Positions 1 through 64,000 of a DNA stretch of 64,000 bases are shown here, in pieces. Both the position numbers and the translations under genes were made by a program. Source of the stretch: an uncultured Gammaproteobacteria bacterium (GTDB lineage Bacteria > Pseudomonadota > Gammaproteobacteria > SZUA-229); assembly GCA_963759005.1 (NCBI GenBank), contig CAVWXQ010000014.1, forward strand, positions 23,655-87,654, written 5' to 3'. Under the pieces are notes generated by a model. It had not been told where the DNA came from and searched no databases. It was given only the letters and a program-made list of their open reading frames with translations. How positions within the stretch are numbered: position 1 is the stretch's first letter; the number at the start of each line of letters is the position of its first letter.

Positions 1-373
1 TCCTCAGCACACGTGCCAGGCTGATCTCGTCGAAGGCAGGGTGTTTGCGCCCGTTCTCGTGAACATGACCGTAGACCTTGGTCAGTTCGCTCCAGCGGAT
101 ATCCGGCGGCTGCACGCCACCCTCGGGGCGGCCCAGGCCATCGGGGCCGTGGCAACTCGCACAGGGCACAGCGCTGGCCGGCAACGATACCCCTTCCGTG
201 CCTACGATGGCGGTGATTTGCCCATCAGTAGAACTGGTACCCTGCAGGTAGATTTGTTTGCCCCGGCTCTGTGCCGCGTCCGGAGCTGCCGAAACCAGGT
301 CCGGACCAAGAACCATCGTTAGTCCGACCACGGCAAGTGCGAGTCGTTGGCGGATGCCGTATGCTGAGCTCAT
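1..373 (-). CDS. c-type cytochrome, partial (3' end runs off window start)
   Basis: Minus-strand ORF with ATG at 371-373. Translation MSSAYGIRQRLALAVVGLTMV... looks like a signal peptide and carries the heme motif CASCH. Not in the ORF track because it is open at the window edge. Confidence 0.6.
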   Translation of the reverse strand, partial: MSSAYGIRQRLALAVVGLTMVLGPDLVSAAPDAAQSRGKQIYLQGTSSTDGQITAIVGTEGVSLPASAVPCASCHGPDGLGRPEGGVQPPDIRWSELTKVYGHVHENGRKHPAFDEISLARVLR

Positions 374-1006
374 TCTGGACTTTCTTCCGCCAGGTCGCGC
401 ATCTTGTTCGCGATATCCGGCGGCGTAAGCATCGGCATCACACGGGTCCAGTGTTTGGTGATCGTGTTGCCAGCCAGCATCAGCGTGGTGTGCGATTCGA
501 TATCGGGCGTGTACTGGCCCAGCCGCTTGATCAGGAACTCGATGTTGTCTTTCTCACCCGTCAGGAAAATCCAGCGGCTCTCGTCCACGCTCTGCTTTTT
601 GGCGAACGCTTTCATCGCTTCCGGGGTGTCGCGCTCCGGGTCGACGCTGAGCGTCACGTACCAGACTTCATCCTTGATCGACGGCACCATCGCTGCGCGC
701 GCCTGCTTGAGCTTCTGTGCCTGCATCGGGCAGGCGAATTCGCAGTTGGTGAAGATGAAACTGATCAACACCACGCGGCCCTTCAACACGTCGCTGTAGA
801 AACGCTGTTTTTTGCCGTTCTGGTCGATCACCTCGGTGTCGGTGAAATAGTTGCGTGCCTTTTCCTCTGCTGCCGCGTCACTGGACGGTATTTGACACAG
901 CTGCAGCACTGGACAGGGGAACACTATCCTTAGACAGGACAGCTTGCGGAAGCAGTGCCAGGCCAAGACACAGCACTACTATTAGATTACTCAACTTTTT
1001 CATCAT
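370..1006 (-). CDS. SCO1/SenC family copper chaperone, probable frameshift near N-terminus
   Basis: Thioredoxin-like Sco motif FTNCEFACP in the 370..966 ORF. An ATG-ATG at 1006/1003 sits right after the upstream gene stop and encodes the signal/anchor MMKKLSNLIVVLCLGLALLP, but in another frame that ends in a stop. Confidence 0.65.
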
Positions 1007-1699
1007 TTAACCTCCTGCTGCAACGTTGCGTGCAGCCTGTAATGCATTGACCTGCTCCACCAGCCGGTCCGGACTCGGAAAACCGAAGAAACGTGACCAT
1101 TCGCCGGTCTGACCATCGCCGACCAGCACCATGGCCGGGTGGTTCTCGAAATTTGGTGTATAGGCGCCGAGGCCGTCGAGCACCTTGTCCATCGTCCGCT
1201 TGCCGCCGGTCAGCCAGATCCAGCCCGGTTCGGCCTTGTGGATAGCCGCGTAGGCCTTGAGCCGCTGCGGTGTGTCGCGCACGGGGTCGACGCTGACCGA
1301 AACCAGCACGACCTCGTCACCGAGCTGGTCGCCGAGCTTGTTCTGCACCTGGCCGAACACGGCCGAGATCACCGGACACACCGTGGTGCAACTCGTGTAA
1401 ATGAAATCCATGACCACGATGCGGTCGCCGATCACGTCGCTGACGAATTTCATTTCGTCGCCGTGCTGGTCCATCAGCACCAGGTCCAGCAGTTCCACCT
1501 CGGTAGTCTTGGCCGGTTCGGCCGGCTTGTTCATCATCGCCTTGTGGTGGGCGTGGGGATCGTCGTCGCCGCTCGCTGCGTGATCATGATGCTCGTGATG
1601 TTCGTGCCCGCTGTCTTCTGCTTGGACGTTCAGCGCAAGCGTACCCGCGGCAATAAACAACACCGCTAATATCATATAATTCTTACATTTATAAAACAT
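1007..1699 (-). CDS. SCO1/SenC family protein with His-rich N-terminal region
   Basis: Motif YTSCTTVCP (CxxxC). His-rich stretch HEHHEHHDHA...HAHH. Signal peptide present. Confidence 0.8.
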   Translation of the reverse strand: MFYKCKNYMILAVLFIAAGTLALNVQAEDSGHEHHEHHDHAASGDDDPHAHHKAMMNKPAEPAKTTEVELLDLVLMDQHGDEMKFVSDVIGDRIVVMDFIYTSCTTVCPVISAVFGQVQNKLGDQLGDEVVLVSVSVDPVRDTPQRLKAYAAIHKAEPGWIWLTGGKRTMDKVLDGLGAYTPNFENHPAMVLVGDGQTGEWSRFFGFPSPDRLVEQVNALQAARNVAAGG

Positions 1700-1725
1700 T
1701 TTTAATCTCCACTCTCAATTCTCAA

Positions 1726-1812
1726 GCCCCCTCTCCGCCTGGGCGAGGGTCAGGGTGAGGAAAAAATATTACCCCCTCATCCTGTCCTTCTCCCCAGGGG
1801 AGAAGGGACCTT
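1726..1812. repeat. REP-like multi-hairpin intergenic element, copy 1
   Basis: Stems ccctc/gaggg, gagggtcagggtgagg/cctcatcctgtccttc and ccttctcc/ggagaagg. ORF-track translations such as PSPLPKGEG come from the repeat, not from a gene. Confidence 0.5.
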
Positions 1813-1888
1813 CTTTCTGGCTGTCTCGCGTGCTCGCGGGTGCTTCGCAAACGCTCCAACCCAACGCACGCTCCTGCTTCCAGCGCGC

Positions 1889-1975
1889 CCCCTCTCCTTT
1901 GGGGAGAGGGCTGGGGTGAGGGGAAAAATTCCCTACCCTCGTCCGGCTCTTCTCCCAACGGAGAAGAGATCTTCT
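1889..1975. repeat. REP-like multi-hairpin intergenic element, copy 2
   Basis: ccctctcc-N5-ggagaggg and ctcttctcc-N5-gagaagag hairpins. About 65% similar to copy 1. Confidence 0.5.
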
Positions 1976-2011
1976 GCCGAACAGCACGCAGACGCACACC
2001 GCAGCGTAATT

Positions 2012-2974
2012 CTATTTGTCCTCCGGCCGCTCCAGCGCGATCAGGATCTCGACCTCGCCCTGCTCGCGCAGACGCACGATTTCCTGTTCAACCGCAGCTT
2101 CCATTCGTTCCTCGCGCATATGGTCTCGCAGCTTTTCTCGAATCTCGTCCAGCGGCAGCAGGTAGGCCTCCTTGTGCTCCTCCAGCTTCAGGATGTGCAC
2201 GCCGAAAGGGGTCTCCACCGGGTCCGATATTTCGCCGGGCTTCAGCACGAATGCGGCTGCTTCGAACGCCGGCGCCATTTCGCCGCGCTTGAACAGGCCG
2301 GTATCGCCGCCGTTCTGTCTGGTCGCATAATCATCCGAGAACTCGCGCGCGAGCTCCGCGAAATCTTCGCCCGCACGGGCCCGTTCCAGGATCGGCTTCA
2401 TCTGTTCGCGGATCGCGGCCTTGTCGTCGGTCGTGCCCATCGGCTTCCAGGTCAGCAGGATGTGGCGCACGCGCACCTGCTCCGGGAACGTTAGCCGGAC
2501 CTCATTGTCGCGATAGTATTGCTCGAGGTCTTCGTCGCTGACCTCGGCCACGCTCAGGCGGATGTCATCGAGGTATTTCTTGGCAGCGATCATGCGCCCC
2601 ACGTGCTCGCGGTAGCTCTCCGGCGTGAAACCCTCGCTCTGGATGCGCCGGTTGAATTCATCCGGCGTCTTGAACGGCTGGCTGATCTCGTCAATGGCCC
2701 TGTCGACCTCTGCATCGATGACCTCGATACCTTTGGTCTCCGCCGCCTGGCACACGAGCTCCTGCTTAATCATTTCGTCCATGGCTTCCTTGCGCAGCTT
2801 GGTTAGCCTGTTCAGGTGGTCGCCCCGCCCGGCCACGCTGATACCGTACGGGCGGCGGTATTCCTGGTAGAACGCGTTGAATCGCTCGTAGCTGACCTCG
2901 ACCCCGTTCACGCGCGCCGCGGTGCCGGGATAAATGCCCGTCGCCCAGACCGAGGCAACGGGCGTGACAAGCAA
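2012..2974 (-). CDS. PpiC/parvulin-type peptidyl-prolyl cis-trans isomerase (SurA/PrsA-like)
   Basis: Parvulin domain recognised in translation (for example ...GDTGLFKRGEMAPAFEAAAF...PFGVHIL). The signal peptide RILLLLLVTPVASVWA lies upstream in frame, but only a TTG start is available. Confidence 0.75.
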   Translation of the reverse strand: MLVTPVASVWATGIYPGTAARVNGVEVSYERFNAFYQEYRRPYGISVAGRGDHLNRLTKLRKEAMDEMIKQELVCQAAETKGIEVIDAEVDRAIDEISQPFKTPDEFNRRIQSEGFTPESYREHVGRMIAAKKYLDDIRLSVAEVSDEDLEQYYRDNEVRLTFPEQVRVRHILLTWKPMGTTDDKAAIREQMKPILERARAGEDFAELAREFSDDYATRQNGGDTGLFKRGEMAPAFEAAAFVLKPGEISDPVETPFGVHILKLEEHKEAYLLPLDEIREKLRDHMREERMEAAVEQEIVRLREQGEVEILIALERPEDK

Positions 2975-3013
2975 CAGCAGCAGAATTCGTAGCGCCGCAA
3001 AACCGCATGGCTG

Positions 3014-5068
3014 TCAGGAACCACCCTCTGCCGCAGCCTGTGGCGCGGTTTTGCCGCCCTGGGACGGCGTGCCCATCAGGCTGAAGAACGGTATGTCGTT
3101 ATACATCATCTTCTCCGACTGCGAGCCCACGAACACGTAATACGTTACCATGCGTTCGATTTTCACATCGGCCTCGTAGACGCCACCACCGAGCGATTTC
3201 GCCGGCACGACCGTGCGTCCGCGACCGTCTGAGCCGTAGTACAGCACCGTGACATCGGGAATATCATGCCGCGGCAGCGTGGTGCGTGGATCGGTCAGCT
3301 TGAACTTGACCTTGGTGCTCTCGCCCACCGGTATACGCCGATCGGTGTTCAGGTATTCGATGTCCATCGGCGCCGTGGTGACCTCGATGTCGGGATTGGG
3401 TTCCACCTTCGCGCTGAAGCAGTGCAGGAAGCGCGGTGTGTCCATCATGAAGGCGACGTCGTAGGTGCCCTCGATCGGGATCTTGACCCGCCCGACATAG
3501 ACGCCGGGCTCCTGTTCGCCGAGGCTGCGGTCGACGATCTCGATCGCGCGGGCCTCGTGGCCGTAGTTGCGGAACGCGCCCATGGGCGCGGCCATGCCCT
3601 CCATGTAATAATGAACCGTGCCCTCGGCCTGGTTCACGATGTAGGCCGCGGCCTGCTTGACCGAAGGCACGATGCTGTCGGCGATGCTGATGTCCGCGGC
3701 CGTGCCGGGCGGGCGCTGGCCGGCCGGGACGTAGGTGATCGGCGGGACGCTGTCCTCGTCGAGCTCGGACACCGGTATCAGGCCGACGTCCTGCGTGCCC
3801 AGCGAGCGCACATAGCCGTAGCCGCGCGTGAAGTTGACCTGGTACGGCTGCTTGCCGACGGTGATCGAGTGGGCGAGCTGGTCCTTGGAGGCGTCGATCG
3901 CGAACACCAGGTTCTCGATCGGGTTGACCACGAGCCCCCAGCGACCGTCCTGCGAGAAGCGCATCGGGCCCAGGCCCGGCTTCGCCTCGATGCGGGCGCG
4001 AATCTCGTGCTTGTCGGCATCGATCACGCTGATGATGCCGGTCTTGCCGTCGGCCACGTAGACCGCGTCGCCCAGCGGCGAGTACGCAATCGAGATCGGT
4101 ATCGGCCCGGTTTCGAGGTCCTTGACCTTCTTCAGGGACTGCACGTCGATCACCGAAACCGTTCCCGTGTCGCGGTTGGTCACGAACGCGTAACTGTCAT
4201 CTTCGTTGAACGTGATCTCGTGGTGCCCCGTGCCGGTCGCAATGAACGCGACCTTTTTGAGGCTCTCGGTATCGATCACGGTCACCCCGCTGTCGGCGGC
4301 TTCGTTCGAATTGTTGCCGACCCAGAGGTAGCGCTCGTCCCCCTGCAGCACGGCCCGCGTCGGGTTGTAGCCGGCCTCGATATTGTTCACGACCTTGAAC
4401 GTCTCGGTATCGACCAGCGCGACCATGTCGGCGGTCGGCATGGACACGAACAGGCGCTTCTGGTCTTCGGTCTTGGCCCAGTCCGCGCCGGGCCGGTCGA
4501 GGCTGATCTGGGCGAACAGGTTGGTGATGCCGGTAATGCCGACGGCAGGGTCGATCACCGAGATCGAATCATCGCGGTTCAAGACCAGCAGGAAGTGGCT
4601 GTTCAGGTCGATCATCGGGCGCACGCCGACGATGCCCTGCAGATAGGTCGAAACCCGGTCCTCGCAGCTCATCGGTCTTTCACCCTTGGCTTCCCAGGCC
4701 AGGGCCAGGTCCATCCAGGCGGCCGGGTAGCGTCCCTTGATCGGTTCGCCGGTGTTGGCATCGGTGATGCGGAAGCTCACGTCGGCCCAGTCGGCCGCAA
4801 TCACCTTGTCGGCCGTTGCATCCGTCGGACGCGTTGAGAACTCGACCACAACACCCTCGCGGCTGATGCGGTTAAGCTCGTCTTGTACAGCGGCGGCTTC
4901 GGAGCCAGCGTCTGCGCTTTGCGGCACGCTGGCGGTAGCAGCAGCGTTATCAGCGGCCGCGATGGTTTCGGCGCCGGCAGGGGTGCTCGGCGAGCAGCCC
5001 TGCAATGCGGTGGACATCAGCAGGGCAAGTGTTGCCCCCTTTAGTAAGGTATTCAGTGAAAATTGCAC
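3014..5068 (-). CDS. YVTN-family beta-propeller repeat lipoprotein
   Basis: Lipobox LQGC. Repeated roughly 40-aa units ending ...VTNRDTGTVSVID / ...YVADGKTGIISVID. Confidence 0.7.
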   Translation of the reverse strand: MQFSLNTLLKGATLALLMSTALQGCSPSTPAGAETIAAADNAAATASVPQSADAGSEAAAVQDELNRISREGVVVEFSTRPTDATADKVIAADWADVSFRITDANTGEPIKGRYPAAWMDLALAWEAKGERPMSCEDRVSTYLQGIVGVRPMIDLNSHFLLVLNRDDSISVIDPAVGITGITNLFAQISLDRPGADWAKTEDQKRLFVSMPTADMVALVDTETFKVVNNIEAGYNPTRAVLQGDERYLWVGNNSNEAADSGVTVIDTESLKKVAFIATGTGHHEITFNEDDSYAFVTNRDTGTVSVIDVQSLKKVKDLETGPIPISIAYSPLGDAVYVADGKTGIISVIDADKHEIRARIEAKPGLGPMRFSQDGRWGLVVNPIENLVFAIDASKDQLAHSITVGKQPYQVNFTRGYGYVRSLGTQDVGLIPVSELDEDSVPPITYVPAGQRPPGTAADISIADSIVPSVKQAAAYIVNQAEGTVHYYMEGMAAPMGAFRNYGHEARAIEIVDRSLGEQEPGVYVGRVKIPIEGTYDVAFMMDTPRFLHCFSAKVEPNPDIEVTTAPMDIEYLNTDRRIPVGESTKVKFKLTDPRTTLPRHDIPDVTVLYYGSDGRGRTVVPAKSLGGGVYEADVKIERMVTYYVFVGSQSEKMMYNDIPFFSLMGTPSQGGKTAPQAAAEGGS

Positions 5069-5530
5069 AGATCAACTCCTCGGTCGTTTTATCTATTTGT
5101 TCAGCGTGGAAAGTATTCCATGTCGGGTGGCGAGGTGTCGAAGAAGGATGTGAACCCTTTTTCACCATGCACGGCAGGTTGAAACATGGACTCTCCTTAT
5201 CGTTACGCTGTTACAGTCATATGATTATAAACTATCCGGTCATCACCAGGGCAGACTTGTGAACACGCTTTGATTCCCATCGCAGCAGTCAACATCGATC
5301 AGTTCTGATTGCCATCCTGGCCCGACAGTATTGCCGTGTTTCCTCAACACTGTGTTTGCCATATTACTGATGCCCATTAGAGGCGAGAGTTCAACCGCTT
5401 ATAGCTTGCTGAAGCTAAGCCTAAGTTGGGACATATTACAGCTGCGGTGCGCACGGCGCACCCTACGTTTCCTGTCACTTCTATCCAGCCCTCAGCCGGA
5501 TGTAATCGGTACGCATAGCGCAGCCTGCTT

Positions 5531-5559
5531 CAAAAAAATGGGTGCAGCCTCCTGGCTGC
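5531..5559 (-). terminator. rho-independent terminator after the multicopper oxidase gene
   Basis: On the minus strand: stop (5571-5573), 11 nt, hairpin gcagcc-agga-ggctgc, then acccattttttt. Confidence 0.5.
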
Positions 5560-5570
5560 ATCCACATGTT

Positions 5571-8500
5571 TTATTGTGCGGCCCGTCCGTTGGGCCGCAG
5601 ATGGAATGCTACTACGGCGTCGCTGGACTCCACCCTCAGGATACCGAACTGGCCGTTGCGGTTACCGTTGGGCTGTAGTCGCGGAACAGGTAGTCACCCT
5701 CAACCGCACCGCTACCACCGGCATTGAACAGGATCGGCCAGTGACCGTAGGCGTGGCCCATGCCTTCCTCGCCGCCCATGTACTTGGCCGATCGGGTTCA
5801 GACCGAGCGCGATGGAATCGACCGTGCCATGAGTCCAGACACAGGCCTGTCAGACCGAGGTCGTTCTCGACCCGGGCAGACGAACGGATCGCGCTGCCAC
5901 ACGTGGCCGTGCAGGATGAAGGTACCGTCACGGTCAGCCGAGGCGCCGTTGAGCACGTGGATGCGGCTGGCCTGCTCCGGCAGTCGCCCGGAACACCGGT
6001 GTTGCCGGATCACCCGCTGCGCTCACGCCCGGGATCGCCGGGACTGCGTTGGGCTCGCCGATGGTCAGCAGGTTGGCGTACATCGCCTGCGCGTTCGGGA
6101 TGCGCCGAAGCTGTTGGGCGTACCGGCGTTGCCGAAGGGCACATCCGGCGGCAGTTTGAAGCGGAACCAGCTCGGCTCCATGCCGTAGTTGAAGCCGGCG
6201 AAGCCGCTGTCCTCGGCGCCTTCACGGCCCAGCTCACCCTGGTGGATGTTGGCGATCGCGGTGCCGTCCTTCCAGCGGATATTGGCGATCTTGTGACCGA
6301 TCGCAGGTTCTCGCGGAAGTCACCGCCGGAACCGGCTCCACCGACAGGCGCGGTCACCGTGACCTGGGCGCGGGTCAGGCGTGTCCAGCCGGATTCAGCG
6401 TGCCGTCTGCATTGACCGCCATCTGGCCATCAGGCACCTGGGTGTCCTCTGCCACGGTTGAACCGGGCGGCAGGATCGACAGCGCACCGAACAGACCCTT
6501 CTGCGGCTGCTTGACGCGGTCCGCCGACAGCAGGTTGCTGGCGCCGAACTCGATCGGGGTAGCCACCAGCTCGAGCAGCTCGGTGTTGCCCTGCTGACCG
6601 ACCGTGTTGTAGGTCAGGTCGCCCGCGTACCAGCGGTAGGTCCTGGAACTCGCCGGGCGCGACGATCTGCTGGCCCGGCGCGTTCTGGCCGACCAGGACA
6701 CCGTCGTCACGGCTGGCGTCGTACTCGACCAGCTGGGCGTGCAGACCGACGTGGCTCGACGGCCGGATCAGGTTGTTGTTGAAGAAGTGCATCTCCGGCA
6801 ATGCCGGTGACCGGATCAACCTGGATCCTGCGCTTGACGATCCACATCATGTCCTGCCAGCCGGCCAGGTCGGGCGCGACCGCCGGGATGCGGTTGCGCA
6901 GCGTGGTCTCGATGCAGTCGCCCGCGTTGGCGCGCAGCGCGATCGGCTCGACCGGAGCAGTATCGCTCAGACGAACCGGACAGGTTGGTGCAGCCAATGG
7001 GTCAGCTAACGGCAGGCCCGTTACCGGATCCAGACAACCGGGGTCGGCCGGATCTATAACGACCAGATCACTGGTGCGGACGTACATCATCGCGGTCGGA
7101 TCGTTCAGCGGACCGTCGCCGCCCTGCAGCGTGACCGGCGGCTCGCCGCCTTCACCCGGCAGGGTCAGCGTCGGTACCGTGGTACCACGACGGTTGTAGA
7201 CCAGCGTGCCGCCGGCGGTATTCAGCGGACCACCGTTGTTGTCGCGATACCGTCACCGTTGGAGTCGCCACCCACGTTGGCCGGGATGGTCACACCGAGG
7301 TTGTTCGGCAGCACGTCGTTGGCCAGTACCGCGGTCACGTCATAAGCCGACCACGTTCGGCGGTCATCCGGGCAGACGCCGTTGAACTCGTTGGCGTTGA
7401 CCACGCGGCGGTTGCCGGCCGGGTTGCTCGGCAGCTCGACGAGGTCCTGTTGACGGTTGCCGTAGGCGCGCAGGATACCCCAGGGGCCGGTCCAGAAACC
7501 GTCGCGGGTGGCGTCGGTCGCGTACAGGTAGTCGACCGGTTGCCGACCTGATTCCGGATCCGGGTTGATCGGGATCTGCAGGCTGAACTGCTCGGAGATA
7601 CCGTGCGACTGGAAGTTACGCCAGCCGGAGTTCGGCGAGCGGCCGAAGCCGGAGCCGTTGGACAGCCACTTCATGCCGTGCACGGTCGCCTGGTGCTGCT
7701 CCTCGGTGGCGCCGACCTGGATCTTGATCTTGACGTCGTCACCCTCGTAGGCACGCATGATCGGCGTGATCGGGTCACCGCGCCGGCGGTCGCAGTTGAT
7801 GCCGTCGCCGGTGTTGCCCTGGCAGTACGTCGCCGGGGTCCGGTAGCCGGGCGGCATGTCGCCGAAGCTGGTGTTCAGCTGCGGGATCGCGCGGTCGCTG
7901 CGGCTCTGCAGCGCGAACGCGAGGTCGCCGGCTTCACCGGCCGCCTGGGTACCGTTCTGGCCGTCAGGACCGGCCGCGTTCGGATCGAACACGCGCAGGC
8001 CCACCGGCTCGTTGCGGTAGTTGACCACGAACATCGAGCTGTGGCTGATGTTGATGGCCTCGGCGCAGGGACGCGGCACGTTCGGATCGGCATTGCCGGC
8101 CGGTCCCGGGCAGACGCCCTCGGCCGTGACCATGTCCGGGAACGGCACCGACTTCAGCTTCAGCGGCGGATTGATCGCCTGCTGCCAGGTGTCCTGCATC
8201 GTCGGGCGCGAAGGCCGTGGTGACGTCGAACGCGAACGGGCTGATCGATGTGCGTCTGGACCGGACGACCATCCGCGATCGGCACCGACGTAGACACCGG
8301 CCTCGTAGGCGTGCTGGAAGTCGCTCATCTCGAAGTAGAACTCGCGATGATCCGGGATGTTCTCCGAGCCCGTGGTGCTACCCAGTGGCGCCTGGCAGGC
8401 GTCATGATGATCGCCTGCCAGGTGGTCGGGCCACCGTCGTGCACGCGGAGCCGGTCTGCCGTCGACCAGCGCGCCGATCTGCGCGCCGCTCTCGTTGTGC

Positions 8501-11500
8501 ACCCAGGTCGAACCGGCCGGCTCGGCCAGGATGGTCGAGTACAGGCCGATCTGCTGGAAGGTCGACGGACCGTAGTGGTCGTGCGAGAAGGTCAGGCCGA
8601 GGCCGCGGTCCACACCGGCCACGTTGACCAGCGGGTCCATCAGGATGCGCTGGATGTGGTGCGCGCGCCGCAGTATTCACCATAGGGCTCGACGTCACAG
8701 TGCCGCCGACACCGGTCACCGAAGAACGGATGCGGCTTGCGGCGTGCAGCTCGGTCACGCCAGCGCACGACGCTGCTGCCCGGGTCACCGGTGTCGATGG
8801 TCGGCACCGGGGCCAGATCGGTCAGGTCAACCGTGGTGGTTGGCCACCGCAGCGACCAGGTCGGGCGGCAGGTCGTCGGCCTTGCCGAGCGCGACCAGCA
8901 GGTCAACCAGGTTGGGCGCTTGACCGGCCAACGCGTTGAAGTGGTTGATCGCGTTGATGCGCTCCTCCACCATGCCCGGCGCCAGCGTGCCGTCCTCGTA
9001 GTTCCAGCCGTTGGCCGCACCGTCGTTGGTGGTCAGGTCCCACTTCGGCAGGTGGATGTGCTGACCGATGATGTCGGTCGGCGTGCGCACCTGGAAGTCG
9101 TCCAGCTCGAACTCCTTCGGCACCAGGTTGGTGTGCAGGATCTTGCCGCAGTCGAAGGTGTTGAAGCGCATCACCAGCGGCTCCGGCGGACGCTGCTTGG
9201 CGATGGTCGGCGCCACGTCGTCCCACAGCGCGATGATGCGCTCCTGCGGGTAGTGCTAGCCGACCTTGTTGAACACCGCGTCGATCTGCACGTTGGCGAC
9301 CTTGTAGGTGCGCGGGTTCTCGCAGGTCCAAGTCCGAGCGCGCCCATGTTGCCGCAGCGTACCCTGGTCGTTGTCACCATCGAACCAGTGGCCGATGACA
9401 CCAGCGATCAGCGGGGTGCCCGCGTCGTCGATGCAGGGATCCTGGAAGGGACCGCCCGGTACCGGCAGGGCACCGTTGAGCACGAAGCCGCCGCTGCCGT
9501 CGGGGTTGGCCACGCCGGTTGTCGCGTCACACAGAGCCTCCGAAACGGTGCCGTCACGGTTCTGCTTGTAGGTGTCGCGGCAGCGCACGGCGTGGTAGGC
9601 CATGCGACCTGCTCCAGTCGTCGGTGCCGATCTCGGGGAAGTACACCGGCTGGGCGACCTCGACTTCCTTGGCGAAGTCGAGGCGGCTGTTGGTGTCCAG
9701 CGAGAGGCCGCCGGAGGAGTAGCCGAGCAGGTTGTGGCGCGGCAGGCCGCCGTCCCAGCCGCCGGCCTGCGCCGGTGCGATATCCGTTCGCTGTCGCGCC
9801 GGCCTCGGTCAGCATGTCCAGCGGCGGGGTCGGCATGCGCTGGCCAACCGTGCCCTTCGGGCAGCGGAGTCGTCTGCATGTCGCGTCATCACGCCGCACT
9901 CGTTGCCGGCCAGCCAGAACGGGAAGCCGGGGCTGACGTCGTCGGCGGTACCGAGGTCAGCGTCGGGACCGGCCACGGCGTGCGATAGTCGATCACGGCC
10001 TGGCTCGGACGTTCGGGGATGCCATCCGGGCCTGTCCTGCCGCCCAGCACGCCGAAGTTACCGCGGTCGACCGCGACGACCTTGACCGGGGCAGGCATAC
10101 GGCATGGCCTTGCCGGGCAGCGGCACGATGGCCGGAATCGGCCAGCCGTCGGGCAGCTCGGCGTCGGGCAGCGCGCGGGCGCCGGCCGCCGGCTTACCGC
10201 TGCGCAGCGCCCAACGCGTGTCATGGAAGCCGTCACCGTCGGGTCGGCGTTGCCCGCCATCTGCATCACGGCGCTGTCGAGACGGCCAGCAGGCTGCCGG
10301 TTTCGAACGTGTCCTGGATGCGGATGTGGTACCACATGCCCTGCGCAAAGTGCGGGTAGAAGTGGCAGTGGAAGATCGCGTCGCCCGCGGTCTTGTTGCG
10401 GTTGCCGACGCCGCCGTTGTTTATCTCGTAGGTGTGGCCCGAGCCCGGCATGATTTCCTGGGCGTCCAGGTAGTTGGCGTTGTCGTCGTTCGGGTTGAAC
10501 AGCCACTGGTGGTTGTGCAGGTGGAAGATGTGCTGCTCGAACGCACCGACGTGGATGTTGCGGATCTTGACGAAGTCACCGGTGTAGGAGTGGTGCACGT
10601 TGGACGGGTCTTCCTGGTACAGCGCGTAGTTGCCCGGGATCGGCGGGTTGGCACCGATCGGCGATCACCGCCATTGGACCGGGACGTCGATCGTCGAACT
10701 GACGCCAGCAGGCCGGACGTCAGGATGTCGGTCGGGTCGCACTGCTCGATGCCGGTGTTGGCCGGGAAGTTGACCAGCATGGCCGGGTCGCCGACGGTCT
10801 GCGAGGCGAGGAAGAACTCCTCGTAGGCGCAGTCGGTGCAGTCGTGCATCGGGCCGGTGTGCAGGCGGTTGGCGATGATTTCGGAACCGATGCCGCCGGA
10901 GCCGTAGTTGATCATGAACTGGTCCTTGACGCCGGCCAGGGTGTAGTTCAGCACCGGGTTGCCGTACCAGCGCGGGAACACCTGCGAGTTGGTCTGCTCG
11001 TCGTGGAAGATCGAGGTGAACTCGCGGAACGGCTCGAGCCGGTTCGGCAGGCTCGGCACGTTGTTGCCGACGCTCTCCAGCGGGTAGGTGCTGGCCGGGA
11101 ACGTGTACCGTCGGCATTCGGGCCGGCGATGATCGCGTTGATGTCGCTGTGCACCAGCTCGTTGCCGGCTGTCAGCATGTTCAGGATCGGCAGGCCGGCC
11201 TTGCCCTCGGAGATCCAGGGCTCGACGTTCGGGTAGGTCGCCTCGTAGTCGATGATCGGCTGGCCGAGGCCGGAGTCGTGTCGGTGGTGGCCAGGCGCAT
11301 TTCTTCCTCGGTCACCATGCTGCGGTACATGCGCGCACCGACGGGCTGGACGTTCAGCTCGCCGAACATGCCGATGCCGAGGTTGCCGCTGTTCTGCTCG
11401 CTGCCGAGGGTGGCGCCGTAGCTGTTGATCACGAAGGCGCCTTCGTGCGGGGTGTACAGGTTGTAGGTCCTGGCTCTCGTTCGGTGCTGCCATGCCGAGG

Positions 11501-12069
11501 CCGCAGTTGCGCTGTCCGGCGTCAGTCGGGCCAATGTTCGCGCCGGGGTTGTTACCGACCATGCTGCCGTCGTCGGCGATGTCATCGACCAGCTTCGGTG
11601 CCCGAGGCGTGGAAGCCGGCGCAGCGGCCCGCGACCTGGTCGTTGTTGATCAGCTGGTCCTGCTGCGCATTGTTCGGATTGGCGACCGGCGCCAGCAGGT
11701 TGGTGAAGTTGACCGTCAGGCAGCTGCCCGCGACCGAACGCACCACCAGCGGACGGGGCCGCTTGTCGGGGCGCAGCTCGACGTTGCCTGCGGTACAGGC
11801 TGCCCTGCGAACAGGGCACGCCGCGTCGGTCCCGTCGATGACATCGCGCTCGAGCGCGTAGGTGATCCAGTTCGGGTTCTGCGCACCGAGGCGGTTGAAC
11901 ACCGTCGGGTTGTCCAGCACCACCACGTTGGCGGTTATGGTATTGCTGTACAGCTAACCGCTGCCTGCGCACCCGGCACAAACAGCATGGACAGCATTAC
12001 CATGCATAATATAACAACAGCGAGCAAAATATTATTGTTCGCCATTGGACTGGTGGCTTGAGTTTTCAT
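5571..12069 (-). pseudogene. giant multicopper oxidase (MnxG/MofA-like), about 2160 codons, at least 12 frameshifts
   Basis: ATG at 12067-12069 with RBS ggagag and signal peptide MKTQATSPMANNNILLAVVILCMVMLSMLFVPGAQA. Cupredoxin-like pieces are spread over three frames, including FHCHFYPHFAQGMWYH (T1 Cu site), IFHLHNHQW, IGQHIHLPKWD and HGMKW. Confidence 0.7.
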
Positions 12070-12117
12070 TATAGCTCTCCTATTTCTTTTTGGAGCAACG
12101 GATTCTGTCTAAACCTG

Positions 12118-12154
12118 TTGACCCACATTTGTGTTGACCATTTGACAATGACCG
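12118..12154. promoter_or_regulatory. TTGACC/TTGACA direct repeats in AT-rich region upstream of the oxidase gene
   Basis: ttgaccN10ttgaccN2ttgacaN2tgacc within a 290-bp 35%-GC island between GC-rich genes. Confidence 0.25.
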
Positions 12155-12401
12155 GTGAACTTGTTTCAGCTGAATTTGCCGTTTTCGAGTACTAAAAAAC
12201 AACGGAAATGTCGCAAGTCCAACATTTAGACCAAGTATAAACATATCGAATGTGAGCAAATTTGGTAACCGACTATAGGTACTGTTTGTACCTGATAAAA
12301 AGTCCAGTTTTAAGCAGTACTTTAGTACAGTAAGCTAGCCACAATGGGGGATGCGGGCATGGCAGGGTTTTATTTTACAGGCAAAAAAACCCGACTATAA
12401 T

Positions 12402-13121
12402 CTACTCACTTACCGAGGTGGTGCTGAACAAATAGCCAAGCCAGGGTATATCCATCAACAGCGGGATACCCGCCCTGCCCTCGTTGCGAGTTTCGAGGAT
12501 CAGGCCACCGAGCACCACAGTCGCACCGCTCTGCACCACGACACTGCTGCTGATGCTGCGCTGTGAAATCGCCACATTGCCGCCGCCGCCGACAGCCGGC
12601 TCTGAACCGGGAAGGCTGACTTCCTGGCTGATTTCCATGGTGACCTGGCCGCCGGCGTTGATGCGCGGAGTGACGGACAACAAGGTGCCGGTGTCACGAA
12701 ACTGCACCTCAGAGACCACCGGGGCATCCGGGTTTGTGGTACTCTGGGAACTGCGCACGGTGACCGGTATCTGGTCACCCACGCGGATATTCGCGGTATG
12801 GTTGTCCAGCACCATGATCTGCGGCGCCGAGAGGAATTTGACATCGGTCTTACTGGCCAGCAGGTCAATAAACATCCTGGCATCATTGCTGCTCGAAAAC
12901 GTGGCCAGTGTCAGGCCATCACCACCAGCAGCGGTGGGCACCGGTGCGTTGAAGCCCAGACTGGTGTTGCCGCCGGAGAGGAACCAGCGCACGCCGTAAT
13001 CCAGCGCATTGGAAAGGGTCACCTCGGCGATGGTGGCCTCGATCAGCACCTGGCGAGGCTGCTCATCGAGCTGTTTAATGACGGCTTCGATGCCACGGTA
13101 ATCCCTGGGACTGGCCAGCAA
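12402..13121 (-). pseudogene. secretin (GspD/PilQ family) C-terminal domain fragment
   Basis: VLIEATIAEV, SAPQIMVLDNHTANIRVGDQIPV and IPLLMDIPWLGYLF match secretin C-domain motifs. Frame closed by tag/tga immediately upstream, so the N-terminal two-thirds are absent. Confidence 0.75.
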
Positions 13122-13127
13122 TCGTCA

Positions 13128-13476
13128 CTACCTGAAAACGACCAGCGAAGCGCTGGCCGCCGCCAGCCTGCAAGGTATCGTCAAGAAAATCGCGGCATCG
13201 ACAGGCATGGAAGTGCTAAGCACCCAGATCCTGCCTGCAGGCGAGCAAGAGGGTTTCAAGCGTGTCACCCTGAAGGTTCGTATGCGCGGCGTGCTGGAAA
13301 ACACAGTAAAGGCATTCCACGCCATGGAGACCGGCCAGCCGTATCTGTTTCTGGACAATGTCTCAATCCGCGGCCTTGCCCGGCGTACAGGCAACTATGG
13401 CAAAGGCAAAGTCAACTATGATCAAATGCTGAATGTGGATTTTGATCTCATCGGCTACATGCAGCAGCAATCATGA
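13128..13476 (+). pseudogene. PilO/GspM-like C-terminal fragment
   Basis: Open frame ...LQGIVKKIAASTGMEVLSTQILPAGEQEGFKRVTLKVRMRG...YLFLDNVSIRG with no N-terminal TM part. Abuts the inverted secretin fragment. Confidence 0.35.
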
Positions 13477-13530
13477 AAATGTTCTCTGATAGGAAATTAC
13501 CTCACTCCCTACCTGCTAACCACCTGCGCG

Positions 13531-13947
13531 TTGTCGGCTGGTGTACTGGCAATCGAGAGCGGTAACCTGATCGAGACACAAGGCCATGCCTCGCCCGAAA
13601 CACAGCCTGCTGTCGATCCGATTGAGCAGGCAAAATTCACTGCATCAGGGATTGCCGCATTCAGCGAAATCACCGAACGACCGTTGTTCAGGGAAGGTCG
13701 TGAGCCACCGAGCGAACCCACAGCCACACCCGTGGCAGCCAGGCCGTCACCACTACGCCTGAAGCTGGAAGGCGTGGCCATTACACCTGGATCAAAAATT
13801 GCCATACTGCGCGATCTCAGCAACAACAAGATGCTGCATCTCGAAACTGGCATGAAACACCAGGGCTGGGAACTCACCTCTGTTACCGACACCGTCGCCA
13901 CATTCAAGCTTGGCGAACAGAGCCAGGAACTGACGCTAAAAAAATAG
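13531..13947 (+). CDS. PilP / GspC-HR-like pilus/secretion assembly protein
   Basis: ITERPLF motif followed by a beta-rich C-terminus ...LEGVAITPGSKIAILRD...LTSVTDTVATFKL. Confidence 0.4.
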   Translation: MSAGVLAIESGNLIETQGHASPETQPAVDPIEQAKFTASGIAAFSEITERPLFREGREPPSEPTATPVAARPSPLRLKLEGVAITPGSKIAILRDLSNNKMLHLETGMKHQGWELTSVTDTVATFKLGEQSQELTLKK

Positions 13948-14013
13948 GCAAGAATACCCGTAGCAAATAACAGGTGACAACATCAGTTATCTATGCACAA
14001 TTGATAGATACAG

Positions 14014-14263
14014 CACATCAAGCCCGGATATTTCATAGGAACGCTGCTAATCTTGCTTAACATTATGATTATTATAAGAAATAGCAGTATATTAGAGAAG
14101 TACACTATGTACCTGACAACGCTATGCAGTTTTTGGAAAAATATCAGCGGCCATTTTGTACGATACCCCTGTAACCATAGCTACGGCTATGCTTTTCGGC
14201 GAATAGTACAAACTGACTCACTGATATTTCCCCAAAATTCTGCATTCCTATGAAATATCCGGG
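14014..14263 (+). mobile_element. MITE copy 1 (about 250 bp, 19-bp TIR CCCGGATATTTCATAGGAA)
   Basis: Perfect terminal inverted repeats. Near-identical copies at 21903, 33239 and 40022. Confidence 0.7.
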
Positions 14264-14289
14264 CTAGCACAATCGAAGCAATGCGCCAG

Positions 14290-14660
14290 GCATGATAACG
14301 AAGTGTCAATTTTTTGACACACGTAATGTCATACTTATTACTCAAAAATATAAAGCTATCCGACTATCAACAATGTATATTTCCTGTCTTTATGACGAAT
14401 TGTTTTACACATTACGTATAAACGATATACTTATATTGCTTTTCCTATTGATAATTATAATATATTTATATCTAGCACATATATTGCCTATTTTTCATAT
14501 GCATCAGGCATGACAAAGAGCGCCAGCTTTGACATACAAAGTGCCAGATATGGCATACGAATGTCATGTTTAGTATACAAAAATATACTTAATATTGTTT
14601 ATACTATTGATAATTATAATATATTTATATCTGGCACATATATTGCTTTTATTTAGAAGC
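14290..14660. repeat. degenerate tandem duplication (about 160-230 bp units) in AT-rich region
   Basis: tattgataattataatatatttatatctRgcacatatattgc at 14447 and 14607, and gcatgaYaa...gtcat... at 14292 and 14512. Confidence 0.4.
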
Positions 14661-14745
14661 AAATACCCTTAATAAGCTTACAAATAAAGTTTTTTTTGTT
14701 AACTTTTTTCCAGTATGCATACTGGAACCAATCGATGAAAGTTGA

Positions 14746-15408
14746 ATGGCGCCCAAAAAAAAGGAGTTATCGATGTCTAAAACTATCCACGTTGCGATTT
14801 GTGATTATTGCTCTACAATTCGATACGGAATTCAGCATATTTTAAACAGGGATGCCAATATCAGCCTGGTTGCTGAAGCAAGCTCACCCAAAGAAATACT
14901 CACCAAATTTACCAGCCTTGATCTGGATGTCATCCTGATTGATCCTGGTGAAAACAGACAGACAGGGTTCGATTGTTTACGTAAATTTCGTGAATTAAAG
15001 CCCAATACCAAAACCATCCTCTTTACCAGTAGTTATAGCGATAAAAATCTGATAGTAGAAGCCATTCAAACAGGCGTTCAAGGTTACCTGCTCAAACAAG
15101 CTGAAAGTGAGGAAATCATAAATGCCATTTATGCTGTCGATCAGGGTGACACGATCCTGGCACCCAGTGTAACAACAATATTATTAGAATATATGCAACA
15201 TAAACAACACCAACTGCAAGCAAACCTAAGTAATCGTGAGCAAGAAGTTCTGGACCAGATAGCCCAGGGCAAAACCAATGGCGACATAGCGAATGCACTA
15301 TTCATCAGTATACGTACTGTTAAATTTCATGTCAGCTCTATTTTGGCAAAATTGAATCTAAAAAATCGAACCGAAGCTGCTTTATGGGGCAATAAGTCCC
15401 CCTGTTAA
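14746..15408 (+). CDS. NarL/FixJ (LuxR-type) response regulator, atypical receiver acid pocket
   Basis: REC domain plus C-terminal HTH LSNREQEVL...IRTVKFHVSSIL. The receiver N-terminus reads DYCS where DD is expected. Confidence 0.75.
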   Translation: MAPKKKELSMSKTIHVAICDYCSTIRYGIQHILNRDANISLVAEASSPKEILTKFTSLDLDVILIDPGENRQTGFDCLRKFRELKPNTKTILFTSSYSDKNLIVEAIQTGVQGYLLKQAESEEIINAIYAVDQGDTILAPSVTTILLEYMQHKQHQLQANLSNREQEVLDQIAQGKTNGDIANALFISIRTVKFHVSSILAKLNLKNRTEAALWGNKSPC

Positions 15409-15608
15409 GTAAATAGTTTACAGGCTGGTACAACAACGGTTAAGCGCAAACTCAAGCGTATAACTTAAATTCCATTACCCGCATAAAAAAGCAGCCAATG
15501 ACTCAGATGCACTTCAGGAAGCCAGTGACGACTATCACATTCATCAACAGAAGCCACTATAAAAGTCTGGATTGTTTTTATGGGTGTCTTTGTTTGTCTT
15601 GTTTATTA

Positions 15609-18600
15609 TTACACGGAAGCTGGGATGATAATCCCGCGTTGGGCCTCAACATCGCTTCCCGGCTCTCGGGCATTCGCCTCACTACGCCATAGCCGTTCCT
15701 GATCGAAGTCCTTCAAGATCCAAAGCAACCAGGCATGATTTCGTTGCCGGGTGGACATGGGTTTGGCGCCCAGCCAAACGGTAACCGGAAATACCAGCCA
15801 TGTGGCAAGCAGAGCGATGAGTAAAATGCTGATTGATGCTTCAAGCGACCATAGTGCCAGGCTAAAAGCCAGGGCTATGGCGGTATAGCCCCAGGTTTTT
15901 TTGAGCGCAGCCATGAATGAAACATGCTGCGTTTCCCTTTCGACCTCCGCCTGGACCTTCCATGTAGCTTGACCAATGAGTAAGCTTTTCACTGCGAGCC
16001 ATAGGCGAAGCGGGCTGTAGAGAACATCAGGCATATAAACAAAAGGCGTTGTAAGTATCTCGAGCCAGGCAGCGATGAATCCCCGCAAGGCCGAATTGAT
16101 ATTTCCAAGCGCCTCGGTACGTTGGCGCAAGAATGAGAGCCTGACCCCCGCTATAAAATTGAGTGATGGCTTATACATTTTAGGAAGCAGCACCAGACCC
16201 AGGATAATAAAATAGAAGTGAACTTTCATGAGCACCGGGTTTGTGTGAATCAAAATCGACTGGCCAAATGTTTCAATGAAAATCCATAGAAAGAAGAGCG
16301 GTGCTCGAAACAGCGCACGTGATGAAAAATGGGCGATATAGTGTGCAGTGTACGGAACAGCCGGCACTTTAATACTGTAGGATAAATTGTCGCTGTGGCT
16401 GTTACCGAAAAGCTTTTTAGCAAGTACGAAAGCGCGACCAATCCATTTTGGCGATAACAATACAGCATTCATCAGGTCACCCTGGGTCCAGCGAGTGAGC
16501 TGCGCCTGACGATTGAACGCGTTAGATGGCACACCTTCGTAGAAAAATACCTGCGGCACATAGGCCGGATTTAGATACAGTGCTTCAATCGTGTCATGGC
16601 TGAGAATATCAAGAGGCAAGGTTTCCCTGGGCGCTTGAGGTGTGCCAATAAACTGTTCAATGAATACGTCATTGTCTGCAAGTCCTTTGCCATAGTGACC
16701 GAATCGACCAAAAGCACGGAACTGTGCTTCCGGCATCTTAGACACGGTATGATGAGACAAAATTTCACGAAAAGCATGCCAGGTATCCATATTGGAAACA
16801 AGCACACCCGACTGGAAGAATCCCCGTTCGGGATTGGCGGCGGCGATCTCAATCAGTGTTCGTATGGCATCGGCGGGAACGCGATTGTCTGCGTCAAGCA
16901 GCACAGTGTAGCGGTAGCTGATATCCTCGTCTGTTCCGTAGGTCTGCCCTGCTTGCTTCAGATCGATTATATCCTGCAACCCACGCGCCTCCAACGCATG
17001 TGTCATTTTCTCGAACTCGTGTTTTAACAACGCTTGATCATTTTCAAGGTTCGAACAAAAACCGAATACTGGCAACTCAGCTGAGCGACCGCGATTGCCA
17101 TATTTTTCTTCGAGATAGGTAAATGGTCGGTCAATTCCTCGTGAACCGAGAAGCATTAAATCCTGGTACTGCCCGGCTTTTTTCAGCGTTGTGGACGTGC
17201 GATGAATATATTTAAAGCCCCGCACAACGCGCTCCACCGAGATCTCGATCGCCTTTTCCAGTTTTTCTCCCGAATAACCCTGTTGTTGCCAACGACTAAA
17301 AAGTCCGCACCAGAAATCCGCACGCAGACAATCGTTGTTTAATTTCATTGCTTCCATATGGCTAATCTTGTGAATTTCCGCCTCTGCAAGCAAGGTGCTG
17401 CGGATCCGCTCACGGTAGTTATCACGCAGGTCCATTTCGTGCTGAACGACAGACAAGGAAGTGGATGCGCTAACTAGTACTGCCGTCAGGTTCCCGTTAA
17501 TGTCCAGATTATCCAGGTAAGAGCGGTACATATTGTCAAAGGCTTCATCACACTCCCGAGCATGATTAGAGCGCAACATGTATGCAACAGTCGTTCTGTG
17601 ACTTGTTGGAATACCATCGGGCATGTCCACACGTCGACACTGAAGAGGCCCTTTTAACAACCGGAACCCGATTAAAAACAATAGCTGGGTAATCACATCC
17701 GCCACCCCCCATATAAGGTAGCCGATAGCGAAAGTTACAAAACCAGCAATGAACACATTTGAAAACGTCCAGTCGATCGTCAATGCATAAAGAACTGTCA
17801 AGCTGATAGTGATGAGTCCTACACACAAAAAATACAGATAGGCTGATATCGGCATTTTTGTTTGAGCTTTACCCGGCTGCTGGGTTGACGATGGCTGGGT
17901 TGACGATGGCTTGCTTTGGAATGCCGCGCCCCGCCCGACCCCTGTTCGACGGCGTAGACCGTCATAAAGGCCAGCCCAGATAGCCCTGAAACCCTGCCAA
18001 TTCATAGAACTAAGCGTCCACAGAGAATACAGGCAGATGTGTCGTCCCAATTTGACGAATTGAACGGGTCGGAGACGCGCAGGACAGGAATACAATGTCA
18101 TCATCAGCACCATATTGCGCAACAGATAGTAGATTCGCAAAGGCGACAATATACCCTGCTCCGAACCACCGAGGCTCTGGTGGCAGTCATGTAACACTTT
18201 ACCTTCAACAGGTACCAATTTAACTTCATAGCCCTTACGTCGAACACGCTGAAACCACTCAACATCCTCGTAGCCGAAGAACAGCCGCTCATCAAAATAG
18301 CCAAGCTCAATGAAGGCCTCTGTCTTGATGAGTGCAGTGGCCGTGGCCACACCGTCCACTGATTTGTGATTGTTGTACATATCACGTAATCCCCAATCGG
18401 CTTCCATCTGTGCCGGGAACCTCCATCCGTCAGTCCACCAGCTTGTCCAAAGACGCTCCGGCTCCTGTGCGAAATGCAATAGAGGCGCAAACACCAACTC
18501 TTCGGGGCGTGATGTCTCGGCCCGCTGAACCAGATCCTCAATTACCTGTGGATCGACGGTGACATCATTATCCAGTGTCAGGATATATTTAGGTGGAGTT

Positions 18601-18956
18601 GCCTTACCTGATTCCAGTACATATTTCAGCGCCTGATTCCTGCCCTGGGCAGCACCTAGATTTTCCTGATTGAGGATCAGGTGAGACCGACTGAAATTCT
18701 TCAGCTCTTGCTGAATAATGGCCACAGAACCGTCTTTTGAGCCGTTATCAACAACGATGATTTCAACATCGAAACAACTGCAATGCACACGGCTTAAGGA
18801 CTGTAGGAGTCGTTGGATCTGGGATTTGGCATCAATGTTCAGAATTACAATGGCAATCCGTGGAGCACAGTCCGCATCATGTTGGGATGCCGCTGTTTGT
18901 GTAACTGCTGCTGGTTGATGGCTATTGGTCGATGAATCGAGCCTAAATGTTGTCAT
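15609..18956 (-). CDS. large fusion glycosyltransferase: N-terminal GT2 plus OpgH/cellulose-synthase-like processive GT2 with TM domains
   Basis: IVVDNGSKDGS and TLDNDV (GT2 N-terminus). VLLDADN and QAQLTRW (QxxRW). Multiple TM helices in the middle and at the C-terminus. Confidence 0.7.
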   Translation of the reverse strand: MTTFRLDSSTNSHQPAAVTQTAASQHDADCAPRIAIVILNIDAKSQIQRLLQSLSRVHCSCFDVEIIVVDNGSKDGSVAIIQQELKNFSRSHLILNQENLGAAQGRNQALKYVLESGKATPPKYILTLDNDVTVDPQVIEDLVQRAETSRPEELVFAPLLHFAQEPERLWTSWWTDGWRFPAQMEADWGLRDMYNNHKSVDGVATATALIKTEAFIELGYFDERLFFGYEDVEWFQRVRRKGYEVKLVPVEGKVLHDCHQSLGGSEQGILSPLRIYYLLRNMVLMMTLYSCPARLRPVQFVKLGRHICLYSLWTLSSMNWQGFRAIWAGLYDGLRRRTGVGRGAAFQSKPSSTQPSSTQQPGKAQTKMPISAYLYFLCVGLITISLTVLYALTIDWTFSNVFIAGFVTFAIGYLIWGVADVITQLLFLIGFRLLKGPLQCRRVDMPDGIPTSHRTTVAYMLRSNHARECDEAFDNMYRSYLDNLDINGNLTAVLVSASTSLSVVQHEMDLRDNYRERIRSTLLAEAEIHKISHMEAMKLNNDCLRADFWCGLFSRWQQQGYSGEKLEKAIEISVERVVRGFKYIHRTSTTLKKAGQYQDLMLLGSRGIDRPFTYLEEKYGNRGRSAELPVFGFCSNLENDQALLKHEFEKMTHALEARGLQDIIDLKQAGQTYGTDEDISYRYTVLLDADNRVPADAIRTLIEIAAANPERGFFQSGVLVSNMDTWHAFREILSHHTVSKMPEAQFRAFGRFGHYGKGLADNDVFIEQFIGTPQAPRETLPLDILSHDTIEALYLNPAYVPQVFFYEGVPSNAFNRQAQLTRWTQGDLMNAVLLSPKWIGRAFVLAKKLFGNSHSDNLSYSIKVPAVPYTAHYIAHFSSRALFRAPLFFLWIFIETFGQSILIHTNPVLMKVHFYFIILGLVLLPKMYKPSLNFIAGVRLSFLRQRTEALGNINSALRGFIAAWLEILTTPFVYMPDVLYSPLRLWLAVKSLLIGQATWKVQAEVERETQHVSFMAALKKTWGYTAIALAFSLALWSLEASISILLIALLATWLVFPVTVWLGAKPMSTRQRNHAWLLWILKDFDQERLWRSEANAREPGSDVEAQRGIIIPASV

Positions 18957-18968
18957 AGCCAGGAGCCC

Positions 18969-18998
18969 CTACGAAATTCGTAGTTTGAAGTACTTCAA
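18969..18998. promoter_or_regulatory. two adjacent perfect palindromes in 5' leader of the GT gene
   Basis: CTACGAAATTCGTAG (18969-18983) and TTGAAGTACTTCAA (18985-18998), 13-42 nt upstream of the start at 18956. Confidence 0.3.
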
Positions 18999-19340
18999 GT
19001 ATAAACCACTGCGTCAGGCGCTGGCAATTGTCTATCGTAGCATTGCTCTCAATACACCCTGTAATAACAATGACTTTTTCAGCCTGCTCCTTCCATCGAT
19101 ACAGCATATTATTGGCTATAGCCAGTGATTTTGCAGCCTAGCACTGAATAACCCTGTTCGCGCACCAGAGCTACCGCTTCTTCTTTTAATTTTCTAGAAT
19201 ATTGTTTGTATGTTCGTTTCTGTCCCATAATGACTAAAATCCGCACTTTGATTTAAAAATCAGCAGCATAGTTATATTTATCGATATTTTTTTGGTTAAA
19301 GTCTAAAATCATCCATATAAGTTAATAAATTGGTGACACA

Positions 19341-20729
19341 ATGACAATAAAACAGGCGCTTATTGTAGATGATTCCAAATCTGCACGTGTCGTGCTAGAA
19401 CGTATGCTTATAGAGCTTGCGCTTGATGTAGATTGTGTTGAGACTGCGGTTGATGCACTCGATTATTTGAAAGATCATCAACCTGATGTGATATTTATGG
19501 ATCACATGATGCCAGGCATGGACGGTTTTGAAGCGGTTAAGCATATAAAAACTAATCCGCATACAACTGCTATTCCTATCATGATGTACACCTCTAGAAG
19601 CGGTGAGGTATACCTTAGTCAGGCGCGTGCACTTGGCGCTGTTGGTATTATTCCCAAAACTATTTCTCCTGTTGGTCTAAAAGAATCTTTATTTAAATTA
19701 GGGTTAATTGATGACCGTCGAATCGAATCCGCACTGGTAGTTGATGAACCAATAGCAGGCAAAGCAGACGAACAGGTAATTAAAAAGCGTCCCTTAACAC
19801 AGCACAGTGACCAAGACACTTTTTTGGAAGAGCTTGAAAGATTGATGGATGACCAGACAGTCGAGTTACACAAAAGTATGTGGCTAGGTGTTGAGTCTGT
19901 TAGTCATGAAATATTCAACCGGCTAAATGGTGAACTTGAAAAACAACTTGAAAAGATGCAACCAGCGTCACCAGTACAAAACAAGATATTCTCGCCATTT
20001 TATTTTGTAGGCGCCTTACTTGTGCTATCGATTTTTTTTAATGTCAGATTACTTTCTGATAACTATCAACTTGAAAAAAACCTGGTAGCCACAAATATAA
20101 ATCACACCATTGCGCCTGATGAGAGCAGCGTAGAAGAAAACCTGGCTGACAAGCAAGATGTATTAAAGGAGTTTGTTTCCTGGGCGCATAATATGGTGCT
20201 CGAATATCCATTTGACGAACTGGCACTGAATGATAAGCGTTTACCCTTCATTGAGGAATTAGTTAAAAAAGCATTGGAAGCCGAATATAGCGGAAACATT
20301 ATTTTACAAACGCATGTTGGCAGATTCTGCATGAACAGAGATCCAATGGGCAACTTTATACTTGCAGACAATACATTATCAATTACACAGTGTGAATATA
20401 TAGGAAATGACCTGCAACCAAATGACGCACCTTCTGCTCATCAATCTTTGAGTTTTGCAAACTATCTTTCGGAAATAAATTCTCTGAACAAAAAAAGTGT
20501 AGAGGTTGACGTTGATAATGTCGCACGGTCATTCGAATTATCAAAATATCCTAAAGCTGTCCCGCAGACTACAGTAGAAGAGTGGAACCTGGCAGCACAA
20601 CTTAATAATCGCATTACCGTTAAGCTGGAGCCAGCACCGACTGAATCGGAGCTAAAGGCCGAATACCTATTGTGGACAAAAAAATTATCTTCGGACAAGC
20701 TTAAAAATGATGCTTCCGCCCCCCAATAA
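19341..20729 (+). CDS. CheY-like receiver domain protein with TM segment and uncharacterised C-terminal domain
   Basis: Canonical REC (IVDDS...IFMDHMMPGMDG...YTSRS...K). Hydrophobic segment FYFVGALLVLSIFF. About 230-aa C-terminus with no motif I recognise. Confidence 0.7.
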   Translation: MTIKQALIVDDSKSARVVLERMLIELALDVDCVETAVDALDYLKDHQPDVIFMDHMMPGMDGFEAVKHIKTNPHTTAIPIMMYTSRSGEVYLSQARALGAVGIIPKTISPVGLKESLFKLGLIDDRRIESALVVDEPIAGKADEQVIKKRPLTQHSDQDTFLEELERLMDDQTVELHKSMWLGVESVSHEIFNRLNGELEKQLEKMQPASPVQNKIFSPFYFVGALLVLSIFFNVRLLSDNYQLEKNLVATNINHTIAPDESSVEENLADKQDVLKEFVSWAHNMVLEYPFDELALNDKRLPFIEELVKKALEAEYSGNIILQTHVGRFCMNRDPMGNFILADNTLSITQCEYIGNDLQPNDAPSAHQSLSFANYLSEINSLNKKSVEVDVDNVARSFELSKYPKAVPQTTVEEWNLAAQLNNRITVKLEPAPTESELKAEYLLWTKKLSSDKLKNDASAPQ

Positions 20730-20801
20730 AATCACTTTTATTGCAGCAGAAGCTTAGATCTGTCACCTGGTCAGTCTGCTTTAAGGTAGCCGTCCCCCAT
20801 C

Positions 20802-21830
20802 ATGTCCAAATGTCTGAAGTTTTTAGTCGCCATGCCAGTACAGCTTGTTTTGCTTCTGTCAATGTGCGCATGTAGTAATCCTAAATTTCAGACGCGACCA
20901 GATACCACTCTTCATAACACCCGACTAACGCCCGGGTCAGTGATAATGTCTGACGGTTATGTGTTACCCATGAAGACATGGCCATCTACAGATGACCCCG
21001 CCTTCGTGGTGCTCGCCATGCACGGTTTCAATGATTACAGCAACGCCTTCGATGCGACTGCACATAAATTTGCAGATAATTTGATCACTACCTACGCCAT
21101 TGACCAGCGCGGCTTCGGTGCGACCAGGCAGCACGGCATCTGGGCTGGAGACAGCACCCTGCAATCCGACCTCATAGCAACGGTCAATCTGCTGTGCGAG
21201 AAACACTCTGGTCTGCCATTATTCCTGCTGGGCGAGAGCATGGGCGGTGCTGTTATACTCAGTGCAGCACAGCAGTTGAAACGGACCTGCATACAGGGTG
21301 TAATCCTGTCATCCCCTGCCGTATGGGGCTGGCAAACCATGCCATGGTGGCAAACAGTGCCGCTAAGACTTCTCGCCCATACACTTCCCGAACTCACAGT
21401 GACCGGTGAAGGCCTGGAAATTCATCCGTCGGACAACGTCGAAATGCTACGTGCATTAGGTAGTGACTCCCTGATCATTAAAGAGACACGCATCGACGCG
21501 CTCTACGGGCTCACTGACCTAATGGAAACCGCCCTGGTAAACAGCGGGTCACTGAAAATGCCAGCATTAATCCTGTATGGCGAACACGATGAAATCATTC
21601 CACCAAAACCATTCTGCCAGATGCTCAATAAGCTGCCTGATAGAGCCACATCTCATTGGCGCCTGATGCTCTACCCCAACGGGTATCACATGCTATCACG
21701 TGATTTGCAGGGTGAGACTGTAATCCAGGATATGGTAACGTGGATACACAACCAAAAATCCTGGTTACCTTCTGGTCAGGAAATTACTCAGAACACCTCT
21801 CGCTTATCGGCGCTGAGTGAATGCGATTAA
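20802..21830 (+). CDS. secreted alpha/beta-hydrolase (lysophospholipase/monoglyceride lipase-like)
   Basis: HGFNDY plus GESMGG (GxSxG nucleophile elbow). Signal peptide. Confidence 0.7.
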   Translation: MSKCLKFLVAMPVQLVLLLSMCACSNPKFQTRPDTTLHNTRLTPGSVIMSDGYVLPMKTWPSTDDPAFVVLAMHGFNDYSNAFDATAHKFADNLITTYAIDQRGFGATRQHGIWAGDSTLQSDLIATVNLLCEKHSGLPLFLLGESMGGAVILSAAQQLKRTCIQGVILSSPAVWGWQTMPWWQTVPLRLLAHTLPELTVTGEGLEIHPSDNVEMLRALGSDSLIIKETRIDALYGLTDLMETALVNSGSLKMPALILYGEHDEIIPPKPFCQMLNKLPDRATSHWRLMLYPNGYHMLSRDLQGETVIQDMVTWIHNQKSWLPSGQEITQNTSRLSALSECD

Positions 21831-21902
21831 CTACACACTAACCATTACCAACACCTTGTTATTCTGTGGATTGAATAACTACATTGAGGAATCTCTAATT
21901 AA

Positions 21903-22318
21903 CCCGGATATTTCATAGTAATGCAGAATTTTGGGGAAATATCAGTGAGTCAGTTTGTACGATTCACCGATAAAATCGTAGGAACGATTTTACATGAGCG
22001 AAGCGAGCCCGTAGGGTTAATGGGCAGGAGGCCCGTAATTAAAGCATAGCCGTTCGGCACACCGCTTCGCTGCTCCATGCATTGCCCTACTACCGTACTT
22101 CCTATACATAAGCTATGGTTACAGGGGAATCGTACAAAATGGCCGCTGATATTTTTCCAAAAACTGCATATACTGCCATGGATGGCAGGTAGTAGGGCAA
22201 TGCAGGAGCTATTGCCGAGCATTGTCAGGTACATAGTGTACTTCTCTAATATACTGCTATTTCTTATAATAATCATAGCGTTAAGCAAGATTAGCAGCGT
22301 TCCTATGAAATATCCGGG
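21903..22318 (-). mobile_element. MITE copy 2 with about 170 bp of nested insertions
   Basis: Same TIRs in inverse orientation. Contains extra internal segments that are inverted repeats of each other (gcattgccctactacc / ggtagtagggcaatgc). The terminal ...GGGTT overlaps the TAA stop of the ada-like gene. Confidence 0.7.
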
Positions 22319-23173
22319 TTAAGTTGACAATCCAGTTCTCGCCGCCTCCCATAGATGAATTGCGTGCTTTCGAGTCTCGCCCCAATGATAGCCACCAAGA
22401 TTTCCGCTTTGTTGAATAACACGATGACAGGGTATAAGAAACCCAATCGGGTTTGAACCGATAGCCCTGCCAACAGCACGGGCTGAATTTGGACGTCCAA
22501 TTGAAGCAGCCACCTGAGAATAACTCACTACTTTGCCCATTGGAATATCAAGCAAAGCCCGCCAGACACTTACCTGAAAATTTGTACCAGAGACCAGTAA
22601 AGATAATGGGCGGTCTTTATCATTTTCTATAGCGAACATTGAATCGATAATTTCAGCTGTATGTTTGCTGTTGTTTATTAACTGCGCATAAGGCCAGCGC
22701 TTCACAAGATCTTTAATTTCCTGTTCAGCATTGCTCTCTTCAGGAAATGAAAATTTACAGATCCCTCGTGGCGTAATAGCAATAAACGCGCTGCCAAATA
22801 CCGTTTCATGAACCGCATACTCAATAGTCAGGCCACTGCCCTGCGTTTTAAATTCACCTGGCGTAACTGCCTCGAGACTAACAAAGTGGTCGTAAAGTCT
22901 CGAGCCGCTACTCAACCCGACTTCATGCGTTACCTCTAATATGGGTTTAGCCTCTTGCAGCAATTTTTTTGCGCGTTCTACGGTAAGAACCTGTAAGAAT
23001 CTTTTTGGGGTAACGCCTGCCCAACGCGTGAACATCCGCTGAAAATGATAAGAACTTAAATGAACATGCGCTGCTATTTCATCCAGGGTTGGCTGTTGCC
23101 CAACCTGATTAGTTACATAATGGATAGCTTTCGCGATTCGTTCATAATCCGACATATTTCTTATGTCCCGCAA
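22319..23173 (-). CDS. Ada-like bifunctional AraC-type regulator / methylated-DNA-protein-cysteine methyltransferase
   Basis: AraC HTH in the N-terminus. MGMT active site IPCHRVI in the C-terminus. Confidence 0.8.
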   Translation of the reverse strand: MRDIRNMSDYERIAKAIHYVTNQVGQQPTLDEIAAHVHLSSYHFQRMFTRWAGVTPKRFLQVLTVERAKKLLQEAKPILEVTHEVGLSSGSRLYDHFVSLEAVTPGEFKTQGSGLTIEYAVHETVFGSAFIAITPRGICKFSFPEESNAEQEIKDLVKRWPYAQLINNSKHTAEIIDSMFAIENDKDRPLSLLVSGTNFQVSVWRALLDIPMGKVVSYSQVAASIGRPNSARAVGRAIGSNPIGFLIPCHRVIQQSGNLGGYHWGETRKHAIHLWEAARTGLST

Positions 23174-23237
23174 TTCCTGAAATAATTTTTAACAGGTTTC
23201 ATAATTTCTCACTACTGTCTCGTTAACTGCCAGAGAC

Positions 23238-23342
23238 ATGAACCGGACACATTCACCATCGACACGCCGTAAAGCCATCCATGGCGGCTCAACACCCGCG
23301 TCCATGCAGGTGATGGTCGTTGATAAATGTGTCCGGTTCATG
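23238..23342. repeat. 17-bp perfect inverted repeat pair, 71-nt spacer, in ada-like promoter region
   Basis: catgaaccggacacatt ... aatgtgtccggttcatg. Confidence 0.3.
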
Positions 23343-23716
23343 CCTCGGATTAATGCAACCCTTATCCTGGCCTGCTACATCAGCTAGTCCAGGTAATTGC
23401 TTTTAGTTAACAGGACAACGAAGCAATATAATCAATTCCTGAACTTGTGCCCGCGACAATAGCAGCGCTCTTATATAGTGCATCCATTTCATTATTCCTC
23501 TCATCATTTTATTTTTAACTGAGAAAGCATTATGAATGATCCGATTTTATCTAACGACCCGAATCTTGCTACATAGACGAATAGTATCTTTGATATTATT
23601 CGATTTCGTCAAACAGATGTTCGACCGAGACTTCCAGGCACAACGCATAAATAAACCGAAAAGAGGTGTTGAGTCGGTGGCAAATGCTAAACACTCACCC
23701 ACCACTCCCTTCTTCC

Positions 23717-24022
23717 TTATAACTCACCCGACTCGTCCACTTCAGTAATCCAGTACATCCCCTTACCTGTAAACGATATACCCGAACCACGAAGCTCATC
23801 CAGTAAAGTTTTCGCGCGGGCATCTTCCAGAATCACATCAACACGCACCTGAGGCACATAACCCACCACTTTATCCCGAGCCGATAAAAAAGCATCCTGC
23901 TTTAATTGCGAGCTATGCTCTTCGATATGACTGAACATAAAACTGTCCAGCTGCAGGCTACGCAAACAGTCAGCCAGTTCCTGTTGCAGTGATGTATGCA
24001 CCACGATGGATAATTTTTTCAT
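23717..24022 (-). CDS. DUF3240-like P-II-fold protein, typical 3' partner of HME-RND pumps
   Basis: About 100 aa. Position overlaps the RND stop by 4 nt. I recall this family as a small P-II-like protein downstream of czc/cus pumps. Confidence 0.5.
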   Translation of the reverse strand: MKKLSIVVHTSLQQELADCLRSLQLDSFMFSHIEEHSSQLKQDAFLSARDKVVGYVPQVRVDVILEDARAKTLLDELRGSGISFTGKGMYWITEVDESGEL

Positions 24023-27000
24023 GCTGAGACCTCCACTTTTTTCACCCGCATCTTTTTCTCTAATGCTTCTTCTACCCAGGCATAGAGTGCCGGCAGTAAA
24101 ATCAATGTCAGGATGGTTGAGGTAAACAGGCCGCCAATCACCACGACGGCGAGTGGCTGCTGCAGTTCAGAGCCGGGGCCGGTCGCTGTCAGCAGGGGCA
24201 ATAAACCAAAGCTGGCTATCATGGCTGTCATCAGTACCGGTCTTAATCGTCGTTCAGCGCCCCGTCTTACCGCTTGCTGAATACTTAAACCCCTTTGCCT
24301 TAGTTGATTGAAGTAACTCACCATCACCACACCATTGAGTACCGCAACACCAAACAGGGTAATAAAACCTACCGATGCCGGTACCGACAGATAAAGTCCG
24401 GAATAATACAAACTGACGACACCGCCAATCATAGCGAAAGGGATGTTCAGAATAATCACGCCTGCCTGTAACAGCGAACGGAAAGTGGTAAACAACATGA
24501 AGAAAATAAGCACTATGGCAACAGGTACCACCAGAGCCAGTCTGGTTGATGCACGCTGCTGGTTTTCGAACTGACCACCAAAGGTAACATAATAACCCGT
24601 AGGCAAGTCCACTTTTTCTTCTATCTTACGACGTACTTCCTCGACAAAACTGACCACATCGCGGGCCTCTACATTTGACTGGATAACCACCAGACGTTTG
24701 GCCGATTCACGTATAATCTGAACCGGTCCATCCACCACTGTCACTTCGGCCAGGTGTCCCAGAGACACTTTAGTACCATTGGGTAAACTCACCAGCATTT
24801 TTTTAATGGCTGCCGCTGAGCTGCGATCTTTTTCCTGATAGCGCACCAGGATGCCGACACGACGATTATTTTCCAGTAATTCGGTCACCACCTGGCCACC
24901 GACTGCGGTTTCTACTAACCTGTTAATGTCTTCAACATGGATGCCATAACCGGAAATCACGTCCTGATTGATGTCGATCTGTAAATATTTCTGCCCTGAA
25001 ATATCAGCACGAAACACGTCTACTGCACCCGTTATATTATTCACCAGTTGTTCAATTTCGATGGCTTTCTGCTCCAGTACAAACAGATCATCACCATAAA
25101 GTTTGATTGCCATGGCAGAACGCACACCGGTTAGCATTTCTGATACGCGCATATCGATTGGCTGACTGAAGGCGTAATCAACATTATCAAAAGGGGCTAA
25201 TTTTTCACGCAAATTTTCCTGGAACTGTTGCAATGAAATATTCCATTCTTCCTGTGGTTTTGTCACCAGAAAATTATCGGTCTGATTTAAGCCCATTGGA
25301 TCCATGCGTAATTCATCAGCGCCTGTTCGCGAGGTGACGCCAATCACTTCAGGCAGCTCCATCATGGCTTTTTGAATCGGTGCGTCCATTTCCAGCGATT
25401 TTTCCAGGGTGATACTGGGATCTTTTTCTAACAGGATAACGGTACTGCCCTCATCCATGATCGGCATAAATTCTTTACCGATATGAGGGAACAGGGTTGC
25501 TGTTGCAAACAGCGCCACCAGCGCTAACCCTACCGCCGTTTTTCTATAACGTAGCGCCCAGTTCATCGCCGGTAAATAAATGATTTTCAGCACTCGCATA
25601 AGACGACCATCTGTGTCTGCATTTTGGGCCTCGGCCAGCGCATTTTCGGCCTGCTTTTCATCGTCCTGTTTTTTCGCCTGTTCATTCGGTTGATTTTGGA
25701 CATGAAGTTTCATAAAGAAACTGGCCAGCACTGGAATCACGGTTAATGACATTATTAACGAACCAATCAGGGCAAAAGTAATGGTAATGGCCAGCGGCGA
25801 AAACATTTTCCCTTCCAGTCCGGTCAGGCTAAACAATGGCAGAAACACAGCCACAATAATCAGTATGCCGGAAATAACCGGCGACGATACTTCCAGCACC
25901 GCGCGATAAACAAGGTGCAATTTATTAACACCTGCAGGCGCTTTACTGAAATGGCTATGAATGTTCTCCACCACCACGACGGCGGCATCAACCAGAATGC
26001 CAATAGCGATTGCCAGCCCGCCTAGTGACATCAGGTTGGCAGATACATTGAACAGCTTCATCATAATGAAGGTAAACAACACGGTTAACGGCAAAATTAA
26101 TGCCACCGTTAACGCACTGCGGATATCACCCAGCATAATAATTAACACCAGCAATACCAGCACAACGGCTTCACCCAGTGCTTTTTCCACCGTCCATACT
26201 GCCTTGGTAATCAGCTCGGTTCGATCATAAAACGATTCGATGCTAACGCCTTCAGGCAAAATAGCTTTTAATGTTTCCAGTGCTTTTTTAGTTTCTGCTA
26301 CCGTCTGTAAACTGTTGGCGCCTTTACGCAACAGAACCAGTCCGGTGACGACTTCACCCTCGCCATCAGCAGTTACCGCGCCATAACGTGTCATACTGCC
26401 AACGCGCACCTCGGCTACATCACTAATATGTATCGGTTCACCATAAAGTGTGCGTACGGTTATGTTCTTAATGTCGTCCACGTTGTTTAATTTTCCGACC
26501 GTACGCACCAGTAATACTTCATCGTTCTGGTTGATGCGATCACCGCCAGCATTGCGGTTACTCTCCATCAGAGCATGCTCTATTTCGTCGATACTGATGC
26601 CGTGTTTAACCAGCGTTTTCGGTTTGATAACTACTTCATAGGTACGAACTTCACCGCCCAGTGAATTAACATCTGCCACCCCTTCTACTTTGCGCAGATG
26701 CGGACGGATGACCCAGTCCTGCAAACTGCGCAATTCCTGGTTGCTATAACTCTTGCCGCTATCATCGCCGCTGTTGGTGTCGTAGTTATGGCCGATAATG
26801 CGATACATAAATATCTCACCCAGTGGGGTGGTAATGGGAGCCAGACCACCTTCAATATCGGCCGGTAATGAATCCCAAACCTGGTTGAGTCGCTCTGTCA
26901 CCAGATTACGCGCCAGATAAATATCCATGTCATCTTCAAAGTCGACAACAATCACACTTAATGCATATTTTGTTGTTGATCTAAGTACGGTCTGTCCGGG

Positions 27001-27228
27001 AATGCCCTGCATTTCCATTTCAATCGGAAAGGTAATGCGCTGCTCAACTTCACTGGGTGACATACCGGGGGCCTTGATAATAATCTGCACCTGGGGCGCT
27101 GAAATATCCGGAAAAGCATCAATCGGTAAGGTTTTAAACGACCATAAACCGGCAGCAGAAATGCCCAGTGTGACTAACACAACCATCAGTCTCTGGATAA
27201 GAGAAAAACGTAAAATTGCAGCAATCAT
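24019..27228 (-). CDS. heavy-metal efflux RND permease (CzcA/CusA family)
   Basis: About 1070 aa with 12-TM RND architecture. N-terminus MIAAILRFSLIQRLMVV...DAFPDISAPQV is typical of HME-RND. Likely start is the ATG at 27226-27228, 1 nt after the OMF stop, with RBS ggagg. Confidence 0.9.
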   Translation of the reverse strand: MIAAILRFSLIQRLMVVLVTLGISAAGLWSFKTLPIDAFPDISAPQVQIIIKAPGMSPSEVEQRITFPIEMEMQGIPGQTVLRSTTKYALSVIVVDFEDDMDIYLARNLVTERLNQVWDSLPADIEGGLAPITTPLGEIFMYRIIGHNYDTNSGDDSGKSYSNQELRSLQDWVIRPHLRKVEGVADVNSLGGEVRTYEVVIKPKTLVKHGISIDEIEHALMESNRNAGGDRINQNDEVLLVRTVGKLNNVDDIKNITVRTLYGEPIHISDVAEVRVGSMTRYGAVTADGEGEVVTGLVLLRKGANSLQTVAETKKALETLKAILPEGVSIESFYDRTELITKAVWTVEKALGEAVVLVLLVLIIMLGDIRSALTVALILPLTVLFTFIMMKLFNVSANLMSLGGLAIAIGILVDAAVVVVENIHSHFSKAPAGVNKLHLVYRAVLEVSSPVISGILIIVAVFLPLFSLTGLEGKMFSPLAITITFALIGSLIMSLTVIPVLASFFMKLHVQNQPNEQAKKQDDEKQAENALAEAQNADTDGRLMRVLKIIYLPAMNWALRYRKTAVGLALVALFATATLFPHIGKEFMPIMDEGSTVILLEKDPSITLEKSLEMDAPIQKAMMELPEVIGVTSRTGADELRMDPMGLNQTDNFLVTKPQEEWNISLQQFQENLREKLAPFDNVDYAFSQPIDMRVSEMLTGVRSAMAIKLYGDDLFVLEQKAIEIEQLVNNITGAVDVFRADISGQKYLQIDINQDVISGYGIHVEDINRLVETAVGGQVVTELLENNRRVGILVRYQEKDRSSAAAIKKMLVSLPNGTKVSLGHLAEVTVVDGPVQIIRESAKRLVVIQSNVEARDVVSFVEEVRRKIEEKVDLPTGYYVTFGGQFENQQRASTRLALVVPVAIVLIFFMLFTTFRSLLQAGVIILNIPFAMIGGVVSLYYSGLYLSVPASVGFITLFGVAVLNGVVMVSYFNQLRQRGLSIQQAVRRGAERRLRPVLMTAMIASFGLLPLLTATGPGSELQQPLAVVVIGGLFTSTILTLILLPALYAWVEEALEKKMRVKKVEVSA

Positions 27229-27229
27229 T

Positions 27230-28573
27230 TTACACTCCTCCTTCGAGCAGGCTGACATTCAGTGTATCGGCATCCGATATCATTTGCCCGGCAAACAGCT
27301 TGACCTCCGCTAACTCCACCCATGCCTGATAGAGTAATTCCATATAAGTTAAGCGTGCTTCAAAATAGGTATTATTTGCATCTACCAGAGACAATATATT
27401 TAATTCGCCACTGCTAAATCCCTTGTTGGTTAAGTCGAGCATCTTCTTCGCTGGCTTAAGCACTTTTTGTTTATAGTCCCTGGCCTGTTCAACTACATGG
27501 TTCAAATGCGTAAAGCTTTTATTCAGATTAATTTTCAACTCACGTCGCAATAACTGTAACTCGATACGTTGCTGACTGGCTTTATAGGTGGCTTTGCTTG
27601 CTGCGGTGTTTTTACGGTCATTGATTGGAATTTGAACATTGAACATGATGGCGTAAACATCACCGCGTCCACTGAGAAAGGTATCTTTTGACCAGCTCAA
27701 AGCGATAGTCGGGTCGACCATCTGGCTACTGCGAGCAACATCTATTTCATGCTTCGCCGCCAGAACCTGCTGCTGCTGGCTGGAGAGCTGTGCATGATTA
27801 TCCTGTAATGAAATCAGATTATTAATATCGGGAATTTCTTCGATAGGCTGCAGCTCAGAAACTGTTGCCACACTGCCAATCTCCAGACCTAATAATTTGA
27901 CAAACTCATTCACCACTTCATTGTATTTACCTTCAGCGCTGCTTGCTGCCTGACGCGCTTCTTCCTGAATAATGGTCAGTCGCATTTTTTCCAGTGGTGT
28001 TAAATAACGCACAACAATGCCCGCTGAATTTTTCTTTGATTGACCACCCCACTCATTAGCCAGCTGAAGCTGTTTTTCAGCCAGCTTTAATTCTGACGAA
28101 ACAAGCTGTAACTGGTGATATATTTTCGTCACACGATTTTGCACCTGCAGCGTCTGATACTGGCGGGAAAACCGGGCCGCTTTCAGACTGGCCTCAGCAG
28201 CTGATGTCTGGTATTTGATACGTGAGATTGGGATGGGCTGGCTAATCGTAATATCAGTCAGATCATACCCGCCGGTTTCATCATCCTGCCCCAATTTATT
28301 ATCGATGCGAGCGCCTATGCTAGGTTCTGGCCATAAACTGGACAGGTTTATGTCCTCCTTGCGCGCACCAATTTCAGCCATCGCCTGTTTTAATTCTGGT
28401 GAGACAGACATTGCCTGCTCAACGCTAGATTGCAAGGTCCATTGCTGTGCAATGGACGGTGTACTCAGCAGCAGCATTATTATCAGTGCCAATAGCACTA
28501 TTAGTACAGCGGTGATTTTTGAAAATACGGCTTTTGTCGACTTAATGGTGGTAAGAACGGGGGTAATAAACAT
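27230..28573 (-). CDS. outer-membrane efflux factor (TolC/CzcC/CusC family)
   Basis: 447 aa with a signal/TM N-terminus. Coiled-coil-rich two-repeat OMF pattern. C-terminal ...LNILSLVDANNTYFEARLTYMELLYQAWVELAEVKL. Confidence 0.8.
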   Translation of the reverse strand: MFITPVLTTIKSTKAVFSKITAVLIVLLALIIMLLLSTPSIAQQWTLQSSVEQAMSVSPELKQAMAEIGARKEDINLSSLWPEPSIGARIDNKLGQDDETGGYDLTDITISQPIPISRIKYQTSAAEASLKAARFSRQYQTLQVQNRVTKIYHQLQLVSSELKLAEKQLQLANEWGGQSKKNSAGIVVRYLTPLEKMRLTIIQEEARQAASSAEGKYNEVVNEFVKLLGLEIGSVATVSELQPIEEIPDINNLISLQDNHAQLSSQQQQVLAAKHEIDVARSSQMVDPTIALSWSKDTFLSGRGDVYAIMFNVQIPINDRKNTAASKATYKASQQRIELQLLRRELKINLNKSFTHLNHVVEQARDYKQKVLKPAKKMLDLTNKGFSSGELNILSLVDANNTYFEARLTYMELLYQAWVELAEVKLFAGQMISDADTLNVSLLEGGV

Positions 28574-28707
28574 ATTAAAAACTCCAGACCAGGGACTGCA
28601 AATCTGCTTTTTTAACCAGCTTTTTAGCTAGCTTCACAGTTAGTCCCACAACAACACATCAGCAGAAAACTTCTGCTGACAAAAAAATTAACGGGTTGGT
28701 TTTGAGT

Positions 28708-29055
28708 TTATTGAGGTGGCGCGCGCAGGGGCGGCGTGCCACGAAAAGGAATAATCGGTAAACGTGTCTGGCTTTCTCGCAAACGACCGATGAAGGTTCG
28801 ACACTGCACGGCTGCCAGAACAGCAATCAGCAGGAATACAGCCAGCATGCTTACACTGTTTTGTTTTACTTTCAGCACACTGTCCGGACTGACGATGATT
28901 TCATGACTACTATCATCGGGCATGAGGTGACTAGCAAAAGAACTTATGTCCACAGCAAAGCCATGCTCTACAGTTGCTGCAGTTTCCTGGGTATGAATAT
29001 GTAATTCGACGGAAGTCAGAAACAGCAACGCAGTGATCACATACATGATCAGCAT
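28708..29055 (-). CDS. small two-TM membrane protein with His cluster
   Basis: TM helices at both ends. HIHTQE...H...H in the loop. First gene of the pump operon by position. Confidence 0.3.
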   Translation of the reverse strand: MLIMYVITALLFLTSVELHIHTQETAATVEHGFAVDISSFASHLMPDDSSHEIIVSPDSVLKVKQNSVSMLAVFLLIAVLAAVQCRTFIGRLRESQTRLPIIPFRGTPPLRAPPQ

Positions 29056-29228
29056 TTTGATGGTGAGCTGTTTTTTATTTTGACGACATAATCGAATATT
29101 CTAATATATTTATACTTGTATGACCATCCCGTATACTTCACAGGAATGCCGCTGATGGGCACATACGACCCACATGGACATGGAAAGTTCGGGAAACGTA
29201 ATAAGCCTGATAATTATTTTCAATGTGT

Positions 29229-29268
29229 AAACTAATCACGGCGGCTCTAATAGCCGCCGTATTAGTTT
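29229..29268. promoter_or_regulatory. long near-perfect palindrome in divergent promoter region
   Basis: aaactaatcacggcggct-ctaat-agccgccgtattagttt (17-bp arms, 1 bulge). Confidence 0.3.
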
Positions 29269-29382
29269 GTGCCTCGAAAAGAATTTACCTGCAAGTTCCA
29301 CGAAAAAAATAAGCGTTCGCCACTATACTTAGGTAAAGTAGACTGCTGGCAACATCGACCAACTGCTGATTTTATTTTATAG

Positions 29383-30130
29383 GTGTGTAGTTATATGACT
29401 AATGTAAGTTTTCAACAATACAAAGTATGGGATGTAGCAACCAGATTATTTCACTGGATTAATTTCATAACCATTATTTGCCTTATTTTTATGGGTTTAA
29501 TTATGTTGTTCAAGAAAGAACTCGGCATAACCAGCATTGAAGCTAAAGTGGGTTTAAAAGAAGTTCATGTCATTATAGGTTATGTCTTTGTATTAAATTT
29601 TGCCTGGCGAATCATCTGGGGTTTCATCGGAAACAAATATGCACGCTGGACTAACATTGTTCCGGGCAAAGGTTTTATTAGTCTTGTTCGTAATTACATT
29701 CGATTCTGTAAAAAGCGGCGACCCCGAACAATACATCGGCCACAACCCGCTGGGACGTCTGGCAATATTATTCATTCTTTTACTTATGTTTACCTCAGCC
29801 GTAACCGGTCTGGTGCGCGCCGGCACTGATATTTATTACCCGCCTTTCGGTTCGTTTGTTGCTGACTATATTGCGGAGCCCGGTATAGACCCGGACAGCA
29901 TAAAACCTTATATTGCGGAAGGCACGAATAAAGATAAGGCTGCCAGCTTAAAAGCGTTTAAAGATCCTTTTGGTCAAATCCACATCTATTGTGCATACGT
30001 ACTTATGTTTATGATCGTCCTGCACATTTTCGTTGTGGTGCGCACCGAGGTACGAGAAGGTGGCAGTTTGATCACCGCCATGTTTACTGGCAACAAAATA
30101 TTGGCAAAGAAACCGATTGATATAGATTGA
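29383..30130 (+). CDS. cytochrome b561 / Ni-Fe hydrogenase b-type cytochrome family, frameshifted near 29670
   Basis: RLFHWINFITIICLIFMGL (frame A). GHNPLGRLAILF and HIFVVVRTEV (frame B). The two ORFs 29383..29829 and 29600..30130 overlap. Confidence 0.6.
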
Positions 30131-30172
30131 GCAGCTCACTGCACCCTGAAACAGATTATATCGAGTAACTAT

Positions 30173-30202
30173 TATCCAAAAAAAAGCCCGCCAGTTGGCG
30201 GG
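30173..30202 (-). terminator. bidirectional rho-independent terminator between convergent cytochrome genes
   Basis: aaaaaaaa-gcccgcc-agtt-ggcgggc-ttaaacaaaaa. Strong T-run when read on the minus strand. Confidence 0.6.
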
Positions 30203-30224
30203 CTTAAACAAAAATGCAACTTTA

Positions 30225-32375
30225 TTATTGTAGATTTAACTGTCTGCGACCACGCGCCTGATAACTTACCGAGCCACTGGCTGATCCACCATCACCACTA
30301 CAGGTTAAGGTAAATGTTACCGGACCATTAATCACTATAGACTCAGAACCATTGGTCACTTTTAATCCAGACCAGTCACCGGAGGCAGAGCAGCTGGTGG
30401 CATCTGTTGATGACCAGCTTAATGTTATCGTATCACCACGAAATACTGACGCTGGACTTGCCGTCAGATTAACCGTCGGTACAATAACGGCTGTTGGTGC
30501 ATTTACTGTTACTGTCACGCTGGCACTGGCAATTCCGCCGTCACCGGTACAGCTAATGGTATAGCTGGTGGTTGCCGTCGGAGTAACCACTTCAGAACCA
30601 CTGGTAGCACGACTGCCGCTCCAGCCACCCGAAGCCGTACAGCTTATGGCATCACTTGAACTCCAGCTCAAGGTCGCTGACTGGCCCTGGTCAATAGTTA
30701 ATGGCGAGGCTAAAAGGGACACAACAGGTACAGGGAGCGTGCCACTAATAACATCATTAAGCACTGTTATTTGCGCACTGGCGATCTGCTCATGTTTCAA
30801 ACTTTGTGCATCATAAAGTGTTTTGAAAGTCTGCACCTGTTCCAGGTGGTTATCACGATATAGATCCTGTAAATAACCATATGCGATAGTCTGATAATTT
30901 ATAGACACGCTAACATTCAGATCACCGGCAACAGTAACAGGAATACGGTAAGTTATTTCATCACTTCCCTGATTAAAGTTGGCATCATCAAACGCCAGAC
31001 CGCGAACTGCAACATCCGATGGCACGGCAAGCTTGTCAAAACCTTCTGGCGTCAGCCTGTTATCTTTCAAATACTGTGCGCCACGCAACAGGGTAAAAGT
31101 CACATTACTATCGGAATCACCCATAATCGGCTCATAAATCTGCACCTGGTCAGCTGAAGTAACCAGATCGTAATGCGGTTCAAACACAGTATTGTCTGCG
31201 TCATTGTCTGCACCTACAATAGAACCATCTGCGTTTATCCGGCCTGATTCAAAAACAATATTATTGTTACTGTCAGTAACCTTAAAGTTGAGCCACATGC
31301 GCCGTGATGGATAACCTGTTGGCGTTTTATGGCCTGAGTTATTTTGCACTTTAACCTGGGCTTCCAGCACACCATTGTTCACCGAAGCCGATACAAAGGC
31401 TATGTTTACTGCGCTCTGCAACATGGCGCGGGCACGGTCAATACTTAAATCCATATTGGCACTGGTCACGTCCAGCTGCGCGGCATTATTGTTAAGCAAG
31501 GTCAGCATTGTGGTATTGGCCCCCACCAGCTGATGTTTGGCAAAGCCATCTTTAACACCGAGCCATCGTGGACGATTGGCTATTTTGGATGTTGTTTTCG
31601 GCATATGGCAATCCTGGCAGCTTTGCGGGTTGCTGCCAGCGTCATCAAAAATCGAATTCTGCCATTCTGTATAGGGCATCTGTTCGGGAAACTCTGTATC
31701 TGGTGTGGTGCTCACTACCAGGCCGTTTGCATCAACAAAAGGTGTTTTTAAATCATGGCAGGTCGCACAGACGGCTGAATCTGAAATATGTGCACTGTAT
31801 TCCGGGGTGTATCCGGTGTTATTAATCATTGGCTGGGCGGTGATGTTGCTATATTGCCCGTAGATTGTTTTCGTATCATTAATTGTGTAGTGACCTGATG
31901 CGCCAGCCGGTGTACCCAGGGTAGCATCATCTTTGATTTGATGACACACAGTACAGCTGACACCATTCATACCGGCATCATGCAGTTCATGATTAGTATC
32001 AAGGATGCCGTTGGGTCCAAACAGTGTGACATCGCCACCCTGTACTTTCGTGATTTCGTAGTTAGCCATTGGTGCATGACACTTGCTGCACTTATCATTT
32101 ATCAATGAAGATAGATGCGGATTACGTTCTAACTCAGTCGCTACCTTTGCACGCCAGAAAGGGTCCTTGGTCGCATTCGCCATCATCGATGTTCCCCAGT
32201 CCTCGACGATGGACACATTATCACCTGAAGTATCGGTCAAGCCATCATGGCACATGGTGCAGTTTCCTGAACCTGAAAAATGTGAGGTGGTGAAATTGTC
32301 ATTCTCTGCCTGCGCAGTGAAAGAAAAAAGAAAAAATAGGATAGTTACTGATAGTCGAAATACGTTTTTGCTCAT
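30225..32375 (-). CDS. secreted pentaheme c-type cytochrome with two C-terminal Ig-like repeats
   Basis: Signal peptide. Five CxxCH motifs (CTMCH, CSKCH, CTVCH, CATCH, CQDCH). About 55-aa repeat (LxASP...SATLSWSS...SCTASG.WSG...TYTISCTGDGG) present twice. Confidence 0.8.
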   Translation of the reverse strand: MSKNVFRLSVTILFFLFSFTAQAENDNFTTSHFSGSGNCTMCHDGLTDTSGDNVSIVEDWGTSMMANATKDPFWRAKVATELERNPHLSSLINDKCSKCHAPMANYEITKVQGGDVTLFGPNGILDTNHELHDAGMNGVSCTVCHQIKDDATLGTPAGASGHYTINDTKTIYGQYSNITAQPMINNTGYTPEYSAHISDSAVCATCHDLKTPFVDANGLVVSTTPDTEFPEQMPYTEWQNSIFDDAGSNPQSCQDCHMPKTTSKIANRPRWLGVKDGFAKHQLVGANTTMLTLLNNNAAQLDVTSANMDLSIDRARAMLQSAVNIAFVSASVNNGVLEAQVKVQNNSGHKTPTGYPSRRMWLNFKVTDSNNNIVFESGRINADGSIVGADNDADNTVFEPHYDLVTSADQVQIYEPIMGDSDSNVTFTLLRGAQYLKDNRLTPEGFDKLAVPSDVAVRGLAFDDANFNQGSDEITYRIPVTVAGDLNVSVSINYQTIAYGYLQDLYRDNHLEQVQTFKTLYDAQSLKHEQIASAQITVLNDVISGTLPVPVVSLLASPLTIDQGQSATLSWSSSDAISCTASGGWSGSRATSGSEVVTPTATTSYTISCTGDGGIASASVTVTVNAPTAVIVPTVNLTASPASVFRGDTITLSWSSTDATSCSASGDWSGLKVTNGSESIVINGPVTFTLTCSGDGGSASGSVSYQARGRRQLNLQ

Positions 32376-32697
32376 TTAAAGGCCTCCGGGCGTTCTTTAT
32401 TGTGCTTAATGTTTTGTTAGTACGGTGGCATTTATACTCCCATTGAAAATAAAACCACAGTAACTTGTTCGTTCATTTTCGTTCATTTTTTACAAGCGTA
32501 TTTTTATTATTTAAATCATTAATTTACAAATCTTTACAAACGGTTTTTAACGATGACCGGTGACACAAAACCGAGCTTTCCATTTTTAATATTAATTGTT
32601 ATTGCTGAGCCAAATATTTCATATTGATTTATGTCATTATATATAGCCGACAAACGGTGTATAAAACCACTTCTGTATTTTTACCGATTGAGCAAAA

Positions 32698-33124
32698 TAT
32701 GAGCGATTTAACTTTCCAGATGCTACTGCATTGTAATTACATAGACGACCAGAATACTATCGATCAGTTACATGTCGAACATTTAGTTAAAGACAACTGG
32801 CAGGAATTTGATATCAATACCTCCAGCCCTGGCTTCGATATTTTTATGTATGCTATTCTCACCTGTCAGCATATGTACTTTAGAAATAATGCTGCAGAAT
32901 ATGGTCTGGTTCTGGACTCAAGTGAAGGGCTATTAACAGTCATTGCTAACGAACACAGAAGCATTGAAACATTGAATGTCGAATTTAAAGGCAAACTGAA
33001 AAAAGGCGAGGCGACTGAAGACATCGTGAATTCTATTACTGCACGCATGGGCTTATGCCCGGTTTCCATCAACCTGAAGGATATATTAAACAATCATATA
33101 ACAGCGAGTTTTGAACCTGCCTGA
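32698..33124 (+). CDS. OsmC/Ohr-family protein (putative hydroperoxidase)
   Basis: ATG at 32698 (MSDLTFQ...). Paired Cys motifs AILTCQHMY and MGLCPVSINL resemble OsmC AACFSMA / AGCPVSQ. Confidence 0.5.
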
Positions 33125-33238
33125 CAGGAAATAAAAAGTCGGTTACAAAACCACTAAGTTAAGCGCAGGAAAACCAGGTCAGCAATAGTCACTGTATCTA
33201 TTTAGTGCTGCAGTCTCATGAGGGAATGCTTATACGAG

Positions 33239-33395
33239 CCCAGATATTTCATAGGAACGCTACAGCTTTAACTTAACATTATGATTGTATTGAGAAATAT
33301 TGGCATATTAGCAAAGCACACTATGTACCCGATAACGCTCGGCAATTGCTCCTGCATTGCCCTACTACCTGCCATCCATGGCAGTATATGCAGTT
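33239..33395 (+). mobile_element. MITE copy 3 (5' portion only, variant with internal insert)
   Basis: Left TIR cccagatatttcataggaacgc plus an internal segment identical to the insert in copy 2. The right end is missing. Confidence 0.5.
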
Positions 33396-33472
33396 GCTCG
33401 GGAATTATGGCTAGAACACATTACGCCCATAAATGGGCACAATGTTCACAACATATCTAGTGTAAGCCCCTA

Positions 33473-33958
33473 CTAAGATAAACTGAGTTTGATTGCATCA
33501 ACCAGATCATCACAGGCTTTGGCGCATGCATCGCACTCGATATGCTTCTCATGTTTTTTGCATTCTTTTGCACAATCCTGGCACACTTTGTCACATATTT
33601 GTGAGTACTCTTTAGTGTAACTGGAGTTCGATGCCACAAGATAGGCAAAACCACCACAAACTGACATCATTTCCTGCACCTTGCTCGCACAGTCAGCCAG
33701 TTCGGTATCACCCTCGGTAAAACTAACCATACAGTGTGCAACACAACGTCGCCCTTTGTCGAGGCAAGCATTAACTGCATCCATCACATCGGTTAACTGC
33801 GTTGCATGTTTGCTGTGATCGTGCTCTTTTGCGGCCGCCGATGCAGAACCTGCATAAGCCATGGTCGCAGCAGCACCCATCCCCAGCAATACATCTCTAC
33901 GACTGATGCCATTTTTTACCTGTTGCTGTTTTTCAGATACGGTTTCTTTTTCTGACAT
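33473..33958 (-). CDS. TAT-exported Cys-rich four-helix-bundle protein (Csp/DUF326-like copper storage)
   Basis: Twin-arginine signal SRRDVLLGMGAAATMAYAG. Many Cys in CxxxC-type spacing (CLDKGRRCVAHC, CDKVCQDCAKEC, CDACAKAC). Confidence 0.65.
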   Translation of the reverse strand: MSEKETVSEKQQQVKNGISRRDVLLGMGAAATMAYAGSASAAAKEHDHSKHATQLTDVMDAVNACLDKGRRCVAHCMVSFTEGDTELADCASKVQEMMSVCGGFAYLVASNSSYTKEYSQICDKVCQDCAKECKKHEKHIECDACAKACDDLVDAIKLSLS

Positions 33959-33993
33959 AGTTTGGGACTCCCCTGTTAAATTGTGAAGTATAT

Positions 33994-34380
33994 TTGTACT
34001 ACAGATGTGAACAACAAATCAAGATATATTATGAATATAGCAGTACCTTAATGATACATCGTGATGTTTTGGAGTTAACGAGTCAGCAGATCAGTTCCTT
34101 TCGCAATTGGCGTAAGCAAAACTATGGAAACATGGTGGACGTTATGAATACTCTTATCGAAAAGCGTGTCGAATTTAAAAAAGCTTCGCTAAATCCCGAT
34201 ACATCGGAAGAAGAATTGATTAAGACGCAAGATGATATTCTGAATTTGCACAAAAAACTTCTTGAGATAAAGTTAACCTGCCGTAAGATGTTAGTTGACA
34301 GTTTCACAGAGGCACAGTGGGATAATTTTGCATTTGCGGTTGCTGATCATCCCAAGCTTGGGAGTTTAATTCAGCGATAG
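33994..34380 (+). CDS. Spy/CpxP-family LTXXQ periplasmic protein, N-terminally truncated paralog (possible pseudogene)
   Basis: About 85% nucleotide identity to 39178-39501 from HRDVLELTSQQ onward. Lacks the signal-peptide portion present in the 38992 copy. Confidence 0.5.
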   Translation: MYYRCEQQIKIYYEYSSTLMIHRDVLELTSQQISSFRNWRKQNYGNMVDVMNTLIEKRVEFKKASLNPDTSEEELIKTQDDILNLHKKLLEIKLTCRKMLVDSFTEAQWDNFAFAVADHPKLGSLIQR

Positions 34381-34522
34381 GAAATTGCGATGGGTTTATA
34401 ATCACTTTCATACATGTGTGCCGTGCAGCATATAACCTGGTAGTTACGTAATCTCACCGGTTTGGTTGAGTCTATGTGTCAAAAATACAAACAGCACTAC
34501 CGGAATGATAATTGTTGAATGG

Positions 34523-34578
34523 CCGTTGTGGGTCGACTTTGCCCTGTCAGCTCATTACCCCGAAGGAGAATATGCGGC
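34523..34578 (+). repeat. 56-bp dispersed repeat, copy A
   Basis: ccgttgtgggtcgRctttgccctgtcagctcattaccccgaaggagaatatgcggc. Identical to 37971-38026 except for 1 nt. Confidence 0.6.
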
Positions 34579-34831
34579 CAAAAACAGTCCCTCACCAGTT
34601 ATCTGAAGCAAATAATGCAGCATGATGGGAGAACTGTTGAACATACATGATAATGGCACGTAATATAGGCCATATCACCCAGCAAATTCGACCACATAGT
34701 CATTAGGAATCCAATACCTCCAATTGATACAACCAGAAGTATCGACGCATACATACACTTTATTTAACAGGGAACCAATAAAAAGTCAGATCATTGGTAT
34801 TTCACAATCCGACCGTTGCATTTCCTCCAAT

Positions 34832-35065
34832 TCACAGCCCGATAAGTTGGGCATGCGCTCCCTGGTCCGTTATGCGTTTCAGAATTTTCTGAGAATCCAT
34901 TTCCTCAGGATTGTATTGTACAACGGTCAGATGTGGTGTTTTGCTCGAACCATGTACGCTGACAACCCCGTCCAGGGCACGAAGACTGTCCTCTACCGTT
35001 ATTCTCTGTTCAGGGCTCAGGTTTTCATCGATATGCACAGTAAGATCAACAAGATTGATATCCAT
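34832..35065 (-). CDS. small hypothetical protein (HMA-like fold guess, no CxxC)
   Basis: 77-aa ORF. No motif I can place. Confidence 0.25.
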   Translation of the reverse strand: MDINLVDLTVHIDENLSPEQRITVEDSLRALDGVVSVHGSSKTPHLTVVQYNPEEMDSQKILKRITDQGAHAQLIGL

Positions 35066-35471
35066 AGCCTACCTCCTATATATCTGGTGCACTAATCACT
35101 CAAAGCGTGATAGTTTAACCTCAAATTAGTGTAAACGACCGCCTCCCTGATGTTCTTGTTCTATGTCAAACTTTCGCTTCGTTTTCTGGCGAAGCATACG
35201 TAAGCCTCGGCTAATACTGTAACTACCAGCGTGCTCGCTTTGGTTCGGTTAAGGCATATTCACAGACGCTAACGATAATGGGTCAACTACTGTCTGTTAG
35301 CTATAGCTAGTATTAAGAGCAGCTAACAGTCTCTCTTGGGTCGATAGCTGCCTGTTCGATGCAAGTAATATTAGAATTATCTAACTGTCGCCTTTGGTTC
35401 CACAACGCTCTATCAGCTCAGTATCATGACCGCGGATAAGCGGCCAATAACGCCCATTCAAGATCAAAGGC

Positions 35472-35631
35472 ATTAGTCCGCGAAGTACGCGAAAGACGCG
35501 AAGTAAAACCTTTTTTATTTTTTATTAAGACGCAGCAGTAAAGGGAATAAATAAACAACTTATATTTTTTTCTTTGCTTTCTTTGCTTTCTTTGCTTTTT
35601 TTGCTTTTTTTGCGTTCTTCGCGGACTAATG
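35472..35631. repeat. 15-bp TIR-bounded element enclosing (tttctttgc)n tandem repeats
   Basis: cattagtccgcgaag ... cttcgcggactaatg with 3x tttctttgc plus 2x tttttttgc inside. Confidence 0.45.
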
Positions 35632-35986
35632 TTTTAAGTTTTTTGAATGAGTAATAAGGGTCGGCAACAGACATAAAAAAGCACCCGTAGAGGGAGTCCG
35701 TTCTCTAGTGTGCTCGCAGCCTGACTTCCGAATCTTGATGCTGACCGTGTATCGGCTGATTTGTATATTACTGGTAGACCTGTTCTATTGCTGTCGGTCC
35801 GAGCTTGTTGAAATCAGGATTTTCCTACAGGTTGATATTAAAGTAACTTGATATACATTCTTCCAGTGAACCCAGTAACAGGCACACCTGTGACAGAAGG
35901 GTCGTTTAAATATACAGGTAATACATTAACCGTTCCCGAAGTAGAATTACAGCCTAAGGCTACGTTTGCATACGAGTAAATGGATG

Positions 35987-36030
35987 CCGATATTGGGCAA
36001 TAATTTCATCAAGTGGATATCACTATATTG
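35987..36030 (+). repeat. about 45-bp repeat, copy 1 (inverted copy at 38731-38781)
   Basis: ccgatattgggcaataatttcatcaagtggatatcactatattg versus the reverse complement of caatatagtgatagtgaaatccacttgaaggaaattattgcccaatatcgg. Confidence 0.45.
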
Positions 36031-36152
36031 CCCATACTAACTTTCACATTTTAGGGCTGGCTCACCATCGGCCCAAATTTTTTCGACTTTTCACACAACC
36101 TGGTCCAACAAGAGACATTCAGCACAAATAAAAACGGCTCCTGAAGGAGCCG

Positions 36153-36467
36153 CTATTGATTAACTTTTAATTGTTGTGCCTTCTTTCCTCTGGCAACACC
36201 GATTAAACCGATTAACCCTGAACCAAAAAGCCATACGGCTGCAGGAACGGGAACAGCTGAAACCGATATATTGTCTAATTGTAAATAACTTCCGCTTGTC
36301 TCAGTCCATGATGCACTTAATACATTAGACCAATTTAAATTAAAGGTTTCCAAGCCTATAATACTATCAGTGCTTACAACAGTAGATAATAATGATCCTG
36401 AATTTGTTACAGCATTAATACTTATGTTTTGGCTAACACCTGAATTAAATACGTCGCCAATCTATAG
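36153..36467 (-). pseudogene. PEP-CTERM sorting-signal protein remnant
   Basis: C-terminus VPVPAAVWLFGSGLIGLIGVARGKKA (PEP-like motif, TM, basic tail). Only about 100 codons open and no proper start. Confidence 0.5.
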
Positions 36468-36597
36468 AAAATAAATTAAATGCGCCGCCATTAAGTTGAG
36501 TTAGAGTCGTTGTGTAATTGCTGTGCGTGCACCAGCACGGTGGGGGTTAATACGTTGGCTCCCCGGGTCTTTCTGGGCGCATAAAACCCTTTGGTCA

Positions 36598-36690
36598 GCA
36601 ACCCCGATAGCGTTTAACGGCACGTTTGATGCTGATCTTTGACACGCCAAAAGCACGCGCAATCTCTGCCGTTTGCCTGTACTGGAATAG
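36598..36690 (-). mobile_element. IS630-family transposase N-terminal HTH remnant
   Basis: RQTAEIARAFGVSKISIKRAVKRYRGC* matches the IS630 N-terminal pattern R.EAA.RFGVS.S...RW..RYRE.G. Stop codons on both sides. Confidence 0.4.
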
Positions 36691-37356
36691 TTATGAGAGA
36701 AAGTCACGCCACTCGGATCAGCATTGTATGGAGAAGAGCTTTCCCAATGAAGAATGGAGCCAATGCCAGCAGAAGAGTAATAAACAGGTTGAAAATCCTT
36801 GGAAGCATCAAGAGATGGCCAGTCGTAATGGAGCCAATGCCAGCAGATTTAAACTTTGCTTGTGTTGTCAAAAAGATTTCTTCAAAATCAAATAATTGAC
36901 GAATGTCTGCAATGGGTCGTAATGGTACTTTAGCGGCAGCTAATATTGAGAGTTGTTAACGGTTGTCTTTGGGTCGATAACTGGCATTCCATTATTCCAG
37001 ATGACATCATCATCTTGGTCTGAAACTATAACCATAAAGCACTCACCCAACAATCGAGAGGCATGGATGATTGCACCCTTCTTATTGTCGTAACTCCCCA
37101 CGGTTGACAATGATTGAGAATGTTTATCGGGTTTGCACTGTACTATCCACATATTACTATCCTGTTTGTAATTATCTGGTCGTCATTACGTCGAGTTTGT
37201 TTATTCAAATATCAAAGCAATATTTATACCAAAATAATAATATATAAGATTATCAGGGCATTAATTATATAAGAGCATTTAATGGATTACTTAGTTGTAA
37301 AGCAGGGTTACAGTTGTTGAATGGCCGCTTAGGCAACAGACATAAAAATGCGCCCA

Positions 37357-37540
37357 CTATCCATAAGGGGGTGCGGCATAGTCAGGTAACCTTTCGTATA
37401 TTTCTTCACTATAAACCGTCACTTCTTCAGGTGCGTCTATACCTATCCTGGCATGGTTGCCTTGAATGTCCAGTTAGAGTAATTTCAATATCACCGTCTA
37501 AAATAATTGTTTCGCCAATTTTTTTAGTCAGCAACAACAT
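37357..37540 (-). pseudogene. csrA: csrA (carbon storage regulator) with +1 frameshift at about 37476
   Basis: RBS aggagg, then MLLLTKKIGETIILDGDIEITL. The rest (LDIQGNHARIGIDAPEEVTVYSEEIYERL) is in the +1 frame. One extra base in ctaACTgg. Confidence 0.7.
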
Positions 37541-37970
37541 TATTACCTCCTAGCTTTATTGGTACCTTTAAAACTGGAAGTTGTTATGGCAAGTATGAAA
37601 ATAATGCTTATGACTGATGACCACGCTACCATCTCTATAACTATTGCTTCTCGCTTGTTATCTTTTTTATCTTTCATTTTTAATTTACTTGTCGTTGCGA
37701 CGAAAACTTGTTTTAATAATGATGCACAGCAAAAACCATACCAAAATAAGAAATTATCTAACTATCAATTAGATAGCTAAATATTAGCATTTCATTGATT
37801 TTTAACGTGTTAAGAACACCGGACAGAATACGAAATATAAGGCTGGAAATAACAGGATTTCTCTACACTTGCTGAACATCTCTCATGGGTCGGAAGCTAC
37901 CATACAAGCATATAACGCATTATTTAAAGCAAATCTTAGGATGTAAATAATTTCGACAGGGGCTGACAGT

Positions 37971-38026
37971 CCGTTGTGGGTCGGCTTTGCCCTGTCAGCT
38001 CATTACCCCGAAGGAGAATATGCGGC
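37971..38026 (+). repeat. 56-bp dispersed repeat, copy B
   Basis: See 34523-34578. Preceded by gctgacag, which pairs with the internal ctgtcagc. Confidence 0.6.
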
Positions 38027-38122
38027 TATTGGAAGTTCACGATACAATAAAAATGACCTTGGAGTAGCTATTTTTCTGGTGATATAAATTAGAAACCTGT
38101 GGTCAAATAACCGTTGCTATTA

Positions 38123-38560
38123 TTATTTATGTGGCGACAATGAGGACAGGTACTCAGAAGAACACCAACCTTTTCCGTGAAATTGTGTATTCACATAATA
38201 CCAACCATCAGCCTCTCTAATATATTCAACCTCTGATCCAACTTTCAGTACGGCGATTGGAGTGGTGTCCAATGATGCAGAAGGTCTGAGGTTTAACTTT
38301 GCTCTAACTGTATGTGTTGGAACAAATGCCTTTACTGCTTCAGATGTCATATGGGCTGATCTTGGAGCATCAGGTTCAGTTGCAGCTTGCGACTCATCTG
38401 GCTCCGCGATTTGTGGGCCGGGCGCATGGGCTGACGCATCTTCCTCTGGGGCCGTGGCTTCCTTTTCCGAGCAACCGGCACCCAGCAGCATCACTAGTGC
38501 CAGTGTGGGGGTTATCGCCTTTACGCAAAATCTCCGGCGCTGGGTAGTATCAATAGACAT
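38123..38560 (-). CDS. SH3b-domain lipoprotein
   Basis: RBS ggaggtg, then ATG at 38560. Lipobox LGAGC. C-terminus VRAKLNLRPSAS...VLKVGSEVEYI...GWYYV..GKGWCSSEYL matches the SH3_3 pattern. Confidence 0.6.
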   Translation of the reverse strand: MSIDTTQRRRFCVKAITPTLALVMLLGAGCSEKEATAPEEDASAHAPGPQIAEPDESQAATEPDAPRSAHMTSEAVKAFVPTHTVRAKLNLRPSASLDTTPIAVLKVGSEVEYIREADGWYYVNTQFHGKGWCSSEYLSSLSPHK

Positions 38561-38730
38561 GGGTTCACCTCCGTAATGACGTGATTGGGTAATCTGTTGT
38601 TGTGAAGTGTACGTGAAAATCACTTGGGTGTAAAAAAAAGTCGGGTCCTGTCCTTCCCTCGAATCACAGCGGGTTGCAGGCTAAACACGTACTTTCGGCT
38701 GCCAGTTCAACCGTATGAAAGGTTTAGTAT

Positions 38731-38781
38731 CAATATAGTGATAGTGAAATCCACTTGAAGGAAATTATTGCCCAATATCGG
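38731..38781 (-). repeat. about 45-bp repeat, copy 2 (inverted relative to 35987)
   Basis: See 35987-36030. The flanking ttttcacacaRcctggKcc motif is also shared. Confidence 0.45.
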
Positions 38782-38991
38782 CTTCCATTTACCACTTTCA
38801 AATATCACTAATACTTTTCACACAGCCTGGGCCATGAACGGTCATTCAGATGCACATCTAAATAATATATACACTGAGCTTACAATGTAGGACTTTTCCT
38901 ACAAGTCATTCAGGTGTAAGTCATATTATTCGATATATTTTTGAGTATTATAATCATGCGGGGGAATTAATACTTCAGAGGAAGGGAAAAT

Positions 38992-39501
38992 ATGAATATA
39001 AATGCTATAAAACTCGCCACTATTCTCATAACAACCTTTTTGTTTGTCGAGCCACTCTCGGCAATGCATAAAAGTGACCATGATCTATCCAATGATGAAT
39101 GGGCGATACTAATGCGCAAACTTGAGCTACTGGATGGTGTTAACTACATGCCAACATTATTACCTACAATAATGAGACATCGTGACGTATTGCAGTTAAC
39201 GAGCCAGCAGATCAACTCCTTTCGCAATTGGCGTAAGCAAAACTATGAAAACATGGTAAAAGTAATGAATACAATTATCGAAAAGCGTATCGATTTCAAA
39301 AAAGCTTCGTTAAACCCCAAGACTTCAGAGGAAAAATTACGTGAGATGCAAAGCGATATTCTGACCTTGCATAAACAGCTTCTTGAGATAAAGTTATCCT
39401 GTCGTAAAATGCTCGTTGATAGTTTTACAGAGGAGCAGTGGGATAACTTTGCCTTTGCGGTTGCTGATCACCCCACGCTAGCGAGTTTAGTTCAACAATA
39501 G
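38992..39501 (+). CDS. Spy/CpxP-family LTXXQ periplasmic protein (full length, signal peptide)
   Basis: Signal peptide MNINAIKLATILITTFLFVEPLSA. LTSQQ motif. Paralog of 33994-34380. Confidence 0.6.
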   Translation: MNINAIKLATILITTFLFVEPLSAMHKSDHDLSNDEWAILMRKLELLDGVNYMPTLLPTIMRHRDVLQLTSQQINSFRNWRKQNYENMVKVMNTIIEKRIDFKKASLNPKTSEEKLREMQSDILTLHKQLLEIKLSCRKMLVDSFTEEQWDNFAFAVADHPTLASLVQQ

Positions 39502-40021
39502 GAATTTGTTGCGGGTTTTAACCTACCTATGTGTCCGGTCTATACACCTATTTCATGCATGCACCGGACGTCATGCAAATAATATGGTAGATACGTATTT
39601 CAACGGTTTGGTTGCACCATGTATCAAAATGCAACCAACACTCCCGTAATGGTAATTACTGAATGACCGTATTGGGTCGGTTAACGACCTTCAAGCAATT
39701 AATCATCGCCATTATAAATCAGCGGTCGCTTACCGGTACACACTGCGTGAAAACTCAATTTGTAAATTGCAATAAATAGTGGCTTCATCGAATGATTGTG
39801 AAGCCACTATCGAGTATTCTTTGAGTTTTCACATACTCCGGGCCATGAGCAGATCGTCATAAGTTTTTACTATGTCCCAAACTTACCATGCAAGACCCCT
39901 TTACTTTTAATGTTAAGTTAAATTTTTAGCGTTCCTAAGAATTATTCGGATTAACTCCAGAAACAAAAACGGCAGCCTCAATGGCTGCCGCTATCATGCT
40001 ATGAATTAGTTTTTACTGTAA

Positions 40022-40276
40022 CCCGGTTATTTCATAGTAACGCTGCTAATCTTGCTTAACACTATGATTATTATAACAAATAGCAATATATTAGAAAAAC
40101 ACACTATGTACCTGACAACGCTATGCAGTTTTTGGAAAAATATCAGCGGCCATTTTCTACGATTCCCCTGCAACCATAGCTACGGCTATGCTTTTCGGCG
40201 AATCGTACAAACTGACTCACTGACCGATTTTAATAAAACATGACCCCATCGTCTGCATTCCTATGAAATATCCGGG
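40022..40276 (+). mobile_element. MITE copy 4
   Basis: Both TIRs intact. Terminal ...GGGTT overlaps the TAA stop of ORF 40277-40564. Confidence 0.7.
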
Positions 40277-40564
40277 TTAAGGTAATGTTAATGCTTTTAT
40301 TAACTCATGTAGTGAGTTCCATGTAATTTCAACATCATCCTTGAACTCTTCCCATGTTTCATCACCAGCCTGTTTTAGTCGCTGAAGTTTTTTATGAGCG
40401 GCTTCTAGCTCCAGTTTCACTTCTTCGATTAACGTGTAGTACTCAAGCTGCAAATTGGTTTCTTCCTGTTCGGCTTTTTCCTTAAACGCCGCAAGCCTGG
40501 TTTTCCACTCATCAAGCTGTGCCTGCATATTCTTTTCATATACGTCTCTAATGCTCATATTCAT
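40277..40564 (-). CDS. small coiled-coil protein, hypothetical
   Basis: 95 aa, E/K/Q-rich heptad-like sequence. Confidence 0.3.
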   Translation of the reverse strand: MNMSIRDVYEKNMQAQLDEWKTRLAAFKEKAEQEETNLQLEYYTLIEEVKLELEAAHKKLQRLKQAGDETWEEFKDDVEITWNSLHELIKALTLP

Positions 40565-40587
40565 TCCTACGGACTATTCGGGTTAAT

Positions 40588-40613
40588 GCAGCATTGTTAT
40601 ATAACAATGCTGC
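40588..40613. promoter_or_regulatory. perfect 26-nt palindrome between degP stop and next gene start
   Basis: gcagcattgttatataacaatgctgc. Confidence 0.3.
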
Positions 40614-40633
40614 CCGTATATCATATGACCAGA

Positions 40634-42097
40634 TTACCAACTCAATGCCACGAATTGCTGCATATTGTTTTTTCTGATGAGTAACAGTATACGTTTGCTG
40701 GCGCTGCTTTTTTTCACTTCACGTTTAAAGTCCTCAGCACTTGTTATCGGTATACGGTTTACCTGTACGATAATGGAACCGGATTGTATGCCTGCACTGG
40801 CAGCAATGGAATCAGGTCTGACTTGCGTAACCACCACCCCTTCACCGGCTTTTGCGTTAAATTGTTCAGCCAGTTGTGGCGTAATGGTCTGCACGGTCAG
40901 GCCTAGCTCATCGGTGCTTTGAGTTGATGCCTCTGCAACCATTTTGTCCTTGCTTAGTGTACCGATAGTGACAGAAATATTGCGGCGCTTACTATCGCGG
41001 ATAATCGTCAATTGTTCGCGGCTTCCCGGTGATGTAAGCGAGACCCGGTTACGGAATTCACCTACTTTGGTCACTGGTTTACCCTGGTAGGCAACAATGA
41101 CATCACCCTGTTTCAAACCCGCCTCTGCGGCCGGTGAATCTTCGGTTACCTGGGCGATCAAAATCCCCTGGTTTTGATCAAGATCGAACGACCTGGCCAG
41201 TTCAGGTGTTAACTCCTGAATGACGATACCAAGATAACCTCGTGTCACCTCGCCACTATCCATCAACTGATCAGCAATGCCTTTGGCCAGGTCAATGGGG
41301 ATGGCGAAACCGACACCCATATAACCGCCGCTGCGAGAAAGGATCGCGGTATTGATGCCGACAACTTCACCATCAAGATTAACCAGAGGCCCACCGGAGT
41401 TACCAGGATTGATGGCCGCATCTGTCTGGATGAAATCCTCATAATCACTAATCCCTAAACTGGTGCGTCCTTTAGCGCTGACCACGCCTACAGTAAGGCT
41501 ATGGCTTAATCCAAAAGGGCTACCAATGGCAATGACCCATTCCCCGACCTCCAATGAAGAAGAATTGCCCAGCGCCAGTGCCGGCAGCCCTCCTGTCTTG
41601 ATCACTAGTACGGCAACGTCGGATTGCGGGTCTGTACCGACGATCTCGGCATCAAATTCACGGCCATCCTTGAGTTGCACATGGATCTTGTCTGCTCCAG
41701 CCACAACATGGTTATTTGTCAGGATATAGCTTTTATCGGAGAACAGACCATCCTTTGACTTGAAGATAAACCCCGAACCCTGACCGACAGCACGGCGCTT
41801 GCTCTCTGGCGTCTCAGATCGAGGCATTTGCGGGAGCTGAAATTGATCGCCAAAAAAGCGTTTAAACAGGTCATCATTGAATGGTCCACCTTCACCGAAA
41901 GGGAACTGAAAATCGGGCATTTCTTGCCCGCTCACTATGCCCTCACTGCGAATATAAACGACAGAAGGCGATACAGTGCGAGCCACTGAGGTGAAAGCCT
42001 TGCCAGTCTCACGCAAACTTTCAATGCCACTTTCCTGTGCATGGACTGGTGTTATGAATAGAAACACACTCAGGATTAAAATTATTTTATTATTCAT
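40634..42097 (-). CDS. degP: DegP/DegQ (HtrA) periplasmic serine endoprotease with two PDZ domains
   Basis: Catalytic triad contexts TNNHVV, D, GNSGGPL. Signal peptide. Confidence 0.9.
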   Translation of the reverse strand: MNNKIILILSVFLFITPVHAQESGIESLRETGKAFTSVARTVSPSVVYIRSEGIVSGQEMPDFQFPFGEGGPFNDDLFKRFFGDQFQLPQMPRSETPESKRRAVGQGSGFIFKSKDGLFSDKSYILTNNHVVAGADKIHVQLKDGREFDAEIVGTDPQSDVAVLVIKTGGLPALALGNSSSLEVGEWVIAIGSPFGLSHSLTVGVVSAKGRTSLGISDYEDFIQTDAAINPGNSGGPLVNLDGEVVGINTAILSRSGGYMGVGFAIPIDLAKGIADQLMDSGEVTRGYLGIVIQELTPELARSFDLDQNQGILIAQVTEDSPAAEAGLKQGDVIVAYQGKPVTKVGEFRNRVSLTSPGSREQLTIIRDSKRRNISVTIGTLSKDKMVAEASTQSTDELGLTVQTITPQLAEQFNAKAGEGVVVTQVRPDSIAASAGIQSGSIIVQVNRIPITSAEDFKREVKKSSASKRILLLIRKNNMQQFVALSW

Positions 42098-42274
42098 TAT
42101 TTAAACCTATCTTATGTCGTTAACTAATATCGAAGATAATCGATCCAACGTTCTCAATCATATTTAACACATTAAGAAAATGATCTTATATTAACAATTG
42201 CTTCTGTACTAGACATCCATGTCTACGTGAGCACCTGGCGTACAAAACACACACCCTGCAAGCCAAACATTATT

Positions 42275-42310
42275 GGAAACGGAGTGATAAAAGAATAATC
42301 ACTCCGTTCC
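42275..42310 (-). terminator. hairpin downstream of Hsp20 gene
   Basis: ggaacggagtgat-N9-atcactccgtttcc on the minus strand, 25 nt after the stop. The following U-run is weak. Confidence 0.4.
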
Positions 42311-42334
42311 CTTTATGCTTAACCCTGTAAAGGC

Positions 42335-42832
42335 TTACTCAACTTTTATTTGTTTACGTTGAGATTTTTCCTGTTTTGGTATGGTCATTTCCAGCACACC
42401 ATTCTTGTAGGATGTTTTGATTTTTTCATCATCAACCTCGTCAGGTAAGAAAACAGAACGATAGATCTCGCTCTGTCTGATTTCCTGTTTCAGGTAGTCA
42501 CCTTTTTCCTCTTTTTCTTCCTTGCAGGTTTTTGCTTTGATAACGAGTCGGTTATTAGCTATCGAAATATCGAGATCATCTTTATCAAAACCGGGTAATT
42601 CAGCTTTAACAAAAATTTCTTTATCTCTATCGACAACATCTATCTTTGGCATTTTGCTTAGAGAACTAAAAGAAAACGTGTCAGGTAATTTCTCATGATG
42701 GAAAGGATTGCGCCACATGTTATGAAACATGTTTTCAACTCTGTCCTCAAGGTCCCTGAACGCTGTTAAATAGCTATTCTCAGCCTCATTTGTGGTTTTT
42801 GAAAGATTTTTTTTGTCAGACATTTTAATCAC
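42335..42832 (-). CDS. Hsp20/alpha-crystallin family small heat-shock protein
   Basis: ...IFVKAELPGFDKDDLDISIANNRLVIKAK...YKNGVLEMTIPK. Confidence 0.85.
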   Translation of the reverse strand: MIKMSDKKNLSKTTNEAENSYLTAFRDLEDRVENMFHNMWRNPFHHEKLPDTFSFSSLSKMPKIDVVDRDKEIFVKAELPGFDKDDLDISIANNRLVIKAKTCKEEKEEKGDYLKQEIRQSEIYRSVFLPDEVDDEKIKTSYKNGVLEMTIPKQEKSQRKQIKVE

Positions 42833-43140
42833 CTCTTGTTAATTATTTATCACACTTCACAGTAAATTTATTACTATACATGTAACATGTAACATGATTT
42901 TCGTGGCTTAACATTGATACACATCAATATTTGAATGTGAAGTTTATAGCGTTTTCGAAACAGCCCGGCCGCATGTGAGTAACTAATTATCAGGACAGTA
43001 AATATCCTGTTCGCCACTTCTAGAGATGCATCATTATATAATATCTATTATTTGGACAAAGCCGAATGGTACGAAGACGTCTGTAATTTGCTCAAGTACG
43101 ACGAGCTACCTGTTAAGTAATACTGATAGTATGACTTCGT

Positions 43141-43752
43141 TTAACTAGAACAACTCAGTGATAGTTGCGATAAACGAAGCGTCTCCGGCTTACCAACATA
43201 ACTTGCCTGTGCCAAAAACAGCTCTGCTGTGGCTTGCGCATCTGCCAGTGCATTGTGTTGAACGCCATGAGGTAAACCATAACGTTGGCGGCACTGCGCC
43301 AATCGAAGTCCATTCATCTTGCCTTGTAAATGCAAGCGCCTTTTTTCTATCACCATGGTATCAACGTAACTAAACAACAGCGGACAGCGAAAAGTTTCTA
43401 TGGTGGCTTTTTGTAAAAATCGCACATCAAGCGGCGCATGATGAAACACCAGTACTGATCCAGGCATCTGCTTCATCAGTAACATCAGAACAATCGCCAC
43501 ACTTTTAGCGCCGGCGATGTTGCTATCGAGTAAACCATGTATCTTACTGCTATCTCCCGTGCCTCTATCGGCATGAATGAGAAGATGTTTTGCGCTCGAG
43601 TTTATGATGCGCCCTCGCTCTATAAGCACCCAACCGATACTGAGTAACTGGCATTTCTTCGGATCAAGACCACTCATCTCGCAATCAATCACTAAAAAAC
43701 GCGTATCAAGAAAAAATTGAGACGAGGAAATAATCGGTGCCTGATAAAGCAT
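43141..43752 (-). CDS. DnaQ-like (DEDDh) 3'-5' exonuclease
   Basis: FLVIDCEMSGLD (Exo I). HHAPLDVRFL. HNALADAQATAELF (Exo III). Start chosen at MLYQ, which avoids overlap with the upstream gene. Confidence 0.75.
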   Translation of the reverse strand: MLYQAPIISSSQFFLDTRFLVIDCEMSGLDPKKCQLLSIGWVLIERGRIINSSAKHLLIHADRGTGDSSKIHGLLDSNIAGAKSVAIVLMLLMKQMPGSVLVFHHAPLDVRFLQKATIETFRCPLLFSYVDTMVIEKRRLHLQGKMNGLRLAQCRQRYGLPHGVQHNALADAQATAELFLAQASYVGKPETLRLSQLSLSCSS

Positions 43753-43813
43753 TTGCAGAGGCGTGTTATCTGCCTCCTGCCTGTAGCGATATTGCCGGTA
43801 ACGATAAGATAAA

Positions 43814-45685
43814 TTATATAACACCGCCACCAAACCTTGTTCGCATTGCAGCCTGCGCATCACGAACAACATTAAAAGCATCTTTCAGTTGATGACGTAC
43901 CAATGGCGATAATTCTTTTGGATCTAAATAATTATTAACAGTCATGCCTTCGCGATACTGCCTGCCCTGTGCGCTAAGACGTATACCTGCGATAAACTCA
44001 TGTGCGTCGATTAAACTGAGCGCCATTTCTTCAGACATCACTCCAGCTTTTTCCATCGCCTGTAAACGCTCGATTGAATTTAACGGTTTTAGGCTGGCAG
44101 AAAGCGCATAGTTACGTGCAACATCAACGATAGGGATAGTGCCGCGTTTCTTTAAGTTAAGCGTATGGTTATGATCACCATCACTTTCCAGCACAAATGT
44201 TTTAAAAAAACCAAGCGGCGGTGAATTCAGTAATGCATTGTCACACATCATGGCAAGAAAAATGGTATTACTCTTTGCCCTTTCGATTACATATGCCCGC
44301 AAAGCTTTAGTAAGGTTCGCGTCACCAGAGATATGACGCATATCAAAAAATATACTGGAGTGCATTACTGCCTTGGGTGATGGCTCTTCAATCCATTTTG
44401 CAAAATAACTAATCCACACTTTTAACGGTTGTCGCCACTTTTCATTCCTGGCCATGATATCACCAGGGCAATATGGCATACCGCAATCGGCCAGCCCGTT
44501 ATTAACAAATTCGGCTAGCCGTTTAAAATAAGCATCGTCAATAGCTACATCATCTGGCAGTAACAGACCGTTATCCTGATCAGAACCCAATACCTGCTCT
44601 TGCCTGGCCTGTGAACCAAAGGCCAACCATGCATATTTACAGGGCGGTGCACCAAACTTACGCCTTGCCAGTTTAAGCAGGCGTTTGGTTATACCGTCAG
44701 AAAATGAAGTAATGATTTTTCCAATTTCTACTGCACGAGCATCACGCTCTATTAACTTAACCACAAGACCAGGTAAGTTTTCGGCAGCGTCACTTAAATC
44801 ATCAACGGTATCGGCACGATTAATTGCGCGGATTAACGATAATGGCTCCGCATTATTTTCTCTTAACATATCACTTAAGGTAAGTATGCCAACAGGAACA
44901 TTAATCTTAACAACCGGTAGATGATGTACACCTTCAGACATCATTTTCAGGTGAGCATCATATAAGTGGTTACTTTCTTCAACACATTTCGGTGATTTAG
45001 TCATCACCTTCGCTACTTTTTTTGTATCCGGCACACCTTTCGCCAACACGCGCGAACGAAGATCACGATCGGTTAAAATACCAACGAGCCTTTCATCCTG
45101 TAGTATTAATAAAGAAGAGATATGATGTTGCTTCATCAGGCACGCCGCCTCTCGAATACTTGTCTCAGGACCTGTACTGATGATCTTGCCAGACATTGCA
45201 TCGCTAACTTTCTGACTTAAATAATTATCATTAATAAATTGTGCAACGGGTAATTCATCCGTCTGTGAATGTCCGATTTTTTTTGAATCGCTCTCCAGTA
45301 CCGATGCAATCTCACTACTGCTTGTACCTAGAGACCAGAGTGCATAATCTGTTATTTCGTAATACAGACAATCTTCGAGCACGATCACACGCGATGGATG
45401 TTCAGTTTGATTATCAATCACATCAGTTAGCAGATAATCACCACTGCTGAGACGATCTACCAGCTCGCCCTGCCCCGTTCTTATTTCCAGACTACCTGAA
45501 CGTACCACTATCATTCCAACCTTATGTGCATTATCAGCTGAGTTATCAATACTAATTTCACTTCCTGATTTACTGAAAGCGACAAAGATATTGGTACTCA
45601 CATACTCGAGTTGAGTTTGTGATAGTTGATCGAATGGCGGGTGCTGGACCAGGAACGCCTGCACATCATTTGTTTCACTAACCAT
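43814..45685 (-). CDS. cNMP-binding / tandem CBS / DUF294 nucleotidyltransferase signal-transduction protein
   Basis: CBS motifs (...LVGILTDRDL...). GS..LAFGSQARQEQVLGSDQDNGLL is a GlnD/GlnE-like nucleotidyltransferase motif. I recall this family pairing with a DnaQ-like exonuclease. Confidence 0.75.
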   Translation of the reverse strand: MVSETNDVQAFLVQHPPFDQLSQTQLEYVSTNIFVAFSKSGSEISIDNSADNAHKVGMIVVRSGSLEIRTGQGELVDRLSSGDYLLTDVIDNQTEHPSRVIVLEDCLYYEITDYALWSLGTSSSEIASVLESDSKKIGHSQTDELPVAQFINDNYLSQKVSDAMSGKIISTGPETSIREAACLMKQHHISSLLILQDERLVGILTDRDLRSRVLAKGVPDTKKVAKVMTKSPKCVEESNHLYDAHLKMMSEGVHHLPVVKINVPVGILTLSDMLRENNAEPLSLIRAINRADTVDDLSDAAENLPGLVVKLIERDARAVEIGKIITSFSDGITKRLLKLARRKFGAPPCKYAWLAFGSQARQEQVLGSDQDNGLLLPDDVAIDDAYFKRLAEFVNNGLADCGMPYCPGDIMARNEKWRQPLKVWISYFAKWIEEPSPKAVMHSSIFFDMRHISGDANLTKALRAYVIERAKSNTIFLAMMCDNALLNSPPLGFFKTFVLESDGDHNHTLNLKKRGTIPIVDVARNYALSASLKPLNSIERLQAMEKAGVMSEEMALSLIDAHEFIAGIRLSAQGRQYREGMTVNNYLDPKELSPLVRHQLKDAFNVVRDAQAAMRTRFGGGVI

Positions 45686-45865
45686 AACGACTATTTTTCT
45701 GGCAATTGTTTTTCATCTGATTCATAAATTATAAAAATCTAAACCTTATCTACACATAGCTTTAAATAGCATATCTGAATTTTTTTTATTTTATCGCATA
45801 GTCAATAAAAATATTAATGATATGTATCAGTAAACCTGTAATAGAAAAATTCCAGATACCGGAGC

Positions 45866-46381
45866 CTATTCGTTAGAAAAGTTTTCTCGCGAGAAAGACG
45901 TTTCATATTCTATAAAAATTGCTGTGGTTTCTGCATAATAAAGCGTATCAGAAATGCTAAATGCTAAACGGAGAATGCTGTTATCAGAAGGAACCTTGTC
46001 GAAGCTTGCGGACCAGACACCCGGTTGCTCCAGGCTCGCCAGCATCGGCGTCGGTTCAGCGTTTACAGTTTCATCGCCAGAATCATCCACAAATGATAGC
46101 AATGCATTCTGTAACGGTATAACTGAACTCAGAAATACTGTAGCTCGGCTGTTATCAATAATTTCGACACGAAGTTTAACTTCAACATCACCATTCTCGA
46201 GAGTACATGACCCGCTCTTATAGCGACAATTTGATTTAGCAGCAAGTTTGTAACTACTACCAGCAACTGCTGCATGTGGTTTCTCTGATACCACCTGATC
46301 TACTGAAAAATAAGCAATAACCGCCAGTACAGGCGCAATGAACATCGCCAATATCAGGTGTTTATTCTTTAGAAAATCCAT
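45866..46381 (-). CDS. hypothetical exported protein
   Basis: N-terminal hydrophobic segment. No motif I recognise. Confidence 0.3.
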   Translation of the reverse strand: MDFLKNKHLILAMFIAPVLAVIAYFSVDQVVSEKPHAAVAGSSYKLAAKSNCRYKSGSCTLENGDVEVKLRVEIIDNSRATVFLSSVIPLQNALLSFVDDSGDETVNAEPTPMLASLEQPGVWSASFDKVPSDNSILRLAFSISDTLYYAETTAIFIEYETSFSRENFSNE

Positions 46382-46461
46382 ATGAGATTACCTATGAGCT
46401 ACCGATGAGCTGTGTGAATAAAAGAATAGTTCGCATACGTCAAACTATAATACATTACAGA

Positions 46462-46507
46462 ACATTAAAATGCGAAAAGCACGCGGACAGAACGCCCGTG
46501 TGCTTTT
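46462..46507 (-). terminator. putative terminator after actP
   Basis: Minus strand: aaaagcacacgggcg-ttctgt-ccgcgtgctttt, then cgcatttt. One mismatch in the stem. Confidence 0.35.
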
Positions 46508-46527
46508 CATCAACATAGTAAACTTTT

Positions 46528-48260
46528 TTAGTGACTATGTGCGCTAGCTGCCCCTGCTGGTACACGTATATCTTCAACCATATGTTGAATGTGATCAGGT
46601 GGTGCTGGTGTCATCTTCGAAACAACATAGGCCACACTGAAGTTTACAACCGCGCCCACTGCACCAAACGCATTTGGCTCAATGCCCATAAACCAGTTTG
46701 GTTTCATGTCACCTAAGAAGGCGGTACCGGGAACAAACATAATACCTTTGTGTTGGAACACATAAAGTAGCGTGACAGAAATACCAGCAATCATACCTGC
46801 AATGGCGCCTTCCTTGTTCATATTCTTACTGAAAATACCCATCATCAGTACAGGGAAGATGGAAGATGCAGCAAGTCCGAATGCCAGTGCCACCGTTCCC
46901 GCAGCAAAGTCAGGCGGATTAAATCCCAGGTAACCAGCTAAGCCGATAGCACCTGCCATCGCTAACCGACTGGCGAACAACTCCTGCTTCTCGTTAATAT
47001 CCGGTCTAAACACCCCTTTCAATAAATCATGTGAAATGGATGAGGCTATCGCCAGCAACAAACCTGCGGCGGTAGATAGCGCAGCAGCAAGACCACCTGC
47101 AGCAACCAGGGCAATTACCCAGTTAGGTAAACCAGCTATCTCAGGATTTGCCAGCACCATGATATCTCTATCAACTTTCACCATTTCGTTAGTGACTGGG
47201 TCTGCAGAATAATTCAACCAGACCATCGCCATTTTTGTCTTCAAATTTCAACAGACCTGTTTTCTCCCAGTTTTTAAACCAGCTTGGACGGTCGTCATAA
47301 ACAAGATTTACACCAGGCTCGTGGCTGAATGGTTTCGTGTAAGTTTAAACGAGCCATCGCAGCTACAGCAGGTGCTGTTGTATAAAGAATAGTGATAAAG
47401 ATTAGTGCCCAACCAGCAGACACACGCGCATCACTCACTTTTGTCACTGTGAAGAAACGGATGATTACGTGGGGCAGACCCGCAGTACCAATCATTAGAG
47501 ACAAAGTATAAACAAAGGTGTTTAAGGTACCCAGTCTCGTAAGCGTCGTGTACTCAGCAAAACCGAGTTCCGTCACCACCTGATCCAGTCGATCCAGCAG
47601 ATAGGTTTCTGTACCCGCCATCATACTACCCAAACCTAACTGTGGAATTGGATTACCGGTCAGGTTCAGCGAGATAAAAATTGCAGGAATGGTATAAGCA
47701 AAAATAAGAACACAGTATTGTGCAATCTGGGTATAGGTAATACCTTTCATGCCGCCTACAACCGCGTAGATAAATACGATGCCCATACCAATTGACAATC
47801 CTAATTCATAACTCACTTCCAGGAATCGGGAGAATGCCACGCCGATACCTTTCATCTGACCGATTACATAGGTCACCGATGCAACAATCAAACAGATTAC
47901 TGCAACAATACGTGCAGTTTTTGAGTAATAACGATCGCCAATAAACTCTGGCACGGTGAACTTTCCGTACTTGCGCAGGTAAGGGGCAAGCAACATCGCC
48001 AACAACACGTAGCCACCCGTCCAACCCATAAGAAAGACAGAACCGCCGTAACCAAAGAACGCAATCAAACCCGCCATCGAAATAAACGATGCTGCTGACA
48101 TCCAGTCGGCGGCGGTCGCCATGCCGTTAGCAATCGGATGAATACCACCGCCAGCGATATAGAATTCACTGGTTGTTCCAGCACGCGCCCAGAAAGCGAT
48201 GCCGATATAGATCGAAAATGTTATACCTACGACAATAAATGTTAATGTTTGTAGTTCCAT
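46528..48260 (-). pseudogene. actP: actP-type cation/acetate symporter (SSF family), at least 2 frameshifts near 47240-47340
   Basis: The N-terminal 321 aa and C-terminal 238 aa are each SSF-like (...GLPHVIIRFFTV...). The linker HEPGVNLVYDDRPSWFKNWEKTGLLKFEDKNGDGL is readable only in a third frame. Confidence 0.8.
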
Positions 48261-48269
48261 GACGCCCCC

Positions 48270-48536
48270 TTATTTCTCGTGTACATCGTATTTACGATCA
48301 AGTTTGGCCATCAGCCGCGCATAGATAAATATGATCGCAACGAAACCGTACATGGAACCTTGTTGAGCAAACCAGAAACCCAGTTTGTAGCCACCTAGTC
48401 GAATTGTGTTTAGTTGTTCGACGAAAACTATGCCGCAGAGATACGATATTACAAACCACACACTTAGTAATATCACCATCAACCTGACATTTTCCCGCCA
48501 ATATGCTGTTCTTTTTTCTTGGTTAAATTCAGCCAT
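48270..48536 (-). CDS. DUF4212/YjcH-like small membrane protein upstream of actP
   Basis: 88 aa with two TM helices. Conserved position immediately 5' of actP. Confidence 0.6.
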   Translation of the reverse strand: MAEFNQEKRTAYWRENVRLMVILLSVWFVISYLCGIVFVEQLNTIRLGGYKLGFWFAQQGSMYGFVAIIFIYARLMAKLDRKYDVHEK

Positions 48537-48714
48537 TTCAGCCTCCGAAATTTAGCAGTAACTAAATGTAACAGGAGTCACGATTTTATGAGCCTCGACT
48601 TTAGTCTATAGGTAGACTAATGTCTTAATCGTTATACTGGCATTCAGCGTTAAATACGAGAATTTAGCGCAACACGCTATTAAGCAATAACTTACATAAA
48701 ACTGGAGCGGACTC

Positions 48715-51700
48715 TTGTCAGCAGTTACACTTCTTATATCATTGGCCATGTACCTGGCATTGCTGTTCTGGATAGCGCGACTTGGCGATCGCCGCCGTTT
48801 TAATACTACCGGCTGGGTGCGCCACCCGCTAGTTTATACACTCGCCCTGGGTGTTTATTGCACTTCCTGGACGTTTTACGGCTTAGTTGGCACAGCCGCT
48901 TCTCGTGGCTGGTACTACCTGCCAATTCTTCTCGGACCGATACTTCTTTTTACTTTCGGTTATCCTCTATTACAGCGCATCGCCAGTGTTAGTCGCCAGG
49001 AAAACATTCATTCCATCGCTGATTTTATAACCTCGCGTTACGGAAAACGTCAGTCCGTGGCTGTAATCGTTACAGTTATCATGCTTGCTACTACCGTGCC
49101 GTATATTGCCCTGCAATTAAAAGCCGTCACCGATACACTGCTCTACAGCGTAGATAATATTGCCTTTGCCAGTCAGGACATGACCATGCTGGTTGCTGTC
49201 GCAATGATATTATTTACCCTGATTTTTGGTGCAAACCGACTTGATGTCTCCAGTTATCACTCTGGCATTATGGCGGCGATTGCTTTTGAATCACTGATCA
49301 AACTTTTTGCCTTAATTACAATAGCCGTATTTGCACTAACTCTTTCCGCCGGTTTCGATCCCAGTCAAATAAGTAATAATGCTAATGCTGTATTTCAACA
49401 ATCAACCCTCACGCCTTCTTTCTGGATTCTAACCTTCGTTTCAGCAGCGACAATTTTTTGCTTGCCGCGCATGTTCCAGATTACTTTTGTTGAATGTTTA
49501 AGTGAACAGCATCTCAAATTTGCGCGCCGTGGTTTCAGTCTTTATTTAATTGCGATAGCTACAGCTGTTTTCGTGATTTCCTGGGTAGGCAACCAGGTAC
49601 TCGCCAACACCGATGTTGCCAGCGACACTTACGTACTCGCTTTACCATTGAGTACAGATAATCAACTGCTAACGCTACTCGCATTTATCGGTGGTTTTTC
49701 TGCCGCAACAGCAATGATCATTGTGGCTTCACTTACTTTAAGCCAGATGCTGAGTAATGATGTGATCCTGCCATTATTAATCAGGCAACAGAAAAACCGC
49801 AGCCCTATTCCCGATTATTCACGTGCGCTTATCCTGACACGACGACTTACCGTTATTGCTGTCATTCTCATGGCATGGCTGTATCAACATAGCCTGGCTG
49901 AAAATGTTGCACTGACAGAGATCGGTCTTATCGCATTTGCTTTAGCCGTGCAGTTGGCACCAGCGATCATCTTCGGGCTTTACTGGCACCGCGGTAATGC
50001 CATGGGCGCCTTTGCCGGACTGGGCTCCGGCGTACTTATCTGGTTTATAACACTCATGCTTCCTCTGCTGAGTAATGCTGGATTTATTAGTCCAACATTA
50101 ATAACCCATGGTCTTTTTGGCCTGGATTTTTTACGACCCGACCATCTTTTTGGTCTCACCTTTAGTGATGCTTATACGCGTGGCGTGGTGTTAAGTATCA
50201 GCGTGAATGTAATTGCTTTTTACCTCGTGTCATCAATGGATATAACACGCCTCTCCGATAGAATTCAGGCGCTGGCTTTCGTCCACCGAAAACGTTCAGA
50301 ACAACTTCCAACCATCGATAACTTAAAGATTAACAAAACGGATTTAACTACGATGTTGACACAGTTCCTGGGCGCGTCCGCCACTGAACGATTACTAAAA
50401 AACGAACCAGGCCCAGAATTATTACTCGTTAGCTCCAAACTGCTCGACCATGCTGAACAGGCACTATCCGGCGTCGTCGGTGTTGCTTCGGCACGTGCAT
50501 TACTATCAAGTTTGAGCAGCGGTGAAAGTCTTGGGGTGGAAGATGTAGTCAATATATTTGAAGAGACTACGCGCACACTGCAATTTAACCAGGATATGCT
50601 TTTTGCTACCTTCGAAAGTATTTCATCAGCAATTAGCGTGGTTAATGCCGACTTAAAAATTGTAGCCTGGAACAAACGTTACGAACAAATGTTCAATTAC
50701 CCGGAAGGTATGTTACGTGTTGGTAGAGCGATAGAAGATTTAGTTAGATTCAATGCAGAGCGTGGCATGCTCGGAGCCGGCGCAATTGAAGCACAGGTGA
50801 ACACTCGTCTCGGGCATTTAACTGCAGGCAAACCCTATCGTGTGGTGAGAAATCATAATCAGGGCGTTATAGAAATCAAAGGCAGACCGCTACCTAATGG
50901 CGGTTATGTAACGACCTATGATGATATAAGCGAATTTGTAAACGCGCAGAGTGAACTGGAAAAAGTTAATCTCAGTCTCGAACGCCGTGTACGCGAAAGA
51001 ACAGAAGAAATTGAAAAGATCAATAAATCACTGCGCAAAGAAGTAGAAAAACACAATGTCACAGAAATTGAATTGATTAAAGCGAAATCGATTGCCGAAA
51101 AATCAAACGCCAGTAAAACTCAGTTTCTTGCCATCGCCAGTCATGATATTTTACAACCTCTAAATGCCGCCAACCTTTATGCCAGCGCACTACTGGAAAG
51201 GCCCGATTCCAATGACCCGAAACAAACCGCAAGTCTCCAGCATCTGCATGCTGCCATCTGTTCTGCCGAGCTAATCATTTCCAACTTACTGGAAATATCA
51301 CGGCTTGATACTGGCTCACTCAAACCGAAATTAAGCCGCTTTGCACTTAATGATGTTTTAGAACCACTGGTTCATGATTTTCGCGTGCAAACCAATGCCG
51401 ATGTTATTTTTCGCTACCAGCGCACTTCTTTGTGGACAGAATCCGACGCAAAATACCTGCGCCGCATCTTGCAAAATTTCTTTTCTAACGCGGTGAAATA
51501 TACCAGCAAAGGAAAAATTCTTATCGGTTGCTTGCGCCATGGTGAGCAAATAAAAATATGTGTTTACGATACCGGTCCCGGTATTTCCGAAACACATCAA
51601 CAACGCATTTTCGACGATTTTTACCGTGTGACAACAAATGTTGACGGCGCCGGACTAGGCCTGGGCATCGCATTACGCTTCTCTCATCTGCTTGGCCATC

Positions 51701-52194
51701 AGATAAATGTGCAATCCAGTGATAGCAAAGGCAGTTTGTTTTCACTATTAGTACCTTTGTGTGAAAAGCAAATCACACAAAAAAGTACATTACAAACAAG
51801 CAAAATAACTTCTGGATTAGAAAATCTCAACATCTTCTATGTTGATGACGAAGAAAATAATATCCACGCACTCGGCACCCTGATGAACAATTGGGGCTGC
51901 ACATTTTCTAGTGCAAATGATGTTGCAACCGCTGAATTATACGCAACAAAAAATCAAGCACCCGATGTACTTTTAATGGATTTTCAGCTGGACACTGATG
52001 TTAACGGCATACAGCTGGCAGATGCCTTGCGCAAACACTGGAAAAACATTCCTGTCTGTATAGTCTCCGCTGCACCGGATGAAGATTTATCAACACGCGT
52101 GACCAATCATGGATATGATTTTCTACGCAAACCAATAAAACCCGGTAAGTTACGCGCCTTATTAGAAAAGTATTTACAACGTAAAAAAGCCTGA
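48715..52194 (+). CDS. CrbS/CbrA-like hybrid sensor kinase: N-terminal solute-symporter (SLC5) domain, PAS, HisKA-HATPase, C-terminal REC
   Basis: 13-TM SSF-like N-terminus. H-box LAIASHDILQPL. G-boxes DTGPGI, GAGLGLGIA. REC VLLMDFQLD. Confidence 0.85.
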   Translation: MSAVTLLISLAMYLALLFWIARLGDRRRFNTTGWVRHPLVYTLALGVYCTSWTFYGLVGTAASRGWYYLPILLGPILLFTFGYPLLQRIASVSRQENIHSIADFITSRYGKRQSVAVIVTVIMLATTVPYIALQLKAVTDTLLYSVDNIAFASQDMTMLVAVAMILFTLIFGANRLDVSSYHSGIMAAIAFESLIKLFALITIAVFALTLSAGFDPSQISNNANAVFQQSTLTPSFWILTFVSAATIFCLPRMFQITFVECLSEQHLKFARRGFSLYLIAIATAVFVISWVGNQVLANTDVASDTYVLALPLSTDNQLLTLLAFIGGFSAATAMIIVASLTLSQMLSNDVILPLLIRQQKNRSPIPDYSRALILTRRLTVIAVILMAWLYQHSLAENVALTEIGLIAFALAVQLAPAIIFGLYWHRGNAMGAFAGLGSGVLIWFITLMLPLLSNAGFISPTLITHGLFGLDFLRPDHLFGLTFSDAYTRGVVLSISVNVIAFYLVSSMDITRLSDRIQALAFVHRKRSEQLPTIDNLKINKTDLTTMLTQFLGASATERLLKNEPGPELLLVSSKLLDHAEQALSGVVGVASARALLSSLSSGESLGVEDVVNIFEETTRTLQFNQDMLFATFESISSAISVVNADLKIVAWNKRYEQMFNYPEGMLRVGRAIEDLVRFNAERGMLGAGAIEAQVNTRLGHLTAGKPYRVVRNHNQGVIEIKGRPLPNGGYVTTYDDISEFVNAQSELEKVNLSLERRVRERTEEIEKINKSLRKEVEKHNVTEIELIKAKSIAEKSNASKTQFLAIASHDILQPLNAANLYASALLERPDSNDPKQTASLQHLHAAICSAELIISNLLEISRLDTGSLKPKLSRFALNDVLEPLVHDFRVQTNADVIFRYQRTSLWTESDAKYLRRILQNFFSNAVKYTSKGKILIGCLRHGEQIKICVYDTGPGISETHQQRIFDDFYRVTTNVDGAGLGLGIALRFSHLLGHQINVQSSDSKGSLFSLLVPLCEKQITQKSTLQTSKITSGLENLNIFYVDDEENNIHALGTLMNNWGCTFSSANDVATAELYATKNQAPDVLLMDFQLDTDVNGIQLADALRKHWKNIPVCIVSAAPDEDLSTRVTNHGYDFLRKPIKPGKLRALLEKYLQRKKA

Positions 52195-52343
52195 CTGTTG
52201 GGAATTGCACGAACAGGTGGAGGCTCATAAATTTAGCGCAACATCGAATAAGCAGCCAATTTTTCTCATCCACACATATTTCCCTGAAGTCTGCTTTGCT
52301 ATGTAAACGAGATGACGCATTACGTGTGATGGTAGCGTTTAAT

Positions 52344-53009
52344 TCAGGAGCCAGCCGAATTCGCATTAAGCGACATTTTGCTAAGCATGATGACTGCCTG
52401 GGTACGATTGCTTATACCAAGCTTACGAAAGATTGCTGTAATGTGCGCTTTGATTGTTGCTTCGGTAATACCCATTTCATAGCCAATCTGTTTGTTTAGC
52501 CAGCCCTCTCGCAGATAACAAAGCACGCGGTATTGTTGCGGTGTCAATGTTGCTATCTTCGCGGCGAGATCTTTCTCTTCGTCATTAACTGGCGTCAAAC
52601 TGTGTCTAAAATCTTCAGGCACCCAACGTCCGCCGTCAAGCATGGCGCTTATCGCTTGAAGAATGAGCTGTGGTGAACACGATTTAGGTATGTAGCCACT
52701 CGCCCCGTGTCCCATCGCGCGATTAATGGTATTACTGTCTTCGTCCGCAGAAATAATCGTAACCGGGATACTCGGGAATTTTTCACGCACCAAAATCAAA
52801 CCGAACAGATCTTGACTGCCCGGCATATGTAAATCCAGCAGCAACAAATCGGTTTCACTATTTTGTTCGAGCGCTTTTATCGTACTATCCAGATCCATTG
52901 ATTCCCCGACGATAGAATCCGGATAATGCCGCTTGATAACTTCAAGGATGGCATTACGGAACAAGGGGTGATCGTCTGCTACATGAAAATGATACATCGA
53001 GACACTCAT
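52344..53009 (-). CDS. NarL/FixJ-family response regulator (CrbR-like partner)
   Basis: VADDHPLFR, LLLLDLHMPG and K. LuxR HTH LTPQQYRVL...ITEATIKAHITAIFRKL. Confidence 0.8.
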   Translation of the reverse strand: MSVSMYHFHVADDHPLFRNAILEVIKRHYPDSIVGESMDLDSTIKALEQNSETDLLLLDLHMPGSQDLFGLILVREKFPSIPVTIISADEDSNTINRAMGHGASGYIPKSCSPQLILQAISAMLDGGRWVPEDFRHSLTPVNDEEKDLAAKIATLTPQQYRVLCYLREGWLNKQIGYEMGITEATIKAHITAIFRKLGISNRTQAVIMLSKMSLNANSAGS

Positions 53010-53266
53010 AATAAATAATCAAGGTCATCTTAACTTAAGCAATAAATACTATCGACACCCATATTGTTATTCACTGATTATTCTATAAACAGGATTAACG
53101 CTATCGATTCAGCAGCACTGTTATTCAACAATATGCATAGTAAGTATTAGACCATTATATGCGTCATTATCAATTACGACTTTAGTAGAACATAGACTAA
53201 CATCTAATAGCGTTACGACTCACTTGGGGTGAACCTTTACCTACGAAACATAAGGGGAGTCTTTAA

Positions 53267-54442
53267 ATGAAATCTATCAATAAAAATATATTAAACGGGG
53301 GACTAGCAGGTGCGACCTTACTAGCAGCCGCATCAGTACACTCCGTCACAATTGGAACATTTGATAACACCACGGTAAAGATCGGCGGTTATGTCAAGCT
53401 GGATGCGATGTTGAGTGACTTCAGCGAAGGTCCAGTAGGTACTGGCATTGGCCGTGATTTTTATGTGCCGAGCATAACACCTGTTAACAGTAACAACACA
53501 GGCAGTGAAAACACCTACTTCGATATGCACGCCCGCCAGTCACGTTTTCATCTTGCAACTGACAGTATGGTCGGTGAGCATAAACTGAAAACTTATTTTG
53601 AAATGGACTTTATGGTCACACCAAATGGCGATGAGCGCATCAGCAACTCCTACTCACCGCGTATGCGTCATGCTTTTCTGACATATGATAAATGGCTATT
53701 CGGCCAGACCTGGTCGACTTTCCAGAACACGGACTCATTACCCGATTCAGTCGATTTTATCGGCAACACTGATGCCGGCATCTTCATCCGCCAGCCACAG
53801 GTTCGCTATACCAGGGGCCCATGGCAGTTCTCCATCGAAAACCCGGAAACGACTGTTACTGATGGCGGCCGGGTAGTTGCCGATGACAATGAGTGGCCTG
53901 ACTTCGTCGGACGTTACAACCTGAAGTCCGACAAGCTGTCACTGGCTGCTGCCGTGCTGTTACGCCAGTTAACTTATAACACTACTGGAACCGGTGGCAA
54001 CATTGACGATTCGGAGTCCGCGTACGGAATCAGTATCACTGGTAAGTTGATGCTGGGTAAAGACGATATCCGCTTTGGCATCAATACCGGCAGCGGCATG
54101 GGTCGCTACATCGGCCTTAACGTAGCCAACGGGGCTATAGTTGATGCCAACGGCAAGTTGGAAGCTATTGATTCCACCGGTTTGTTTGCTTCATACCGTC
54201 ATCTGTGGAACGCAAAATGGCGCAGCAATTTCATGTATTCAAGGATAGATATCGACAACAATACAACCCTTAGTGGTAACAACGCAACAAAAGCCACATA
54301 CAGTGCTCGCATAAACCTGTTCTACAGTGCAACGGATAAACTAACTTTTGGTGGTGAGTACGCCCATGCTAACCGGGAAATTGAATCCGGTAACGACGGC
54401 AATATGGATAGACTGCAGTTTATGGCTAAGCTGGCGTTCTAA
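53267..54442 (+). CDS. outer-membrane beta-barrel porin (unassigned family)
   Basis: Signal peptide. Alternating beta-strand pattern. C-terminal ...MAKLAF with terminal Phe. Confidence 0.5.
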   Translation: MKSINKNILNGGLAGATLLAAASVHSVTIGTFDNTTVKIGGYVKLDAMLSDFSEGPVGTGIGRDFYVPSITPVNSNNTGSENTYFDMHARQSRFHLATDSMVGEHKLKTYFEMDFMVTPNGDERISNSYSPRMRHAFLTYDKWLFGQTWSTFQNTDSLPDSVDFIGNTDAGIFIRQPQVRYTRGPWQFSIENPETTVTDGGRVVADDNEWPDFVGRYNLKSDKLSLAAAVLLRQLTYNTTGTGGNIDDSESAYGISITGKLMLGKDDIRFGINTGSGMGRYIGLNVANGAIVDANGKLEAIDSTGLFASYRHLWNAKWRSNFMYSRIDIDNNTTLSGNNATKATYSARINLFYSATDKLTFGGEYAHANREIESGNDGNMDRLQFMAKLAF

Positions 54443-54693
54443 ACAAACGTAAAAAAACTATACATACCGTTAAGCAAGGAGTCACTATATAAACAACCTG
54501 TTTACAACTGTTAAGCGAGTTTTTTAATACAGCATCATGTACCTGGTCGATGAACGCGTAACAGAAAACAGTGATAACGGTAAACATAGTCGCATACAGG
54601 CTAGCGAGAAGTATTCTTTCTAACTAGCCCTTTAGAAGATGTAATAATTTGCGGGAACCAGGCCTTTAGTAAACCTGGCTCCCGCACTTGGTG

Positions 54694-54775
54694 ATGAGAT
54701 CGCCCACGCTAACCGGAACTGGAATTCGGTGCCGACGGCAAATGGATAGCTTACAGCTCATGAAATATTGTGTTT
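54694..54775 (+). pseudogene. degenerate duplicate of the porin gene 3' end
   Basis: gatcgcccacgctaaccggaactggaattcggtgccgacggcaaatggatagcttacagctcatg parallels 54361-54430 (tacgcccatgctaaccgggaaattgaatccggtaacgacggcaatatggatagactgcagtttatg). Confidence 0.4.
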
Positions 54776-55130
54776 TATAGCTATAACAGGACAGAGACAA
54801 ATATTATCATTCTCTTTTTCAGGGGCGTAACCTAAAGGCTGCCCCTGTTTTTTTTCCTGTAAAAAATATAAAGCAAAGCAATCGACTCACGTACAGATAA
54901 ATCGAGAAAGCATCTTCTAATGAATATTTCTTAAGCTTTACAACTAACAAAGTCAGTATGAGCATTTCTTGACAAGCAGGTAGAAGAAGACAAGATCAAC
55001 AGCTTTCTTAGCACCACGCTGCCCATCCAATGCCGAAATAAACACTACCCACGTCATTGAGAACAAATCTGTGTTTCCATCTCAAACATTTGACTTTCTG
55101 CCAAGGCGTCCAGTGTACACATTGCATAGA

Positions 55131-55313
55131 CTGTATGACACTGCTGTCCCGTTAACAAAAAAGAAATTATCTAAACAGGCTGATGTAGCAGGCATTGACA
55201 AGGGTAGCTAATCCGATATGAATTGGGTCGTAGGAAGTCCAGAACTCGATGCGCGTCCATGCGGCAGTTGCAACGGATCGCCGACAGTTAACGGGACAGC
55301 AGTGACTGTATGA
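55131..55313. repeat. 18-bp inverted repeat pair (cactgctgtcccgttaac) with swapped ctgtatga modules, 130-bp spacer
   Basis: Left arm ctgtatga+cactgctgtcccgttaac. Right arm gttaacgggacagcagtg+actgtatga. Confidence 0.35.
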
Positions 55314-55467
55314 TTATTATTTTGAGCAGAAATATCATGACACAAAAGCCTTCCACTCAAAGTGAATAGTTTTAAACTAGCGTTCTATGACAATAAAAAA
55401 GCGGCAAGCAGATTTCTCCAGTTGCCGCATTCTATTCAGCTTATTTATTTAGGATTAATGTTTTTAA

Positions 55468-56904
55468 TTAAAGGAAAGCACCTGTATTATCGATAGCGTT
55501 TAGTTGCAAACCATCTGGACCAGTTTCACCTGTATCAGGTATCCATGGTGCAAGACATTGACGGTCTTTAACACAAGGATCGGTTAACGATTTTAAGAAC
55601 TCAACCAGATCGATCACATCATCATCGGTATAGGTAACATTTTGATGAACCCCTGCAACATTGTTAGCACGATTAGCTTCAAGCTGGTCCAGCGCAAACT
55701 GAGTATTTGTTTGCATATTTGAAAACTGTATATTTGCATTTGAATCTAATTGTGAATAATCGTAATTAGCAATAGCCTGTGCCGGATTCAACATGTGACG
55801 AACCATGTTCTCCAATGTGGTGTAAGCACCGGCATGTCCCCATGGGCCGGTAACTTCCACATTAAGTAATGTCGGTGTTCTGAAACGGTACATATCAGCC
55901 GCAACTTTACTTTCTCTGAAACGACCAAAATCATCATTGATCAATGTGCCATTATCATCACCTTTACCACGACCAATCTGGGGCGATGCCAGTACATGAT
56001 ATTGTTCATCGGTAAAGAAATCACCAGCGTGGCATGAGCTACAGTTCGCACCACCATCTTCAACTTTGCCAAAAAACATCATCGCACCACGTTTCGCAGA
56101 TTCACTAATCGCTGTAGCATTACCTTCTACATATGCTTTCCACGGAGAGTTTACAAAAACCTGTGAACGCTCATATTCGCCGATTGCTTCTGCAATGAGT
56201 GTATAAGTGATGGTAGTGGGTACACCAAAGGCAGTCTCGAATTCGGCAAGCCAATCAATATCTCCGGCCAATTTCAAAGCCAGTGCATCACGAATTTTAT
56301 CGTTAGTATTTTGAGCTGGCAGACTAAAACCATGCATTTCTTCAGGTGAGGTTACCGGAAATCGGGATTGCGCTGCCGCAAGCGTATCAGTTGCCGCATT
56401 CGGATCGGCAACATCAAAGGCTGAATCCGGTGTACGAATACCTATCCCATCATCACCATTTGCGCCCTCTGTTTTACCCAGGCTTTCCACCCTGCCATCA
56501 TGAAACAGCGCCTGATCCCACATTGCAATGTTAAACGTAGTCGGTGCATTTCTTGGCACGGTTGGACCACCATCAAATTCACCACCCACCGCATTAATAT
56601 CATGGAAACGTCCTGGACCTAGCAGGTCAGGATTTTCCGCACCAACACCAATCGATAATGATAATCCATCACCACCGCCTAATGATGGATGATGACAGGT
56701 CACGCATGCAGAGTCATCATCGCCACCCAGACCTTTAGTGAAAAACAGTTTCTTACCCAGCTGTGCTTTTGCGTCTGTAATAGCAGGAAGAACTCTGCCT
56801 GTGGCTGGATCGCCGGTTAATCCATATTCCGTTACCATCTGTAACAACTCAGCATTACTAACAGTAGCCTCAGGATTACTATTATCACATGCCGCCAGTA
56901 ACAA
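55468..56904 (-). CDS. MbnH/MauG-like di-heme cytochrome c peroxidase family enzyme (paralog 1), probable N-terminal frameshift
   Basis: CVTCHHP and CSSCHAG heme sites. FRTPTLLNVEVTGPWGHAG. Tail LKSLTDPCVKDRQC. The signal peptide MDRRHLLTLSIRIKL lies in another frame, followed by LLLAAC in this frame. Confidence 0.75.
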   Translation of the reverse strand: MLLAACDNSNPEATVSNAELLQMVTEYGLTGDPATGRVLPAITDAKAQLGKKLFFTKGLGGDDDSACVTCHHPSLGGGDGLSLSIGVGAENPDLLGPGRFHDINAVGGEFDGGPTVPRNAPTTFNIAMWDQALFHDGRVESLGKTEGANGDDGIGIRTPDSAFDVADPNAATDTLAAAQSRFPVTSPEEMHGFSLPAQNTNDKIRDALALKLAGDIDWLAEFETAFGVPTTITYTLIAEAIGEYERSQVFVNSPWKAYVEGNATAISESAKRGAMMFFGKVEDGGANCSSCHAGDFFTDEQYHVLASPQIGRGKGDDNGTLINDDFGRFRESKVAADMYRFRTPTLLNVEVTGPWGHAGAYTTLENMVRHMLNPAQAIANYDYSQLDSNANIQFSNMQTNTQFALDQLEANRANNVAGVHQNVTYTDDDVIDLVEFLKSLTDPCVKDRQCLAPWIPDTGETGPDGLQLNAIDNTGAFL

Positions 56905-57104
56905 ACAGCTTGATGCGGATGGACAACGTTAATAAATGACGCCTGTCCATTTTTCTCTTTTTACTTTTTTGCAACACACATATCTCCTTAACAACTATTA
57001 TTTTTAAAGTTCAACGAGGTAGCATGCAACAAGCGCGCCAGCCGTTCAAACTATAAAATTAAAATACTTACATGCATGCAAAGATTTATTTATGCGTGGT
57101 ATCA

Positions 57105-57135
57105 CACAGCTTGTGGAAATTCTTTACAGAATTGT
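57105..57135. promoter_or_regulatory. conserved upstream motif, copy 1 (also at 61459-61489)
   Basis: acacagcttgtggaaattctttacagaattg versus acacagcttgtagaattcttttacagaattt. Contains aattct-N4/5-agaatt inverted repeat. Confidence 0.4.
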
Positions 57136-57557
57136 TTGAATAAAAGACTTACATAACCGCACTAGTCTGTGTAATGCATATAATGGTTAACGCTTTTATA
57201 CTTGAACAACAACGGAAAGATAATTTGTTTGTTCATTGCTCCTTCTCCCCCGTTTTCTTCGTTGCCAGGTTCAGCATCATCAGCACTGGAAGCAGGATTA
57301 TTTTTGCGGCAAGCAGCAAGCTGCTAACCTCAAGCAATAAAAAAAGTCGGAACAACTTTTATAACTGGTGAATTGAACCGGTAATATTCTGTAATACTTT
57401 AGAAACTCCAGGTCATTGGGGTCAGTAATAAGTCTGTGTTTCAGTTTCCAGTTGCGATAAGTCTACAGCATCAAACCAGGTGTCATAATTTATTGCCAAA
57501 CTTACCGAACCCGTCGGGGTACTCGCCGATATCATCATTAACGCAGATAATAATAAA

Positions 57558-58181
57558 TTACGATTGTATTAATGTTGCACCCGTATCAATCAGAATCCTA
57601 CCGCCGCCACCGGCGCCTGCACCCAGTGTATAGCTACCTTCGATATAAACCGTTTTACCAATCATATCTGGCTCACCTGAACCTACAACAGGCAAATTAA
57701 TAGCATCGGCATCGGCAGCAAACAAATCAATATCAACCCCGCAGTAATCTGCTGCTGCAGGTGACATGCTGCCAATTGAAACAGGAACATTATCCGTTGC
57801 CAGCAAGTTGATAACGTAAGGCACACCGGTTGAGGTAGGTGTTGTTGTGGTGTGCGCATGCGCCTGTGGAAGAATAACATCCAGTAGCCCATCCAGTGCT
57901 GCAGAAAATGAAGCACCACATGTGGTTTCAATAGTTGTACTTGAAATAACCAGATAGGCTTTGGTCAGGGTAATAGAATGCCCCTCTGCAGTGACAAACA
58001 TTTTAGACCCAGCAGCCATAACTGCTGAATTTGCTGGCGAAGGCGCAGCACTCATGCTGACAGCTGTGGCGGTTGTAGCGCCATCAGAACTACTGCTTGA
58101 ACTGCAGGCTGATAAAACAACAGCAAGCAGGCTTATTGCCAGAATGTTAATGGCCGAAATATTAGTGGACCTGAAAATCAT
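57558..58181 (-). CDS. hypothetical lipoprotein
   Basis: Lipobox LSAC. Ser/Thr/Ala-rich. Last gene of the four-gene minus-strand operon. Confidence 0.3.
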   Translation of the reverse strand: MIFRSTNISAINILAISLLAVVLSACSSSSSSDGATTATAVSMSAAPSPANSAVMAAGSKMFVTAEGHSITLTKAYLVISSTTIETTCGASFSAALDGLLDVILPQAHAHTTTTPTSTGVPYVINLLATDNVPVSIGSMSPAAADYCGVDIDLFAADADAINLPVVGSGEPDMIGKTVYIEGSYTLGAGAGGGGRILIDTGATLIQS

Positions 58182-59070
58182 AAGTTATTCCTATGCTAAA
58201 AATGGTACCTTCTGTATGCTCACCATACAGTGCATCGATAGCAGGAAATTTAACTGTGGCATTCAGTAATAAATCCTGCACCATGGTGTAAATGAATCCT
58301 GGCGCAATAAAAATAATGGTGCCACCTGAATCCGGGTCATCCAGGCCGGAAAATGTGTCCCGCTTACTGCTTCTGCCTTCCAGACCTAAATAATATGCCA
58401 CACTGTGTTGCGAAGCATATTGCGCAGTTGCATTATATACCAGAGCATCTCCTGCCTGAAACTCCTGGTAACCTTCTGTTGCGACATGATAGGTCGCGCT
58501 GGTATAAAACAGATACGGATAATTATAATTGGCATACCAGGCACCTGCATTTAAAACTGTTGCGCCCTGGCCGGCCTGCACATCAAAATCCAGCGGAACA
58601 CCATTACTGTCAGTTTCTTCAGATGCAGTAGGTAATTTTAAACCGCCCAGAAAACCATACATATGTGTTTGCAAAAACTCTTTTTCCTGCATAAAGTTTT
58701 TAACTGTAATGGTGACATCACCCAGTGCCGTGACTTCTTCCTGAGTTAAATTAAATGATTCCAGCTGACGGTTAACATACGGAACATTCACCCCCAACAT
58801 TAATCGCGTGCTCGGTGCATAGGCCAGGTTTAATGAGACCCTGTTTTCATCAATGACTTTTTTATTAAAACCTTCACGCCCCAGTTCTTCACTGCGTGAC
58901 AAATAGTTTAATGACAGTCGCAGACGATTTTCATACGGTTTTTCTGCACCCATCAATGTCTGCGTGGGGTCACCAACCATACAGGTAGAGCAGGCCATTG
59001 CCACAGGTGCAGCTAAAAAACAGCATAAAAACAGAAGCGAATTTCTTACCATATTACAACCTAGGGACAC
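58162..59070 (-). CDS. outer-membrane beta-barrel protein (possibly transporter / MetA-pathway-like family)
   Basis: Signal peptide ...AAPVAMA. Beta-strand-rich. Overlaps neighbours by 10-20 nt, which suggests coupling. Confidence 0.35.
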   Translation of the reverse strand: MSLGCNMVRNSLLFLCCFLAAPVAMACSTCMVGDPTQTLMGAEKPYENRLRLSLNYLSRSEELGREGFNKKVIDENRVSLNLAYAPSTRLMLGVNVPYVNRQLESFNLTQEEVTALGDVTITVKNFMQEKEFLQTHMYGFLGGLKLPTASEETDSNGVPLDFDVQAGQGATVLNAGAWYANYNYPYLFYTSATYHVATEGYQEFQAGDALVYNATAQYASQHSVAYYLGLEGRSSKRDTFSGLDDPDSGGTIIFIAPGFIYTMVQDLLLNATVKFPAIDALYGEHTEGTIFSIGITYDFQVH

Positions 59071-60371
59071 ATTGCATGTTTCTGGATATTGCCGAAGGGA
59101 TCAGAGAGTTCATCCCGACAAACGAAGTCCCAGTCCGTCAAACTCTTGAAGAACTCGATGAGGTCAAGACGTTCATCAGCCGTGATGACGAAACCATTAA
59201 TAAAACCGCTCGTATTATTTGGACTCAGAGCACCATCACCCGCATTAGGATCAGGCGGTAAAATCAATCGTCCTCCCCGCGCATAGTGATCAATAACTTC
59301 ATCTAATGTTGCGATACTGCCATCGTGCATATAGGGCGCTGTCAGCTCGATATTTCTTAACGTCGGCGCACGGAACTTTCCTTCATCTTCAGGCAACAGG
59401 GTAAATTCCCTCAGGCCATGATTATTTTCTGGGTATAACCCATCTCCGATATCATCACCATTGCCATCAATATTATATAAAGCATTATTATGGAAATTGT
59501 TATGAGTGAATGTAGAACCCTCATGATCTACCGAATCACTGAAGTTGAATCCACCATGACAGTGAAAACATTCCAGTCTTTCACTAAAGAATAATTCCTT
59601 GCCTCGCTTCGCAGCATCAGACATGGTATTTGCTTCACCACGATTATCCTTATCGAATTCTGAGTCTCCGGAAATCATAATACTGCCAAACGCTGCAAAT
59701 GCCTTGACCACCGTCGACAGGGTTATCGGTTCGATTTCATCCGGGAAAGCATCAGCAAACATCTGCGGGTAGTCTGGTGCATTACCCACAAACATTGTGC
59801 CGGCGTAGTCAGCGTTTGAGGGAGACTTCAACCTGCCGAGGATCTCATCAACATGCCCTGCCCAGCCAAGTTCTATCGGATCTTCATTCAATACCACTGC
59901 CAGCGCCTGGTCATGCAGGTTCGCGATCTGGGGATTCGCCCAGTTCATCGTGCTGTTGTAAACCACATTGGTCATACTCATCGCGTTGCGCGCATGCACA
60001 TCAGCCTGCGAACCTACCGATACCGTCAGACCATCGGTGAATGCCTTTTCCTGTAGATGGCAGTCAGCACAAGATTGCGTCTGGTTGAATGACATATTGC
60101 GATCATAAAACAGCAGGTGACCCAGCTCGACCTTCTCCATGCTTAACGGGTTTTCTTCCGATTCTCTCGGTAGCGGAAAACCGCAGGGTAGCTCCACTGG
60201 CGCTCCGGAGCCACATTCACCATACAGCGCACTGGAAACAACTGGTGATTCCAGACCAGGTACCGGTGTTTCTGTATCAGACCCAGAGCAACTCGCCAGC
60301 AAGAAGCTGGCGATGATGCTTACAGGTAATATGGTTAAAGCTTTAGACGTTACAACTTGCATAATAATCAC
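59061..60371 (-). CDS. MbnH-like di-heme cytochrome c peroxidase family enzyme (paralog 2)
   Basis: CADCHLQ and CFHCHGG. FRAPTLRNIELTAPYMHDGS. Tail FKSLTDWDFVCRDE. Lipobox LASC. Confidence 0.8.
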   Translation of the reverse strand: MIIMQVVTSKALTILPVSIIASFLLASCSGSDTETPVPGLESPVVSSALYGECGSGAPVELPCGFPLPRESEENPLSMEKVELGHLLFYDRNMSFNQTQSCADCHLQEKAFTDGLTVSVGSQADVHARNAMSMTNVVYNSTMNWANPQIANLHDQALAVVLNEDPIELGWAGHVDEILGRLKSPSNADYAGTMFVGNAPDYPQMFADAFPDEIEPITLSTVVKAFAAFGSIMISGDSEFDKDNRGEANTMSDAAKRGKELFFSERLECFHCHGGFNFSDSVDHEGSTFTHNNFHNNALYNIDGNGDDIGDGLYPENNHGLREFTLLPEDEGKFRAPTLRNIELTAPYMHDGSIATLDEVIDHYARGGRLILPPDPNAGDGALSPNNTSGFINGFVITADERLDLIEFFKSLTDWDFVCRDELSDPFGNIQKHAMCP

Positions 60372-60412
60372 CGTATTTTAACCAATAATTCCGAGATTGC
60401 TAACATTGGCTA

Positions 60413-61336
60413 TCACTGTTTGCTGAACAATCTCTGGCCAGCGGTATATGTTGAAGCTACACCTGTCGCACTGCGGCCGTATGTGTAATCCAGACCGAGG
60501 CGCGGCATGATCTCCTCACAGTCATCATCATCAATAAATGACATGCAACCAGGTTTAGCACCATGATTAGTAGTCACATCATTACCCTCAAAGACACGTG
60601 CCGGATCAACTGCAATCACATCATTCTCAACATCAAAGTTAGCGATACATACTTCGAATGTGTTTGGCACGGTACAGGCTGAATCTGGTGGTGCTGTATT
60701 AGATGCACCCGGGCAGCCCTGCGCACCAAGATGTAAGACGAATGGGTTTGCAACACCGGTCGGATCACCTACACCATCTATGCGGATATACTTGTAACCG
60801 ATCTTCCAGGCCCAAAACATGCTTGAATCATTCAATGGAGACTCTACGGCATTTACATCGAGGTGGTTTTTATCTTCAGGCACACCCACGGTAAAACAGA
60901 CTTCAGCATCAGCTAAATCGACAGTATCAGGTACAGTGACCTTACCAGCCATCACTTTATTTGTTTCAGCAGTACCTGTGGCACAACCATCTTCAAAATC
61001 CAGTAAGGTAACATTATCTCTCTGCCAGACACCATCCTGAGTCAGCTCAATAGCATGATCATCACCGGTTAATGCATCATGTATATGCGCATTATGCACA
61101 TACATTCTGAAATCATTCACTTTATAATCATTACCGCCAGTGCCTACACCGGTATGTGTTTGTCCACAGGTAAAGTCCTGTCCATTTACCTGGGCAGCAA
61201 AACTAATTGCTACATCTTCAGCAAGGTCTGGTGCTGGTGCTGGTGCTAGTGCCACATCATCATTTGAACATGCAGTTAGCGCTATCGAAGAAGCGATTAC
61301 TAACGTTAAAGGTAACTGGTTATTACAAAATTTCAT
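60413..61336 (-). CDS. MbnP-like Cys-rich periplasmic lipoprotein (partner of MbnH-like enzyme)
   Basis: Lipobox LTAC. Eight further Cys and conserved Trp. Sits immediately 5' of the di-heme enzyme, which is the mbnP-mbnH order as I remember it. Confidence 0.5.
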   Translation of the reverse strand: MKFCNNQLPLTLVIASSIALTACSNDDVALAPAPAPDLAEDVAISFAAQVNGQDFTCGQTHTGVGTGGNDYKVNDFRMYVHNAHIHDALTGDDHAIELTQDGVWQRDNVTLLDFEDGCATGTAETNKVMAGKVTVPDTVDLADAEVCFTVGVPEDKNHLDVNAVESPLNDSSMFWAWKIGYKYIRIDGVGDPTGVANPFVLHLGAQGCPGASNTAPPDSACTVPNTFEVCIANFDVENDVIAVDPARVFEGNDVTTNHGAKPGCMSFIDDDDCEEIMPRLGLDYTYGRSATGVASTYTAGQRLFSKQ

Positions 61337-61458
61337 ATTTTCTCCTAGTTTTATTATTTAATTCAGTTAAGAGAGTCTTAAGCAACTAACGTGCCAATTA
61401 TCATCAATAGAATATCAATGACTTACGGAATCTTTTGATTTAAAAAGTGAGTCAAATA

Positions 61459-61489
61459 ACACAGCTTGTAGAATTCTTTTACAGAATTT
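61459..61489. promoter_or_regulatory. conserved upstream motif, copy 2
   Basis: See 57105-57135. Lies 123 nt upstream of the MbnP-like start. Confidence 0.4.
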
Positions 61490-61686
61490 AATAAGTTTGG
61501 TGATGTGATCGGGCAATGCTTGCTGATTCTTAGTACGATGATAAATTAAAGAGACAGGTCGACATGTGACTGAGGCAGGAGATAGGTCAGATATTCGTGA
61601 ACTGATTTTTTAGGTCACAAATTGAATACCATTAACCTTTATGTATAATAAATATAAATGGTAACGGGACAAAGGAGACTAAGGAT

Positions 61687-62719
61687 ATGAAACTACTATC
61701 CAGGCTATTTGACTTCACAGACGTGAAGAGCAGCAATACTGAATCACCTGCTAAAACAGACATTCCAGCCAATGTACTCAACGAGGCCATAGAGCGTGTA
61801 GTAGACGGCACTGATCCCAACATACGGTATTTTCCCGGTTATAAAAAAATTCTTAACAATAGCGTTGCCACTTCTTTGGCTTATATCAGCAATCTGGTCG
61901 ACACCATTCCCGGTCCGATTTTTATCAGCAGCAAAACCTTTAATACCGACCCACAGCTTAAAGCCTATTTTGCTAGCCATGGCAGATATTCAGAATATTT
62001 TTAGTGGCAGCACGGAACTGAGAGACTTCTTTGAAGTACCAGAAAACTGCAATCTGCGCGAAGCCTGTGCACTACTATGTATGAACGAGACAGAAAAACC
62101 CGTGCAGGGAATGGAGCTGCATGGAAATATTATTCAGCGTGATGTCTTGCAAACTACACTGCATTTTTCTGGACATAAGATTTTGTCACCGGCCTCAAGT
62201 GAGACCGAAGTACGCAAAGGCATTAAACAATGTATTTTTGATGCCTTGATCACCCACGTACTGCAACAAATTGTTGAACTTAAACAACAGAAACAGGGAT
62301 TGGAAGTTCAGCGCAGTATACTGAATTCAAGACTGAAAACAAGACAGTCACAGCCTGGTGGTCTAAGCAGCCTGCTGGCCAGTGCAACTGAAGCAAAACG
62401 ATCAGTAAATATTGAACAGCAAATTGCAGAAAATGAAAAAAAGCTCGAAAAACTACCAGCCAGCTGGAATGCTCCACGGTTTTATCTGGAAATTATCAAA
62501 CACACCTTTACCCACCCTGAGAACTTTATACATATCAAAGCGAAGTCTTTCAATATAACTAAAACGGGAATAGTGACCAGTGATGACTCCTCACAGTCAG
62601 TGAACAACATCCATTTTCATGAAGTTTTAATTGCTAATGTGCTAGAACGGGTCATCGCCATTGTGCGTTATCCCCGTAGCGAAATGCTGCCCAGGAAGGC
62701 GTTTAACCTGAAACAGTAA
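61687..62719 (+). CDS. hypothetical protein, frameshifted at about 61985
   Basis: ORFs 61687..62004 and 61865..62719 overlap in different frames (...ASHGRYSEYF* versus MADIQNIFSG...). RBS aggagac before the ATG at 61687. Confidence 0.3.
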
Positions 62720-62895
62720 AAACATAATTACATCATAAAACGAGAACCACTTACCCTGGTCATTAAATATAGGCGTCTATTATTGACCTTTTTTACCTGT
62801 CAGCCACAATCGTGAACGTCTGTTTGAGGGGTTCTAAGTTGAGTTTTACCTGTAGCGCCATATCAGGCATGAACTCAATAACCCATGCCAGCCCT

Positions 62896-63933
62896 TTAGA
62901 AGGTATATTGCGCGCCCAAAGTAAATACAAGATCGGTTTCCAGTTGCGGGCCGTCTAGCTTCTGATAAGCAGGCACGCCTGCTTCGGCAGCAAGCCGCAG
63001 GCTGGTAAATCCGGGTGGAACAAAGTTGATACCTATAAGCGCATCAACACGTGTACCTCCACGGAGGTTCGGGTCGGCAGTCGGTACCATAGCTGGCGCC
63101 AACATCAGCTTGTTATCGCTGCCGTCAATGTTATCCCAATCCAGTGCTTTCAATCGAAAAGAAAAGCTGGTTGATTTTGCCACCTGTTTTGCTGCCCACA
63201 CTGTCGCATTTAACCTGTTGCCTAATGTGTAACCATTATCATTTGTACCTGTTCTAAAGGTATACAGTCCTTGTGCACCCCATGACCAGTTTTCATAGGT
63301 CTGCACGTACGTCAGACCGGGTGTGACGTCCCAGGTACCTGAGCCCAGTTGCATTGGGTAAGGCAAGTGCACATCATCTGGACCCGTAGTGTTATCTCTT
63401 TCGTCAATCGATCCGGTCGGTACATTAACCGCAAAGTTAAACAGGAAATCAGATCCTGGTTTAGCGAACAGTCCATAGGTCGCAGCCAGTTTTACATCAC
63501 CGATACCATCGGACTCAGTGGTAAAATTTGAACCATTCATATTCACAAGATGATCCATCGAAATGGAAGTATATGGAACCATCGCCATCAACGTAAGTTT
63601 ATCTGATGGCGCAAACATGACGCCAATCATGTGCATATCCATGTCCATCGATAACGGGCTAACCATATAACCAGGTAGAGGCACACTAACACTGTCGGTG
63701 TCCGTTCGGTTACCATCCATCTCCATAGACATGAAGCGGTAACTCAGCATGAGTTCACCTTTTCGCATCAGGTGATCGCCCATGACGCCGATCGGTGCAT
63801 GACTATCTGGCCTGGTATGGTCATGACCAGAGTGATCTGCATGGCTCTCATGCCCGGCAGCCTGAGCGGATTGTATCGATAATAGAGACAGCGCAGTCAG
63901 TAATATCGGCGTGTGTTTTTGAGATGAGCTCAT
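62896..63933 (-). CDS. outer-membrane beta-barrel (transporter / MetA-pathway-like family) with His-rich N-terminus
   Basis: Signal peptide. AGHESHADHSGHDHTRPDSHAP plus Met-rich MDMDMHM. C-terminal ...GAQYTF. Confidence 0.45.
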   Translation of the reverse strand: MSSSQKHTPILLTALSLLSIQSAQAAGHESHADHSGHDHTRPDSHAPIGVMGDHLMRKGELMLSYRFMSMEMDGNRTDTDSVSVPLPGYMVSPLSMDMDMHMIGVMFAPSDKLTLMAMVPYTSISMDHLVNMNGSNFTTESDGIGDVKLAATYGLFAKPGSDFLFNFAVNVPTGSIDERDNTTGPDDVHLPYPMQLGSGTWDVTPGLTYVQTYENWSWGAQGLYTFRTGTNDNGYTLGNRLNATVWAAKQVAKSTSFSFRLKALDWDNIDGSDNKLMLAPAMVPTADPNLRGGTRVDALIGINFVPPGFTSLRLAAEAGVPAYQKLDGPQLETDLVFTLGAQYTF

Positions 63934-64000
63934 AGTATTGTCTTTATATTGTTAATTTATGTGATGACTTTTAGTTTGAAAATCATTCCTGGTAAAAATT

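What the first reader, a model, noticed from the sequence alone, without database searches (positions are those of the whole stretch)
37357..37540. Global regulator csrA carries a +1 frameshift
A good RBS and the CsrA N-terminus are followed in frame by HSRQPCQDRYRRT*. The conserved remainder of CsrA is perfectly readable one base out of frame. The gene was below the 60-aa ORF cutoff and is not in the supplied track. If real, loss of CsrA would be a major regulatory change and typical of host-restricted decay. Otherwise it is a single-base sequencing error.
Basis: seen in the sequence. Interest (0 to 1): 0.55.

Follow-up and report, generated by a model that had tools for sequence, protein, structure and literature searches.

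The report
Frameshifted CsrA-like gene, probably assembly error
A small CsrA-family RNA-binding-protein gene is split by one extra base that no relative carries, and since other genes in this window are broken the same way, it is most likely a sequencing or assembly error, not loss of a global regulator.

Summary
On the minus strand, 37540-37357, a CsrA-family gene with a strong AGGAGG ribosome-binding site is split by a +1 frameshift. With one base removed it gives a 60-aa protein scoring 70.9 bits against Pfam CsrA.

DNA alignments with six intact relatives place the lesion exactly: one extra C (gene strand) at 37473, CTAA[C]TGG against CTAATGG. A syntenic contig about 98% identical has the gene intact. 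Apart from that base, the window's gene differs from it by two conservative codons.

The gene is probably not the canonical global csrA:
- It falls just below both NCBIfam CsrA equivalog cut-offs.
- It has no alaS or tRNA neighbours.
- It belongs to a small clade, found in metagenome contigs and MAGs, with a conserved LPDYAAPPYG tail.
- In the window's sub-clade the key RNA-binding Arg44 is Ser.

The frameshift is not special within the window:
- ActP carries two private 1-nt insertions, yet shows dN/dS 0.03 once repaired.
- A cytochrome b561 gene is split.
- A giant high-GC multicopper-oxidase-like gene changes frame roughly 25-35 times with only one in-frame stop.
- A related Nanopore-only contig has its own different private frameshifts in two genes, while the contigs with SPAdes-style names have none.

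Best reading: a consensus indel error (about 0.65). Rival: a very recent strain-specific pseudogene (about 0.3). Host-restricted decay is not supported.

The parts
37357..37540 (-). CsrA-family gene (183 nt plus 1 extra base). As written it gives a 37-aa truncated product; with 37473 removed it gives a 60-aa protein, MLLLTKKIGETIILDGDIEITLMDIQGNHARIGIDAPEEVTVYSEEIYERLPDYAAPPYG.
   Evidence: frames. (Pfam CsrA 70.9 bits repaired). (repaired gene differs from the intact L031 orthologue by 2 nt only). (aligns to residues 1-52 of solved CsrA/RsmE structures).
37473..37473 (-). The frameshifting extra base: C on the gene strand, G on the + strand, in CTAA[C]TGGAC. Not in a homopolymer.
   Evidence: Absent from all aligned relatives: L004, L005, L006, L007, L030 and L031.
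37427..37429 (-). Premature TGA stop reached in the shifted frame.
37546..37551 (-). Shine-Dalgarno AGGAGG, 5 nt before the ATG. AGGAGG itself is invariant in the aligned relatives.
37555..37557 (-). AAA run just 5' of the SD. The window has one more A than every relative (AA), a second private 1-nt length difference within 85 nt of the first.
37543..37677 (-). Conserved upstream element read as a small ORF: 44 aa here, 37-50 aa in relatives, MKDKKDNKREAIVIEMVAWSSVISIIFILA..., with one hydrophobic helix. Coding status is unresolved.
   Evidence: The ORF is kept open in 10 related loci plus the window and the DNA is 75-92% conserved. Variable sites show no third-position excess (15/13/16). The consensus RNA fold is weak (-8.4 kcal/mol).
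37334..38011 (-). Conserved block (gene plus about 470 nt upstream) shared at about 95% identity with contigs L030 and L005, whose flanks are otherwise unrelated to the window.
   Evidence: Its upstream edge lies in a short repeat also found at 34523-34578.

Best explanation
The locus is a real gene for a 60-aa CsrA-family protein. It belongs to a small clade known only from metagenome contigs and MAGs, with a conserved C-terminal LPDYAAPPYG tail. It is most likely an accessory paralogue, not the canonical csrA.

The +1 frameshift is one extra base (C at 37473). It is most likely an indel error in the consensus of a long-read metagenome assembly, so the organism probably makes the intact protein.

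Shown:
- The exact extra base.
- Its absence from every relative.
- An otherwise unblemished ORF.
- Several other genes in the same window broken by private single-base indels.
- No relaxed selection in the one of them that could be tested.

Inferred:
- That the window comes from a long-read-only assembly.
- That the base is therefore an artefact and not a very young mutation.

If intact, the protein would by homology act as a CsrA-type dimer binding GGA motifs near ribosome-binding sites. The Arg44-to-Ser change in this sub-clade leaves open whether RNA binding is retained.
For: 1. The lesion is private. All relatives read CTAATGG: four intact 60-aa relatives, L030 from the single metagenome pattern match, and the syntenic, about 98% identical contig L031, whose gene is called intact. 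All 37 database homologues are uninterrupted, and 24 with the tail align end to end. The exact 37-aa truncated product is absent from the gene-position index of public assemblies.

2. There is no decay besides the one base. The repaired gene differs from L031 by 2 nt (L14I, R50K), and in both cases the window keeps the family-majority residue.

3. The same kind of damage occurs elsewhere in the window.
- ActP/SSF is split by two private 1-nt insertions (47321, 47212) that the relatives L032 and L033 lack. Repaired, it is a clean 576-aa ORF with dN/dS 0.031, the lowest of six neighbouring genes.
- A cytochrome b561 gene is split between two frames (29383-29829 covers profile positions 1-109; 29600-30130 covers 80-179). 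The shift lies beside an A5 run.
- A giant multicopper-oxidase-like gene at about 5.1-12.0 kb changes frame roughly 25-35 times with only one in-frame stop. That is an indel-dominated profile.

4. The pattern follows assembly type.
- L047 comes from the MFD03551 assembly, shown by the shared contig name and length with MAG MFD03551.bin.2.3. That project's MAG assemblies were Nanopore-only, made with Flye plus one round of Medaka (PMC12313526). L047 has its own different private frameshifts in the GT2 and hydrolase genes, which are intact in the window. In L031, from the same assembly, no split gene was noticed in the called genes.
- Contigs with SPAdes-style names (L005, L006, L032), the Logan contig L004 and the WGS records L030 and L033 show no frameshift in any gene compared.

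5. The window's contig is 141 kb. It is 95-98% identical to contigs of that Nanopore assembly.
Against: - The extra C is not in a homopolymer, which is the classic site of Nanopore indel errors. The same is true of one ActP insertion.
- The source and sequencing technology of the window's contig were not shown by any tool. The link to a long-read assembly is inferred.
- No reads are available, so a genuine, very recent strain-specific mutation cannot be excluded. With only 2 substitutions against the nearest relative, the gene has no power to show relaxed selection.
- The region around the gene is rearrangement-prone (kb-scale indels against L031, dispersed short repeats), so real local instability is plausible.
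Confidence: 0.65

Rival explanations
1. The insertion is genuine: a very recent, strain-specific frameshift that has turned an accessory CsrA-like paralogue into a pseudogene. The 37-aa product lacks strands beta3-beta5 and the helix, so no dimer and no RNA-binding surface would form. The cell's canonical CsrA, encoded elsewhere, would be unaffected.
For: - The extra base is in a non-homopolymer context.
- The sub-clade already carries Ser in place of the critical Arg44 and Lys in place of Arg6. R44A abolishes RNA binding and regulation in E. coli CsrA (PMC7652899). Constraint on this copy may therefore be weak.
- The locus sits in a rearranging, repeat-rich, gene-poor stretch.
- Accessory CsrA paralogues are known in other Gammaproteobacteria (PMC4471563, PMC7366521).
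Against: - There is no other lesion in the gene.
- The S44 form is kept intact in five related sequences: P0001, P0002, and the genes on L005, L030 and L031.
- Other frameshifts in the window lie in genes under strong purifying selection (ActP dN/dS 0.031).
- Private frameshifts also occur in the related Nanopore-only contig L047 but not in the SPAdes-named contigs.
- No second occurrence of the allele was found.
Confidence: 0.3
2. One reading: the organism's global regulator CsrA has been lost as part of host-restricted genome decay.
For: Several genes in the window are broken. Coding density is low at 33-40 kb and short dispersed repeats are present. Superficially this resembles a decaying genome.
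Against: - The gene fails both NCBIfam csrA equivalog cut-offs and has no alaS or tRNA neighbours.
- Gene content is that of a free-living environmental bacterium: multihaem cytochromes, MbnP and di-haem peroxidase pairs, a Csp1 copper-storage protein, an RND efflux pump, CrbS-like sensor kinases, DegP and Hsp20.
- The repaired broken gene shows dN/dS 0.031.
- The damage is indel-only, with almost no in-frame stops.
- Close relatives from environmental metagenome assemblies have all the compared genes intact.
Confidence: 0.04
3. The frameshift is programmed: translational +1 recoding, as in prfB, yields the full-length protein.
For: Only that a +1 shift would restore the protein.
Against: - No relative has the extra base, so the shift is not conserved.
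- The site CUA-ACU-GGA is not a slippery sequence. No stop or rare codon lies at the shift site; the 0-frame stop is 15 codons downstream.
Confidence: 0.01

Closest known systems
CsrA/RsmA of Gammaproteobacteria (E. coli CsrA, PDB 1Y00; Yersinia 2BTI; Pseudomonas RsmE, 2JPP)
   Same: - Same Pfam family (PF02599, 70.9 bits).
- Aligns without gaps to residues 1-52 of the solved proteins.
- Keeps L2, L4, G9-E10, the GxxxP core, V40, V42, E45-E46 and I47.
- The strong SD contains GGA, as at typical CsrA-regulated sites.
   Different: - Below both NCBIfam equivalog cut-offs.
- No alaS-csrA-tRNA arrangement (that arrangement is from my own knowledge of enterobacterial genomes).
- The C-terminal tail LPDYAAPPYG replaces the usual polar tail.
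- H43 is Y throughout the clade. In the window's sub-clade R6 is K and R44 is S. R44 is reported as critical for RNA binding (PMC7652899).
Accessory CsrA paralogues (Legionella CsrR and ICE-linked csrA-like genes; Pseudomonas RsmE/I/N and related)
   Same: An extra, divergent CsrA-family gene outside the canonical locus, found in Gammaproteobacteria. Such paralogues are documented (PMC4471563, PMC7366521).
   Different: - No conjugation, T4SS, plasmid or phage genes lie nearby.
- No close homologue in plasmid records or viral contigs (45% identity at best).
- The tail motif is not one I know from described paralogues (my own knowledge, not tested).
- Co-occurrence with a canonical csrA in the same genome could not be tested.
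FliW-partnered CsrA (Bacillus, Campylobacter, Helicobacter)
   Same: CsrA proteins whose C-terminal region is bound by a protein antagonist. This offers a precedent for a conserved tail serving as a partner-binding site.
   Different: No fliW or flagellar genes lie adjacent. Six-frame Pfam of 33.1-38.1 kb finds nothing but CsrA. The match to B. subtilis CsrA is weak.
Indel consensus errors in long-read-only metagenome assemblies
   Same: Private single-base indels split otherwise conserved genes, at different sites in different long-read assemblies of close relatives, and are absent from the SPAdes-named contigs. The MFD long-read project itself polished to reduce indel errors and inspected its catalogue for Nanopore-associated errors (PMC12313526).
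   Different: Two of the three characterised insertions are not in homopolymers. The technology behind the window's contig is inferred, not shown.

Membership tests
CsrA/RsmA family (Pfam PF02599) | Sequence match above the family's gathering score | tested here: met
   Repaired protein scores 70.9 bits against a cut-off of 27. The two fragments score 27.2 and 29 bits on their own.
CsrA/RsmA family (Pfam PF02599) | Uninterrupted ORF of about 55-75 aa encoding strands beta1-beta5 plus a C-terminal helix | tested here: not met
   As written, the ORF stops after 37 aa, with 13 residues out of frame. It is met only after removing base 37473.
CsrA/RsmA family (Pfam PF02599) | Critical RNA-binding residues L4 and R44 (E. 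coli numbering; PMC7652899) | tested here: not met
   L4 is present. Position 44 is Ser in the window, P0001, P0002, and the genes on L005, L030 and L031. It is Arg in most of the rest of the tail-bearing clade.
CsrA/RsmA family (Pfam PF02599) | Binds GGA-containing RNA as a domain-swapped dimer and alters translation | not testable with these tools
   Needs gel-shift or reporter assays with the repaired protein.
Canonical csrA (NCBIfam equivalogs NF002469, TIGR00202) | Score at or above the curated equivalog cut-off | tested here: not met
   69.9 against 73, and 66.1 against 70.1. These are narrow misses.
Canonical csrA (NCBIfam equivalogs NF002469, TIGR00202) | Typical gammaproteobacterial neighbourhood (alaS upstream, tRNA genes downstream; from my own knowledge) | tested here: not met
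   No tRNA gene in the whole window. None of the ORFs scanned with Pfam is a tRNA synthetase. Six-frame Pfam of 33.1-38.1 kb hits only CsrA.
Canonical csrA (NCBIfam equivalogs NF002469, TIGR00202) | Only csrA copy in the genome | not testable with these tools
   No second copy lies in the 64-kb window.
Mobile-element-borne CsrA paralogues | Linkage to conjugation, plasmid or phage genes | tested here: not met
   No such genes lie nearby. No plasmid match. Viral contigs hold only homologues of 45% identity or less.
Programmed +1 frameshift genes (prfB type) | Shift site conserved in homologues, with a slippery codon, an adjacent stop or rare codon, and an upstream SD-like stimulator | tested here: not met
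   The extra base is absent from every homologue. The site CUA-ACU-GGA has none of these elements.
Genuine pseudogene (genome decay) | Lesion confirmed in reads; further lesions or relaxed selection in the same gene | tested here: inconclusive
   Reads are unavailable. There is no further lesion and only 2 substitutions against L031, so there is no power. The one broken gene with power (ActP) shows dN/dS 0.031, which argues against decay.

The most novel reading that the evidence does not exclude
The tail-bearing proteins (consensus ...YREEIYERLPDYAAPPYG) would be an undescribed functional variant of CsrA. They occur in gammaproteobacterial MAGs and unassigned metagenome contigs. In the closer relatives they are preceded by a conserved small hydrophobic ORF or leader of about 135 nt. 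The window's sub-clade has replaced the essential Arg44 by Ser. It might therefore act through its invariant Pro/Tyr tail on a protein partner, or as a modulator of the canonical CsrA, and not by GGA-RNA binding. In this reading the frameshift is genuine and this strain is a natural knock-out.
Probability: 0.08. Interest if true: 0.45.

Novelty: not a real feature. Interest (0 to 1): 0.12.

Why it matters
If the frameshift were real and the gene were the global csrA, it would mean rewired carbon, motility and stress regulation. The evidence points the other way, to a probably intact accessory CsrA-like gene hit by a consensus indel.

There are two practical consequences:
- This contig should be read-checked or polished before any pseudogene or 'genome decay' claim is made. 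At least four genes in 64 kb are split in the same way.
- Annotation pipelines will miss this small gene, because both fragments are under 60 aa.

A minor positive result is a small CsrA clade with an invariant LPDYAAPPYG tail and an Arg44Ser sub-clade. I did not check whether it has been described, and it may merit a biochemical look.

Tried and rejected
- **Plasmid origin.** Megablast of 34-40 kb against PLSDB gave no match.
- **Phage origin.** The viral-contig scan found only CsrA homologues of 45% identity or less, none with the tail.
- **Rfam.** No RNA family reaches its gathering score anywhere in the window, so no CsrB/Rsm-type sRNA or riboswitch was found nearby.
- **Finding the window's own genome or a second csrA.** The genome-contig scan returned only two tail-bearing MAG loci and distant CsrAs, not the source genome. 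Exact look-ups show the window's proteins sit on a 141-kb NCBI/ENA contig, but that contig was never returned.
- **Looking for the frameshifted allele elsewhere.** The 37-aa product is not on record. The metagenome pattern allowing 0 or 1 extra base found one contig, and it is intact.
- **Canonical-looking CsrA P0030 as a possible co-resident copy.** Its contigs are short and carry no informative neighbours.
- **Pseudogene remnants around the gene.** Six-frame Pfam of 33.1-38.1 kb found nothing except the two CsrA halves.
- **Upstream small ORF as a proven gene.** The ORF is preserved, but there is no third-position excess. As an RNA element it has a weak fold and negligible covariation. Left unresolved.
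- **One wasted search.** A 115-aa fragment of the oxidase-like gene found nothing. A 316-aa fragment then worked.
- **Structure prediction.** Not attempted. CsrA is a domain-swapped dimer, and a monomer model would not bear on the frameshift question.

Full report
**Observation.** The gene lies on the minus strand. An AGGAGG Shine-Dalgarno (37551-37546) is followed after 5 nt by ATG at 37540. The frame reads MLLLTKKIGETIILDGDIEITLTG, then HSRQPCQDRYRRT, and stops at TGA 37429-37427. One base out of frame the sequence reads LDIQGNHARIGIDAPEEVTVYSEEIYERLPDYAAPPYG and stops at TAG 37359-37357. The N-terminal fragment scores 27.2 bits against Pfam CsrA and the C-terminal part 29 bits. The joined 60-aa protein scores 70.9 bits, E 8.5e-20. 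It aligns without gaps to residues 1-52 of solved CsrA/RsmE structures.

**Where exactly the lesion is.** A search of the 5.8-billion-protein collection returned 37 uninterrupted homologues. The closest are all 60 aa, at 95, 92 and 87% identity and downward. DNA alignment of the window with four of their loci shows a single length difference inside the gene: CTAA[C]TGGAC here against CTAATGGAC in all four. The only metagenome contig matching a pattern that allowed 0 or 1 extra base (L030) also reads CTAATGG. So does L031, a 10-kb contig syntenic with window 34241-40468 at 95-98% identity. The site is not a homopolymer. A second private extra base lies 82 nt upstream in an A-run just before the SD (AAA against AA, 37557-37555).

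**What the gene is.** The relatives form a tight clade with an almost invariant C-terminal tail, LPDYAAPPYG. In a profile search of 1.84 billion 50%-identity representatives, 38,428 proteins match CsrA. Only about seven 54-61-aa representatives match end to end with the tail.
- The only two tail-bearing members found in the 185,579-species genome set are MAGs labelled uncultured Gammaproteobacteria. The rest sit on metagenome contigs.
- The repaired protein falls just below both NCBIfam CsrA equivalog cut-offs (69.9 vs 73; 66.1 vs 70.1).
- The window has no tRNA gene, and none of the ORFs scanned with Pfam is an alanyl-tRNA synthetase.
- Six-frame Pfam of 33.1-38.1 kb detects nothing except the two CsrA halves.
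- Neighbours differ between loci. Contigs L030 and L005 share only a 678-nt block (37334-38011) with the window.
- The clade keeps L2, L4, V40, V42 and I47, and mostly R6 and R44. The window's sub-clade (window, P0001, P0002, and the genes on L005, L030 and L031) has K6 and S44. R44A abolishes RNA binding and regulation in E. coli CsrA (PMC7652899).

Taken together this looks like an accessory, divergent CsrA-family gene, not the canonical global regulator. Whether a canonical csrA exists elsewhere in the genome could not be tested. None lies in the window.

**Is the frameshift real?** Four lines of evidence bear on this.

1. *It is private.* No other sequence carries it, and the 37-aa product is not on record in the gene-position index of public assemblies.

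2. *The gene is otherwise pristine.* With 37473 removed, it differs from the intact L031 gene by 2 nt (L14I, R50K). At both positions the window keeps the family-majority residue.

3. *The window contains the same kind of damage elsewhere.*
   - The ActP/SSF permease is split into 321-aa and 238-aa ORFs. The cause is two private 1-nt insertions, CCA[C]GAG at 47321 and GAA[T]TAT at 47212. Both are absent from contigs L032 and L033, which align over 10.3 kb at 95.3% identity and have an intact 576-aa gene.
   - Removing those two bases gives a clean 576-aa ORF with dN/dS 0.031 against L032, the lowest of six neighbouring genes. Two independent frameshifts in a gene with no sign of relaxed constraint are hard to explain as decay.
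   - A cytochrome b561 gene is split between overlapping frames: 29383-29829 matches profile positions 1-109 and 29600-30130 matches 80-179. The change lies beside an A5 run.
   - At about 5.1-12.0 kb, in 60-68% GC DNA, a giant multicopper-oxidase-like gene can be read only by hopping frames. It has copper-site motifs such as HIFHLHNHQW and AIFHCHFYPHFAQGMW, and a weak Cu-oxidase_2 hit.
   - For that gene, a GC3 frame plot and a simple Viterbi stitch give roughly 25-35 frame changes but only one in-frame stop. Indels without stop-creating substitutions fit sequencing error better than an old pseudogene.
   - Its homologues in the database are all fragments of 175-544 aa, even on contigs of 0.1-1.2 Mb.

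4. *The pattern follows assembly type.*
   - L031 and L047 come from the assembly that yielded MAG MFD03551.bin.2.3, shown by a shared contig name and length. [quoted passage not shown]
   - L047, syntenic with window 15571-24078, has its own private frameshifts: an extra T in the GT2 gene and AAA to AA in the hydrolase. Both genes are intact in the window. In L031 no split gene was noticed in the called genes.
   - The contigs with SPAdes-style names (L005, L006, L032), the Logan contig L004 and the WGS records L030 and L033 show no frameshift in any compared gene.
   - The window's proteins map to a 141-kb NCBI/ENA contig. It is 95-98% identical to those Nanopore contigs, so I infer that it is a long-read assembly too. 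This was not shown.

**Weighing.** The best explanation is a consensus indel error in a gene that is really intact (about 0.65). The main rival is a genuine, very young strain-specific frameshift in an accessory paralogue (about 0.3). In its favour are the non-homopolymer context, the pre-existing R44S change and the unstable surroundings. Only reads can decide between these two.

The 'loss of the global regulator through host-restricted decay' reading is poorly supported (about 0.04). The gene content is that of an environmental bacterium: multihaem cytochromes, MbnP and di-haem peroxidase pairs, a Csp1 copper-storage protein, RND efflux, CrbS-like kinases, DegP and Hsp20. The one broken gene that could be tested is under strong purifying selection.

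Programmed +1 frameshifting is rejected. The site is absent from all homologues and has no slippery or stimulatory features.

**How it would work if intact.** This part is inference from homology. The protein would form a CsrA-type dimer binding GGA motifs near ribosome-binding sites. Its own SD, AGGAGG, contains one, which would allow autoregulation. The invariant Pro/Tyr tail and the R44S sub-clade leave room for a different mode, such as partner binding. Nothing here tests that.

**Upstream element.** About 135 nt before the gene are conserved at 75-92% identity in all relatives whose CsrA is at least about 80% identical. They can be read as a 37-50-aa ORF with one hydrophobic helix: MKDKKDNKREAIVIEMVAWSSVISIIFILA..., or VKFNKDNLRETIIIEATAWAFIIGIVYLFVKT in the most distant case. 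The ORF is always open. However, variable sites are spread evenly over codon positions (15/13/16), and the consensus RNA fold is weak (-8.4 kcal/mol, covariation -0.36). Its nature is unresolved.

**Verdict.** The interpretation as loss of the global regulator is not supported. The frameshift is most likely an assembly artefact, one of several in this window. Interest is low. The one mildly novel by-product is the small tail-bearing CsrA clade.

Noticed in passing
window 46528-48260 (minus strand); extra bases at 47321 and 47212: The ActP/SSF acetate-permease-like gene is split into two ORFs by two private 1-nt insertions 109 nt apart. Relatives L032 and L033 have an intact 576-aa gene. Repaired, the window's copy has dN/dS 0.031 against L032, so it is almost certainly not a true pseudogene.
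   Followed up: yes
window 29383-30130 (+ strand), shift near 29690-29720: A cytochrome b561 (Ni_hydr_CYTB) gene is split between two overlapping frames (Pfam profile positions 1-109 and 80-179). The frame change lies next to an A5 run. No relative was available to pinpoint the indel.
   Followed up: partly
window about 5100-12000 (minus strand): A giant multicopper-oxidase-like gene in 60-68% GC DNA, roughly 2,000 codons or more (end not defined), is readable only by changing frame roughly 25-35 times, yet has a single in-frame stop. Database homologues are all fragments of 175-544 aa, even on contigs of 0.1-1.2 Mb, so this family seems to be systematically fragmented in long-contig assemblies.
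   Followed up: partly
window about 11900-14300: There is a sharp compositional break. GC falls from about 66% to about 40% near 13.9 kb, with a low-GC patch at 11.9-12.4 kb, next to a dispersed repeat (14023-14261). The syntenic relative L047 does not share the high-GC segment. This could be a chimeric join or a foreign island. A secretin ORF (12402-13121) there is only 239 aa, with the Secretin domain at residues 88-237.
   Followed up: partly
window 14023-14261, 21895-22321, 33239-33398, 40019-40280; also 34523-34578 and 37941-38032: Short dispersed repeats (about 50-430 nt, MITE-like) recur in the window and in related contigs (L003, L030, L031, L033, L047). They coincide with the edges of synteny blocks and kb-scale indels around the csrA-like gene.
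   Followed up: partly
window 37543-37677 (minus strand): A conserved small ORF or leader lies directly upstream of the csrA-like gene (44 aa here, 37-50 aa in relatives, one hydrophobic helix). It is always open, but shows no third-codon-position excess and only a weak consensus RNA fold.
   Followed up: yes
window 33473-33958 (minus), 55468-56904, 59061-61336, 1007-1699: A copper theme runs through the window: a TAT-signal Csp1-family four-helix-bundle copper-storage protein, MbnP with di-haem peroxidase (MbnH-like) genes, SCO1/SenC, and the multicopper-oxidase-like gene. There is also a 716-aa multihaem cytochrome at 30225-32375.
   Followed up: no
window 40634-42832: The Hsp20-DegP pair is present in the window but absent at the corresponding place in relatives L032 and L033, where the flanking sequences align on either side of it.
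   Followed up: no
L047 6172-7167 / 3834-6215 and 9426-10309: The related Nanopore-only contig has its own private frameshifts in the GT2 glycosyltransferase (extra T) and the S33 hydrolase (AAA to AA). Both genes are intact in the window.
   Followed up: yes

Follow-up and report, generated by a model that had tools for sequence, protein, structure and literature searches.

Three transcription units on the minus strand of a contig from an uncultured gammaproteobacterium (the window, a stretch of 64,000 nucleotides) combine an MbnP/MbnH pair with outer-membrane barrels and another di-heme enzyme, which raises the question of what these envelope proteins do together and how their genes are controlled. 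The first-pass annotation had described them as a periplasmic copper island with two MbnH-like enzymes, two barrels and a candidate shared operator.

Gene content of the three units

All the open reading frames lie where they had been placed, and the gene identities and folds were established computationally (Table 1). The Cys-rich lipoprotein that opens the operon had been called MbnP-like, and it passes the NCBIfam cut-off for that family (TIGR04052, 236 bits vs 140; PF20243, 114 bits). The Trp that is converted to kynurenine in MbnP is present as a WxW motif (W175/W177) aligned with that of 7L6G (E 7.6e-30), and the other ligand-type residues, family-invariant in the alignment, are H202, M173 and a conserved Cys. 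The second gene encodes a true MbnH (TIGR04039, 413.9 bits vs a cut-off of 362.85), with the CADCH, CFHCH and PTLRN motifs that had been reported, and matches the MbnH of M. trichosporium (6E1C) with an E of 1.6e-87. The 10-20-nt overlaps described for this operon hold for the next two junctions (10 and 20 nt), whereas mbnP and mbnH are 41 nt apart.

Table 1. Genes and promoter elements of the three units (window positions, all on the minus strand)
Feature	Position	Description
Solo di-heme gene	55468..56977 (-)	CCP/MauG-family di-heme lipoprotein; CVTCH, CSSCH
Sigma-54 -24/-12 promoter, solo di-heme gene	57026..57040 (-)	TGGCGCGCTTGTTGC
IHF-like site, solo di-heme gene	57058..57070 (-)	TAAGTATTTTAAT; 1 mismatch to consensus; ends 17 nt upstream of TGGC
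UAS, solo di-heme gene	57093..57133 (-)	site I TGTAAAGAATTTCCACA (57128-57112), site II TGTGTGATACCACGCA (57108-57093)
Fourth cassette gene	57359..58181 (-)	lipoprotein, unannotated family, predicted MbnP-like fold
barrel302	58162..59070 (-)	cassette outer-membrane channel; 12-stranded; probable start ATG at 59052
mbnH	59061..60371 (-)	MauG-like di-heme enzyme; lipoprotein (LASC); CADCH, CFHCH
mbnP	60413..61336 (-)	MbnP-family copper-binding lipoprotein; lipobox LTAC
Sigma-54 -24/-12 promoter, mbnP operon	61382..61396 (-)	TGGCACGTTAGTTGC
IHF-like site, mbnP operon	61413..61425 (-)	TAAGTCATTGATA; ends 16 nt upstream of TGGC
UAS, mbnP operon	61448..61488 (-)	AATTC + site I TGTAAAAGAATTCTACA (61483-61467) + site II TGTGTTATTTGACTCA (61463-61448)
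barrel345	62896..63933 (-)	His-rich COG4313/PF13557 outer-membrane barrel

The enzyme that stands alone (55468-56904) had been taken for a second MbnH-like paralog, an assignment rejected by the TIGR04039 model (125.6 bits, under the cut-off of 362.85). With 115.9 bits for PF03150 and 187.7 bits for TIGR03981 (under the cut-off of 340), it reads as a generic MauG/CCP-type di-heme lipoprotein. In an alignment with the peroxidase bCcP (1NML), its M371 falls at residue 275, the position of the axial haem ligand in canonical peroxidases.

Two genes are frameshifted in this assembly. In the solo di-heme gene, a frameshift near 56918 puts the signal peptide (MLQKSKKRKMDRRHLLTLSI) and the rest of the protein (ASSCLLLAAC...) in different frames, leaving a 478-aa ORF that has lost its signal peptide, and the real start is at about 56974-56977 (TTG or GTG after AGGAGA). 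In the last gene of the operon, a frameshift near 57566-57570 truncates the ORF, which is why it was called as 207 aa; the rest of the protein lies in another frame, down to a stop at 57359-57361, and the product would have about 265 aa, its relatives having 263-266 aa. No annotated function was found for this family, in which an AHAH loop, two Cys and a YDTWF motif are conserved; hhalign against MbnP gives a probability of 31%, over the N-terminus only, and the predicted resemblance to MbnP is at the level of the fold only.

Both barrels had been assigned to the outer membrane, which is borne out by PF13557 for barrel345 (34.9 bits vs a cut-off of 22) and by the AF2/Foldseek barrel fold for barrel302. 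The former carries HESHADHSGHDHTRPDSH and MDMDMHM as described, and its signal peptide is cleaved between AQA and AG, leaving the mature N-terminus GHESHADHSGHDHTRPDSH; it is 25% identical to barrel302. The mature N-terminus of the latter, C-S-T-C-M-V-G-D-P-T (with a CxxC), is near-invariant in the family alignment, PF13557 is present in some of its homologs, and its AF2 model (pLDDT 85.7) is matched by FapF (E 2e-13) and by the COG4313 channel 4RL8 (E 1.6e-10), with TM values of 0.67-0.74. A barrel of this type is linked to MbnP/MbnH in the cultured Flagellatimonas centrodinii, and the barrel and the MbnP-fold lipoprotein also occur as a pair without mbnPH (L027, L033, L050 and L062).

Like Pput2725 (4RL8) and FapF (5O65/5O67), barrel302 is predicted to have 12 strands, with an N-terminal segment before strand 1. 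In Pput2725, this segment occludes the barrel lumen, and COG4313 channels have so far been tied to hydrophobic substrates (PMC4493636). Unlike these two proteins, the present barrels have conserved N-terminal metal-ligand clusters (CSTCM, CCGGGS or HESHADHSGHDHTRPDSH), and their genes sit in operons for metal proteins, whereas the known family members serve hydrophobic compounds or amyloid export.

A shared enhancer-like element and predicted sigma-54 promoters

The mbnP operon and the solo di-heme gene do have a motif in common, 123 nt before the ATG of mbnP and 200 nt before the TTG at 56904. The IUPAC 31-mer in which it had been written finds no match at up to 3 mismatches; the actual minus-strand copies, at 57104-57133 and 61459-61488, are 30 nt long and agree without gaps at 26 of 30 positions, with two identical 11-mers 8 nt apart. 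The window has no third copy. With the solo di-heme gene starting at about 56974-56977, its motif lies about 127 nt upstream, nearly as for mbnP.

In the mbnP operon, the 30-mer spans only 61459-61488 of a larger arrangement, in which two tandem dyads (TGTA-N9-TACA and TGTGT-N6-ACACA, with centres about 19.5 bp apart in an element of 41 bp) are followed by an IHF-like site (consensus YAANNNNTTGATW) and then by a sigma-54 -24/-12 promoter. The sigma-54 element, TGGCAYG-N4-TTGC, sits 62-64 nt downstream of the dyads; three matches are seen in the window vs 0.59 expected, and two of the three lie 62-63 nt downstream of the motif copies, on the correct strand. Transcription of the mbnP operon is predicted to start near 61370, about 34 nt ahead of the ATG. 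The promoter of barrel345 would lie just past the window edge, to judge from locus L024 (85.6% nucleotide identity), where a UAS, an IHF-like site and TGGCAT-N..-CTGT are found directly upstream of the stretch homologous to 63934-64000; at L012, as at L024, the -12 of the barrel345 promoter is non-canonical (CTGT).

The motif had been proposed as a shared operator, a role that its spacing fits poorly: because it stands at a fixed 62-64 nt upstream of the sigma-54 element, from which an IHF-like site separates it, it is most likely the UAS (enhancer) of an unlinked activator of the NtrC family. The NifA UAS, for instance, is TGT-N10-ACA and is combined with IHF, and NtrC has tandem sites. The present element resembles such classical enhancers in its -24 GG and -12 GC, its IHF-like site and its tandem TGT...ACA dyads about 100 nt upstream; to our knowledge, the sequences and spacings of TGTA-N9-TACA and TGTGT-N6-ACACA match no known activator site. 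Neither the window nor any of about 60 related loci showed a sigma-54 activator gene (GAFTGA/PF00158), so that the activator would be unlinked to the units. The three units would constitute one sigma-54-dependent regulon, in which a putative enhancer-binding protein encoded elsewhere would bind the two dyads and, through IHF-assisted looping, contact the sigma-54 polymerase, switching the units on together.

Conservation of the promoter and its target genes in relatives

Related MAGs and metagenomes yielded 54 non-identical promoters of the same architecture, with the UAS consensus tTC-TGTAAA-N6-C-tACA-N3-TGTGT-.ATatc-ACaCa. The right arm of site II, the IHF-like site and TGGCAYG formed no part of the search pattern, and all three are conserved; the pattern permitted a gap of 48-78 between UAS and TGGC, and the gap peaks at 62-64 nt. 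The IHF-like site is present with at most one mismatch in 48/54 promoters and ends 16-18 nt before TGGC in 44/54. In 440 kb of DNA, the 14-base UAS core occurs 62 times (0.003 expected), each time with a sigma-54-type element downstream. Scanning genomes with the composite pattern gave 15 loci (about 2 chance matches expected by simple arithmetic), 14 of them in MAGs of uncultured Gammaproteobacteria or Thiotrichaceae with gaps of 62-66, and scanning metagenomes gave 38, with the full architecture in 37. Six promoters found by MbnP homology and not by the pattern (L001, L003-L007) have the same UAS, spacing and -24/-12, despite an MbnP identity of only 65-79%; a sigma-54 element upstream of mbnP is kept there and at L013, L015, L016, L057 and L058. 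Homologous promoters precede orthologs of the solo di-heme gene (L014, L018, L020, L024, L038, L048, L052, L055), and the same UAS and sigma-54 element precede barrel345 homologs (L009, L027, L029, L037, L043, L056).

The promoter always stands before genes of a small number of kinds: the mbnPH cassettes, genes for His-rich barrels, the solo di-heme gene and, in relatives, an operon for a Met/His-rich lipoprotein, a PF13557 barrel, a thioredoxin-like lipoprotein (AhpC/TSA-Redoxin family, WCPIC) and a cytochrome c, as well as a TBDT-ExbB-ExbD-TonB operon. A 331-aa barrel passes PF13557, and the Met-rich motifs MMPAM, MVMPIMHM and VMMMP are seen among the proteins. This target set makes the shared motif functionally coherent as well as real, and the idea of an island also holds, in that the three units occupy a variable slot where close relatives carry alternative cassettes. 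The regulon also takes in multihaem cytochromes and a beta-propeller protein.

Probable metal acquisition and its alternatives

The whole is likely best explained as a sigma-54 regulon of envelope modules for the acquisition of a metal, probably copper, under limitation; the promoter architecture with its conservation, the set of target genes and the exchange of cassettes are, like the gene identities and folds, shown computationally, whereas we infer that an activator binds, what signal it answers to, which metal is handled and which way it is moved. The role in acquisition is suggested because the same promoter drives, in relatives, the operons for the Met/His-rich lipoprotein and for the TonB receptor with ExbB, ExbD and TonB, and the specificity for copper by MbnP homology and ligand-type residues. 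MbnH would oxidise the Trp of WxW to kynurenine, making periplasmic MbnP copper-competent, while the other modules would be 12-stranded channels of the COG4313/FapF type with metal-ligand N-termini (CxxC-Met or His-rich), the cryptic MbnP-fold lipoprotein and the separate di-heme peroxidase-like lipoprotein. The complete copper-acquisition route that had been proposed is thus a reasonable reading of the genes and not a demonstrated fact.

The closest known system is the MbnP/MbnH "metallo-mystery pair" of Methylosinus trichosporium OB3b (7L6G, 6E1C), which shares with the window the adjacency and order of the genes, the passing of TIGR04052/TIGR04039, the WxW, His, Met and Cys positions and the two CxxCH. 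Copper is bound by MbnP through His, Met and the kynurenine of WxW (PMC11951088). The window operon differs from the OB3b pair by its COG4313-type barrel, its MbnP-fold lipoprotein and its sigma-54 promoter with a dedicated enhancer, and by having no methanobactin operon, adjacent MbnT-type TonB receptor or MbnI/MbnR, the settings in which such pairs had been described. MopE/SACCP of Methylococcus capsulatus and CorA/CorB of Methylomicrobium album also join a di-heme MauG-like enzyme to a kynurenine-using copper-binder of the cell surface or periplasm and serve, by analogy, as the functional model for acquisition; the partner proteins differ in fold and sequence, their hosts are methanotrophs, and neither an outer-membrane barrel partner nor sigma-54 control is mentioned in the accounts consulted.

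It is less probable, though worth weighing, that the same regulation serves metal tolerance or envelope redox defence, with barrels and lipoproteins sequestering or exporting excess metal and di-heme enzymes removing peroxide. The N-terminal His/Met-rich barrel resembles the PcoB/CopB resistance proteins, the solo enzyme has kept a Met opposite residue 275 of 1NML, and thioredoxin-like proteins and cytochromes c are under the same promoter. His-, Met- and Cys-rich outer-membrane proteins are known in copper resistance too, which counts against acquisition. The CorSR system of the deltaproteobacterium M. xanthus, whose CorR is the sole documented copper-responsive sigma-54 activator that we found, sets a precedent for such control and governs tolerance genes, not uptake (PMC3707914). 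What speaks against tolerance is that a TonB-dependent receptor and its ExbB, ExbD and TonB, an energy-coupled import system, are under the same promoter, and that efflux pumps, P-type ATPases and multicopper oxidases are all absent among the targets seen. Elsewhere, MbnP/MbnH are tied to copper-uptake loci and MbnT importers, and copper represses the analogous MopE and CorA genes (PMC3621798).

That the MbnP-like proteins do not handle copper, and that the regulon serves another metal such as iron, zinc or nickel, or else a peptide or hydrophobic compound of the sort typical of COG4313/FapF channels, is rather improbable. Hydrophobic molecules are the substrates associated with COG4313 channels, FapF is involved in secreting polypeptides, His-rich stretches bind zinc and nickel as well, and both the fourth-gene family, with no annotated function, and the multihaem cytochromes and beta-propeller protein would suit such a role; on the other side, MbnP passes an equivalog-level model of a copper protein and keeps the WxW, His and Met positions, and CxxC and Met-rich motifs are typical of Cu(I) ligands. 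Finally, it is very improbable that a metal sensor (CsoR-, CueR- or Fur-like) shuts ordinary promoters at metal sufficiency, since, despite an operator-like dyad symmetry and a Fur-box-like sequence in the L001 intergenic region (though nearer the divergent CCP gene), the motif is some 80-120 nt ahead of where transcription is predicted to start and not over a promoter, its distance to the -24/-12 is fixed in the 54 promoters with the IHF-like site in between, sigma-70-like hexamers are unenriched in the region (21 seen vs 22.4 expected), no CsoR, CueR or sigma/anti-sigma regulator and no gene for a metal-sensing repressor is found nearby, and sigma-54 promoters require an activator.

On the preferred reading, a sigma-54 regulon for metal acquisition, the motif would define a conserved regulon, probably for the acquisition of copper, whose gene cassettes can be exchanged among uncultured Gammaproteobacteria of sediments.

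Probable enhancer and sigma-54 promoters

The ORF positions of the first-pass annotation are correct in the window, and its gene calls, mostly right, were joined to the proposal of a 31-bp operator shared by the two di-heme transcription units. Two copies of a 30-nt motif do exist, although the 31-mer as it was written in IUPAC code has no match in the window with up to three mismatches, the copies being on the opposite strand and internally offset. The operator reading was replaced: the 30-mer is the left three-quarters of a 41-bp enhancer (UAS) that stands at a fixed spacing from a sigma-54 -24/-12 element. The two elements read TGGCAC-N5-TTGC and TGGCGC-N5-TTGC. The window has three matches to the pattern TGGC[AG]C-N5-TTGC (0.59 expected). 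Two of them follow the motif copies at a distance of 62-63 nt and in the correct orientation. The third has no enhancer copy beside it and precedes, by about 100 nt, the gene of a LuxR-type response regulator.

Features of the window, with positions and strands
Feature	Position	Strand	Remarks
mbnP	60413-61336	-	cassette
mbnH	59061-60371	-	cassette
barrel302 gene	58162-59070	-	cassette
Fourth-gene lipoprotein	57359-58181	-	cassette
Solo di-heme gene	55468-56977		ORF called 55468-56904
barrel345 gene	62896-63933		His-rich barrel
30-nt motif copies	57104-57133, 61459-61488	-	only two in window
-24/-12 element TGGCACGTTAGTTGC	61396-61382	-	upstream of mbnP
-24/-12 element TGGCGCGCTTGTTGC	57040-57026	-	upstream of solo di-heme gene
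Third -24/-12 match TGGCACATATATTGC	14632-14646	+	
LuxR-type response regulator	14746-15408		
462-aa response regulator	19341-20729		
Best sigma-70-like match of region	61622-61649		
Gene divergent from mbnP	61687-62719	+	
Frameshift	57566-57570		cassette lipoprotein; apparent extra C
Frameshift	about 56918		solo di-heme signal peptide; apparent extra C
Frameshift	about 61865-62004		orf105/orf284
Possible further split genes	46528-48260, 9889-11981	-	
Sodium:solute symporter, split	47295-48260 and 46528-47244		
Tract downstream of solo gene	54443-55467		
MITE-like copies	14022-14266, 40022-40279, 21900-22318, 33237-33347		75-93% identity
Neighbouring genes	30225-32375	-	
Neighbouring genes	48715-53009, 53267-54442	+	

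MbnP homologs were traced to their contigs and the upstream intergenic DNA was compared: at MbnP identities of 65-79% this DNA has diverged, and TGTAAA...TGTGT, the 62-64 nt spacing and TGGC-N7-TTGC persist. A composite pattern (TGTAAA-N6-C-N-AC-N4-TGTGT-N{48,78}-TGGC-N7-TTGC) was scanned in two collections. With one genome per species, it returned 15 loci against about 2 expected chance hits, 14 of them in MAGs of uncultured Gammaproteobacteria or Thiotrichaceae with a gap of 62-66, and metagenomes yielded 38 loci, of which 37 have the complete architecture. Beyond the window, the architecture recurs upstream of specific gene types, in 54 promoters.

The consensus of these 54 non-identical promoters is tTC-TGTAAA-.aa.tt-C-tACA-.g.-TGTGT-.ATatc-ACaCa, composed of site I (TGTA-N9-TACA, arms perfect in 40/54) and site II (TGTGT-N6-ACACA, arms perfect in 31/54 and with one mismatch in 16/54), whose right arm is conserved though absent from the scan pattern. 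Two further elements are conserved that the pattern did not contain. One is an IHF-like site (YAANNNNTTGAWW), which 48 of the 54 promoters possess and whose end is 16-18 nt from TGGC in 44 of the 54; the other is the extended TGGCAyG, giving a -24/-12 consensus of TGGCAyGtttnTTGCt. The gap between enhancer and TGGC peaks at 62-64, although the pattern permitted 48-78. Over 440 kb scanned there are 62 UAS cores, where 0.003 would be expected by chance, and every one is followed by a sigma-54-type element. With dyads upstream and an IHF-like site between dyads and promoter, the layout is, as far as sequence goes, that of a textbook enhancer-dependent sigma-54 promoter, and the units very probably carry sigma-54 promoters with an enhancer. 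The possibility that the motif stems from a repeat or a mobile element was rejected, since its occurrences are confined to the upstream regions of specific genes and are shared between genomes. Neither sigma-70 promoters nor intrinsic terminators are enriched in the region, no Rfam element was found in 54000-64000 and no tRNA within the window.

No -24/-12 element is visible in the 67 nt between the barrel345 start and the window edge. In L024, a related locus (85.6% nucleotide identity), the 70 nt homologous to this stretch are immediately preceded by the UAS, the IHF-like site and TGGCAT-N..-CTGT, so that the barrel345 promoter of the window presumably lies just past position 64000. Upstream of the barrel345 orthologs of L024 and of a second relative, L012, the enhancer, IHF-like site and TGGCAT are kept and the -12 reads CTGT, not TTGC, a departure from the canonical -12 that both relatives conserve. 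In another related locus (L001), a Fur-box-like sequence (GAATGATAATGATTCTCATT, about 7245-7275) lies upstream of the enhancer, between mbnP and a divergent gene for a 366-aa CCP_MauG protein, which hints at an iron input to the neighbouring di-heme gene there.

The activator was sought by its signatures. GAFTGA, ESELFGH and GTGKE are absent from the six frames of the window and of L001-L022, GAFTGA and ESELFGH from L024-L061, and PF00158 was found neither among the large ORFs of the 64-kb window (Pfam) nor in the related loci; the 462-aa response regulator of the window contains only a receiver domain. From these searches we infer an activator unlinked to the window and to the related loci. 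CorR of M. xanthus is a sigma-54 activator able to respond to copper (PMC3707914).

Regulon content and locus structure

Taking the promoters of both scans together, the types of downstream gene are few: mbnP-mbnH-barrel-lipoprotein cassettes, orthologs of the solo di-heme gene, orthologs of the His-rich barrel, a barrel302-type barrel with its lipoprotein but without mbnPH, a beta-propeller-like protein, a multihaem cytochrome, a TonB-dependent receptor with ExbB, ExbD and TonB (Pfam-confirmed), and an operon of a Met/His-rich lipoprotein of about 540 aa (MMPAM, MVMPIMHMVSHEH, VMMMP) and three further genes. These three encode a PF13557 barrel starting CCGGGS, a thioredoxin-like lipoprotein of the AhpC/TSA-Redoxin family (WCPIC) and a cytochrome c.

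Two relatives differ in the segment that separates the solo gene from the His-rich barrel. L034, in which the promoter and divergent-gene flank are 90.7% and the solo gene 97% identical to the window in nucleotides, has the Met/His-rich lipoprotein operon where the window has the mbnPH cassette, and in L024 the His-rich barrel is followed directly by the solo gene, with no cassette between. Shared flanks and promoter are 81-97% identical (L034 against 55452-62766, L024 against 55392-63993). The contents of these two loci identify the segment as a variable slot and, judged by these alignments, alternative cassettes exchange at one locus under the same promoter. The conserved gene divergent from mbnP, whose intact product has about 343 aa, is also found beside this promoter in L034 and has no Pfam or NCBIfam match.

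Three single-base frameshifts occur in about 8.5 kb of the window, one of them in orf105/orf284, which is a single intact gene of about 343 aa in L034; a split mbnP is also found in a related MAG locus (L016). The three look like assembly errors rather than pseudogenes. Elsewhere in the window, ORFs that adjoin or overlap on one strand point to other split genes, among them a sodium:solute symporter. The window also holds a dispersed MITE-like element of about 245 bp with perfect terminal inverted repeats of about 22 bp (AGCCCGGATATTTCATAGGAA...), which is present at both ends of the L034 contig and is unrelated to the enhancer motif. The neighbouring genes, none with the enhancer motif, include an MtrC/MtrF-like multihaem cytochrome, a DcaP-like outer-membrane protein, and a sensor kinase with a fused solute-symporter-like domain together with an ErdR-type response regulator.

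Proteins of the cassette and its neighbours

The MbnP and MbnH calls are upheld by profile searches, mbnP scoring 236.2 bits on TIGR04052 (NCBIfam cut-off 140) and 114.2 bits on PF20243 (Pfam cut-off 27), and mbnH, which begins 41 nt downstream, 413.9 bits on TIGR04039 (cut-off 362.85). The conserved Trp expected in MbnP is in place, W175-A-W177 being aligned in register with WNW of the MbnP structure 7L6G. The 37 MbnP homologs compared all share W175, W177, H202 and five Cys, and nearly all share M173, with H202 and M173 as candidate copper ligands; the review PMC11951088 describes copper binding by MbnP through His, Met, solvent and a kynurenine formed from the WxW Trp. CADCH and CFHCH are the two CxxCH motifs of MbnH, whose match to the solved MbnH 6E1C has an E value of 1.6e-87, and the mbnP-mbnH pairing is kept in all relatives examined.

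The solo gene had been taken for a second MbnH, a label that does not hold: the ORF scores 125.6 bits on TIGR04039 (cut-off 362.85), its top NCBIfam match, TIGR03981, is also under the cut-off (187.7 bits against 340), and no MbnP-type gene adjoins it. Both di-heme proteins match PF03150 (Pfam), and the solo ORF is a member of this CCP_MauG family only. Its relatives start with a lipoprotein signal (M..RQLLxLSIASxCLLxxAC) that is found upstream of the window ORF in another frame, indicating a frameshift near 56918 and a true start at about 56974-56977, so that about 127 nt separate the enhancer and the start codon, compared with 123 nt for mbnP. Met371 of the enzyme is aligned with residue 275 of the 1NML peroxidase, the residue that in canonical peroxidases provides the axial Met ligand. 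MbnH has instead a Tyr about 11 residues past the PYMHDGS motif, as has 6E1C at the equal place, a position matched to that of the solo Met by distance from this motif and not by direct alignment. This hints at a peroxidase-like rather than a MauG-like enzyme. Downstream of the solo gene, a tract of about 1 kb contains no ORF of 60 aa or more (40% GC), and 266 nt of it resemble positions 8438-8694 of the related locus L046 (72% identity).

The fourth-gene lipoprotein belongs to a family of at least 655 clusters at 50% identity that has no Pfam or NCBIfam model and whose predicted fold is similar to 7L6G. Neither PF20243 nor TIGR04052 matches any of 10 members, the WxW motif is absent, and conservation falls on H106, W228 and two Cys. 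Kinship with MbnP at the sequence level was considered and rejected (hhalign probability 31%), so that the likeness is claimed at the level of fold only.

The description of barrel345 as an outer-membrane barrel is confirmed by PF13557 (34.9 bits, gathering score 22). Barrel302 and the fourth-gene lipoprotein, called in the window as a 207-aa ORF, have no Pfam match; PF13557 is precomputed in five barrel302 homologs, and the two barrels share 25% identity (E 9e-6). The AF2 model of barrel302 is a 12-stranded barrel (pLDDT 85.7) that matches FapF and the COG4313 channel 4RL8 with TM 0.67-0.74 (Foldseek). In the solved COG4313 channel, the lumen is plugged by the first ~14 residues (PMC4493636), and by analogy the N-terminus of barrel302, whose first 47 residues are modelled at low confidence, would be inserted as a plug. 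The mature start C-S-T-C-M-x-G-D-P-T is nearly invariant in the family, and all three barrel types of the regulon have Cys, His or Met clusters in their N-terminal segment. The barrel-lipoprotein pair stands without mbnPH in three related loci (L027, L033 and L050) and likewise in a distant genome, with a barrel 34% identical that keeps an A-C-x-x-C-x-x-G-D-P-T start. In the cultured Flagellatimonas centrodinii, the barrel adjoins MbnP and a CCP_MauG gene; no sigma-54 element was found in this locus, and sigma-54 control is therefore clade-specific.

Probable role in metal acquisition and a possible route across the outer membrane

On balance, the regulon appears to serve metal acquisition, probably of copper. 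This role is favoured by the TonB import operon among its targets, by the identity of MbnP and MbnH, by the ligand-rich channels and lipoproteins, and by the MbnP analogs MopE and CorA, which are repressed by copper (PMC3621798). A regulon for tolerance or redox defence is less likely, and one for another substrate is unlikely.

Within the metal-acquisition reading, a more far-reaching proposal, possible but doubtful, is that copper crosses the outer membrane without TonB, by means of COG4313-type channels. By analogy with the solved channel, the lumen plug may be a metal-ligand segment (CxxC-Met, CC or poly-His), and the channels may pass metal to periplasmic MbnP-fold lipoproteins, including the widespread unannotated family, which are possibly matured by MbnH or the solo di-heme enzymes. 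The set may be built of exchangeable cassettes at one locus and turned on by a new, putative metal-responsive sigma-54 activator recognising TGTA-N9-TACA / TGTGT-N6-ACACA. Each component belongs to a known class (the MbnPH system, COG4313 channels, a sigma-54 regulon), and it is the metal and the signal that we infer.

MbnP/MbnH pairs outside methanobactin operons are common and poorly understood. A well-defined enhancer and sigma-54 promoter, found in 54 promoters and common to five or more types of operon, gives them a clear regulatory handle, making the regulon, and hence its physiological role, directly testable, and the linkage in Flagellatimonas centrodinii offers a genetic entry point in a cultured organism. 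A COG4313-type channel with a conserved CxxC start is an uncharacterised partner now tied to MbnP/MbnH, and a second is the large family of unannotated lipoproteins whose predicted fold resembles that of MbnP. If the barrels conduct copper, the COG4313/FapF class would gain a function new to it, and copper a TonB-independent route of entry.
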